NCBI GenBank assembly: GCA_951406725.2
Contig: OX597822.1
Location: 55,056,001-55,120,000 of the forward strand
Source of the DNA: Octopus vulgaris
Lineage: Eukaryota
DNA: 64,000 nucleotides
Direction: 5' to 3'
The notes beneath the pieces were generated by a model that saw only the letters and a list, made by a program, of their open reading frames with translations, was not told the DNA's origin and did not search any database. The position numbers were made by a program, and so were the translations under genes. Positions 1 to 64,000 of this stretch are shown in pieces; within the stretch, counting starts at the first letter, position 1; each line of letters opens with the position of its first letter.

Positions 1-17
1 TACACATACATATATAA

Positions 18-879
18 GGTCTGATCAATAAGTATCCGGTCTGTTGCTATAGTAACAAAGCTAAAGCATGCAGAGCGAAACTGCTAGGCAAAGATTGACT
101 CTGAACTCTGCTGTGCATATGCACTAAGTTTTAACATTCTAGCTTACTTCCATTGTTTACAGCCATGCTTGGAAGGAAGGTGTGTAGTGTATGATTGCTG
201 CATTGACCATGACAGAGAAAGTGGTCATGGCAACACCTGCTCAGAGGCCTATGCAAAGTTGCAGAAAGTGTATGAGCCACACACAAATGTATGAGTGGTT
301 CAGACGTTTCCAAGATAGCCAAAAAAATGTTAAAATCAACTAACTTTCTGGGAGACTCGCAACTAGCAGAACTGAGAAAAACATCGCAGACGTACATGCA
401 GCTTTGAGGGGAAATCGTCAAATCACCATACATGAGTTATGAGAGGAGTGGAGGTTAGTTATGGTTCAGTTCAGTCCATTATCACTGAAGATTTGGGTAT
501 GAGATGCATGTTGGCCGAGTTTGTTCCAAAACTGCTTTCAGCTGATGAAAAAGACACTCAGGTTTCAGTTGCATAAGATCTCTTTGATTTTGTCGAGAAT
601 GATGGAAACTTTTTGAAAACTTTGCGTAGACCTCTGAGCAGGTATCGCAAAGCTTTCGGCAAAATTTGATGCAGATTCTTTGCTCTACCTTCGGTGTCAT
701 GGTCAATGCGATGATCACACGCTACACACCCTCCTTCTAAACAGTGGAAAAGAGCTAGAGCTTTAAAACTTAGTGTGCATGCACAGCAGAGTTCAATGTC
801 AATCCGTGCCAAGCTGCTTCACTCTTCATGCTTTAGCTTCATTACTATGGCAACAGTCTGGATACTTATTGATCAGACC
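18..879. mobile_element. Mariner-derived element built from two inverted 5' ends
   Basis: TIR ggtctgatcaataagtatcc / ggatacttattgatcagacc. Plus-strand remnants read YEWFRRF and FVPKLL; minus strand reads MTPKVEQRICIKFC. Confidence 0.8.
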
Positions 880-900
880 ATGCACAAATATATGTGTGTG

Positions 901-947
<47 letters not shown>

Positions 948-1072
948 GCCTGCTCGCTTAGCCAGTGGGGTGGTGTCATTTGAAGGCTAATACAATGCGA
1001 AGCGCATTGTGACCAGCGATGTGTAGCAACATCTGATAGCCTGGTCGGTTACGGTGATCACGGTGATATATA

Positions 1073-1131
<59 letters not shown>

Positions 1132-1483
1132 GAGTATATATATATATATGCTGCTGAGCTGCTGAGACCCCCTTCATTCATGACTGACCATGGGATTGCA
1201 CCTAGAAAGTTACCCTCCCAGGTACAAGTCCGGGCAAGGTTGTTTATGGAAGACCAGCAGTCACCCATGCATACTGGCCTCCCCTCTCCATGCCACCGAT
1301 GTTATCCAAGGGAAAGGCAACGGCCGATACAGCTTGGCACCTATGATGTCGCAACTCATTTCTGCAGCTGAGTGAACTGAAGCAACGTGAAATAAAGTGT
1401 CTTGCTCAAGAACACAACAAGCAACCCGGTCCGGGATTCAATCTCACAACCTCACAATCATAAGTTCTGAGCCATGCACCTTC

Positions 1484-1535
<52 letters not shown>

Positions 1536-1599
1536 GTGTGGGGGGCATGTGTGTGTATAATTAATGTAACTTAGATTGAAACAAAATTAAAAACCTTAC

Positions 1600-1677
1600 C
1601 TTAGAAACATGTGAGCAAAATGCTTCTGCCATTTTAAAAGAGCTTTTGTGGTTCTTCGATTTATATTTAGCATAGAC
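1600..1677 (-). CDS. Candidate internal exon of an unidentified minus-strand gene
   Basis: acccatag|VYAKYKSKNHKSSFKMAEAFCSHVSK|gtaagg; 78 nt, open frame. Confidence 0.55.
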
Positions 1678-2150
1678 CTATGGGTAAAATATAGGAAATT
1701 AAAGCAAACAATTATAAAACTTTAATTATATTAATATTTCTCAATGTCCTAAATATTGATATCTTACAGTTTTATCATTTTGTTTTTGTTACATGAGAGT
1801 TTTTTTCCACCATAAATCAACTGTAATTTCAATGTGAATTTCTTACTATCTCCTTAGTTATTTCATAAAGAAATACTACCTTGTTGAGGAATGGGTAAGG
1901 ATTGGCAACAAGAAAGGGATCTGGGTGTAGAAAATCTGCCTCAGTAAACTCCATCTGACCCATGCAAACAAAGAAGAGTGGATGTTAAAACGATGAAGAT
2001 AATATTCAATTACAAATGTTTAAACTAATTTTGCTAACAATTTTAGAATTATAGCATTTCTTGAAAATAAATAAATATTTTTGTAAGGTGATGAACTGGC
2101 GGAATCGTTAGCACACCAGACAAAATGCTTAGTGACATTTTATCCATAGG

Positions 2151-2214
<64 letters not shown>

Positions 2215-2633
2215 GGCAGCGAGCAGGCAGAATCGTTAGCACGCTGGGCGAAATGCTAAGAGGTATTTTGTCTGCCGTTACATTCTGAGTTCAAACTCCA
2301 CCAAAGTTGACTTTGCCTTTCATCCTTTTGGGGTCGATTAAATAAGTACCAGTTACACACTGGGGTCAATGTAATCGACTTAATCCCTTTGTCTGTCCTT
2401 GTTTGTCCCCTCTATGTTTAGCCCCTGAAGAAATATATATATATGTGTATATATATATATAATAAATATTAGGGAATGAATCCAAAATTACAGGAAAAAA
2501 TCAGATTTAGGGTTAAATCCAATTTTATAGTAAAATATTATATAATATAATTCGAGACAAAACCACTATTTTAAAACCAAACAAGAAAAGACTTAATCAA
2601 TACATAAAATTTTAATATAAATTAAATAAACCG

Positions 2634-2677
2634 CCACTACAAATGTTTCATGTCTGCTACCGACAATCTTCAGGTGG
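2634..2677 (-). ncRNA. Inverted copy of the same hammerhead (second copy 14701-14744)
   Basis: Exact reverse complement of 2727-2770. Confidence 0.75.
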
Positions 2678-2726
2678 ATTTTCGATCTTCTAATCAGTAT
2701 CAAATACTGATTAGAAGATTGAAAAT

Positions 2727-2770
2727 CCACCTGAAGATTGTCGGTAGCAGACATGAAACATTTGTAGTGG
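2727..2770 (+). ncRNA. Minimal type I hammerhead ribozyme (second copy 14794-14838)
   Basis: CCAC-CTGAAGA-t-TGTC(ggtagca)GACA-t-GAA-ACA(tt)TGT-A-GTGG: full core, GUA cleavage triplet, stems I-III pair. Confidence 0.75.
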
Positions 2771-2859
2771 CGGTTTATTTAATTTATATTAAAATTTTAT
2801 GTATTAAGTCTTTTCTTGTTTGGTTTTAAAATAGTGGTTTTGTCTCGAATTATATTATA

Positions 2860-3496
2860 CTAGCAGTATCGCCCGGCGTTGCTCGGGTTTGTAAGGGAAA
2901 TAACTATATAAGCATTTTTAGAGAGTTATAGCCAAAAAATAGCAAAAAATGCATTAAAAATGGAAAAAATATGATGGTAAATTTTTTTTTAAATCGTTGA
3001 CTCATCGTAGACATTTTTAGAGAGTTACTTCCCTTATATAATAGCGAAAAAATGCATTAAAATGGAAAAAAAACGATGGTAAATTTTTTTTTAAATCGTA
3101 GACTCATGTAGACGCTTTCTTAGCCATTTCTGTTTTGGTGTCTTCAAGCCATGAAGTCGTTGTTCTAAAAGAACACTGGTCTCCTTGACAACGCATTACG
3201 ACGTTGATTTCCTTACACTCCCTTCCCCACAGGTGCAGGTGTGAGCGTGGACGCCAACTCCGCCGCCATCGACACACGAAAAATTATGCATTAAAATGGA
3301 ATAAAAAATTATGTTAAATTATTTTTAAAATCGTAGACTCATCGTAGACGCGCGCTAATATTCAGACGGGCTCGATATGAATCACGGCTATAAGCTACCC
3401 GAATTTGGTTAAACTGTACCGCAAAATGTGGGAGTAGTTAGGAATCTAAATCGAAGGGGACAGACACTCACACAACTACAGTTTTATATATATAGA
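2860..3496 (-). mobile_element. Non-autonomous Helitron (second copy 14928-15565)
   Basis: On the minus strand: 5' TCTATATATATAAAA, 3' GC-rich hairpin cccgagcaacgccggg then CTAG; A|T target. Confidence 0.85.
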
Positions 3497-3594
3497 TATA
3501 CATAGCGCAGTAGTGGTGAGATATGACAGCAAAGAAAAGCATACATTCACTCTCTGCATGCAATTAGACTCGGAAAGTTCGTGAGGAACCCATT

Positions 3595-3870
3595 GACCCA
3601 ATTTGCTGACTTTTCCGATAGCACACAGGTGTCAATGAATGGTTGAATGACCAAATCCAAGCTTCTCTGCTAGTTCCTCAACAGTTACGATGATATTTTG
3701 TTCCACCAGGGTTTTCAGGATGTCCTTGTCGAGTTCTACAGATCTTTCAGGATGAGGCTCGTCTTCTAGGCTGTAGTTTATGGCTCGGGATTTCTGGAAC
3801 CACCACTGACACTGCCTTACGCTTATTGTCCAATCCCCATATACTGTATTAATATTTCTTGTACTTTGCA
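3595..3870 (-). mobile_element. Mariner transposase HTH remnant (second copy at about 15665-15940)
   Basis: RNINTVYG...VRQCQWWFQK...SLEDEP...TVEELAEKLG...STIH, typical of Hsmar1/Mos1-type N-termini. Confidence 0.85.
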
Positions 3871-4068
3871 CACATTTATATTCTGTTATTGTTTTATATG
3901 TTTCAGCCTTGAGGTTGTGGCCATGCTGGATCATGTGTGTGTGTGTGTGTGTGTGTGTGTCTATCTGTCTGTCTGTCTGTATGTATATATGTATATGTAT
4001 GTGTGTGAACAATAATATTTTCAACAGATGTGTTGCAAATGTATCTGATTGTTCTCAAGCTTCAATAC

Positions 4069-4184
4069 TGTGTGTGTATGTGTGTGTGTGTATGTATGTA
4101 TGTATATGCATGTATGTATATGTATGTATGTATGTATGTATGTGTGTATGTATGTATGTGTGTGTGTATGTATGTGTGTGTGTA

Positions 4185-4215
<31 letters not shown>

Positions 4216-4298
4216 ATGTATGTATGTATGTATGTATGTATGTATGTATGTATGTATGTATGTATGTATGTATGTATGTATGTATGTGAGTGTATGTT
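4069..4298. repeat. (GT)n/(ATGT)n microsatellite (second copy at about 16138-16360)
   Basis: Direct reading. Confidence 0.95.
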
Positions 4299-5449
4299 TA
4301 CTTTATTACTAATTACTCTCTTCCAAGAACATTTTCACTCACTCTTAGCTCTTAGCTTCCCATACATTTTACTCATGTATCTATCAGCGTCATAGACAGA
4401 ATACTTTCACTTTAGTCTTCCTCAAATCACTCTGTCGCTATTTACTTTCATTTTATTCGTTGCCCACTGTGTGTGTGCGTTTGCGTGTGGTGTAAACCAG
4501 ACTAAGAAAAGCATTTGACACACACACCAGAATCTGAGTTTTCTGTAAATTTTGCTTAATTGGAGTTTAAATTTTAAAAACTGGACCTGGCATGACGCGA
4601 TGCATTGTACTCTTAAAAATGGTAGGTAAATTGTAATTGAAGAAATCCTATATTGTAGATTTCTATAACTCCCAAAGGGAGGTAGATAAAATCTGCCTTT
4701 TATAATAAGAGATATACACATATATATATATATTTCTATATATATGTATGCATCTGTATCTATGTTTGTTTTTGACTCCCCATCACTACTTGACAACCAG
4801 CATTGGTATGGTTACAACCCCATAACTTAGCAGTTCAGCAGAAGAGACCGAAATAAGCAGTGGGGTCATTCCATTTGACTAAAAATTCAAAGTAACGCTC
4901 CAGCATGGCCACAGTTTAATGACTGAAACAAGTAGCAGGTAAAAGATACAAAATAAAAAAGGAAGTTTATTTTTTGCATGTGCATTCTTATAACATGCAC
5001 ATTTTCATATATGCATTTTTGTGCAGATTATATTCACAAAAGTGGAACGGTGAATCATTCTCTCATCTTTTTTGCATCCAAATTCCATGCTGGCATAGAT
5101 TGAACAAGTTCTTTGAAGCAGTGCTTTCAGACCTGATACCCTTTGTTTCTAAGCCCTTTTAGTTGCCTTTTACAACATGTGGGGACATGGGTGTACTTTT
5201 TCTAAAACTGAGATATACATAGTTTAGAGAAGAATTTGTAAAATTTTTAAAAGTTAAAGCATTAAGTGCAACAATCTTGTATGCCATACTAATGTCATGG
5301 TACATGGTAAAGTATATTGAATATTTTTGCACAAGCTTTAGTGCACATACAAGAACCATAATGAAAGCTACCAAGTAATTGCTTTGGACTGTAAAGTTTG
5401 GGATCCTCCAGCAACTTCTGATTTAACAAGAAAAATAACAGACACTTGT

Positions 5450-6165
5450 TAGCTGTGTGGTACGTAGCTTGCTTATGAACCACATGGTTCCGGGTTCAGT
5501 CCCACTGTGTGGCATCTTGGGCAAGTGTCTTCTACTATAGCCTCAGGCCGACCAAAGCCTTGTGAGTGGATTTGGTAGGCAGCAGAATCATTAGCACGCC
5601 AGGTGAAATGCTTAGCAGTATTTTGTCTGCTGTTACGTTCTGAGTTCAATTTCCGCCGAGGTCGACTTTGCCTTTCATCCTTTCGGGATCGATTAAATAA
5701 GTACCAGTTACGCACTGGTGTCGATATAATCGACTTAATCCGTTTGTCTGTCCTTGTTTGTCCTCTCTGTGTTTAGCCCCTTGTGGGTACTAAAGAAATA
5801 GGTATTTCGTCTGCCACTACATTTGAGCTCAAATTCCGCCGAGGTTGACTTTGCCTTTCATCCTTTCAGGGTCGATAAATTAAGTACCTGTTACACACTG
5901 GGGTTGATGTAATCGACTTAATCCCTTTGTCTGTCCTTGTTTGTCCCCTCTATGTTTAGCCCCTTGTGGGCAATAAAGAAATAAGAATCGTTAGCATGCC
6001 AGACAAAATACTTAGTGTCATTTCATCCATCTTCACGTTCAAATTCTGCCAAGGTCAACTTAGCCTTTCATCTCTTCAGTAAGTAACAGTTGAATATTAG
6101 AGTTGATGTAACCAACTTACCCCTCCCCTAAAACTGCTGGCAGTGCCAAAATTTCAAACCAATAA
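5450..6165 (+). mobile_element. Cluster of tRNA-derived SINEs (CORE-like head plus three tandem Deu/Nin-like units)
   Basis: Pol III A/B-box-like heads; repeated gactttgcctttcatcctttcggggtcgat body also at 2214-2425 and 7063-7285. Confidence 0.8.
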
Positions 6166-6186
6166 ATTTAAGGGTTAAAAACTTAC

Positions 6187-6237
6187 TTAGTAGGAACATA
6201 ATATCTGCTGAAGCATTCATGCCATATATCTGATTGT
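6187..6237 (-). CDS. Candidate 51-nt exon (second copy at about 18250-18300)
   Basis: Strong pyrimidine tract with ttgtag acceptor and gtaagt donor; open as QSDIWHECFSRYYVPT or NQIYGMNASADIMFLL. Confidence 0.5.
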
Positions 6238-7914
6238 CTACAAATAGAAAGAAAAAAAGAATAGAATTCACATGATTAAAAAAAAAAAAGGTTTAGCTTA
6301 ATTATTACAAGCATCACTAAGGTCTTAAAAGAAATATGTTGTTTCCTGTATGTGTAAAAATAAACCATCCTCATCTTTTAACGTCTGTCTTCTATGCTGG
6401 CATAAATCGGACAGTTTGACCAGAGCTGGCAAGCCAGAGAGCTGCACCAGGTTCCAGTCTGATTTGGCTTGGTTTCTATGACTGGATGCCCTTCCTAACG
6501 CCAACCACTTTACACTGTGTGTTAGGTGCTTTTAATGTGCCACTAGCACAAGCGCTTTTACATGGCACCAGCACAAGAGCTTTATTTCAATGGAACTGGC
6601 ACTGGACTCTTGCAGGCCAATCTTCTTTGCCAAGGGATGTAGCCTTCTGTTGATTCTGTACTCACTGTAACCTACTCAGAATAAAATTCTCAGTATAAGT
6701 GAGTGGACTGTAAATAACGCTGACTACAGAGCAGGGTATACTATAAACCCAACAAACAAAGCTGGGTGAACTGTAAACCTAATACAGCGTTGGGCGGATT
6801 GTAAACCTAAGAGAAAAATTCTCTCTGTTCATGGATTTACATAGTGAATACCTATTTTCATTTTATTTCTCCTACCTTTCTAGGACATAACAAACGACAA
6901 TAACTATCACTTATGAAGACCTTTTCATCCACTCTTACATATGTTTAACCAATCTCTCTCCAATGACCAAATACTCAGCCTATGGAATTCTCACTCGACA
7001 CTATGTTCCAGTAGCCGGGATATATTCTAGAGAACAGCTGTCAGAGACTATCTAAACCTTTTAGAGCTGGCAGAAACGTTAGCACACCGGGCGAAATGCC
7101 TAGCCGTATTTCGTCTGCCGCTACGTTCTGAGTTCAAATTCCGCCGAGGTTGACTTTGCCTTTCATCCTTTCGGGGTCGATAAATTAAGTACCAGTTCAC
7201 TGGGGTCGATGTAATCGACTTAATCCGTTTGTCTGTCCTTGTTTGTCTCCTCTGTGTTTAGCCCCTTGTGGGTAGTAAAGAAATATATTATATAGCTAAA
7301 GTAAACGTCTTTGTCAAGTCTTACCTAACTGTTTGCTTCTCTTTTCTGCCTCAATATATATATATTAATGCTTGTTTTTATGTTCAGTTATAATAAACAA
7401 TTTTACATTAATCTGATGAGTTGCTCTATACTTTTGAAGAGTTCAAACTTATTATTCTTACACAAGAATGTTGTTGACAGAGATTTGAAGTTTCAGCCAA
7501 AATTTCAAAGCCACTCTACTCTTTTACTTGTTTCAGTCATTTGACTGTGGCCATGCTGTAGCACCACTTTTAGTCGAGCAAATCAACCCCAGGACTTATT
7601 CTTTGTAAGCCTAGTACTTATTCTATCGGTCTCTCTTGCCGAACCGCTAAGTTATGGGGACGCAAACACACCAGCATTGGTTGTCAAGAGATGCTGGGGG
7701 AACAAACACAGAGACACAAACATATACACATACATATATATGATGGGCTTCTTTCAGTTTCCATCTACCAAATCCACTCACAAGGCTTTGGTCAGCCTGA
7801 GGCTATAGCAGAAGACACTTGCCCAAGGTGCCACACAGTGGGACTGAACACAGAACCATGTGGTCCATAAGCAAGCTACTTACCACATAGCCACACCTTG
7901 TCAACAATATTCTT

Positions 7915-7953
<39 letters not shown>

Positions 7954-8219
7954 ATTCACACATGGCATATGCCCAAACGCAAACCTGGAAGTATATATAA
8001 TACTACTACCGGGGAGTACAGGGCAAATCTGAAGGTGCCCACCCCCACCCATCACCACTTGACAACTGGTATTGGTGTTTAAATTCCTGTGATCTAGCAA
8101 TTCAGCAAGTACTAGGATTTAAAAAAACATAAGTCCTGGGGGCGATTTGTTCTACGAAAACTCTTCGAGGCAGCACTCTTGTATAGCAGCAGTCAAATGA
8201 CAGAAACAAGTATGAATGA

Positions 8220-8505
8220 AGTCGTTGCCAGTGCTGCTGGACTGGCTCCTGTGCAGGTGGCACATAAAAAGCACCATTTGAGCATGGCCGTTGCCAGTAC
8301 CGCCGACTGGCCCTCGTGCTGGTGGCACATGAAAGCACCCACTACACTCTCGAGGTGGTTGGCGTTAGGAAGGGCATCCAGCTGTAGAAACTCTGCCAGA
8401 TCAGATTAGAGTCTGGTGCAGCCATCTGGTTCGCCAGACTTCAGTCAAAATCATCCAACCCATGCTAGCATGGAAAGCAGACGTTAAACAATGATGATAA
8501 TGATG
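8220..8505 (+). mobile_element. RTE 3'-tail fragment; others at about 6370-6640, 31790-32105, 34840-35330, 53000-53357, 60580-60990
   Basis: ggttggcgttaggaagggcatcc...acgttaaac(gat)n, matching the 3' UTR of the LINE at 42765-44305. Confidence 0.8.
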
Positions 8506-10059
8506 ATATATATATATATCTAGAGAGAGAGAGAGAGGAGAGACAGACAGACAGAGACAGAGAGAGAGACATTTTAAAAAAGGGTGAGGAGTAGAAATCC
8601 AAGCTGAAATAAACACACACACCCTCAAATTGTATTCATCCAGTGTTATTTTGAAAAGACTTGTTGAACTTTTAGAAATCATTCATAAATCTGCATTGCT
8701 AACATAAGTGTACATATGTGTGTATTTATATGTGTGTGTGTGTAATTCGTTCTTATCATACTCCACCATCTCTCATCACTTTACATAAACTCATCAAACT
8801 CTCCAATTCTTCCACAGTTAAGAAGCCTCTTTAGGTCCTTTACTCTTGAAAGGAGTCATGGAATTACAAAACACACACACAATACATTCCGTAAAATGAT
8901 TGGAGTTAGGAAGAGTATGAAGCCATTGAAACCATGTGAATATAGACATTAGAACAAGACACAACCTTCCAAATCATCTAATCCTGTCACACTGTGATTA
9001 ATATGTAGAATACCCTTAGTAATAGGTCTGGGGCTAAACTAACGATTTCTGTGTATGTGTATACATAATGTGGATATTTTCTGTTTGGGTGCACCTGTGG
9101 AAATTATAAAGTTTAGTGGAAATTTAAAAATTTGGTGTATTGATTTAATTTTCCACACTGAATATCAGGAGATGGCTCATTTTTTCCCCAGAAAATTTTT
9201 TTAAAAAGTTCAGTCAGAAAATGGGATTGGAAGCTGTTATTTTGTATGTTGACAGCACATGTTGTCAACAGTAAACAAATGAAATATTGGAGGAATTCTA
9301 CTTTACACATGCCATATAACCCCTCATAACTTTTTTTATTTTTTGGAATTAAAAAAAAAATTTTTGTGAATTAGTATTCTACACATGGGAATTCATGCGA
9401 TTATGCAAAAAAAATTTGTGCATGATTTAAGGCCTATTTAGCTGTTATTTTTAGCACATCTTATACCACATGTTTCAAGCATTTAATAAGCAACAAAAAG
9501 AACATGTGGTGAACAGTTTGGCTTGTTACTAAGGAACAGGCACCTATATGACAATGGCTTTCGATTGGCTAAAATTACCCAAAATTTGCAAACTTTAAAA
9601 GCTATTAACTCTTTCTCTATTGATTTATGGTCAAAATGAATTTTATATCAATGATTACTCTAGAAAACTACATCAATTTTTGCTTCTTAGTCAATTAGAC
9701 TTAGAGCCATTCACGTCATTTCTGTGTCCATCTATTTCTCTACACCACACGATTGAAAACTTTCATTTAGTTGTTATTTCTACATTTTCTATCTCTGAAC
9801 TTTCTTGCATAGATTACTTCATTGAACTAGATTCTACATATTGATTCTATGCATCATCATCGACCAGTAAATAAAATATATTCTTATGTAGTAAATATAT
9901 ATGTCTTGAATTTATTCTTCCGCTCTATATGAACTCTTGTAATAATATACACGCAGCCACATCAACACCTGGTACTGACTATATATAATCACTACACATG
10001 CTAGAAATAGCATCTGTATTTCTTGTGAATACATGAATTTTATTAAAACTCACAGCTCT

Positions 10060-10380
10060 TCTGGAATGTGTAATGTAAGCGTACATGTGCAACAGAGTGC
10101 AAGTGTATTGAGAAAGAAGTTAGGCATAAGAGGTATTAAATGCAGTGTGCAAGAGTGGTGATTATGCTGGCTTGGTATTATGATGCAAATGGATGCTGAC
10201 AGCTCCATAAAGAAGTGCAGATGACTCAATGTGGATGGAACCCGTGGAAGAGGCAGACCCAGGAAAACATGGGACAAAGTATTGAAAGACAACATCAGGA
10301 TGCTAAAAATTTCAGACAAGATGACTTAGGACCGAGATGCTTGACATCTTGCTGTACTCAAGAAGACCCGTTCCTCCACA
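10060..10380 (+). mobile_element. Decayed RTE ORF 3' fragment (second copy at about 22130-22450)
   Basis: Homologous to 43415-43720 (atgtgtaatgt, ggaagaggcagacccaggaa). Confidence 0.75.
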
Positions 10381-10462
10381 GCAGAAGTGTTAAGGCTGCT
10401 GCCCCTGGTGAAGAGAATTGGCCAGCAAGAGTCCTGTGCCGGTGCCACCTAAAGTGGAGTAC

Positions 10463-10531
10463 ATAGGTCTGCTGGATCAGAACTTGGAAGAACTTTTTCT
10501 AACCGAGAAATCCTCCATGCAGTCAGTTCAT
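10463..10531 (-). CDS. Candidate 69-nt exon (second copy at about 22531-22599)
   Basis: tttctgatag|ELTAWRISRLEKVLPSSDPADL; weak donor gtactc. Confidence 0.3.
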
Positions 10532-11156
10532 CTATCAGAAATAACAATGGTTAATGTAAAAAAAATAGTGCAATGGGTGTAAAAAAATGTGTGGAAAACG
10601 AATATGAAAAAAAAATGTGCGCTGACGACCCTGGGGGGTGGGGAGGGGACTTTCGGAAAATTCACAAGATCCAATTTTTCCGTCATAACTTCCGGTAAAA
10701 TGAATATATATTGATTTATTTTTACGGAATCCCATGTTTTTGGTTATGGAGGATCCATTACTGAAAAAATTTTTTCGTGTCTTGTCCTTACCTGCGAAAT
10801 GCAGAGTAGCCAAAACAGGGACAACTGAAGAAGGGGAATATTCCTTGTGTTGTATGTCTTGTACTCTGGTTTTTTGTTGTTTGAAAAAAAGTCCGTTTCC
10901 ATGTTTTTGTTTTTATGTTTTCCGTTCTCATTGTGTTCAACGTTTTTTTGGTGTCCTGTACCCATATATGCATATGTTTATATATTATTTGGTTATATAT
11001 ATATATAACCCTCCCTGCAGTAATACGACAAAGTAATTCATGTGAAATTAATTTTTTTTTTTTTTAAGCTTTCCTTTTTAAACTTTTTTTTCCCCGAAAT
11101 ATGTAGCAAAATACGAAGATACGATTCTGAAAAAAAATTGTTTGTAAAATTTCAAT

Positions 11157-11329
11157 GGTACTTGTCAATTGTCGTGGTCCCGGTTTTGCACACGCGAATT
11201 CGCGCGCGCGTCAGACGTAGGTACTCGATACTCGAGATCCTACGAGGTGACTTGCGCATGCGCAGTGCAGAATTCGCGCGTGCGCGTTAAACCCCCCCTA
11301 AAAAAAAAAGGTGTTGGATTTCACTAATA

Positions 11330-11366
<37 letters not shown>

Positions 11367-13715
11367 ACATTTTCAATTTTACACAAAAAAATTACATAGT
11401 CGCTTTCCTCGCGGATTTACAGAGAAATGAATTAATTACTATTTTACAGAATAAAATTAATGAATTAATTATATAAATTAAATAATTCTTGAAAATTAAT
11501 TAATATTAATAATATTTTTTGAACAAAGTAAATAATTTATAAAACTTGGTTAATAATTTTTTTTTTACACAAACGCGAACGTATATAATTTGTGAAACTT
11601 TTTTTTTTTTACAGACGTATATAATTTGGTAAACTTAATGAATTAATTTCTTCTCATCATCATCATCGTTTAACGTCCGTTCTCCATGCCAGCATGGGTT
11701 GGACGGTTCGACCGGGGATCTGGGAAGCCAGAAGGCTGCACCAGACTCCAGTCTTATCTGGCAATGTTTCTACAGCTGGATGCCCTTCCTAACGCCAACC
11801 ACTCCGAGAGTGTAGTGGGTGCTTTTTACATGCCACCCGCACAGGTGCCAGGCGAGGCTGGCAACGGCCACGGTCGGATTGGTGCCAGTCGAGGCGGCTC
11901 TGGCATCGGCCACGATTCGGATAGTGCTTTTTACGTACCACCAGTCCAGGGGTCCTGGCATTTGCCGGGTGCCACACTTGCCCCAACATGTCTTCGCAAG
12001 CAAAGGGGGTTGGCATGGGTGCCTGTCGTGGGATGAGGTTCGATATCAACTTCGCTTGCCTCAACAGGTCTTTGTGTATAAATGTATAAATTTTTCGCAC
12101 TAAATTCTTTCCGTAGAATTTATAAAAAAACGCGCAAAATTATTCCGTAGACTTTATCAAATTAAAAAACGCAAAATTAATATATTTTTTGAAATTGCAA
12201 ATTATTTAGAATATAAAACAAATTAAGTTAAATTTTAAAAATAAATGTCATATACTTATACTCTGTAAGGTGCTGTGTTCACACTTCAATTTACTATTTT
12301 CTAGAAATGTTGCTTTTCTAATTGAAACAATTTTTCTCAATCTCCATTTAAAAGTCCATAATGCCTCTTGAGCCATATCAAAATGAACAACTTTGAATTA
12401 CCCGGTGGTGGTGGTGTGAGGTTCTAATTTTTTTTCTGATCTCTCTTTGCCCCCCCTAGATGGAGGTGTGGTGGGGAGACAGATGAAAGATGTTTCATTC
12501 TCTACTATATATGTATATATATATCTATATCTATATATATATATATATATATTTCTTAAACCTACACGATATAGTCTATAAATTTGGGATGTTTTTGAAA
12601 GATAATATATTTTGTCATCAGAATATATATACTTTCTCACACTACAATTAAGATATATTTATTTTAAATCGTTCATCTTTTCCCGCGACAACAAAAATTG
12701 GGCGCGAAAATTTTTCTAAATATTAGCTGAATGAACAACTGAGATAAAGAGGGGGCAAAGAGAGATCAGAAAAAAAATTAGAACCTCACCACCACCACCA
12801 CCACCGGGTAATTCAAAGTTGTTCATTTTGATATGGCTCAAGAGGCATTATGGACTTTTAAATGGAGATTGAGAAAAATTGTTTCAATTAGAAAAGCAAC
12901 ATTTCTAGAAAATAGTAAATTGAAGTGTGAACACAGCACCTTACAGAGTATAAGTATATGACATTTATTTTTAAAATTTAACTTAATTTGTTTTATATTC
13001 TAAATAATTTGCAATTTCAAAAAATATATTAATTTTGCGTTTTTTAATTTGATAAAGTCTACGGAATAATTTTGCGCGTTTTTTTTATAAATTCTACGGA
13101 AAGAATTTAGTGCGAAAAATTTATACATTTATACACAAAGACCTGTTGAGGCAAGCGAAGTTGATATCGAACCTCATCCCACGACAGGCACCCATGCCAA
13201 CCCCCTTTGCTTGCGAAGACATGTTGGGGCAAGTGTGGCACCCGGCAAATGCCAGGACCCCTGGACTGGTGGTACGTAAAAAGCACTATCCGAATCGTGG
13301 CCGATGCCAGAGCCGCCTCGACTGGCACCAATCCGACCGTGGCCGTTGCCAGCCTCGCCTGGCACCTGTGCGGGTGGCATGTAAAAAGCACCCACTACAC
13401 TCTCGGAGTGGTTGGCGTTAGGAAGGGCATCCAGCTGTAGAAACATTGCCAGATAAGACTGGAGTCTGGTGCAGCCTTCTGGCTTCCCAGATCCCCGGTC
13501 GAACCGTCCAACCCATGCTGGCATGGAGAACGGACGTTAAACGATGATGATGATGAGAAGAAATTAATTCATTAAGTTTACCAAATTATATACGTCTGTA
13601 AAAAAAAAAAAAGTTTCACAAATTATATACGTTCGCGTTTGTGTAAAAAAAATTATTAACCAAGTTTTATAAATTATTTACTTTGTTCAAAAAATATTAT
13701 TAATATTAATTAATT
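11157..13715. mobile_element. Same foldback element, truncated at the gap
   Basis: Identical left terminus after ATTTCAAT; right arm ends at the N run. Confidence 0.88.
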
Positions 13716-13815
13716 NNNNNNNNNNNNNNNNNNNNNNNNNNNNNNNNNNNNNNNNNNNNNNNNNNNNNNNNNNNNNNNNNNNNNNNNNNNNNNNNNNNNN
13801 NNNNNNNNNNNNNNN
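13716..13815. other. Assembly gap (100 N)
   Basis: Run of exactly 100 N. Confidence 1.
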
Positions 13816-14216
13816 TAAATATTGATATCTTACAGTTTTATCATTTTGTTTTTGTTACATGAGAGTTTTTTTCCACCATAAATCAACTGTAATTTCAATG
13901 TGAATTTCTTACTATCTCCTTAGTTATTTCATAAAGAAATACTACCTTGTTGAGGAATGGGTAAGGATTGGCAACAAGAAAGGGATCTGGGTGTAGAAAA
14001 TCTGCCTCAGTAAACTCCATCTGACCCATGCAAACAAAGAAGAGTGGATGTTAAAACGATGAAGATAATATTCAATTACAAATGTTTAAACTAATTTTGC
14101 TAACAATTTTAGAATTATAGCATTTCTTGAAAATAAATAAATATTTTTGTAAGGTGATGAACTGGCGGAATCGTTAGCACACCAGACAAAATGCTTAGTG
14201 ACATTTTATCCATAGG

Positions 14217-14280
<64 letters not shown>

Positions 14281-16253
14281 GGCAGCGAGCAGGCAGAATC
14301 GTTAGCACGCTGGGCGAAATGCTAAGAGGTATTTTGTCTGCCGTTACATTCTGAGTTCAAACTCCACCAAAGTTGACTTTGCCTTTCATCCTTTTGGGGT
14401 CGATTAAATAAGTACCAGTTACACACTGGGGTCAATGTAATCGACTTAATCCCTTTGTCTGTCCTTGTTTGTCCCCTCTATGTTTAGCCCCCTGAAGAAA
14501 TATATATATATGTGTATATATATATATAATAAATATTAGGGAATGAATCCAAAATTACAGGAAAAAATCAGATTTAGGGTTAAATCCAATTTTATAGTAA
14601 AATATTATATAATATAATTCGAGACAAAACCACTATTTTAAAACCAAACAAGAAAAGACTTAATCAATACATAAAATTTTAATATAAATTAAATAAACCG
14701 CCACTACAAATGTTTCATGTCTGCTACCGACAATCTTCAGGTGGATTTTCGATCTTCTAATCAGTATCAAATACTGATTAGAAGATTGAAAATCCACCTG
14801 AAGATTGTCATTTAGCAGACATGAAACATTTGTAGTGGCGGTTTATTTAATTTATATTAAAATTTTATGTATTAAGTCTTTTCTTGTTTGGTTTTAAAAT
14901 AGTGGTTTTGTCTCGAATTATATTATACTAGCAGTATCGCCCGGCGTTGCTCGGGTTTGTAAGGGAAATAACTATATAAGCATTTTTAGAGAGTTATAGC
15001 CAAAAAATAGCAAAAAATGCATTAAAAATGGAAAAAATATGATGGTAAATTTTTTTTTAAATCGTTGACTCATCGTAGACATTTTTAGAGAGTTACTTCC
15101 CTTATATAATAGCGAAAAAATGCATTAAAATGGAAAAAAAACGATGGTAAATTTTTTTTTTAAATCGTAGACTCATGTAGACGCTTTCTTAGCCATTTCT
15201 GTTTTGGTGTCTTCAAGCCATGAAGTCGTTGTTCTAAAAGAACACTGGTCTCCTTGACAACGCATTACGACGTTGATTTCCTTACACTCCCTTCCCCACA
15301 GGTGCAGGTGTGAGCGTGGACGCCAACTCCGCCGCCATCGACACACGAAAAATTATGCATTAAAATGGAATAAAAAATTATGTTAAATTATTTTTAAAAT
15401 CGTAGACTCATCGTAGACGCGCGCTAATATTCAGACGGGCTCGATATGAATCACGGCTATAAGCTACCCGAATTTGGTTAAACTGTACCGCAAAATGTGG
15501 GAGTAGTTAGGAATCTAAATCGAAGGGGACAGACACTCACACAACTACAGTTTTATATATATAGATATACATAGCGCAGTAGTGGTGAGATATGACAGCA
15601 AAGAAAAGCATACATTCACTCTCTGCATGCAATTAGACTCGGAAAGTTCGTGAGGAACCCATTGACCCAATTTGCTGACTTTTCCGATAGCACACAGGTG
15701 TCAATGAATGGTTGAATGACCAAATCCAAGCTTCTCTGCTAGTTCCTCAACAGTTACGATGATATTTTGTTCCACCAGGGTTTTCAGGATGTCCTTGTCG
15801 AGTTCTACAGATCTTTCAGGATGAGGCTCGTCTTCTAGGCTGTAGTTTATGGCTCGGGATTTCTGGAACCACCACTGACACTGCCTTACGCTTATTGTCC
15901 AATCCCCATATACTGTATTAATATTTCTTGTACTTTGCACACATTTATATTCTGTTATTGTTTTATATGTTTCAGCCTTGAGGTTGTGGCCATGCTGGAT
16001 CATGTGTGTGTGTGTGTGTGTGTGTGTGTCTATCTGTCTGTCTGTCTGTATGTATATATGTATATGTATGTGTGTGAACAATAATATTTTCAACAGATGT
16101 GTTGCAAATGTATCTGATTGTTCTCAAGCTTCAATACTGTGTGTGTATGTGTGTGTGTGTATGTATGTATGTATATGCATGTATGTATATGTATGTATGT
16201 ATGTATGTATGTGTGTATGTATGTATGTGTGTGTGTATGTATGTGTGTGTGTA

Positions 16254-16284
<31 letters not shown>

Positions 16285-19200
16285 ATGTATGTATGTATGT
16301 ATGTATGTATGTATGTATGTATGTATGTATGTATGTATGTATGTATGTATGAGTGTATGTTTACTTTATTACTAATTACTCTCTTCCAAGAACATTTTCA
16401 CTCACTCTTAGCTCTTAGCTTCCCATACATTTTACTCATGTATCTATCAGCGTCATAGACAGAATACTTTCACTTTAGTCTTCCTCAAATCACTCTGTCG
16501 CTATTTACTTTCATTTTATTCGTTGCCCACTGTGTGTGTGCGTTTGCGTGTGGTGTAAACCAGACTAAGAAAAGCATTTGACACACACACCAGAATCTGA
16601 GTTTTCTGTAAATTTTGCTTAATTGGAGTTTAAATTTTAAAAACTGGACCTGGCATGACGCGATGCATTGTACTCTTAAAAATGGTAGGTAAATTGTAAT
16701 TGAAGAAATCCTATATTGTAGATTTCTATAACTCCCAAAGGGAGGTAGATAAAATCTGCCTTTTATAATAAGAGATATACACATATATATATATATTTCT
16801 ATATATATGTATGCATCTGTATCTATGTTTGTTTTTGACTCCCCATCACTACTTGACAACCAGCATTGGTATGGTTACAACCCCATAACTTAGCAGTTCA
16901 GCAGAAGAGACCGAAATAAGCAGTGGGGTCATTCCATTTGACTAAAAATTCAAAGTAACGCTCCAGCATGGCCACAGTTTAATGACTGAAACAAGTAGCA
17001 GGTAAAAGATACAAAATAAAAAAGGAAGTTTATTTTTTGCATGTGCATTCTTATAACATGCACATTTTCATATATGCATTTTTGTGCAGATTATATTCAC
17101 AAAAGTGGAACGGTGAATCATTCTCTCATCTTTTTTGCATCCAAATTCCATGCTGGCATAGATTGAACAAGTTCTTTGAAGCAGTGCTTTCAGACCTGAT
17201 ACCCTTTGTTTCTAAGCCCTTTTAGTTGCCTTTTACAACATGTGGGGACATGGGTGTACTTTTTCTAAAACTGAGATATACATAGTTTAGAGAAGAATTT
17301 GTAAAATTTTTAAAAGTTAAAGCATTAAGTGCAACAATCTTGTATGCCATACTAATGTCATGGTACATGGTAAAGTATATTGAATATTTTTGCACAAGCT
17401 TTAGTGCACATACAAGAACCATAATGAAAGCTACCAAGTAATTGCTTTGGACTGTAAAGTTTGGGATCCTCCAGCAACTTCTGATTTAACAAGAAAAATA
17501 ACAGACACTTGTTAGCTGTGTGGTACGTAGCTTGCTTATGAACCACATGGTTCCGGGTTCAGTCCCACTGTGTGGCATCTTGGGCAAGTGTCTTCTACTA
17601 TAGCCTCAGGCCGACCAAAGCCTTGTGAGTGGATTTGGTAGGCAGCAGAATCATTAGCACGCCAGGTGAAATGCTTAGCAGTATTTTGTCTGCTGTTACG
17701 TTCTGAGTTCAATTTCCGCCGAGGTCGACTTTGCCTTTCATCCTTTCGGGATCGATTAAATAAGTACCAGTTACGCACTGGTGTCGATATAATCGACTTA
17801 ATCCGTTTGTCTGTCCTTGTTTGTCCTCTCTGTGTTTAGCCCCTTGTGGGTACTAAAGAAATAGGTATTTCGTCTGCCACTACATTTGAGCTCAAATTCC
17901 GCCGAGGTTGACTTTGCCTTTCATCCTTTCAGGGTCGATAAATTAAGTACCTGTTACACACTGGGGTTGATGTAATCGACTTAATCCCTTTGTCTGTCCT
18001 TGTTTGTCCCCTCTATGTTTAGCCCCTTGTGGGCAATAAAGAAATAAGAATCGTTAGCATGCCAGACAAAATACTTAGTGTCATTTCATCCATCTTCACG
18101 TTCAAATTCTGCCAAGGTCAACTTAGCCTTTCATCTCTTCAGTAAGTAACAGTTGAATATTAGAGTTGATGTAACCAACTTACCCCTCCCCTAAAACTGC
18201 TGGCAGTGCCAAAATTTCAAACCAATAAATTTAAGGGTTAAAAACTTACTTAGTAGGAACATAATATCTGCTGAAGCATTCATGCCATATATCTGATTGT
18301 CTACAAATAGAAAGAAAAAAAGAATAGAATTCACATGATTAAAAAAAAAAAAAGGTTTAGCTTAATTATTACAAGCATCACTAAGGTCTTAAAAGAAATA
18401 TGTTGTTTCCTGTATGTGTAAAAATAAACCATCCTCATCTTTTAACGTCTGTCTTCTATGCTGGCATAAATCGGACAGTTTGACCAGAGCTGGCAAGCCA
18501 GAGAGCTGCACCAGGTTCCAGTCTGATTTGGCTTGGTTTCTATGACTGGATGCCCTTCCTAACGCCAACCACTTTACACTGTGTGTTAGGTGCTTTTAAT
18601 GTGCCACTAGCACAAGCGCTTTTACATGGCACCAGCACAAGAGCTTTATTTCAATGGAACTGGCACTGGACTCTTGCAGGCCAATCTTCTTTGCCAAGGG
18701 ATGTAGCCTTCTGTTGATTCTGTACTCACTGTAACCTACTCAGAATAAAATTCTCAGTATAAGTGAGTGGACTGTAAATAACGCTGACTACAGAGCAGGG
18801 TATACTATAAACCCAACAAACAAAGCTGGGTGAACTGTAAACCTAATACAGCGTTGGGCGGATTGTAAACCTAAGAGAAAAATTCTCTCTGTTCATGGAT
18901 TTACATAGTGAATACCTATTTTCATTTTATTTCTCCTACCTTTCTAGGACATAACAAACGACAATAACTATCACTTATGAAGACCTTTTCATCCACTCTT
19001 ACATATGTTTAACCAATCTCTCTCCAATGACCAAATACTCAGCCTATGGAATTCTCACTCGACACTATGTTCCAGTAGCCGGGATATATTCTAGAGAACA
19101 GCTGTCAGAGACTATCTAAACCTTTTAGAGCTGGCAGAAACGTTAGCACACCGGGCGAAATGCCTAGCCGTATTTCGTCTGCCGCTACGTTCTGAGTTCA

Positions 19201-19978
19201 AATTCCGCCGAGGTTGACTTTGCCTTTCATCCTTTCGGGGTCGATAAATTAAGTACCAGTTCACTGGGGTCGATGTAATCGACTTAATCCGTTTGTCTGT
19301 CCTTGTTTGTCTCCTCTGTGTTTAGCCCCTTGTGGGTAGTAAAGAAATATATTATATAGCTAAAGTAAACGTCTTTGTCAAGTCTTACCTAACTGTTTGC
19401 TTCTCTTTTCTGCCTCAATATATATATATTAATGCTTGTTTTTATGTTCAGTTATAATAAACAATTTTACATTAATCTGATGAGTTGCTCTATACTTTTG
19501 AAGAGTTCAAACTTATTATTCTTACACAAGAATGTTGTTGACAGAGATTTGAAGTTTCAGCCAAAATTTCAAAGCCACTCTACTCTTTTACTTGTTTCAG
19601 TCATTTGACTGTGGCCATGCTGTAGCACCACTTTTAGTCGAGCAAATCAACCCCAGGACTTATTCTTTGTAAGCCTAGTACTTATTCTATCGGTCTCTCT
19701 TGCCGAACCGCTAAGTTATGGGGACGCAAACACACCAGCATTGGTTGTCAAGAGATGCTGGGGGAACAAACACAGAGACACAAACATATACACATACATA
19801 TATATGATGGGCTTCTTTCAGTTTCCATCTACCAAATCCACTCACAAGGCTTTGGTCAGCCTGAGGCTATAGCAGAAGACACTTGCCCAAGGTGCCACAC
19901 AGTGGGACTGAACACAGAACCATGTGGTCCATAAGCAAGCTACTTACCACATAGCCACACCTTGTCAACAATATTCTT

Positions 19979-20018
<40 letters not shown>

Positions 20019-22656
20019 CTATTCACACATGGCATATGCCCAAACGCAAACCTGGAAGTATATATAATACTACTACCGGGGAGTACAGGGCAAATCTGAA
20101 GGTGCCCACCCCCACCCATCACCACTTGACAACTGGTATTGGTGTTTAAATTCCTGTGATCTAGCAATTCAGCAAGTACTAGGATTTAAAAAAACATAAG
20201 TCCTGGGGGCGATTTGTTCTACGAAAACTCTTCGAGGCAGCACTCTTGTATAGCAGCAGTCAAATGACAGAAACAAGTATGAATGAAGTCGTTGCCAGTG
20301 CTGCTGGACTGGCTCCTGTGCAGGTGGCACATAAAAAGCACCATTTGAGCATGGCCGTTGCCAGTACCGCCGACTGGCCCTCGTGCTGGTGGCACATGAA
20401 AGCACCCACTACACTCTCGAGGTGGTTGGCGTTAGGAAGGGCATCCAGCTGTAGAAACTCTGCCAGATCAGATTAGAGTCTGGTGCAGCCATCTGGTTCG
20501 CCAGACTTCAGTCAAAATCATCCAACCCATGCTAGCATGGAAAGCAGACGTTAAACAATGATGATAATGATGATATATATATATATCTAGAGAGAGAGAG
20601 AGAGGAGAGACAGACAGACAGAGACAGAGAGAGAGACATTTTAAAAAAGGGTGAGGAGTAGAAATCCAAGCTGAAATAAACACACACACCCTCAAATTGT
20701 ATTCATCCAGTGTTATTTTGAAAAGACTTGTTGAACTTTTAGAAATCATTCATAAATCTGCATTGCTAACATAAGTGTACATATGTGTGTATTTATATGT
20801 GTGTGTGTGTAATTCGTTCTTATCATACTCCACCATCTCTCATCACTTTACATAAACTCATCAAACTCTCCAATTCTTCCACAGTTAAGAAGCCTCTTTA
20901 GGTCCTTTACTCTTGAAAGGAGTCATGGAATTACAAAACACACACACAATACATTCCGTAAAATGATTGGAGTTAGGAAGAGTATGAAGCCATTGAAACC
21001 ATGTGAATATAGACATTAGAACAAGACACAACCTTCCAAATCATCTAATCCTGTCACACTGTGATTAATATGTAGAATACCCTTAGTAATAGGTCTGGGG
21101 CTAAACTAACGATTTCTGTGTATGTGTATACATAATGTGGATATTTTCTGTTTGGGTGCACCTGTGGAAATTATAAAGTTTAGTGGAAATTTAAAAAATT
21201 TGGTGTATTGATTTAATTTTCCACACTGAATATCAGGAGATGGCTCATTTTTTCCCCAGAAAATTTTTTTAAAAAGTTCAGTCAGAAAATGGGATTGGAA
21301 GCTGTTATTTTGTATGTTGACAGCACATGTTGTCAACAGTAAACAAATGAAATATTGGAGGAATTCTACTTTACACATGCCATATAACCCCTCATAACTT
21401 TTTTTATTTTTTGGAATTAAAAAAAAAATTTTTGTGAATTAGTATTCTACACATGGGAATTCATGCGATTATGCAAAAAAAATTTGTGCATGATTTAAGG
21501 CCTATTTAGCTGTTATTTTTAGCACATCTTATACCACATGTTTCAAGCATTTAATAAGCAACAAAAAGAACATGTGGTGAACAGTTTGGCTTGTTACTAA
21601 GGAACAGGCACCTATATGACAATGGCTTTCGATTGGCTAAAATTACCCAAAATTTGCAAACTTTAAAAGCTATTAACTCTTTCTCTATTGATTTATGGTC
21701 AAAATGAATTTTATATCAATGATTACTCTAGAAAACTACATCAATTTTTGCTTCTTAGTCAATTAGACTTAGAGCCATTCACGTCATTTCTGTGTCCATC
21801 TATTTCTCTACACCACACGATTGAAAACTTTCATTTAGTTGTTATTTCTACATTTTCTATCTCTGAACTTTCTTGCATAGATTACTTCATTGAACTAGAT
21901 TCTACATATTGATTCTATGCATCATCATCGACCAGTAAATAAAATATATTCTTATGTAGTAAATATATATGTCTTGAATTTATTCTTCCGCTCTATATGA
22001 ACTCTTGTAATAATATACACGCAGCCACATCAACACCTGGTACTGACTATATATAATCACTACACATGCTAGAAATAGCATCTGTATTTCTTGTGAATAC
22101 ATGAATTTTATTAAAACTCACAGCTCTTCTGGAATGTGTAATGTAAGCGTACATGTGCAACAGAGTGCAAGTGTATTGAGAAAGAAGTTAGGCATAAGAG
22201 GTATTAAATGCAGTGTGCAAGAGTGGTGATTATGCTGGCTTGGTATTATGATGCAAATGGATGCTGACAGCTCCATAAAGAAGTGCAGATGACTCAATGT
22301 GGATGGAACCCGTGGAAGAGGCAGACCCAGGAAAACATGGGACAAAGTATTGAAAGACAACATCAGGATGCTAAAAATTTCAGACAAGATGACTTAGGAC
22401 CGAGATGCTTGACATCTTGCTGTACTCAAGAAGACCCGTTCCTCCACAGCAGAAGTGTTAAGGCTGCTGCCCCTGGTGAAGAGAATTGGCCAGCAAGAGT
22501 CCTGTGCCGGTGCCACCTAAAGTGGAGTACATAGGTCTGCTGGATCAGAACTTGGAAGAACTTTTTCTAACCGAGAAATCCTCCATGCAGTCAGTTCATC
22601 TATCAGAAATAACAATGGTTAATGTAAAAAAAATAGTGCAATGGGTGTAAAAAAAT

Positions 22657-23403
22657 GTGTGGAAAACGAATATGAAAAAAAATGTGCGCTGACGACCCTG
22701 GGGGGTGGGGAGGGGACTTTCGGAAAATTCACAAGATCCAATTTTTCCGTCATAACTTCCGGTAAAATGAATATATATTGATTTATTTTTACGGAATCCC
22801 ATGTTTTTGGTTATGGAGGATCCATTACTGAAAAAATTTTTTCGTGTCTTGTCCTTACCTGCGAAATGCAGAGTAGCCAAAACAGGGACAACTGAAGAAG
22901 GGGAATATTCCTTGTGTTGTATGTCTTGTACTCTGGTTTTTTGTTGTTTGAAAAAAAGTCCGTTTCCATGTTTTTGTTTTTATGTTTTCCGTTCTCATTG
23001 TGTTCAACGTTTTTTTGGTGTCCTGTACCCATATATGCATATGTTTATATATTATTTGGTTATATATATATATAACCCTCCCTGCAGTAATACGACAAAG
23101 TAATTCATGTGAAATTAATTTTTTTTTTTTTTAAGCTTTCCTTTTTAAACTTTTTTTTCCCCGAAATATGTAGCAAAATACGAAGATACGATTCTGAAAA
23201 AAAATTGTTTGTAAAATTTCAATGGTACTTGTCAATTGTCGTGGTCCCGGTTTTGCACACGCGAATTCGCGCGCGCGCGCGCGCGTCAGACGTAGGTACT
23301 CGATACTCGAGATCCTACGAGGTGACTTGCGCATGCGCAGTGCAGAATTCGCGCGTGCGCGTTAAACCCCCCTAAAAAAAAAAGGTGTTGGATTTCACTA
23401 ATA

Positions 23404-23440
<37 letters not shown>

Positions 23441-25908
23441 ACATTTTCAATTTTACACAAAAAAATTACATAGTCGCTTTCCTCGCGGATTTACAGAGAA
23501 ATGAATTAATTACTATTTTACAGAATAAAATTAATGAATTAATTATATAAATTAAATAATTCTTGAAAATTAATTAATATTAATAATATTTTTTGAACAA
23601 AGTAAATAATTTATAAAACTTGGTTAATAATTTTTTTTTACACAAACGCGAACGTATATAATTTGTGAAACTTTTTTTTTTTTACAGACGTATATAATTT
23701 GGTAAACTTAATGAATTAATTTCTTCTCATCATCATCATCGTTTAACGTCCGTTCTCCATGCCAGCATGGGTTGGACGGTTCGACCGGGGATCTGGGAAG
23801 CCAGAAGGCTGCACCAGACTCCAGTCTTATCTGGCAATGTTTCTACAGCTGGATGCCCTTCCTAACGCCAACCACTCCGAGAGTGTAGTGGGTGCTTTTT
23901 ACATGCCACCCGCACAGGTGCCAGGCGAGGCTGGCAACGGCCACGGTCGGATTGGTGCCAGTCGAGCGGCTCTGGCATCGGCCACGATTCGGATAGTGCT
24001 TTTTACGTACCACCAGTCCAGGGGTCCTGGCATTTGCCGGGTGCCACACTTGCCCCAACATGTCTTCGCAAGCAAGGGGGTTGGCATGGGTGCCTGTCGT
24101 GGGATGAGGTTCGATATCAACTTCGCTTGCCTCAACAGGTCTTTGTGTATAAATGTATAAATTTTTCGCACTAAATTCTTTCCGTAGAATTTATAAAAAA
24201 ACGCGCAAAATTATTCCGTAGACTTTATCAAATTAAAAAACGCAAAATTAATATATTTTTTGAAATTGCAAATTATTTAGAATATAAAACAAATTAAGTT
24301 AAATTTTAAAAATAAATGTCATATACTTATACTCTGTAAGGTGCTGTGTTCACACTTCAATTTACTATTTTCTAGAAATGTTGCTTTTCTAATTGAAACA
24401 ATTTTTCTCAATCTCCATTTAAAAGTCCATAATGCCTCTTGAGCCATATCAAAATGAACAACTTTGAATTACCCGGTGGTGGTGGTGTGAGGTTCTAATT
24501 TTTTTTCTGATCTCTCTTTGCCCCCCCTAGATGGAGGTGTGGTGGGGAGACAGATGAAAGATGTTTCATTCTCTACTATATATGTATATATATATCTATA
24601 TCTATATATATATATATATATATTTCTTAAACCTACACGATATAGTCTATAAATTTGGGATGTTTTTGAAAGATAATATATTTTGTCATCAGAATATATA
24701 TACTTTCTCACACTACAATTAAGATATATTTATTTTAAATCGTTCATCTTTTCCCGCGACAACAAAAATTGGGCGCGAAAATTTTTCTAAATATTAGCTG
24801 AATGAACAACTGAGATAAAGAGGGGGCAAAGAGAGATCAGAAAAAAAATTAGAACCTCACACCACCACCACCACCGGGTAATTCAAAGTTGTTCATTTTG
24901 ATATGGCTCAAGAGGCATTATGGACTTTTAAATGGAGATTGAGAAAAATTGTTTCAATTAGAAAAGCAACATTTCTAGAAAATAGTAAATTGAAGTGTGA
25001 ACACAGCACCTTACAGAGTATAAGTATATGACATTTATTTTTAAAATTTAACTTAATTTGTTTTATATTCTAAATAATTTGCAATTTCAAAAAATATATT
25101 AATTTTGCGTTTTTTAATTTGATAAAGTCTACGGAATAATTTTGCGCGTTTTTTTATAAATTCTACGGAAAGAATTTAGTGCGAAAAATTTATACATTTA
25201 TACACAAAGACCTGTTGAGGCAAGCGAAGTTGATATCGAACCTCATCCCACGACAGGCACCCATGCCAACCCCCTTTGCTTGCGAAGACATGTTGGGGCA
25301 AGTGTGGCACCCGGCAAATGCCAGGACCCCTGGACTGGTGGTACGTAAAAGCACTATCCGAATCGTGGCCGATGCCAGAGCCGCCTCGACTGGCACCAAT
25401 CCGACCGTGGCCGTTGCCAGCCTCGCCTGGCACCTGTGCGGGTGGCATGTAAAAAGCACCCACTACACTCTCGGAGTGGTTGGCGTTAGGAAGGGCATCC
25501 AGCTGTAGAAACATTGCCAGATAAGACTGGAGTCTGGTGCAGCCTTCTGGCTTCCCAGATCCCCGGTCGAACCGTCCAACCCATGCTGGCATGGAGAACG
25601 GACGTTAAACGATGATGATGATGAGAAGAAATTAATTCATTAAGTTTACCAAATTATATACGTCTGTAAAAAAAAAAAGTTTCACAAATTATATACGTTC
25701 GCGTTTGTGTAAAAAAAATTATTAACCAAGTTTTATAAATTATTTACTTTGTTCAAAAAATATTATTAATATTAATTAATTTTCAAGAATTATTTAATTT
25801 ATATAATTAATTCATTAATTTTATTCTGTAAAATAGTAATTAATTCATTTCTCTGTAAATCCGCGAGGAAAGCGACTATGTAATTTTTTTGTGTAAAATT
25901 GAAAATGT

Positions 25909-25945
<37 letters not shown>

Positions 25946-26447
25946 TATTAGTGAAATCCAACACCTTTTTTTTGGGGGGGGTTTAACGCGCACGCGCGAA
26001 TTCTGCACTGCGCATGCGCAAGTCACCTCGTAGGATCTCGAGTATCGAGTACCTACGTCTGACGCGCGCGCGCGCGCGAATTCGCGTGTGCAAAACCGGG
26101 ACCACGACAATTGACAAGTACCATTTCAATTTTTCAACAAGGAAAAAGATAAAGTATACCCTCAGGCCTTCAAGCAGGTTATGCACATGCTAGAAATAAC
26201 AGCCAAATCTCACAAAACTGCGATAACATAATAAAATTTTGAAAATGCGATTTTTGAAAATTGTTTTTCAGAATCGGATCCTCCATAACCAAAAACGAGG
26301 GATTCTGTAAAAAAATAAATCACTATATATCCATTTTACCCGAATTTATGACGGAAAAATCGGATCTTGTGAATTTTCCGAAAGTCCCGTTTCTACCCCC
26401 CAGGGTCATCAGCGCGCATTTTTTTAAATATTCGTTTTCCACACACT
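22657..26447. mobile_element. Older MITE with diverged ~170-bp inverted ends, hosting the foldback element
   Basis: 22657-22825 is a diverged reverse complement of about 26277-26447 (ggatcctccataaccaaaaac...ttttccacac). Confidence 0.7.
23224..26122. mobile_element. Non-autonomous foldback DNA transposon with ~1.3-kb TIRs and 8-bp TSD (Merlin- or MULE-like)
   Basis: Termini GGTACTTGTC...GACAAGTACC; ATTTCAAT at 23216-23223 and 26123-26130; near-identical arms 23224-~24525 and ~24822-26122. Confidence 0.88.
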
Positions 26448-26861
26448 TGCTTGTACCCCACAGACTGGTTTATTATTTTACTTTTTGTTCCCGGGTGGGT
26501 GAAGGTAATAGTAACTGAATGACCGAAACGAATAGGTAAATATTTAACAAGACAACACGTGCTCACAGAAATTACCCAGTAATTTGTTGACAAAATTCGA
26601 GTCAAAATGAAAGATAGCCAATTATTGTTTTCCTTTTTAGACACCATCGTTATATTATTGAATTAAAATAATTGACAGGGCCGTCTCAACAGCATAGGCT
26701 CCTGAACAAATCAATGCACTGGGCCCCACTGTATTTATATATTGAGAGCAAACCACAACAATCATTGATCACAAATGGTCCCCTAGACCATGAGGCCTCA
26801 GTAGACAACACTACTATTTTTCTATGTTAAAGTTTTCGGAAGAAAAATTTTATGAATGAAA

Positions 26862-27368
26862 GGTTAATATCTAGATCCGCACCCGGTGGGAAAAATGAGA
26901 TCCGCACCCGGTGGGAAAAATGGAAACGAAAATGTGTAACAGTTGTAAGGCATCGTATATTGACGGAATAAGACGGGAAAAAAGCGCGCTGACAAACGGG
27001 GGGGGGGGGGGGGCTCGGAAAATTGCCTACGATTTAAAGAAAAATTTACCATCAATTTTCACCATTGTGTTTCTGATTCGCGACCCCATGTCGAATTTAT
27101 CGATTTTTTTCAGAACTGGGAGAACTTTTCAAAATTTTTGCTGCGTTAGTTTTGAATTATGACATTGGGCTATGTGTGTGAAATGCGTTTAAAATGGTGA
27201 AAATTGATGGTAAATTTTTCTTTAAATCGTAGGCAATTTTCCGAGCCCCCCCCCCCCGTTTGTCAGCGCGCTTTTTTTTCGTCATATTCCTTCAATATAC
27301 GATGCCTTACAACTGTTACACATTTTCGTTTCCATTTTTCCCACCGGGTGCGGATCTAGATATTAACC
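26862..27368. mobile_element. Palindromic MITE with ~200-bp TIRs
   Basis: ggttaatatctagatccgcacccggtggg...cccaccgggtgcggatctagatattaacc; small tandem duplication in the left arm. Confidence 0.8.
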
Positions 27369-27650
27369 ATCCGATATTTTTGAAAATTTCTATACAGAAA
27401 TTTACAAATCGTAATACCCGTTGTTAAAAACATGAACCCGGAAAAATAAAAAAATAAAAAGAGGTAGTGGTGGTGGGGGATTTCGATACCTCCAACAAGA
27501 AATATTTAAAATGTTTTGGCTGTGTAAGTGCACTATTCAACGAAAAGCTTCGGCACATCATAATTCTCATCACAACGTTTAAGCAAAAATGCCGGTGTCT
27601 TGATGTTAACACTTGGATTTTAAAATGAAAATAAAATAAAATGAAATACT

Positions 27651-28466
27651 TTACTTTTCCTTGTTCAGGTCAAAGTTTCCGTCCAGCTTTTCGTTAATCA
27701 CCGTCGGTGGAGTACAGAAACCACTTCTGCTAATGGAAGGGTTTACTTCAATGATAGTTGGGGGAGTACAGAACTGACTCTTGTCAGAACCTTCATCGTT
27801 TGTATCAACATCAGAAATATTATCGCTGCCATCTGAATCCGAAACATCTAGATCCATAACGGTTGGTGGTTCACAGAACATACTTTTGTTACGCGACACG
27901 ACCGATCCCACCATATTGCCATTAGGTAAAGGACTCGGGAAAATATCTTTTACACGTCCATTCGATTTTCGCGCTGTTTTTGATTTTCTCGCAAGGCGGG
28001 TAGAGGTGCCTTTTGTAGACTTTGAACATTTTCTCTTGGTTACACTCCTTGTTTGATATTTCGGGAATTTTTTGTTAGAGACTACCACTAACTTGCTAGG
28101 TTTGCGGCGATTTCTCTTGTTTTTCGTTGTGCGAGACGAGGGTTTATGTGTAGTTTTCCGTTGTGATGGAATATTTCTTCGATCGCTCTCTGTAAACAAC
28201 TCATTTAAATCGACAACTTCACAATCACTGAATGTACGGTCAAATCGACTGAATATCGACTCGAATTTTTTCCGTTGTATATTCCCGTTCGCCTTCAGGC
28301 ATTTCGCCAAGTCCATAGTAACTGAACTCGGTAATCGTGGTTGTAAAAAGTACGATTGATCGTTGCTAGTGAATGTTTCAATGTTAGGGTAGACCGATGA
28401 TGATTTTGTAAAGCGGTGTAAGATGAGTTCAGTGATTGCTGAACTGCGTAGTATCGCATTGTTCAT
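27651..28466 (-). CDS. Putative Scm3/HJURP-family CENP-A chaperone (271 aa; alternative start M51 at 28316)
   Basis: Longest ORF in the window, non-repetitive and CpG-rich. DLAKCLKANGNIQRKKFESIFSRFDRTFSDCEVVDLNEL matches the Scm3-domain pattern by eye. It is followed by a basic K/R/S region, an acidic patch and three FCxPPT repeats. Confidence 0.72.
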   Translation of the reverse strand: MNNAILRSSAITELILHRFTKSSSVYPNIETFTSNDQSYFLQPRLPSSVTMDLAKCLKANGNIQRKKFESIFSRFDRTFSDCEVVDLNELFTESDRRNIPSQRKTTHKPSSRTTKNKRNRRKPSKLVVVSNKKFPKYQTRSVTKRKCSKSTKGTSTRLARKSKTARKSNGRVKDIFPSPLPNGNMVGSVVSRNKSMFCEPPTVMDLDVSDSDGSDNISDVDTNDEGSDKSQFCTPPTIIEVNPSISRSGFCTPPTVINEKLDGNFDLNKEK

Positions 28467-28506
28467 GACAACAGGTTATTGTCGAAGCAGTAGCAAAACC
28501 GCTTCA

Positions 28507-28545
28507 TTTGAAATTTGATAATCACTTCACAACATTGTATTTATA
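28507..28545 (-). promoter_or_regulatory. Candidate TATA box and CHR upstream of the Scm3-like ORF
   Basis: TATAAA on the minus strand at 28540-28545; TTTGAA at 28507-28512. Short motifs in AT-rich DNA, so weak evidence. Confidence 0.35.
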
Positions 28546-29302
28546 TATTGAAAGACTTGTCTTAAAAATTATATAAACTTCTAATAAATACCGTTTCCTC
28601 TCATTTTCTTTTCTCACACATTTCTCTTGTTTATTGCCTTTATATAAATATATATTTGTTATTTATGTATTGGTTTATGTCTATCACTGTTTGAGTTGCA
28701 TAATAGTGTTGTTTTTATCTCTAATTCATATTTAGAACCGTAAGATTGCCATATATATATATATATATATATATAAACATTACTTTATATAATTAGGGTT
28801 CAGCAAAAAAAATTGCTTTACCACAGTAGAAGAAATAGCTAATTATTTTGGCTGCTATTTCTAAAAGTTCGGTATGTGGTAAAGCAAATTTTTTTGCTGA
28901 ACCCTAATTATATAAAGTAATGTTTAAATTTACCATAAATGGTCCTTTTACATACTGAACACTGCTTGGTAAAATTATTAATTACTAATTAATTAATTAA
29001 TTTTGCCCTTTATTATTATTGACTATATATATATATATATCAATTTATTTGAACATATTCAATTCTGTACAATATCAAAAGAATTTGATATTGTACAGAA
29101 TTGAATATATTCAAATAAATTGATGCCTATACAACAGATTCTCTGGGGCTTTTTTTTCTATTCTTAAATAATTTATATCCATATCAATCAATGCGAAACT
29201 AACATCTTTGTTTTTTCACTGATGCTGGATAAAACCGGCGAACTTTGGATGCTAACAACTCTTTAAGAGGATTTCATATCTGATTTAATTGTGTGTGCGT
29301 GC

Positions 29303-29344
<42 letters not shown>

Positions 29345-30013
29345 CTTTCTGTTCCTCTTTTTTCTTCTACGGCACACCACTTACGAGTGGATGTTACTGA
29401 TTTTAAGAGTGTTGCGAAAGGCCTGATTGGTGGCCCAAACTTTTGAGTTCTTTTACAAGGCCTAGAAAAACTGATGGGTCGTTGTAATAAGCGAATACGA
29501 GAGGGGATAATGTTGAATAAAATCATAATTAACTGATCCCCCTGCATTTCCTTCTACCCAAAACCAGGAACTTTTCAGTACCTTCTCGTATATCACACAA
29601 GCCAATATATCTCTTACGCGATCTATAAACTTACTAGAAATAGCAACCAAATCCCTGGCATGATGTATAGTTTAGGAAATGCATATCTCTTTAATCTTGA
29701 TTATTATTTACTATTCTCCTTTATTCCTGCATGTGTCTTTTCTTACTGTTCACTTTTGCAGCTTGTTCTAAATTTGGATATCCCTAAATTCTTATTGTAA
29801 TATTCTTAAATAAAATCAGTTTTATCTTGTAAACTAGAACACTGCTATCGTTTTATTACCGGGTCTAAAAAAGGCGTGGCATCTTAAGCAAGTGCATTTC
29901 TTCCGTTTCGATGGTCTGAGAGAAAATTTGAGAAAAAACATCTAGAGAAAATATGAAAAAATACTGCTGGTTGGAAAAAATTTTAGGATCTTTACCAAAG
30001 CCTGTCTATGGAT

Positions 30014-31598
30014 CTAGTTAAATTGATTCACAAAATAAGCCCCCTTTAAATTTGCTTAGATGGGTTTCAATTTTAGTGTATCGATGCAACTCTGAATTTT
30101 GATTACGATCAACAAATTACTTTATCACGTAAATTGGCGATCTTTCGTCTCTAGTAGACCTTTCCGTCGATTTCCGTAAAAAATTTTTTTTTTTTTTTAC
30201 ATATGGGCTTGCGGGAACTTTTGAAGTAATATACATACATATACACATACACCGAGTAAAAAATTTCAGTTATCTCTTTCACACATTACTCTGTCTCTTC
30301 ACACATACTAACAGAAGCACTTCACTTACACAACATACTGTCTGTCTCCCACACCCCATCAAACACACACACACACACACACACATGTACATCAATGCTT
30401 CCCATACACGGTAACTTCAAAAGAACTTCCCTCGTCATACAATCGCTTTCTCTTAGTCTCTTTCGCTCTCATTACTTCAAAAGTTCCCGCAAGCCCATAT
30501 GTAAAAAAAAAAAATTTTTTACGGAAATCGACGGAAAGGTCTACTAGAGACGAAAGATTGCCCGTAAATTAAAGAATCTGATATTTGGAATTAAAGTTGG
30601 GAAAATCTGAGTAATTTTAGCCAATCAACAGACAGCGAAGTATTAACAACTTGTTACCATTACAACCACACGTTGTCTTGTGTTTCACTTCAGTGCTGCA
30701 TGTATGAGTAGGTGTTGTGTGGAACGGTATATGTGCGTTCGTGTGTGGGTATGTATGTGGGGTACTAGGTCTGTGGGTAGACCGATCTTACGTTACAGGG
30801 ATGTTTGCAAAAGGGATACGAAGGCCTGCAACATCAATATTAGCGGTTGGGAGGCAGTTGCCGGCAACCGTGGAGAATGGCGACGTACAGTAAAAGAGGG
30901 AATACAAAAGAGTGACAGAAAGAAAGAGGAGAAATGGAAAGAAAGGAAGAGACGTAAACAAGAGACTATGGCACTACAACCAGCCAGGAACAGTCTTCGG
31001 TACATTTGCGGTACCTGCCAGAGGGAGTGTTTGTCCAGGATAGGACTACAGAGCCACAGCAGGAAATGTATCAGGACATGAAATATAAAAGCCGGACTAG
31101 ACTTAAAAAAAAAAAAAAAATGCGCAACTCCATTGACTCCCGAGACAGAAAGGATGCCAATACAATACAATATAATGTGGGGTATATGTGTATGAGGGTG
31201 GTATATATGTGCGTTCCTATGTGTATGTTGTGTGTGGGATCTTGTTAAATCGATTCACATGTACATATAAACTTACATATGAATACATGAACTTATATAT
31301 TAATGATGTACATGACAGGTATACATAATACAGAAATACGCATAAAGTAAACACAAGTAACAGGTCACTTCACAGACGCTAAACTAAATTTCACAGGGTA
31401 CAACCTTTAAGTTGACACCGCTAAAAATACACAGGCTTTTCGATTTTTAAACATCTGTAACTTTTCCCCAAATTTTTTCTCCACAAGATCATGGATTCAC
31501 AACAATAAGAGTGGAAAACTACATCAATATAACCGATTTTCAGATCTTTTACTTCCTTTTTTAAAAAAGATGCAGATTCTGTGAATCAATTTAACTAG
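30014..31598. mobile_element. MITE-like element with a nested ~90-bp-TIR element (about 30140-30558) and an RTE fragment
   Basis: ctagttaaattgattcaca / tgtgaatcaatttaactag; inner arms atctttcgtctctagtagacc / ggtctactagagacgaaagat. Confidence 0.65.
30760..31172 (+). mobile_element. RTE (BovB-like) LINE 3' fragment
   Basis: GRPILRYRDVCKRD...WEAVAGNRGEWR...CGTCQRECLSRIGLQSHSRKC; short (AATAC)n tail. Confidence 0.85.
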
Positions 31599-31721
31599 AA
31601 TCCAAAGCTCCGTTTTGTCTTGAACTTTACCTGAGAATAATGTAGAGTACACATGTTCGTGAAACTTACACAAATATGTATGTATGAGGATGAAGCATAT
31701 ATATATATATATATATATATA

Positions 31722-33721
31722 CTAGCTTGAGGTGACCCGCTCTACGCGCGGGTAAGAGTGTGGTTGTTATTTTCTGTTGCATCCTTTCGCCACGTAAAAA
31801 GTACCATCCGAACGTGGCCGATTGCAGCACCGCCTTGACTGGCTTCAGTGCCGGTGGCACGTAAAAAGCACCAACCGATCGTGGCTGCTGCCAGCGCCCC
31901 TACCCCCGTGGCACCTGTGCTGGTGGCACGAAAAAGGCACCCACTACAATCACGGAGTGGTTGGCGTTAGGAAGGGCATCCAGCTGTAGAAACACTGCCA
32001 GATCACACTGGAGCCTGGTGCAGCCTCCTGGCTTCCCAGACCCCGGTCAAACCGTCCAACCCGTGCTAGCACGGGAAAACGGACGTTAAACGATGATGAT
32101 GATGATTCTCCCTCTTTGTTTCTCTCGCCCTTTCCCACTCTCTTACTCTTCCTTTCTCTCGGACTCTCCCTCGCTTTCTCTTACTCTCTATCTATCTCTC
32201 TCTCCCATTTATAAACAACAAAAGATCTTGAGTAAGTTGAGAAAGAAAGTAGTTTGAAAGATCAATCATAAATATCAGGCAGTGACAACGGAAAGGTCTG
32301 CTTCAAGGCAGAAAGCAAAACACTAACATTTAAAAGGGACAGACGAACTTGCGAGCTGAAAAAAAAGAATATTGGAAGCCAAAGTTTGAAGGGATGGAAT
32401 CTGAAGATAGTAGAGTCACCATGGCTGGCATTTCTTAACAACGGACAGCAACATAGTGGCAGTTTAATGGCTGGCGTAAAATTTTGAACTTGATGTAAAA
32501 GAAAATTCCTAAACACCAAGTTTTGAAGTGATTCTTTCTCACGACAGTAGACTCACCATGGCAAGCATTCAAAACTTCTTCTTCATGGACGGCAAAACAT
32601 TGACGATTTAAAAGGCTGGAGCCAATTTTTTAGCTTGATGTAACAGAAAATTCCTAAACACCCGCTCCTGTAAATTTTAATCCCCTTCCAGCCCCATTTA
32701 GACCCCTTTTCACACTTTGGTTAATATAACCCGATTTCATTCGGGTCTAATCGGGCCACATTTTATAAGATGAGGAATTTTGTCCTATAGGTTACGCCTT
32801 TCATTTGAGGAAAAAAATAGTTGCCATGCAAACTCGCCAGCACTTTTAACATAGGTGTGCATATTTTCAGCTCAACCGACCACATAATGCACACATTATA
32901 TATATATAGAAGTACATATATATGCATTATTTATATATATATATATGTGTGTGTGTACGTATTGTATATATAAATGTATACAAATTGTATATATATATAT
33001 ATAAATACAGATATATACACTTTGTATATATACATATTTATATATAGAACACACACACATATATAAATTAACCCAATAAATATCTGATTCATAATATATA
33101 TTTGTTCTCATGATTGTGGTGGTGGTGGTGGCGATGATAATTCTCTCTATGAATGCAGACAGACATCGAGAGAGAGTGTGTGTGACAGCGCTGGTGAAGG
33201 TGGCAGGGGAAAGATAGTAAAATTTCCCTCGCTTTCTCTTACTCTCTATCTATCTCTCTCCCATTTATTAACAACAAAAGATCGTGAGTAAGTTGAGAAA
33301 GAAAATATTTTTATGCTTTTAAAACCCTTCGTCGTTATTCTCATTCATTCATTATTACATTTTCCCTTCCTTTCACATTCTCTCTATAACGTTATAGAGA
33401 GAAAGTGAAAGGAAGGGATGTAGGACGCTGTGAAACGACATTATAGATAGAATGTGATGGGAAGGGAGGAAAGAAAGTGAGTGATGGAGGAAGACAGATA
33501 CATAAAAGAATGAGAGTAGACTTTGTCAAAGTGCGTTTTCGGCCCCAGCAACGGCACCTTTTAAGATGGAGATTTCTAACCTAGCCCACTCGCATCCTCA
33601 CCTCATTTTACATGTCCCTATAAATTTTGGAGTCAATCCGACAGGATCTATTGGCCTTTAACCCGTTCTCAATGCCAAAACCAGACAAGCAAACAAACAA
33701 ACAAACTTTTCGCATTTCAGA

Positions 33722-33730
<9 letters not shown>
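31722..33730 (-). mobile_element. Helitron-like element with nested RTE tail and microsatellites
   Basis: CTAG at 31722 next to hairpin cccgctctacgcgcggg; the other end runs into (TA)n. Confidence 0.6.
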
Positions 33731-33791
<61 letters not shown>

Positions 33792-34198
33792 CAGTGATCT
33801 TTCGATATGAGAATCGTGTTTATCACTTCTTAAAGCACATGTATTTATTTATGTTTCTGAAGATCGTCGCTTTCTGTAAACTTAAAAAAATTTTTTGCAT
33901 ATGTGGGATGAAGGGAAGGGGGAAAGGAGATCTTTTGAAGTCGACGTGAAAGCGAAAGAGACTGAGAGAGCGCGATTGGATCAGGGAAGTTCTTTTGAAG
34001 TTGGCATACCATGTATGTGTGCGTGTTTGATGGAGTGTGCGTGACAGAAAGTGTGGTGTGTATGTGAAGAGACAGAGAGTAATGCTACTGGTGTGTGTGT
34101 GAGAGAGAGAGAGATAAATGAAAATTTTTTTATTCACTTTTTGTAGTGAGTGATTGACAGAGAAAAAGAGACAGAGGTTGTTTTGTATGTATGTATTA

Positions 34199-34252
<54 letters not shown>

Positions 34253-34292
34253 TTTGTATATATGTATATATATGTGTGTATATATATATCAT

Positions 34293-34696
34293 GTAAAATC
34301 AAGTAGCAACACCGAATGGCGGTGCCCCAGCATGGCCACAGCTCGTGAGCTGAAACTAGATGAAATGAAAAAATGAAAAAAATGAATACGAGAAGAAAAT
34401 GGATGTAAATAACAAGGAGAAACTTGACGTTTTCGCTTGTATGTCATTAATTTAATTAATGAACAAAGAAGGTAGCATTTACGATCGTTTCAATTTACTA
34501 GTTTTAGTAAATATCTTCAGCACACACATATATATATATTAACGACATACAAGCGAAACCGTCAAGTTTCTCCTTGTTATTTACATCCAGTTTCTTCTCG
34601 TATTCATTTTTTTCATTTTTTCATTTCATCTAGTTTCAGCTCACGAGCTGTGGCCATGCTGGGGCACTGTCATTCGGTGTTGCTACATGATTTTAC
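34293..34696. repeat. ~150-bp inverted repeat next to (TA)n, with a hammerhead in the spacer
   Basis: 34293-34445 is the reverse complement of 34544-34696. Confidence 0.85.
34475..34520 (-). ncRNA. Minimal hammerhead core, 5' strand of stem I lost
   Basis: CTGAAGA-t-ATTTACTA(aaac)TAGTAAAT-t-GAAAC-GATC-GTA. Confidence 0.6.
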
Positions 34697-35588
34697 TTCA
34701 CAAATGCTTTTTAGCAATTGACATTTGGTGCATGAGAGAGTTTGATGCAGCTGCCCTCATCTGCACCTCCTGCCGTGAAGTTGGTTCATCTGGGACACCT
34801 GACAGGAAGAGGTCCAGCTTTATTTATATATGTATGTATCATCATCATCATCGTTTAACGTCCGTTTTCCGTGCTAGCATGGGTTGGACGGTTCGGCCAG
34901 GAGGCAACACCAGGCTCCAGTCTGATATGGTAGTGTTTCTATAGCTGGATGCCCTTCTTAACACCAACTACTCTGAGAGTGTAGTGGGTGCTTTTTACAT
35001 GCTAGGGGAGTCTGGCAGCGGTCATGATCGGTTGGTGCTTTTTAAATGCCACCAACACAGAAGCCAGTCAAGGTGGCACTGGTATCAGCCATGTTTGGTT
35101 GGTGCTTTTTACGTGGCACCAGCACAGGCATCACAACTACAATTTCCATTTGATATTTATTTTGGTGTTGATGTACTTGACTCAATAGGTCTCCTCAAGC
35201 ACAGCAGGTCACCCTACGATCCAAGGTAAGCACAGCAGGTCGTTCTGCAATCCAAGGTACTTTGGATGGGCTGAGGCTATGCGAAACTCGTGCAGGAAAC
35301 AGCCATGAACTCACATTATTTGTTGGGTCTTTGTGAGTTCATGGCTGTTTCCTGCACAAGTTTCGCATAGGCCCAGGCCATCCAAAGTACCTTGGATTGC
35401 AGAACGACCTGCTGTATGTATATATATATATATATACAAAATGAGAAAATGGAGAAACATACCTAAATCAATCATCAACCATCAGATAATACCCAATCAA
35501 TACTTTATAAAAACCATTACACCACAGCAATGATATTATACATTGATATAGTACAAATATAACAAGACATAGAAATAGAAAATACATT

Positions 35589-35890
35589 TATATATATATA
35601 TATATATATACATACATATATATATGTATGTATACATATATGTATATATATATGTATATATATGTATGTATATATTTGTATATATATATATATGTATGTA
35701 TATATACATACATGCACATGTCTATATATGCATTATATATACATTGATATATATACACGCATACATATATACACATATGTATTTTATATATATATATATA
35801 TATATATCCATCTATGTTTATATATATGTGAGTGTGTGTATTTACAGCTATGTATATGTATATACATATATGTATATATATATATTACAT
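35589..35890. repeat. Degenerate (TA)n/(TACA)n microsatellite; similar tracts at 32897-33100, 33725-33789 and 37919-38130
   Basis: Direct reading. Confidence 0.9.
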
Positions 35891-35891
35891 A

Positions 35892-37480
35892 CTAGCAGAG
35901 ATACTCGGCATTGCCTGTGTTATATGCAATTGAAGAATTAGACTTTTCTGTTATATTTTCTGTAAGGAACTGGTATAGCTATGACTTGAATTTCATCAAA
36001 ATTGCAGATGAGGGCTCTTTCCCTCTTTACACACCCTAAAAAAATTGTAATCATGACACATGTACCCATTTTTATGCGCAGATTCCAAAATTCCAGTCTT
36101 TATAGAACCTGTTAAAAGGATTTTGCTCCTGAAAAATGGAGGTCATGGAACTCTAACCAGAGAAGTTGAAATGTTGAGAATCTTTTTAACTTGGGTCTTA
36201 TATCTGTTGTTTGAATTTCTTTGAAATAGGAAATATATGTATGTTCACTGGGTTTATAAAAGAGAGTAAAGCTACAGGAAACCAAAAGAAGAATGATCAC
36301 AATAAGCAGTCAGCTACCCTACCCTAGTCGTTACCTCTCCCAATGTAGGATTCCTCACCATACAGGTGACAGGCACAGCCGTAAGATGCATTACGAATCT
36401 ATAACAATTGGAAGAGCGTGACCCAACTGATAAAAACATTAACAACTTTGTGACATGAGGGCTAAGGAGAATGGAAAGTGTCACCCCTGGAGTTTGCAAA
36501 TGACCACTATACTGATACGGAACTGGACAGAATAAATTTACAATCTATAAATGTCTTTGAATAACCAGTCACTCATCTTGGAAGGCCTTGAAATCAATGT
36601 TACCATCTGGGGACTATGTGTGACCTAGTGATAATAAAAAGACTGAAAGGAGGTCTGCAATCAAATAACTTTACTCAACACTTTGCAACTGAATCAGTGG
36701 GGGCAGAGATGCCTCTCCTTTACTTGACAATTTATGCACCACATTGCAGAAATCACAATCTAAGTATATGTCAAAGCAAACTCTTAAATTGCTGTACCAT
36801 TGAATTACAAATAATGCTCATCTTTTATGCTCGGGTGACCCTACAGCTTCCAAGAGTACAACTGCATTCGTCTTTGCTTAGATAAAATGACTAAATTGTG
36901 GGTGTTAAGTCCCTAGGGAGGGGTCTATCTAACTTGTAAGAAGATGAAATTTTATAAATATTACTTCATTTGTATCTAATATCCATGGTTAAAATTTCAT
37001 CAACAGCAAAAATATATGAATTGTTATGGGGGTTATGGCCGTTGTGCATAGCATATAATTTCCAAATTTCGTAAAGATCCATTCAGTACTTTTGACCTAG
37101 ATTTGGATCATAAAAGAAATGACTAAAATTTGGGAGTTAAGGCCTCCATTAGGGTGTCGTATAATCCTCATGTGAAGTGGAAACTTTCAGAATACTTCTT
37201 GATGTGTGTCAATTACTCGTGGTTGAAATTTCATCAACATCGAAAATTTATGAATTAAGCCATTTGAAATTCAAACCAAACATATGCATTGAATCTAAGT
37301 TTCAAATATAAGGATCCATTCAGTAAGTTTGGTCCATGAAATTGTATGAAACACACAGCATTACCCTTCTCCCTAGGTTTGGATTTTGTGTTCCAAATTT
37401 CATTATGATCGGTGCAGCAGTTCTCGAATGTATAAGTAACACACGAACACACATAAAGACATTGACTTTGATATAATAGA
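35892..37480 (-). mobile_element. Helitron with decayed PIF1-helicase remnant
   Basis: CTAG end at 35892 and TC end at 37480. Minus-strand fragments RGISAPT and QFRISIVVICKLQG resemble RAILAPTN and QFPxxLAFAMTINKSQG. Confidence 0.6.
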
Positions 37481-38783
37481 TATGAATATGCACATATACA
37501 TACATGTATATATATGTGCGCGCGTGTGTGTGTGTATTATATACACACACACTCACACACATACATAAACATAAATTGATAGATACAACTGAGTGGGCAA
37601 ACAAAAATATGAGACACTGCCTAGTGCTTTTTTTTTATAAGCCTGGTACTTATTCTATCAGTTTCTTGTCAAACCAGTAAGTTATGGGGATGTAAATAAA
37701 CGAACAGCAGTTGTGAAGCAGTGATAGGGAGATATATACATACATATATATATACAATTGATTTCTTTTAGTTTCTGTCTACAAAATCCGCTGGCAAGGC
37801 TTTGGTTGGTCTGAGGCTATAGCAGAAGACAACATGCCAAGTCACCACACAGTGGGACTGAACCCGAGATGATGTGTTTTGGAACCAAGTTTGTTACCAT
37901 AGAGCCACACCTGCACCTATGTATGTGTGTATATATGTATGCATGTATATATGTGTATATATTACATATACATCTATATATATATACATCTACACATATA
38001 CATCTATATCTATAGAAATACATCTATACATATACATCTATATATATACAGCTATACATATACATCGGTTAATATATCCATGTATATATATATATATACA
38101 TCCATATATATATACATGTATATATATATGTAACGGCAGAAATATGTTTTGGTGTAGTTACCAATTGTAACGGGAGAAATTTGATTTGGTACACAATATT
38201 ATGAAATGTTATGGTCAGCAGTTGTGATGATAAGTGTTTGTTATTAAAACGGCAAGTTGTAAAATGTATAAGATGAACAATGCATGAAGTTTAAAGAAAG
38301 TATTTATTTACCGTTACGTTACACTATTGAAGTGAAAGTATCTGACATTACAATAGAGAAATGTTATTGTTTCACTTTTGACACGTAATACTGAAATAGT
38401 GGAGAAGATATGATATTGCTGTGGGCTCGCACTAGGCAAGAAGTTAAAAGATTTTTGGCCTATGGCACTACATGGACCTAAAGTAAGGCATGTGTAAAAT
38501 TTGAATGAAATTGGTTGTGTAGTTCTCAAGTTTTAGGGTTTCACACAGACAGGGACACACACATTCTCATCTTTATATATATATATATATATAATTACAT
38601 TTGGGGTGTGGGGAACTAGGGTACCCTAAAATGCACGAGGACGGGATAGACTATCAGTACCTACGCTGGTCTGAAAGATAAGAAAATGCCATTGCCCCTA
38701 TGTATCTATCTCCTACTAAGTAGCTATGCTAGTACCTTACTAAGCTCTCCGAGAATGGTGACATTGATGCTGTTTATGTTTAC

Positions 38784-39271
38784 CTCGAACATCTGTAAGT
38801 CTATGTCTGCAGGAAAACGAGCGTTCCTAAAAAAAGAGTAATTTTTTCCGTGTGGAGGTTTCAAGCATATACATCAAAAGATAACGAACATGCAAGAAAA
38901 AAAAAATACCGTACCCATTTCCTTATTTTTTTTTCAATTTGGAAGGGTTTTTTCGACTTTTTTTTTTCAGATTTATGCTATGATTATTTTTGAAGAATAA
39001 ATTACTGACACTTAAAAATTAAATAGGTGTGTGTATGGACGGGTGTAGCAGATGTTTAAAATTTACGAAAACCAGGAGCATAAAACTCCCACATCTCTCT
39101 TTTTTTTTTTTTAACTTCTTTTTGTTCACATGCGTAATCTACAATGCTTAAAGTAATATACCGTAAGAAATTACAGTTTTTGTAGCACTAGATAATTACT
39201 GACTCTATTCTACAAGTACGCCCAGAACTGACGATGCTCATTCACTCTTACAAGTTTACTTCAGAGATCAT
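38784..39271 (-). CDS. Candidate first two exons (39252-39271, 38784-38826) of an unidentified gene divergent from MadBub
   Basis: ATG...TT|gtaaga and tttttttag|G...GAG|gtaaac join in phase to MISEVNLNARFPADIDLQMFE; no family recognised. Confidence 0.4.
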
Positions 39272-39758
39272 TTATTGGCAGGATTGTAACACCGTCGGAA
39301 CAAATACCGCAAGGTACAGGCGAGATCGACTATGATTTTCTGGCTTCCGGAGTCGATAAATAAAATACCGAAGTTGCTGCCCTTGTGCCTAAATCAGAAA
39401 CAATTATTATTTATATATCATTATTATCTAATAATGTCATCATTATTATCTAATAAAATTAAAATGGAATCTTTTCCTTTTGAATGGCAGAGAATTTCTA
39501 GTTAACTAAACACTTTAAAACTTCGTATACTGGTAGAATGTGTCAAAATAAAACATTTTTTTCTCTTGGCTTTCTTGAGAAAATTGTAATTTGTTTGTTT
39601 AACGTAGTTTAATTTTTCGAATTTTAACCAATCCTATGCTCTCTTTTGAGCTCTTTTATTGATATAAAATTAAATTTTACATTAAAAAAATATTTTATTT
39701 GTTTGGTATTTAGTTTTCCTGACTTCTTTCTGACTGATAATGTAATTATAAACAACAG

Positions 39759-39875
39759 CCAATCATCTTCTACGACAATTAACTCGGCCAGCCAATCAGA
39801 AAACACGGCAGCAAATCTGAAATCTAGTTTGATATTTGAAATTTATTCTGTTCTCATTGAGAAGTCGTTTTGGCG
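39759..39875 (+). promoter_or_regulatory. G2/M-type promoter of MadBub: two CCAAT boxes, CHR, E2F-like site
   Basis: CCAAT at 39759 and 39792 (33 bp apart, both in AGCCAATCA context); TTTGAA at 39835-39840; TTTTGGCG at 39868-39875; CpG retained locally. Confidence 0.65.
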
Positions 39876-39877
39876 AC

Positions 39878-39999
39878 ATGGAATGGGAACTGAGTAAAGA
39901 GAATGTTTTACCACGGAAAAATGGTCGAACAGTTTCACAGCTCGTCTCAGCTTTACAACCCAAAGGAGATCATGCTAGCCAGACTCGTGCTACGAAGCA
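39878..39999 (+). CDS. BUB1: MadBub exon 1 (KEN box)
   Basis: ATG at 39878; MEWELSKENVLPRKNGRTVSQLVSALQPKGDHASQTRATK; donor CA|gtgagt. Confidence 0.93.
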
Positions 40000-42900
40000 G
40001 TGAGTTGTGTGATATTTATTATTGTTGTTTGTTATCGTTGTTTAGCTTCATGTCAGTAATTTGATGGACAGGGCCCTTATGTATGATACGGTCTAAGAAA
40101 TATTTCATTCCAGCCATTACTGTCCTGACTTATTTACTCAGGCATAGTGTAACTAGTTTGGATAATACTAATGCGTTCTGTTTAAAACTTAAATGTAATT
40201 TGAAGTTGTACTTGTTATTTCCATCATGCTTAAGCTGTTACGTTGAGACTTCATTTGGCGGCCGAATTATGGCATTGTTTTCAGAAACAGTTTAAGATGC
40301 AGTTAAGTTGTAACCAGAGTTAAAATAACGGAAAAATATTTGAACAGAAAAATGAGGTAAAAATTTGACAAAAATTGTATGTCGAAGGCTCGACACTCCT
40401 TGGACATTGCCAAATATTGAACGATATATTTAAATGCCCTATATTTAATGCTAAGCTCTAGGTCAGCCTTGATCGAGCAGAATTCTCATCAACTATGATC
40501 AAAAGCATTCGAGTCGTAGCCATCCTATCTTCTTTTCCAGATACGCATTTAAGGCAATCTAATATCCATTTCTAAAACCGTTGTATTTAGGAAAGATCTG
40601 GTTGCTATTTCTAGTTGGTCGAGCAACCACGAAGAAACACTCGTTATCTTGTATTTTTCTCCTTATGTATATATTTAAGTATAAATAAAGATATATCAGC
40701 ATTATAAAAAAAAAATACACATACACATAAAATCATGTGTAAATTTCGAAGTTTGGTAGCAGAGTAGCGGGTTATCTTTCATTCTAGAGTAATTATATTC
40801 TACGATCAAGAATGTAACGGTTTGTGGTTTAAATTTCTACCTTAACCACTATCATAATGCTGCTGTTATATCCAAAGAGCTAAAACTTTTACCAAAATAT
40901 CAAACATGTGTGTTTCTATGTTATATTTTTTAATCTACAGGAAAAAAAATCCTGTAGTTTTCAAAGCCATATACTGAGTAGATTCAGAAATGCCCAAAAG
41001 ATCTCTTCGTTTAATGTACATGATGAAAGGAAAAGAAAATTAGGCATTCTTTCGTTATTCTCTTTTCTCTTTTACTTGTTTCAGTCATTTGACTGCGGCC
41101 ATGCTGGAGCACCGCCTTTAATCGAGCAACACGACCCCGGGACTTATTCTTTTGTAAGCCTAGTACTTATTTCATCGGTCTCTTTTGCCGAACCGCTAAG
41201 TAACGGGGACATAAACACACCAGCATCGGTTGTCAAGCAATGCTAGGGGGACAAACACACACACGCTTATATATATACATATATACGACGGGCTTCTTTC
41301 AGTTTCCGTCTACCAAATCCACTCACAAGGCATTGGTCGGCCCGAGGCTATAGCAGAAGACACTTGCCCAAGATGCCACGCAGTGGGACTGAACCCAGAA
41401 CCATGTGGTTGGTAAACAAGCTACTTACCACACAGCCACTCCTGCGCCTATGTTTATTTTATCTGCCAATTGGGCATTCTTAATTTTCAATAATCAATAT
41501 TACATGAAACAATCAATTTTAATTATCAATATTACATGGGATAAATAAACCCGTTGTACAGTTAATGAATGGTCTTCTTTTTTTGTGAAGTTTTATGCTT
41601 GACACGATATTTACATAATCCACCCAGTGAGCGTACTTGCTTCATTTGTTTCAAGACTCACGTCTCACTACCAAGCAGTATTGCAGCTTATATACAAGCA
41701 TCATATCTTAGTGGGTTTCGTCATTAAATCATTGGCAATACACAATATTAGGTAGGCTGCATGTGAAGGTGAGGATGTTTCCATATTTTTTGATTACCTA
41801 GAACATTTGCACTTAGATGTGCATAACAATTATTTGAATAAAACGGTGCACATGACTGGATGTGATAGTTAAAAGTCCTCATTGCATAAAATATTTAAGT
41901 CATTTATATAAACATCTTGGTTATTAAAACAGAAAGAGTGAGAATATCTTATCACAAAACTGATTGACAGTTCTGTGTAGTACCTCAGGTTCTGCTTGTG
42001 AATTCAGTATCCCAGTTGTTTATAACATTTAGTCAAGCTTCTAGAACCTTTAGTAGAACTATTTGGCAAGAAAATTCACAAAACTTGAGTCTACTGTTTA
42101 TTTAATTACACACCAACTGATCTGCTGGTCTAATCATGTTCATGTAGGTGTTAATTCCTTTTATGGTAATACAGTAGTTAATTTCTTGTAGCTGGCCTTG
42201 ATTTTTTTTATAGTAATATAGTAAGGCTACAGTCATGAACTGGAAAATCTGAATGAAATGCTTCAAACCTCATCAATAGCTTCACTGCAATAACCCTTGT
42301 CACCAGCAGAGGTAATGAATTCCTGAACTATTTTTTAAGCTGTTCTTATTCTGCTTGCTATACCTTTTGAATACTCAAGAAAATCATGCCACCACACTTA
42401 ACAGTATGCTTGGAGTTGAGACTGAAAAAGTAAACATCGAAAAATTGATTAACTACTGTGTAATTAAATAAACAATAGACTTAAGTTTTGTGAATTTTCG
42501 TAACAAATAGCTCTACTGAAGGTTTTAGAAGCTTGACTAAATTGATTAATTTTAGCAAACACCTGTTTATAGCTGACTCATAAATAAATACAAATAGTCT
42601 GAAGATAAGTTTTCTGGTATGTTCTCGTGCCAGGCCATGGGCCAAAGTTTTTGCTGATGTTAAGTGTAATATATTGCTTAAACTGAAGATCACAGTGATA
42701 AGAAACTAGAAGTATGAAACACAGGAATGCATATGTCTGGTATAGGCAATAACAGGAATTCAAAACAGGATGCCCCTGGGAGCTCCTCTATGCTGACGAC
42801 TTTGCTCTAATTGCTGAGTTACTATCAGAACTAGAGAAGTTTCAGGTGTGGAAATAAGGATTAGAATTGAAAGGCCTGAGAGTCATCCTAGCTAAAACCA

Positions 42901-45236
42901 AAGTCTTAATAAGTAGGATGGCAGACAAACCACATATCCCTTCAGGTAGATGGCCCTCCTCGATCTGTAGAAAAGGCATAGGTAGAAACTCTGTAAGATG
43001 TACCCAGTGTAAGCTATGGACACATAAGAGGTGCAGCAATATCAAAGGAAGGTTAACTGGGAAGATAGTTTTTGTATGTGGCAGATGCTCAGGAGCAATA
43101 AACTGAAAATGTGCAGAGAACAACTTCCGCCACATTCCAGGGAGAAAAACTAGAAGTAGTTGATAGCTTCCGTTACCTAGGTGACAAAGTCAGTAGCGGG
43201 GGAGGGTGTGCTGAAAGTGTAGCTGCTAGAATAAGAATAGCCTGGGCAAAGTTCAGAGAGCTCTTACCTCTGCTGATGACAAAGGGCCTCTTGCTCAGAG
43301 TAAAGGGTAGACTGTATGACACGTGTACGAACAGCCATGCTACATGGCAGTGAAACATGAGCTGTGACTACTGAGGACATGCGTAAGCTGGCAAGGAATG
43401 AAGCCAGTATGCTCCGATGGATGTGTAATGTCAGTGTGCATACACGACAGAGTGTAAGTGCCTTGAGAGAAAACTTGGATATAAGAAGCATCAGATGTGG
43501 TGTGCAAGAGAGACGACTGCGCTGGTATGGTCATGTGGCAAGAATGGATGAGGATAACTGTGTCAAAAAGTGCCACATCCTAGCAGTTGAGGGGAATCTG
43601 TGGAAGAGGTAGACCCAGGAAGACCTGAGATGAAGTGGTGAAGCATGACCTTCGAACATTAGGCCTCACCGAAGCAATGACTAGTGACCGAGACCTTTGG
43701 AAATATGCTGTGCTTGAGAAGACCTGGCAAGGAAAGTGAGACCATAACCGTGTGGCCTATGCCAGGGGTGTAACCAGCTCACTTATACATACCTTTCCTT
43801 CATTGGACACTGAACTCTGCTTGTGAAGACCTGTTGAGGCAAGTGAAATCAAAATCAAATTCGATGACTGGATTCCATGCTAGTGGAGTGCTAAGAGCAC
43901 CATCTGAGCATGATCATTAACAGAGCAGCTAACTGGCTTCCATGCTGGTGGCACATAAAAAGCACCATTCAAGCGTGATCGTTTCCAGCGTTACCCTACT
44001 GGCACGTGAAAAAACATTCGAGCAAGGTCGTTGCCAGTGCCACTGGACTGGCTCCTGTGCAGGTGTCACGTAAAAAACACCATTTGAGCATAGCCGCTGC
44101 CAGTACCAACCGACTGGCCTTCATGCTGGTGGCACATAAAAAATCACTCACTACACTCTCGGAGTGGTTGGCGTTAGGAGGAGCATCCAGTTGTAGAAAC
44201 TCTGCCAGATCAGATTGGAGTTGGTGCAGCCATCTGGTTCGCCAGTCCTCTGTCAAATCATCCAACCCATGCTAGCATGGAAAGCGGACGTTAAACGATG
44301 ATGATTTAAGTCTATGGAATCATACAGTTGTCAGTTCGAACCAATAAGAATATCTTGATATAGTTGCTTCACCTGCTAGAAATAGCATCTAAGTTTCCCT
44401 CGTTCACCCTACTGTCTTTAAGATGGACACACTGGATAACGCAGTCTGAGGTACATTATTCATAGACAAAAGGATGTTATCATAGCTGGGTTACCTTTGA
44501 TTATAGGTGAAATTGTATCAATTAGGATCAAATTGGGATAAACAGTAGTAACTAGTGGTTACTTGGAAGTTGTGATCAGGAAAATTCTCCAACCTGTGAC
44601 TGCCCTGCATTTTTGTATGGTTATCTTGAACTAAATTCTCTAAAATATCCCTGGGAGTAAGATATGTTATCTGAGGTAAATTTGATTGCTATTTCTAACA
44701 ATATATGTAAGTGATTTTAAAACTAAGAAATATCTGATCCATAGCTCCCCTAAAAACATATCAGTAAATTTTTTTTGCCTGCCCTTCTCATTAATGAAGA
44801 TTTAGCAGTCTTTCTCATTATGTTGGACAAGTTAGTGTTCACATTATTCTACCAAAATTAATCCTTTTTTATCCACATTGCCTTGAACCAATCAGGCATT
44901 ATCTAGGAGCTATGAGATTCTGATGAGGTAGCTGTTAATTTTTAAAATGATATTGTAGGGCTGGTGTGAGGGACCAAATCTGGCCAGTTTGAACATAAAA
45001 CAGGCAGAATACTTTTGGCCGAATATGGCCGGTTTAAATGCTAAAGGGTTAAAAAGTTGAAAACCATTGCAATTTTATTAAATGCTGCATTTAATGGAAT
45101 GGGCTAAGATGTTTGCTCCCCAGCCACATAATTTCAGGTTCAGTCTCACTGTATGGCTCCTTGGTGGGAGTGTCTTATACAGTTGACCAAAGCCTTATGA
45201 GTGGATTTGGTGAAAGATAACTGATAGAAGACTGTT

Positions 45237-45290
<54 letters not shown>

Positions 45291-48200
45291 GTATATATAG
45301 GCGCAGGAGTGACTGTGTGGTAAGTAGCTTGCTTACCAACCACATGGTTCTGGGTTCAGACCCACAGCATGGCACCTTGGGCAAGTGTCTTCTATAGCCT
45401 CGGGCCGACCAAAGTCTTGTGAGTGGATTTGGTAGATGGAAACTGTCGTGTATATATATATATATATGTTTGTGTGTCTGTGTTGCCCCCCTCCCCCAAC
45501 ATCGCTTGACAACCGATGCTGGTGTGTTTGCGTCCCTGTAAGTTAGCGGTTTGGGAAAAGAGACCGATGGTATAAGTACTAGGCTTGCAAAGAATAAGTC
45601 CTGGGGTCGATTTGCTCAACTAAGGGCAGTGCTCCAGCATGGCCACAATCAAATGACTGAAACAAGTAAAAGAGTAAAGAGTATGTATATATATGTGTGT
45701 GTGCGTATATATATTTGTGTATGTGTCTGTCTCTCACTATCACTTGAAAATCCATCTTTCTTGGCAAAAGTGACCGTTTGAACAAATACTGGGGTTGAAT
45801 TGTTTGAAGTTCTTGAAGGCAGTGCCCCTGTATGGCAGCTGTCCAATGACTGAAACAAACAAAAGAAAGATAAAAAGTGACAATTGGTGTGCACCCTTTT
45901 CAATCCTCCTAGTCCCTCCAACTCTATCATGAGAAACACTGCTGGGGAGGAAAAAAAACTTCACGATGCAGTATGTTAGTATTATTTGATGTAATTATAC
46001 TTCCATTGAGTTATGTTGATATTAAGTCTCTTTGATCCTGAATATTAGCCAACATATTGAAACTTTTCTGTGTGTGTCTTTACAGGCAATTCGACACTCC
46101 TTGGACATTGCCAAATATTGAACAATATGTTTAGAAATGAAGATATATTTAAATGTTTTGTCCTATATTTAATGCTAAGCTCTAGGTTAGCCTTGATCAA
46201 GCAGAGTTCTGATCAACTATGATCAAAAGCATTCGAGTTGTAGCCATCCCATCTTCTTCTCCAGATATGCATTTAAGGCAATCTAATGTCCATTTCTAAA
46301 ACCGTTGGATTTAGGAAAAATCTGGTTGCTATTTCTAGTAGGTCGAGCAACCATGAAGAAACACTCGTTATCTTATATTTTTCTCCTAATGTATATATTT
46401 AAGTATAAATAAGGATGTATATTGAAACTTTACTCTGTTTGTCTTTACAGGCAATTTGAAGAAGAATTAAGAACATACCAGGGTAATGACCCCTTAGATA
46501 TTTGGTTCAGGTTTGTATATTTTTTTGTTATTCTCCTTCTCTTCCAACTAGAGTTACCAATGTCTCCCCTACACCTGTTCCCTGACATACTTTAAGCATC
46601 TTGTCACTTGACATTAACCCTTTCGTTACCAAACCGCCCAAAGCCGCCCGAAAAAAATTTTGGTTTATGAGACCAAACCGCCCGAATTTACCTATTCATA
46701 TTTAAATGAGAATATCAGAGCAAATCTCTTCAGTACATTCGTGAAAACACGTATTATACTTCGTAAACAGTTCAACTACAGTTTTGTACAATAATCGAAG
46801 TGTAATTTTAATTCCGTGAATTTTGGGAGATTTTTTTCCGAAATTTGTTCCTATTGTGTTTTCAAAATTTGTAATTCTGACAAAAAATGGATACGAATTT
46901 CATTATATCAAGCAGCGAGTCAGAATTCGAAGGATTTTCTACTGAAGACCTTCATAAATCTAACTCTATGACTGAAAAAAAAAAGCATGTGGTATTTGAT
47001 AATGAATCTGATGTTTCATTTTCCGAAAGTGAAAACAGTGAATCTGAGATCTCCGATAGCGATAAAGAAAACGAATTGGCACCTGAATGGAGTGAAAATT
47101 TAAAAACTGTTTCTTTCGGTGATTTTTCTGAAGAAACTGGACCAAGCCACAGACTTTCCCAGAAGAGTAAAGCCTTAGACTATTTCTTTTTACTTTTTCG
47201 AATGAGCCTATTTGAAATCATTATGGCAGAAACAAACCGTTACGCTAAACGTAAACAAAGCGAAAGAAAGGATAGTTTGTGGTTTCCCACAACCTTAAAT
47301 GAAATTAAGACTATTTTGCCATAAATATTATTATGGTTATCAGAAAGTTACCCAGAATAACAAATTCTATCGTAAAATTTTGTTGTATACCCAATTGAAT
47401 ATTAGCTAATAACCCATTTTCTATAGCGATGTTTGAACAAAATTTTAATAATTTTATATTTTGTGGAATTTACCTGTATCTACCTGCAATTAGAATCACT
47501 TTGTGACAAAAATTATAGTATAGAATTGGTTGAGAATATTTCATTAAATTATCTTCCAAAAATCAGATTAATATATTGATAAATAAAAAAGTTATAGTTG
47601 TTTAATGAAACCAGACTAAATTTATGATTACGTTAGAAATTAATTGAAACACATAAGAGGTGTAATTTGGTCAGAAATATAGTAACGAAAGGGTTAAGCC
47701 ACTTCACTCATTACTGCTCCCTTACTTTAGGTGAGGTGTATTGTCTTGCAAAGTTACTTGGCTAACCCCACTAGTGCCAGTACTATGTAAAATGCACCCA
47801 CTACACTGTCTAAAATTGTTGGTACTAGAAGGGTATCTGGCTTGGTGCAGTCCTCCAGGTTGCCAACCCCTATTGTACCATCCAAACCCATACCAGCATG
47901 TAAAATGGACATTGAATTATGATGGATATTCTTAGTTCAATATCTTCTCTCTGTATACATATTTTTGTATGTTATTATATAAATTTAATTTGTAATCCCT
48001 GACATTAATCTTTTCCTCTGTCCCTATCACATTCTCTCTCTCTCACAGCAGTCAACTGTTCCTCTCATCATGCTCTACTCTCACACCACCTTGCTCTAAA
48101 TCATCTCTCTCTCTCTCTTCCTTTCAGTTGCAGGGAGCACCATTTGACACTCTTTATTCTTGCAAGTTACAAGGCAAACACTTTTGCCATAAAAAAGAAA

Positions 48201-51200
48201 ACATTCAGTACACTCTCTACAGTGGTATTAGGGAGGGCATTGAGCCAGAAACCTTGCCAAAACTGAAACATTGGTGCATAGTATAGTCCTCCAATTTGGA
48301 AAGCAGGCATAAAATGATGCTGATGATCATCACATATTATCACTCATATTTAATGTCATTACTAAATTTGGCATTGTGGTTTTACTACAATATTTTGGTG
48401 AAGCTGCTTGGAATGATGGTGTTGACTGGTTTTACTCTTGTTTTGGGTCACCAAGATTCTCTCTCACAAGCTACCAAATATTAGTATCAAAGAGTTACTT
48501 ACAAAAACGTAAACAAAATTGTGCTAGCACAACTCATTTACATAATAGTACAGAACTGAAGGACAGATATTTCAGTGATAATAATATACATAGGGATATG
48601 ATTGTGTGTGTGTGTATATATAAATATATAATTTTAAGCACAGGCATACTGTGTGGTATGAAGTTTGCTTACCAACCACATGGTTCCAGGTTCAGTCTCA
48701 CTGCATGACACCTTGGGCAAGTGTCTTCTACTATATAGCCTTGGGCCAACTAAAGTCTTGTGAGTGGATTTGGTAGACAGAAACTAAAAGAAGCCTGATG
48801 TGTGTGTATCATTGTGTCTGTTTGTCCACCACCACTGCTTGACAAATGGTGTTAGTGTGTTCATGTCCCTGTAACTTAGTGGTTTGACAAAAGTGACTGA
48901 TAAAATATCAAGCTTAAAAAAAGTTAAGTACTGGGGTCAATCCAGTCAACTAAAACTACTGACTGAAACAAGTAAAAGATAAATGATATATACATGTATA
49001 TATGTTGTGTGGATGTGTGTATGTATACAAAAATGAAAAGATGGATAAAACTGTTGAAATGGTTTGTAATTACTTTCATTCCTTATGCAACACAAACACT
49101 TTAGATTGATATATTTATTACTGTATCATAGAATGTATGGATCATTGTAATATTGTTTATTAATTGTTTGCTATGACTTTTTAATGTTGAAAACCTGTTT
49201 TATCCCTTCACTGATTCTGTTTCTTCTTTTTAGGTATATCACATGGATGGAAGAAACCAACCCACAGGGTGGGAAGGATCTTCCCTCTCTGCTCAGAAGC
49301 TGTTTGTTAACATTTTCTGAACTGGACAAGTACAAGAATGATCCAAGATATGTTGAAATCTGGGTGAAATTTGTAAGTAAATTAAGTGGCATCAAGCAAA
49401 ATTATATTTTGGTATTTTGTTTTGTATTGGTTATCTCCCCTTTATCGATTGGTTATCTTTCACCTTTATTCTCCTCTGAGGTTAATAGAATTAATACAAA
49501 TATTCTCCACGTTTGTGAAAGATTGCATTCAAGAAAATCTTGCTATAACATTGAGTTCCAAAAGGTTAAACATATTTTCCTGTTTAACCCTTTAGCATTG
49601 TTTTGAATTAATCATGCATTATCTTGTAGCTTTGAGATTTTGATAAGGGTACTGTTAATTTTTTAGAATGATATTGTAGGGCTTGTGTGAGAGGCTGGAT
49701 CTGGTTAGTTTGAGCATAAAATAGAAAGAATATTTTGGCTAGATATGGCCAGCTAAACCCTTTAGAATTCAGATTATTCTATCAAATGTAATATTATTCA
49801 CATTTTCTAAAATTACTCCTATAGTATCTTGTAGCTTTGATATTTCGATGATATAATTGTTTATTTTTAGAATGACATTGCAGAGTGGGTGTGAGAGGCC
49901 TGATCTAGTCAGTCTTAGTATAAAACGGGTAGAATATTTGGGCTGGATATGGTTGGTTTAAATGCTAATGGGTTTATGACTGCCATGATAGAAGAGATTC
50001 AGTGATAAAATAAGGTTTCACATGGCAAAACTCCACATTAGGACCAAGTTATTTAGGAGTACAAAATTTCTGCAACATGATTGCATGTATATATCTCTGA
50101 TAAACTTTTGAAGTCATTTAAATTGAAAGAAATGAAGGTGTTGCCCAGTATGTTACCATATTTATTTTGAGATGCTTTGTGTTTCTTTCAGTTATCTTAA
50201 ATATAACAAAGAATTTAGTAAAATAACTTAGCTATCATTAAGCTAGTGTTAGGAACATAAATTGTGACTAAGGTTTGGTGGAAGATTTCAATTCAAAACT
50301 TATGGAAGCAAGTGTACTACAGAGCCAGTTTCAGCCAGGTTGTTAATGAAAGGGTTAAACTAAAACTAGTAAAATTTAAGCACCCTGAAGAACTTAGTAA
50401 CTTTTGAATGAAATGTTAAAAATAAATGATAATTAGAAAGTTAATTTTTCCAACATTTAATAATTTTCCATAAAAATATTTTTGTTCTTTTCTTCTGCTT
50501 TTCTTTCAAAGGCCAATCTATATGACAATCCAATATTGTTGTATGAACATATGTTTGGTAAAGGAATTGGTTCTCAGAATGCAATGTTTTATGAATCCTG
50601 GGCCAGTGCGTATGAACTCCTAGGAAATAGCAGAAAAGCGGATGCCATCTACAGTGAAGGTATAAGACTGAAAGCGGAGCCCTTCAATTACTTACAAAGA
50701 CAACACTAGTAAGTATTAAAGGTGTTTCTTGGAGCACTCTTGTCTACTAACATGTAACATAGGGTTCCTCTGAATTGCCTTCTACTCACTCCAACCCATT
50801 GTCCTTATCACACTGATTCTTTCTCACAAACCCTTGACATTAAACTTCCTCTTTTCCTTCTATTGTTTTCTTCTCTGTTTGTCTCACCTAGCACTCTTTC
50901 ACAATAATAAACCTGTTCCTCCTATCATATTTTAACATCTTAACATTTCACTGAGCCCTTTTGATATCGTCTTACCTGAGACTTCCTCTGTTTTTAGGAA
51001 TCAAACTTCCTGTTTTAGCCCTTTCGCTACTGTATTGATTTTGACATTATCTGTGTTTCTCTCAATGATTTTAGATATAACAAAGAATTTAGTAAAATAA
51101 CTTAGTTATTATTAAGCTAATGTTAGGAATATAAATTGTGACTAAGGTTTGGTGGAAGATTTTAATTCAAAACTTATGAAAACAAGACATTTCTACTACA

Positions 51201-54200
51201 GAGCCAGACCGGTATCGAAAGGGTTAAGGTGGTGTAAATTAAAAACTGCCACAAAAATTTCATGCTAATTTGTTCCAAATATCACTCTTATAATGGTTTC
51301 AAATTTTGGCACAGGGCCAGCAATTTTAGGGGAGGGGTAAGTTGGTTACATTGACCTCAGTATTTAACTGGAACTTATTTTATTTACCCTGAAGGGATGA
51401 AACATAAAGTCTACCTCAGCAGGATTTGAACTCAGAATATGAAGATGGATGAAATGCTGCTAAGTATTTTGACCAGTGCACTATTTTGCCAATTTACTGC
51501 CTTACATCATTCTTATAATGAGTTAATACAGTTCTATATTTCGGAATGAGAATCCAGGTTTGAAATTTCCTCAAGGCACCTGATGAAGGCTGGAGAGTAT
51601 ATCAGCCGAAACATGTTAACAATAAACAAGATGAGGACAAATACCCATCGAATGTAAATAATGTTATAATGAGTTATTTTCATAAATTCTTCATTATTTT
51701 CAAAGTTTATTGACATGAAAGAAGTGAATCTTTCTCTCAGGTGTGTAGTGCACTCTGTTAAATGGTTTGGTGACTTGAGTAAAAACATTGCAGAGATGCC
51801 ATGAAAATAACACCTAATGCACTCTTTAAAATAGTTTGGTAAATTAAGCAGAAACATTGCAGTTGATCAGTGGACTCTTTCGTTTTAGATAGGTTAAGAC
51901 AAACTCTTTAAAACTAGGCATGGTTTTATGATCAAGAAGTTTGTTTAGTATCTGGGTGGTTTCATATTTGATCACACTATACAGCATCTTGGGCAATTGT
52001 CTCCTCCTATAGCCTTGGGTTGACTAAAAATCTGCAAGTAGAATGTGCCTGTGGAAGTTTACCTGAGGAATTGTTCCTGTTCTTGAGTCCCCATCTTTGT
52101 TTTAACATCCACTTTTCCATGTGTGCACCTGTGCTGGTAGTATGTAAAAAGTATCCCGCACACTGTATAGCGGTTGGCATTACAGTTTGCATGTCAACTG
52201 TTTACAGTTGACACACAATGTCAGGACTAGGATAGACGGGAACACATACATATGACACTTCTTTTAGTTTTTGTCTTCCAAATCTATTCTTGAATCTTTG
52301 GTCAGCCAGTGGTTAAAATTGAAGGCACTTGCCCAAGGTGCCATGCAGTAGGACTGAACCTGAGACCATATGGTTGAAATGCAAGTTTCTTAGTTTCTAC
52401 CTATCCACCAATGCACCCCTCCCTCTCACACTCCTCTGCTCAAGCAGTTTTGTATCCCAAAACTACATATTTTCTCATTTTATCGTTGTATTGTATTTCA
52501 GTGAATTTCAAAGTCGCATAATTCTTGGCCAGATGAAAAATGCTTCCCTGGCTGATAAAGACTCTGTGGATGCTATTGAGGCTGAAGGCAGAGCCGCTTT
52601 TATGAGTTTGAAGAGCAATGGGAAGAAAACTTCAGCAATTAGGCCCCATGGTCCCCAACCTACTAAAAGTAAATCACTCCTTTATTCTTTATTTTCTCTA
52701 AACTTCATGAATGTGTAGTTTTGAAATTGATGAAGTAATTAGGTGATGAGAATATTTTTAAATGTTTTTTTCTTTTGCTTTGTTTTTGTTAAATGACTAA
52801 GTGGAATTAACTAGAATCACTTGAGACATTGAAGAAACCATTATATTGTTGCTTGGCTTACAAGAAATATCATCCACATCCCCTTAGAATTATGTCCTGA
52901 GTGAAAAAAAAAAAAAAAAAAAAAACATTGGACAGTTTGGTCCCTAATATACAAAAAAAAAACAGAGGCACATAGATAAACTGCTTAATTCCATCAAGCC
53001 AAGTGAAATCTTAGTCGTAGCTTATTCCAGTGTCACATATCTGGCACCTGTGCTGGTGGCACTTAAAATGCTCCCTTTGAACTTTGGGCCTCATTGAAGC
53101 AGTGACAAGTGACCAAGACCTTTGGCAATATACAATACTTGAGAAGACCTGTCAAGCCAAGTGAAATCACAGTTGTAGCTGATGCTGGTGTTTTATAATT
53201 GCCACATAAAAAAAGCACCCATTACACTCTTGCATGGGTGGTGTTAGGAAGGGCATCCAGCAGTTGAAACCTGGTGCAGCTCCCTAGCTTATCAGTTTTC
53301 AGTCAAATTGTCCAACCCACACCAGCATGGAAAATGGATGTTAAATGATGATGATGAAATTAGGGTTGATCAACAACAATAATTCCACCCTCTAATATTC
53401 ATTAATTAAGTCACAGTTTATATTTATATTATCCTAGCAGTATAGCCCAGCGTTGCTCGGGTTTGTTTTCTTTTCGACCCTTTAAAATTGGAATTTTTGA
53501 AAAGTAAGAATTTTGCATTATGTAGCTTGTTGTTCTCTTTAAGTGAACATTTTTCTGGTTGAAATACACTGAAAAATGGCGACAAAGCAGTAAAAAAATC
53601 GTTAAAAATTTGTATTTTCATAGAAAAAAAGCACCTTTTTGATGTAAATAATTTTTGGTCTTAATATGGTCCGATTTTAATTTTTTCTTCTATGAAATGA
53701 AGAGCAAGCCTTCTTCTATCATACTCTCAATTTTGGTCAACTTGCGCTGCAGGGTCTCGGAGGAGATAGTGTTAGTTGAAGGCTACCAAACCTGTCACAC
53801 ACACAGACAACTTCAGCTTTATATATATAGATTTTGTAGGTTTCTTATTACAATTAGAACAAGATTTCATAGCTCATTTGTAATATTAATGTTAAGACTG
53901 TTGTTTTAGAGTGTGTATGTGCACGTTGTGCATATACTGGTGCTGGATTATTCATTTCACCCAATAGGACATAATTTTCAGAGGATGTGGCTTTTATTTC
54001 TTGTAAGTTGAGCAACAGTATAATGGCTTCTCCAATGGCTCAAGAGATTCTTGTTTGTTCCACTTAGTCATTTAACAAAAACAAAGCAAAAAAAGAAATG
54101 TTTTGAAGTACATTTTCTCATCACCTAATCCTGCATGGCCACAGTCAGATGACTAAAACAAATAACACACACTTACACACATGCACACATATACTCATAT

Positions 54201-56217
54201 ACACTCACATACATACACATTCACTCACATGTATACACTCACACAAACACACACACACATACACATGTATGTGTGCAAAGTTGTTTGCAGATGAATTGTA
54301 GAAAACTCTCCCTAAATATATTAGACATTAAAGCTGTTGCTTGGCCAAATTGTCTGTATGATTGTAATGTAGTGAAATCTATTCTAAAAGACAATTCTTT
54401 CTTAATAGCTGATGTCAGAGTTCCTGCTCCTGGAGAACGTTGCCAGCAGCTACAACCCAACTTTGAAATACATACTGATGAAAACAATCCTCCAAGTGAC
54501 AGCTTACCCCAGTGCAATGAATATGAAAGCATCCCTTTTAAGACCAAAGTCAATCGGGAGAATTGTAGAAATCCAGGACCTTGGCCACAAAATAAGGTAA
54601 TTTCGGCATTTTTGCAACAAAATACACGAGGATGTTGATTGTTGTTCTTAAAGACATTAGTTGCTTGAGTTGGTGTTTTACATACTGAAGTATTTAGTAA
54701 AATCTGTTTAAATAACAGCGTATTTCATTAGTTGTTTCTCTTTTCACTCATTTAAAATTTTTACTGTAAATTCTGTGTGATGCTACACCTTTAGGTTTTT
54801 AAAATTGGATCTTTACCTTTGACCTACAGATTTAAAAAATAATTTTTTGTAACTAAACACTTTCAAGTTTTGGACACTGGTAGAATGCATCATATAAAAC
54901 ATCTTTTACTCTTAGCATTTTTGAGAAAAACTTATATTTACGAAGTTATTTCACGTCAAAGTAATCCTATTATGGTAATTTCAACCAATCAATGACGTGT
55001 ATTCAGCTGAATAAAATTACTGCTGTTGTTTGTCAAAAACAACTTAAGGTGGTGTATTTTTCGTTTGTCACTGTTATTTATGACAACCCTAACCCTAAAA
55101 CCTAAAACCAGTACAAACACACGAACGATGCCATAAATAACAGTGACAAACGAAAAATACACCGCCGATAGTTGTTGTTGACAAACAACAGCAGTAATTT
55201 TATTCAGCTGAATACACGTCATTGATTGGTTGAAATTACCGAAATAGAACTACTTTGACGTGAAATTACTTCGTGATTATAAGCTTTTCTCAAAAATGCT
55301 AAGAGTGAAAGATGTTTTATATGACACATTCTACCAGTGTCCAAAGTTTGAAGGTGTTTAGTTACAAAAAATTATTTTTTAAATCTGTAGGTCAAAAAGT
55401 AAAGATCCTTAAAATTCATTTCTAGTTCTGTCTCATATTTGTTCAATATCTTTTTTGTCTTTTAGTAATTAAAATTATTCTTTCGCCATGCTCTCATATT
55501 ATGCACTTTATTTCTAATGCATGATATGCAGTGAACTGTAATTGTTAAAGAATGAGTTATGTGGTGATTCCATCTTAAAAATTTAATAACTGTAGAGAGT
55601 TAGGAAGTTATTTTTTTTAATGAGAGTTAAGAGTATAATCTTTTATTCTTTTATTGATTTCAACTATTGGGCTCTGGCCTTGCTGGAGTACCACTATCTT
55701 CAAGAGGTTTAGTTAATTATATCAACTTCAATATTTATTTATTCGACCTCTGTGCAGTTTTCATTTACCAAATTCAGAAAGATATTAGTCAGTCCAAGGC
55801 TTCTGTTGAAGACACTTGGCCAAGATTACACACAGTGGTCATTTCTTAATTCCACTCAGAAATGGCTGCATCTAAAAATATCATTGATGGTAATATTAAA
55901 TCATGGAAAACTTTGTTATGTAAATTATACAATTAGTTTTCAATTTAGTTACCTTACTTGCAGCATCCTTCTTTTAGACTTTCTGAAACAGGACTGGTGG
56001 GCTGTTTCTGGATGAATTGAAATTTGGAGTTGGAATGCTGATGTTTTTTCATTAGCAACTAGTCAACATTGTTGATTCACTCCAACCATCTTTATGAATG
56101 CTGGCCAGGGCTCTGTGTCCTTTAGATATAAAAATGTCTGCCGTAGAACAAAGATCCTTAAAAGAGCAGTGATGGCTTTCACCAATGAGCAGATAGCAAT
56201 CATAGCCATGTTCCACA

Positions 56218-56250
<33 letters not shown>

Positions 56251-56940
56251 CATCATCATCATCATCATCGTTTAACGTCCGCTTTCCATGCTAGCATGGG
56301 TTGGACGGTTCAACTGGGGTCTGGCAAGCCCGAAGGCTGCACCAGGCCAGTCATATATATATATATAATGTGTGTGTGTGTGTTTATATCTTTTGATAAT
56401 ATATACCTACAGAAGATGTAAACATTGGCAAGAAAATTTATAAAGCCATACTTTTGTATCAAGGCCTTCAGGATATTGTGTCTGAGTTGCACAGACACTC
56501 CATCATTACTCTCATTCTTGTAAATACAATGAACTAGTGATCATGGCCCATTGAAAACTTGAAAGCAACAATATTTGTTCCAAGAATAAATGCATTTCTG
56601 TACCATTATACCTGGTTGTGAAAAAAGCAAAACAGATTGGGCTGACTTTACAACAGCATTATTAACGTTCTCACTTTTACTTAAATATGTGAATGTCTTA
56701 TTATAAACATTGTTGGCTGATGTGCAAAGTGGACAAACTATTTGAATGAGAATATGCTACCACTCTCATGTATTGTATTTTTTTTCTGTTTATTTCAGAT
56801 GACGCCAAAAAAATCATTTTCAGTAATCAAGACAGCCCCATTTGTTGTGCAGAATGATGGCACCGGATGTTTAGCGTACGTAATTGTTGGATGTCAGCTA
56901 AAGATTCTCTTCCTCCTCCCCTCTTTACTTTGAGTGTGTG

Positions 56941-56975
<35 letters not shown>

Positions 56976-59900
56976 GGGCCATGTTGATCTTAGTTATCAC
57001 TCTCCTCTCGGCCATGTTGTCTTGGATATACATATGTAAGAATACTGAGTACCCTTATGACTCTTCCCTATATTGCACATTCCTCTTATCTCAATTACTG
57101 ATACCTTTCATTTTGTAAATTTATTTCTTTAATACTTTGATATTTCAAATGATATTGATAAAATTTTGATTGTAATCTGAATGAATTGAATTAGCAAAAC
57201 AGATTAATATATATTTTTTTTTTTGTTCATTTAGGACCCCAAAACATGTACCTGAAATAGATAGTAAAGCATTAAGGTAAGTTCTGAGATTTTAAGCAGA
57301 AGTATTATCCACTCTAGTTTCTACATAGTTTGTTGAATTAAATTGGTTGGATGGCTGCAGACAGTCTAAGTAAATTGAATATTTGAATATTTTGTTAGAA
57401 AAACAACTGACTGAATATTTAGTGGTGAACTAGAGAACTGAAGATACTTTCAAAGTTGGTTGAGTTTAGTGGAATCTTAAAGTTGGTTTAAGTTTCAGAA
57501 AATAAAAAACTCTGTGTTTACATAACTCTGAACCAACCCCGCCTCCACAAACCATACACCTTAGTCTTTGAGATACAAATCTCTTAATTCTTACCTATAG
57601 TTTATTTCTGCTATTCAGGCTACATACTTCATTGGAACTTGCTCTTAAAGTGGTATCTGTGGTTTTGTAGATTCCACTCACTTTTCTCACTTGGATGCCA
57701 TCAACAAAGACTTCAAGTTACTTTGACATTTTCATTAGCACCATCTTGACTATTAAAAAGGAAAAAAAAAAGAACTTGATCAGAAATCTCTGCAGTTTAA
57801 TATTTTGACTTCTGGATGCCATTGAAGTGGAAAATAAATAAACATTACTTTAAACAACTATGGGTTGGTGACAGGAACAGTGTATATGGCTATAGTAAAT
57901 ATGCTACTACAAGTTTCAACTAACTCATGCCAGCCTGTAAAGATGGACATAAAACTGAACCAAATGAATTGACTGAAACACAGCACTTGATTAATTACCT
58001 CACGATTGTTTTGTTAGCTATATGTTTGTGTATTTTATTATGACATTGCTTAGATGGAGGGATGAGGTTGCTATATCTGCTCGGAACTGCAGATGGTAGT
58101 ACTGTGAACCCCTCTTGATTTGGTATATAATATAAATGCATTTACAATGCTCATGTTTTACGCCAGATGCTCTTCCAGTTGCCAATGTTACCTGTTTTAC
58201 AAGTGAAGGACTTCTAACTTTATTTGTTGAGTTCAAATTCCACTGAGGTTAACTTTGCCTTTCATTGTTTTGGGATCAATAAAGTATGTCAATTTCTGGG
58301 GTTGACTTAATTGACTGTATTTCAGTTCCTAAAACTACTGACCTTGTATGTATGGTAGAAACAATTATCACACTTTGGATAGCTTGAAAGAAAAAAATAT
58401 AAACACTAAGTTGATAATGATTTCAAATCCTGTGGAGTTGTCCATGTCCTTCTTCTGGACCCAATAATATGAAAACCCTAAAGCAATGAGCTTGCTGAAT
58501 CGTTTGGATACCAGGCAAAATGCTTAGTGGCGTTTCATGTCTTTACATTCTGAGTTCAAATTCTGTCAAGGTCGAATTTGCCAATCATCCTTTCAGGGTC
58601 AATAAAATAATTACCAGTTAACCGTTTCGTTACTATGTTTCTGACCAAAATACACCCCTCGTGAGTTTCAATTAAATTCTAAAATAATCATGAATTTAGA
58701 CTAGTTTCATTAAACAACTGTAACTTTTTTACTTATCAACATATTAATGTAATATTTGGAACATAATTGAAGAAAGGGTTCTTAATCAATTCTATTGCAT
58801 AATTTTTGTCTCAGTGACTAATTACAGGTAAATCCAGGTAAACTGAGCAAAATGTAAAAATATTTAAATTTTGTTTAAACATTACCATAGAAAATGAGTC
58901 ATCAGCTAATATTCAATTGGGTATGCAACACAATTTTGACAGAAGAATTGTGCACATCACTAGATTATCAGTTGAATTTAATGCACATAAGAACAGGTGT
59001 ACCACAAAGGTAAAATAAACTGAAATATTGTAATTTTTCTTTTGAAGAAAACTAGAAAATTAAAGACATCAACTAAATGAAATATACTCACATGCATACA
59101 TGAATACACAGGAACATATATGAGAAAGTTTTACAATAGAAATTAAATCAAAACTGGTCACTCACCTTACAGGTTGATTAAAATTACAGGTAAATCAAAA
59201 TAAAAAGTAAATCTAAGTAAATTTGAAAAATATTTATACAATCTAATCATACATATATACAATATTCACACAATATTTCTATCATGGAAAGTTGTAAAAC
59301 ATCTCACTCTTCATACTGCAACCTTGCTGAATGCATGTTGGAAAGATTTTTCAACTGACCGTCCACTGGGAGATTTTCTTTGTTAATGTAGACATTCACG
59401 GTACTGCCTTTTGCGACCCCCAATTTTTTCTAATTTATGTAGATTGGCTGAACTCAGAGGGATATCTCTCTGGCAGGCTTTGCTTTTCCTTCTTGCAGAT
59501 ATTTTTTTGGAGGAATAACTTGCCCTCAATTGCGTTGCTATATCTGCTCGGAACTGCAGATGGTTGCACCGCTTGCGAACCCCTCCTGATTTGGTATATA
59601 ATATAAATGCATTTACAATGCTCATGTTTACTATATACCAAACCAAGTATCGCCACCATTTATTATCCAGTCTACCAACCAGATAACAACTCAAATGAGA
59701 AACACTCCCACCTAATAGTTATGATCATGAACCAGTGTAAGAAATTAAAGGTAGTGAATGATAGAATCAGTGTAGTATTGAACAGATAGCCTTTTAGGAT
59801 TTAGTTAGTGTTTTTATGTTTTGAGTTCAGATCCTGCCAGGGATCAACATTTGTCCTTCCAGGATCGCTAGAATCCGGTAACAATTATTTACTGGAGTTG

Positions 59901-61792
59901 ATTTTTATAACATTTCCATCTCTTAAAATTTGTGACTATGAGCCAAATTTAGAAACTGTTATCAAAATTTTTATAATTTTTTAAAAAACTTTGTATTTCA
60001 GTGTTCAGAAAACCAAAAAAGAGCCTGTTACACCGATGGATGTAATTAATGCAGCAGCCAATGGAATTAAACAGATACCTATGTACTGTAAAGAGAAGGT
60101 GTACGCTGGAGTTGAGGAGTTTTCCTTTGAAGAAATTCGAGCTCTGCGCTGGAAACGGAGGCATGAAGAACAAATGTATCATTCTCTTGTTGGTGAGTTG
60201 TCTTTTACTTTGTGGATTGTGGCCATGCTGGGGCACTGCCTTGAAAGGTCTAGTTAAACAGATAGGCCCCAGTACTTATTTTTTAGTCTGGTACATATTC
60301 TTTTGGTCTCTTTTGCTGAACTGCTATGTTATGGGAGTGTAAACAAACTAACACCAATCATCAAGTAGAGTGGGTGAGGCAGACAAGCAGAAAGGATAGG
60401 CTGCCACACACTTTCTGTTCACCAAATTTACTCATAAAATGTTGGTCAGCCTGGGGCTATAGTGGAGGACATTTCCCTAAGGTGTTGTACAGTGAGATTG
60501 AACCTGAAATCTATGGTTGCAAAGTGAGCTTCTTGACCATATAGCCATGCCTGTACCTAAAGATTTCATCTTCATTATCATCATTTAATGTCTGCTTTCC
60601 ATGCTGGCATGGGTTGGATGGTTTGACTCAAAAATGGTAAGCTGCAGGGCTGTATCAGGTTCTGATCTGATTTGGCAAGGTTTCTATGGCTGGATGCCCT
60701 TCCTAATGCTAACCACTCTGCATGGGTGCCATTGATCTGGCATTGGCTTGACAGGGCTACACAAGCACAGTATATTGCCAAAGGTCTTGGTCACCTCTCA
60801 CTGCCTCCATGAGGCATAACTCTTGAACGGTGCTAGTTAGAGGACACTGGCATCCGTCATGACTACAATTTCACTCGGTTCAACAGGTTTTCACTAGCAC
60901 AAAATATTTGCCCAATGATTGAAAGGTGCTTTTAAGAAGTCAGTTATGCAACACTGGCATTGGTCACAACTACGATCTCACTTTGCTTGACAATTGCAGT
61001 CATACTGGAGCACCACCTTGAAAGATATTTTAGTTGAACAAATTGACCCCCAGAATTTTTTTTCTTTTAAGCTTAGTACTTATTCTATCAGTCTCTTTCG
61101 CTAAACCACCAAATTATGGGGGTGCAAACACACCAACACCAGTTGTCAAGCAGTGGTGGGGGACAAACACAGACACCCACTCATTTATATATGTATGACA
61201 GGCTTCTTTCAGTTTCCGTCTACTAAATCCATGCCCAAGGTTTTGGTTGACTTGAAGCTATAGTAGAAGACACTTGCTCAAGGTGTCATGCAGTGGGACT
61301 GAATCCGGAACCGTGTGGTGATGAACTTCCTACAATTTCCTTCTACCAGTTTCACTCCCAGTGTTACACAATAAATGAAATAAACCCCAAACTATGATGA
61401 TAAAATAAACTTAATCAGACAGCCTAATAATTTTCATTCAGTCAATTATACTAGCTTCCGTCGCAGACAAAAACTGACCTTGTGTCTTCTGAATAACAAA
61501 CAAATTTCATGGAACCTGAACATGATAGAGATAAAGAAGACACAAAGAAAAGCTTCTGATATGATTTCTGACTATTTTGCTAGCAAGTGCTACAAATGCT
61601 TTAGTTCTTATATGACAGTTCTATTTTCCCACGACTTATTTATTTTATATTGAATCTGGTGAGCAGTTGCAACATTAGTTATGTTTTCACATTTCTGAAG
61701 CAAGAGTAACAAAGGATTGTCAGTTAGAAAAAACAAATCCAACATGGTGTCATTTATTTGAAAGACCCAGTGCCGAAAGGGATGTGTGTGTT

Positions 61793-61829
<37 letters not shown>

Positions 61830-62568
61830 TCTTCATTTAACATCTATTTTCTATGCTGGCATGGGTTGGACAGTTTGACGGGAGCTGGCTGTACAGAAGA
61901 TTGCATCAGGCTTTACTGTCTGTTCTGCCATGGTTTTTATGGCTGGATGCCCTTTTTAACACCACCCACTCTTACAGAGTGGACTCAGTGCTTTTTACAT
62001 GGCACCAGCATCAACAAGGTCCATTTTAGCATGGTCTTTACAACTGGATACCCTTCTAAATGCTAAATCTAGGAATGGCAACCAGCTATAATGATTTCTC
62101 AAAGAAATCCATGCCTAACCCATGGTAGCAGAATAAAAATCAGTTTTGAACAAACAAATGAACAATATATATTTATATATATATCATCATCATCATCATA
62201 TATATATATATATATATATATAGATACACATATGCAGAGAGGCTTCTGCACAGTTTGTGTCTATCAGATTCTACTTGTAAAGCATTGATCAACAAGGCTC
62301 TTCTCAAAATGCCTTTTAGTGGTATGAAACTAGGATCCACATGATTTCAAGGTAACTTTTATAACAAGACATTTGTACTTTCATTCTTGAAGCAATTCTA
62401 ATCTAAACTGTAACTCTTAAGTGCCTTGTTATTTCTTTCATTTCTTATAGAAAAGAATAAAAAATTGAAAGAGGAACAGCAGCAGATCTTGTTGAAAAAT
62501 GAAGAACTGTTGATTCAACACCAGGTTTTGCAGAAATCATTGGATGAAAATGTGGAAATGAAACCAGT
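39878..62568 (+). CDS. BUB1: BUB1/BUB1B (MadBub) mitotic checkpoint protein, 5' part; exons 39878-39999, 46451-46510, 49234-49372, 50512-50708, 52502-52668, 54409-54596, 56799-56875, 57235-57276, 60002-60192, 62451-62568; probably continues beyond the window
   Basis: Ten GT-AG exons join in consistent phase. The product carries KEN1 (MEWELSKENVLP), the Mad3/Bub1 TPR domain (YQGNDPLDIWFRYITW; YKNDPRYVEIWVKF; GIGSQNAMFYESWA), ABBA (FEIHTDEN), a KEN2-like NRENCRNPGPW, LSVQK and GLEBS (MYCKEKVYAGVEEFSFEEIRA). No kinase domain is seen in the window. Confidence 0.96.
41065..41450 (-). mobile_element. Full-length tRNA-derived SINE; family copies at about 7520-7900, 37620-37920, 45300-45680, 48640-48980, 60200-60560, 61000-61320
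   Basis: Head ggcgcaggagtggctgtgtggtaag...ggttcagtccc; CORE-like cttgggcaagt; tail aaatgactgaaacaagtaaaaga. Confidence 0.85.
42765..44305 (+). mobile_element. 5'-truncated, frameshifted RTE-clade LINE
   Basis: PWELLYADD RT motif; Cys-rich insert (CTQCKLWTHKRC); VDSFRYLGD; RRLRWYGHVARM; 3' UTR ending ggacgttaaacgatgatgat. Confidence 0.92.
46451..46510 (+). CDS. BUB1: MadBub exon 2
   Basis: Acceptor ctttacag|G; QFEEELRTYQGNDPLDIWF; donor AG|gtttgt. Confidence 0.93.
46618..47693 (+). mobile_element. Internally deleted piggyBac element
   Basis: TTAA|CCCTTTCGTTAC...GTAACGAAAGGG|TTAA. ORF 46887-47324 is an acidic transposase N-terminus (LDYFFLLF...ETNRYA...WFPTTLNEIK). Confidence 0.92.
49234..49372 (+). 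CDS. BUB1: MadBub exon 3 (TPR)
   Basis: Acceptor tttttag|G; YITWMEETNPQGG...YKNDPRYVEIWVKF; donor gtaagt. Confidence 0.95.
50512..50708 (+). CDS. BUB1: MadBub exon 4 (TPR, GIG motif)
   Basis: ANLYDNPILLYEHMFGKGIGSQNAMFYESWA...AEPFNYLQRQH; donor TA|gtaagt. Confidence 0.95.
51575..51622 (+). ncRNA. Degenerate minimal hammerhead in a Penelope-like fragment
   Basis: CTGATGA-a-GGCTG(gagagtatat)CAGCC-GAAAC-AT-GTT; stem I pairs poorly. Confidence 0.5.
52502..52668 (+). CDS. BUB1: MadBub exon 5 (D-box-like RAAFMSL)
   Basis: Acceptor tttcag|T; EFQSRIILGQM...EGRAAFMSLK...PQPTK; donor A|gtaaat; phases match both neighbours. Confidence 0.88.
53434..53831 (-). mobile_element. Non-autonomous Helitron, termini like 2860-3496
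   Basis: ctagcagtatagcccagcgttgctcgggttt at one end and tttatatatataga at the other. Confidence 0.8.
54409..54596 (+). CDS. BUB1: MadBub exon 6 (ABBA1, KEN2-like)
   Basis: Acceptor ttaatag|CT; PNFEIHTDEN and NRENCRNPGPW; donor AAG|gtaatt. Confidence 0.92.
54807..55408. mobile_element. Palindromic MITE with 8-bp TSD
   Basis: GGATCTTTAC...GTAAAGATCC; TTAAAATT on both flanks; ~280-bp arms; central aaccctaaccctaa. Confidence 0.88.
56799..56875 (+). CDS. BUB1: MadBub exon 7 (degenerate ABBA2)
   Basis: Acceptor tatttcag|; MTPKKSFSVIKTAPFVVQNDGTGCL; donor GC|gtacgt; phase consistent. Confidence 0.82.
57235..57276 (+). CDS. BUB1: MadBub exon 8
   Basis: Acceptor catttag|G; TPKHVPEIDSKAL; donor AG|gtaagt; joins the next exon to give LSVQK. 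Confidence 0.85.
58622..59700 (-). mobile_element. piggyBac 3' fragment of the same family
   Basis: TTAA|CCGTTTCGTTAC end. Subterminal sequence is homologous to 47370-47693. Transposase C-terminus KWWRYLVWYIVNMSIVNAFILY...HLQFRADIA. Confidence 0.88.
60002..60192 (+). CDS. BUB1: MadBub exon 9 (GLEBS, Bub3-binding)
   Basis: IPMYCKEKVYAGVEEFSFEEIRALRW; acceptor tttcag|, donor G|gtgagt. Confidence 0.95.
62451..62568 (+). CDS. BUB1: MadBub exon 10 (coiled coil after GLEBS)
   Basis: Acceptor ttcttatag|AA; KNKKLKEEQQQILLKNEELLIQHQVLQKSLDENVEMKP; donor gtaagg at 62569 (read-through gives TAA at 62570-62572). Confidence 0.82.
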
Positions 62569-64000
62569 GTAAGGACAGAATACTTAAAATATTAGCAGCT
62601 ATTTCTGTTTCTATTAGTACTTTAACTTGAAGGATCAGACAAGCTGTTGAACAGTGAAGGGATGCAAACCGCATAGCTGTCTTGTTTTGGCTGAATCCCT
62701 GAACTTTCACTCACTGTGTCGGTACAGTTCACTGTAAGGCACCATACATATTGATGCAACATACCACAATAAGATATCATGTGTTAGTACAACCTGCCAT
62801 TTAAAGTACCATGTTTGTTGGTACATTAAAATGGTACCTTACATTCCCCACTGTAAGGTACTATATGTCTTGGTATAGCTTATCACAGTATGGTACCATT
62901 TTATTGGGGTAGTTTACTACAATAGAGTCTGTCAGTACTGTCACCATGGGGGAACCTCTGTCCAGTTGCTCAGTCAACAAGAAATAGAAGTCAGATTTCG
63001 GAGTCACATCCTACTTACTACCTTATAAAAGATGCATTGGATAGTGTTGTTCAATGTACACTATGCTTTAAACATTGGATCCTGTTAAATTGTCAAACCC
63101 ATTCCAGTATCAAATATGGATGTCAAATGATAATAATCACTGGCTTAGTTATGACGCTCAATCGAAAATAATTCCCTTTACATCTTGTACCAATGTCTAC
63201 AGAACTGTCTTCTGCTATGAATTTTTGTTCTCGTGTTTATGTAGGAAATTATCATTGTTGGAAAGCTTTTGATTATAAAGTCTATTCGACCAGGTTGGCA
63301 TAAAGCTAAAGAACAAGAGCACCCAGTGCATTAGCACAACCTATCATTGTCAGGTACAGAAACATTTGTTTTATCACCTTGCCAGGGTGAGTGCCCATGG
63401 AGTAATTAAGTATATCATATCCACCCTAGAGAATTTCACAGATACCTCTTGTGTTCATCATAAAGGTTCGACTTGATTTGAAAGAGAGTAGCTGTGAGTC
63501 TAGTTACTGGTCTATTAATCACTTGGTTGCAAAACCCATATCCTATTGCAAGTGATTCCCTTTGTTCAGTCCCCTGGATAAGGACACTGAATTCTACTTA
63601 TCTGTGCCTTACCTAAAGTATGATTGTTCTCCAGCTAAGTGAAGTTTCTTGTGATGAATTTGCATTGTATCCAGGAAAGTTGTGCTACCACTTCATTCTA
63701 ATGACATCAGACCTAAGTAGCAGCTCTGTGAATATATGAAATTTAGGAAACATTATTATTATGAAGATGGTGGAGTAGTGGATGAAATGCATTCTGGTAT
63801 TTAGTTACCAAGGTTCACAAAATATGATATAAAATAATAACTGGGGTCAATTAATTACCTTCTTAAATTTGTGCTGTGTTTTATCTTGTTTCTGTCATTA
63901 GACTGTTGTCATACTGGAGCACTGCTTTGAAGGAATTTTAGTCGAACAAATTGACCCTAGTAATTATTTTTAAAAGTCTGGTACTTATTCTATGGCTTTT

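Follow-up and report, generated by a model that had tools for sequence, protein, structure and literature searches.

A gene on the minus strand of the analysed 64,000-nucleotide stretch of the Octopus vulgaris genome, hereafter the window, very probably encodes the octopus Scm3/HJURP, a CENP-A chaperone. The preliminary description of this DNA had proposed a divergent CENP-A deposition chaperone, and the proposal is supported by Scm3/HJURP sequence matches, by a predicted interface and by conservation among octopods. The gene likely extends to cephalopods the known HJURP family, which was recently shown to be pan-metazoan; it fills a gap and does not represent a new system.

The 271-aa minus-strand ORF spans window positions 27651-28466, and both the ORF and its residues 52-93 were found as first quoted. 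It had been described as unannotated-looking, which needs correction. The 318-aa NCBI protein P0002 of O. vulgaris is identical to it along the whole length of the ORF, and the gene is annotated in NCBI, though only as hypothetical or uncharacterized; the same cluster holds two O. sinensis isoforms. Nor is the ORF the whole protein. The HJURP candidate is a four-exon, single-copy gene, and the 271-aa ORF is exon 1 reading into intron 1, with its stop inside the GT donor of that intron. Exon 1, when taken as 27655-28466, and exons 2 and 3 (Table 1) together rebuild P0002 up to its last exon, and a short exon 4 (L047) is located outside the window, approximately 4.5 kb past its left end. Twelve exon-1 boundaries were tried, of which only the end at 27655, where GT comes next, rebuilds P0002. 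Contigs from four of four runs, belonging to four studies whose RNA origin is guessed and not recorded, cover exon 1, depart from the genome at 27660 and carry extra sequence. This departure fits splicing, while splicing itself rests on the annotation and the GT-AG reconstruction. One run, X7, showed five differences within the ORF (window 28138-28394). Four of them change a residue, all outside aa 51-92, and one inside is silent; five differences are too few for a selection test.

To find orthologs, we used three word-based searches (proteins of 145-655 aa) and one two-sequence profile search of 1.84 billion representative proteins. Three octopod clusters were found: P0002, P0003 (68% identical) and P0010 from Argonauta hians. 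Relatives outside octopods, i.e. in squid, cuttlefish or non-cephalopods, were not found at E up to 0.001 among the 1.84 billion proteins with the two-sequence profile, and the word-based searches likewise returned octopods only within their size range. The ESM Atlas contained no usable relative. Three of the five profile-search matches (P0008, P0009 and P0011) were unrelated repeat proteins, false matches driven by repeats, and were dropped. The scm3-like domain is identical to P0003 at 34 of 42 positions and to Argonauta at 18 of 42. Conservation had been expected to be limited to this domain. The domain is indeed kept in the other octopods, but it is not the sole conserved part, since identity to Argonauta is also seen in the basic region (12/43 and 9/42), in the repeats (18/34) and in the C-terminal block at aa 272-314 (15/43). 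P0003 ends at the same point as exon 1, which may also reflect an unspliced form.

The ORF has one match in the whole 2.8-Gb genome and is thus single-copy, which counts against a multicopy transposon or viral sequence. A transposon- or virus-derived or non-coding ORF would suit a repeat-rich window and a gene in which one long exon holds most of the coding length. Given the single copy, the GT-AG exons that rebuild the annotated protein, the orthologs that are collinear including the downstream exons, and no transposon Pfam match on the ORF, we regard such an origin as extremely improbable.

Translation probably starts at Met51, resulting in a protein of 268 aa. The context of Met51 is strong, with A at -3 and G at +4, and the Argonauta ortholog begins just ahead of the domain, which occupies its aa 9-51. 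Upstream of Met51, in the region of aa 1-50, 14 of 43 positions are identical to P0003 and 1 of 43 to Argonauta, and residues 7-29 of P0003 match a different reading frame of this region. Two upstream ATGs (28466 and 28459) within the contig-covered region count against the Met51 start.

Table 1. Features of the HJURP candidate gene in the window.
Feature	Window positions	Strand	Basis
scm3-like domain (aa 51-92): amphipathic predicted helix of ~28 residues ending Arg74-Phe75, then acidic/short-hydrophobic patch	28191..28316	-	Pfam Scm3; PDB top match human HJURP; AF2 helix; complex prediction
Annotated aa 1-50, likely 5' leader and not protein	28317..28466	-	Frame use in P0003, low identity, Met51 context
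Basic tract aa 101-175, K+R 37%	27942..28166	-	Composition; conserved aa 136-150 block
Three short repeats S-x-[FL]-C-[DET]-P-[PL]-[TS], starting at aa 195, 230 and 248	27702..27884	-	Three copies in each of three octopod proteins
Coding exon 1, likely start Met51 to intron-1 GT donor	27655..28316	-	Only the 27655 boundary rebuilds P0002; contigs leave the genome at 27660
Exon 2, 51 nt, AG/GT, beginning of conserved C-terminal block	18250..18300	-	Exon reconstruction
Exon 3, 78 nt, remainder of C-terminal block	1600..1677	-	Exon reconstruction; no Pfam family
Second copy of exon 2, inside 12-kb duplicate	6187..6237	-	99.7% identical copies, 100-N gap between

Profile homology to Scm3 was assessed with HMMER. 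Among 24,736 Pfam models, Scm3 (PF10384) came first for the window domain (residues 51-102; E 0.0033, 17.5 bits, profile positions 13-43). In P0003 and Argonauta P0010 it was the only Pfam family to match, with E 0.00082 and E 0.014, respectively. The anticipated Scm3 match is weak, with octopod scores of 13.7-19.5 bits that are all below the curated Pfam cut-off of 24.3 bits, yet it is the best one in three of three octopod proteins. For a family named in advance, a match of this kind exceeds chance, though it is below the Pfam cut-off. For comparison, the text of Hollis et al. 2026 (PMC13322267) accepts HHpred E values generally <1 for scm3 templates. A profile of the three octopod sequences (A3) ranked human HJURP first of 177,635 PDB sequences with E 0.11. 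Human HJURP in PDB chain 3r45_C matches over 39 residues without gaps, its residues 18-56 pairing with A3 positions 2-40, and this reproduces the gapless HJURP alignment given in the preliminary description. HJURP was not found in the PDB by a single sequence or by the two-sequence profile; adding the Argonauta sequence lifted it to rank 1.

The Scm3/HJURP family is characterised by an N-terminal helix of approximately 25 residues whose hydrophobics recur at regular spacing. Within the octopus domain, the helix hydrophobics are located at aa 53, 57, 63, 68, 71, 72 and 75, and the acidic/short-hydrophobic patch is present at aa 81-90. The KY position reads Arg-Phe in Octopus and P0003 and Arg-Tyr in Argonauta; these are conservative variants and not the canonical pair. 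The claimed match to the fungal Scm3 block needs correction at KY, which reads RF. The aromatic position of human Phe29 is polar in all three octopods. By eye, the domain aligns ungapped with the Biomphalaria entry of Data S1 of Hollis et al., with approximately 10 of 32 residues identical.

The same helix could belong to an octopod-specific basic nuclear protein and be scm3-like by chance. The sub-threshold scores, the restriction of relatives to octopods, the empty ESM Atlas and the way in which the domain stretch was initially picked out of the whole window are compatible with this. We nevertheless consider it quite unlikely, because the Argonauta domain, merely 39% identical, matches Scm3 by itself and carries the Tyr of the family, because its addition brought human HJURP to the top of the PDB ranking, and because unrelated partners scored 0.00 in the complex predictions described below.

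A candidate for the histone partner is encoded in the same genome. On contig C17 (minus strand) we identified a two-exon, single-copy H3 variant of 141 aa (L044:2423-2605 and L041:886-1128), which we take to be CENP-A by the hallmarks of this histone. It has its own N-tail, and 48 of 80 positions of its histone fold are identical to H3; the differences include Met for H3 Gln68, Trp for Phe84 and Ser for Thr107. Loop L1 does not exceed that of H3 in length, and Ser stands at H3 position 105, where Glu is otherwise conserved. Its best 60 PDB matches are all H3. The numbering offset from this candidate to human CENP-A, used below, is assumed. The candidate agrees with the text of PMC12210499, according to which mollusc CENP-A lacks Ser68.

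The contacts of the human complex are given in the text of PMC10070699 (citing Hu 2011): CENP-A Glu96 with HJURP Arg32, Lys39 and Tyr40, Glu107 with Arg28, and His104 and Asp108 with Ser25. In three of three octopods, Arg32 and Lys39 are replaced by Lys and Arg, Ser25 by Asn and Arg28 by an aliphatic residue. In the CENP-A candidate, Glu96 and Asp108 are unchanged, and positions 104 and 107 are Ser. Since Arg28 is aliphatic and Glu107 is Ser, the Glu107-Arg28 bridge is lost on both partners. This is a single pair, and aliphatic residues occupy the Arg28 position also in fish and frog (text of PMC13322267), so the loss does not show co-evolution. Separately, L034 (contig C20) holds a divergent variant of H2B whose N-terminus is extended; the text of PMC12210499 mentions one H2B variant for O. 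vulgaris.

We then considered predicted structures. The AF2 monomer contains a helix of 28 residues at aa 53-80, the first 20 of which have pLDDT 84-88; no strand formed after the helix in this model, and Foldseek with the 52-aa domain model returned 0 matches. The ESMFold2 trimer of the domain, the fold of the CENP-A candidate from this genome and H4 scored 0.76, 0.75 and 0.76, compared with 0.00 for the best of three controls. The trimer runs share at least 57% of contacts and have a partner pLDDT of at least 63, and the domain alignment was not used. In calibration, the same mark was passed by 51 of 78 solved complexes and 2 of 108 mismatched pairs from microbes; for eukaryotes, the figures were 71 of 105 solved and 2 of 126 unrelated pairs. 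In the confident contacts, the domain helix is predicted to run antiparallel along CENP-A alpha2, with Ile71, Phe72 and Phe75 also touching H4 alpha3. HJURP-like docking of a helix and a strand had been anticipated, and it was obtained with confidence for the helix interface only: residues 80-92, the strand region, are absent from the confident contacts. Since similar complexes are solved, the pass indicates likeness rather than binding, and it may stem from such structures having been memorised by the predictor.

Replacing the CENP-A chain with an unrelated protein abolished the trimer score; this control is not H3, and near relatives of a genuine partner pass the method as well. The helix might therefore bind histone-fold dimers in general, H3/H4 or one with a germline H3 variant, in which case the protein would be a chaperone without a centromeric role or an HJURP paralog put to another use. 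The strand that would read CENP-A L1 is not confidently docked, and the candidate histone itself is H3-like in its fold and in its L1 length. Against this, the sequence matches specifically Scm3 and HJURP, and no second scm3-like gene was seen in a genome-wide PF10384 search, though this search gave two weak off-target matches, missed the gene's own locus and is too insensitive for copy counting. In addition, the text of PMC13322267 gives one strong match per genome for the majority of deuterostomes. Taken together, we judge a general histone chaperone unlikely and favor the CENP-A chaperone.

The remainder of the protein had been described as disordered and basic. It is basic at aa 101-175, a tract that is a candidate DNA-binding or nuclear-import region by its composition and that includes a short block at aa 136-150 with 8 of 15 residues identical to Argonauta. 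Residues 176-271, in contrast, are acidic and Ser/Thr-rich, and the conserved C-terminal block, for which no Pfam family was found, comes after them. The composition of the remainder fits a largely disordered, polar sequence. The full-length AF2 model has a mean pLDDT of 36 and falls below 50 nearly everywhere, the domain included, and hence gives no evidence of disorder. We compared the three short repeats with the PP2A-B56 docking motif; the motif fits Argonauta and not Octopus, and the assignment was dropped.

In the mechanism that we propose, the N-terminal helix would bind the CENP-A/H4 dimer, and the chaperone would deliver this dimer to centromeres. Helix 53-80 is predicted to lie antiparallel on CENP-A alpha2, where Ile71, Phe72 and Phe75 would pack on H4 alpha3 and on the beginning of alpha2. 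By analogy with the family, the acidic/hydrophobic strand at 81-92 would cap the L1 strand of CENP-A and block premature DNA binding, the chaperone would be recruited in early G1 by Mis18/M18BP1 or CENP-C, and the basic tract would help hand the histones over to DNA. More speculatively, the three short repeats and the C-terminal block could be recruitment sites. Dimer shielding, recruitment via Mis18 or CENP-C and centromere deposition are family roles according to the text of PMC13322267.

With regard to recruitment partners, a weak SANTA match in an M18BP1-like exon (L056, contig C7) had E 0.3, over the cut-off. Two exons on contig C24 (L058 and L059) presumably resemble Mis18, as judged from motifs; L057 and L060 we take to resemble a Yippee protein and cereblon, respectively. 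A Mis18-independent model lost its support after the Mis18- and M18BP1-like exons turned up. The CENP-C cupin was not found in the genome by a search that is insensitive, so this is no evidence of loss.

Octopods might possess a miniaturised HJURP of approximately 270 aa with rewired recognition (the Glu107-Arg28 bridge lost on both sides, KY changed to RF, an L1 of H3 length), which would obtain its specificity mainly from alpha2. It would carry a cephalopod-specific module for centromere targeting, composed of the three repeats and a helical block at the C-terminus, with no relation to vertebrate R1/R2 or the CAL1 tail. We put this forward as a tentative and rather doubtful model.

The preliminary description placed the gene in a lineage where orthologs are hard to detect, which is outdated. 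The text of Hollis et al. (PMC13322267) reports HJURP across most animal lineages, including four molluscs (Biomphalaria, Crassostrea, Mizuhopecten and Pomacea), and lists Capitella and Lingula as other lophotrochozoan candidates. A cephalopod HJURP was not found in the text and text supplements of that paper, searched by names and three accessions; its figures or supplementary PDF may show one. None was found either in a wider literature search with limited coverage of subscription journals. Like the lophotrochozoan HJURPs described in that text, the octopus protein has an N-terminal scm3 domain in the same ungapped register (by eye), with no homology expected elsewhere, and is annotated as uncharacterized. 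Unlike them, it has RF for KY, a polar residue at the Phe29 position, and octopod-specific repeats and a C-terminal block. At 268 aa, if Met51 is the start, it falls below the whole range of the 20 metazoan entries in Table S1 of PMC13322267 (288-1823 aa; Biomphalaria 929).

The likeness to human HJURP (3R45) comprises the ungapped 39-residue alignment, the predicted antiparallel helix on CENP-A alpha2, the H4 contacts at the helix end and the basic pair facing CENP-A Glu96, which is kept. The differences are Ile for Arg28, Ser for CENP-A Glu107 and His104, no Pfam match to the middle and C-terminal domains of HJURP, and a three-stranded sheet that is not confidently predicted in octopus. According to the text of PMC13322267, the near-universal KY at the helix end is relaxed in some Diptera, and CAL1 with DF is still counted as a member. 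Drosophila CAL1 and C. elegans NEFR-1 resemble the octopus protein in having a lineage-restricted conserved C-terminal block (that of CAL1 binds CENP-C) and, for CAL1, the relaxed KY. Unlike in these two systems, genes resembling Mis18 and M18BP1 seem to have been kept in octopus, and no sequence link of its C-terminus to theirs was found, as far as Pfam shows. No Pfam family fits the octopus domain better than that of fungal and choanoflagellate Scm3 (PF10384), but the domain remains below the curated cut-off and has an eroded D-x-G-x-L motif; erosion of this motif is reported for metazoans in the text of PMC13322267.

A gene carried as hypothetical in NCBI thereby receives a name, as a centromere gene that is probably essential, and a matched set of HJURP, CENP-A and H4 becomes available for octopod centromere study. 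The overall picture is unchanged, as HJURP was already shown in most animal lineages, molluscs included (text of PMC13322267). The comparative interest lies in a very short ortholog, an unusually H3-like CENP-A L1 and two conserved lineage-specific motifs.

Finally, we inspected the surroundings of the gene in the window. Exon 2 is present twice because two 12-kb tandem segments (1750-13715 and 13816-25781), 99.7% identical, flank a 100-N gap. The 12-kb duplication is likely an assembly artefact, i.e. a false duplication, and a genuine duplication of exon 2 was rejected on account of the gap between the copies. Inverted repeats of 1.0-1.3 kb with 98-99% identity lie in the introns (window 23205-26140 and 11138-13715) and carry a high-copy interspersed element. 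A Bub1/Mad3-family checkpoint gene is located at window 39875-60200 on the plus strand, head-to-head with the HJURP candidate and approximately 11.4 kb from it. We assign it from exons that we take to carry a KEN box (near 39875), Mad3_BUB1_I (46449, 49229 and 50500) and a GLEBS-like motif (near 60117). Within a Bub1 intron, at window 46887-47324 on the plus strand, there is a weak DDE_Tnp_1_7 (piggyBac-like) match with E 0.008.
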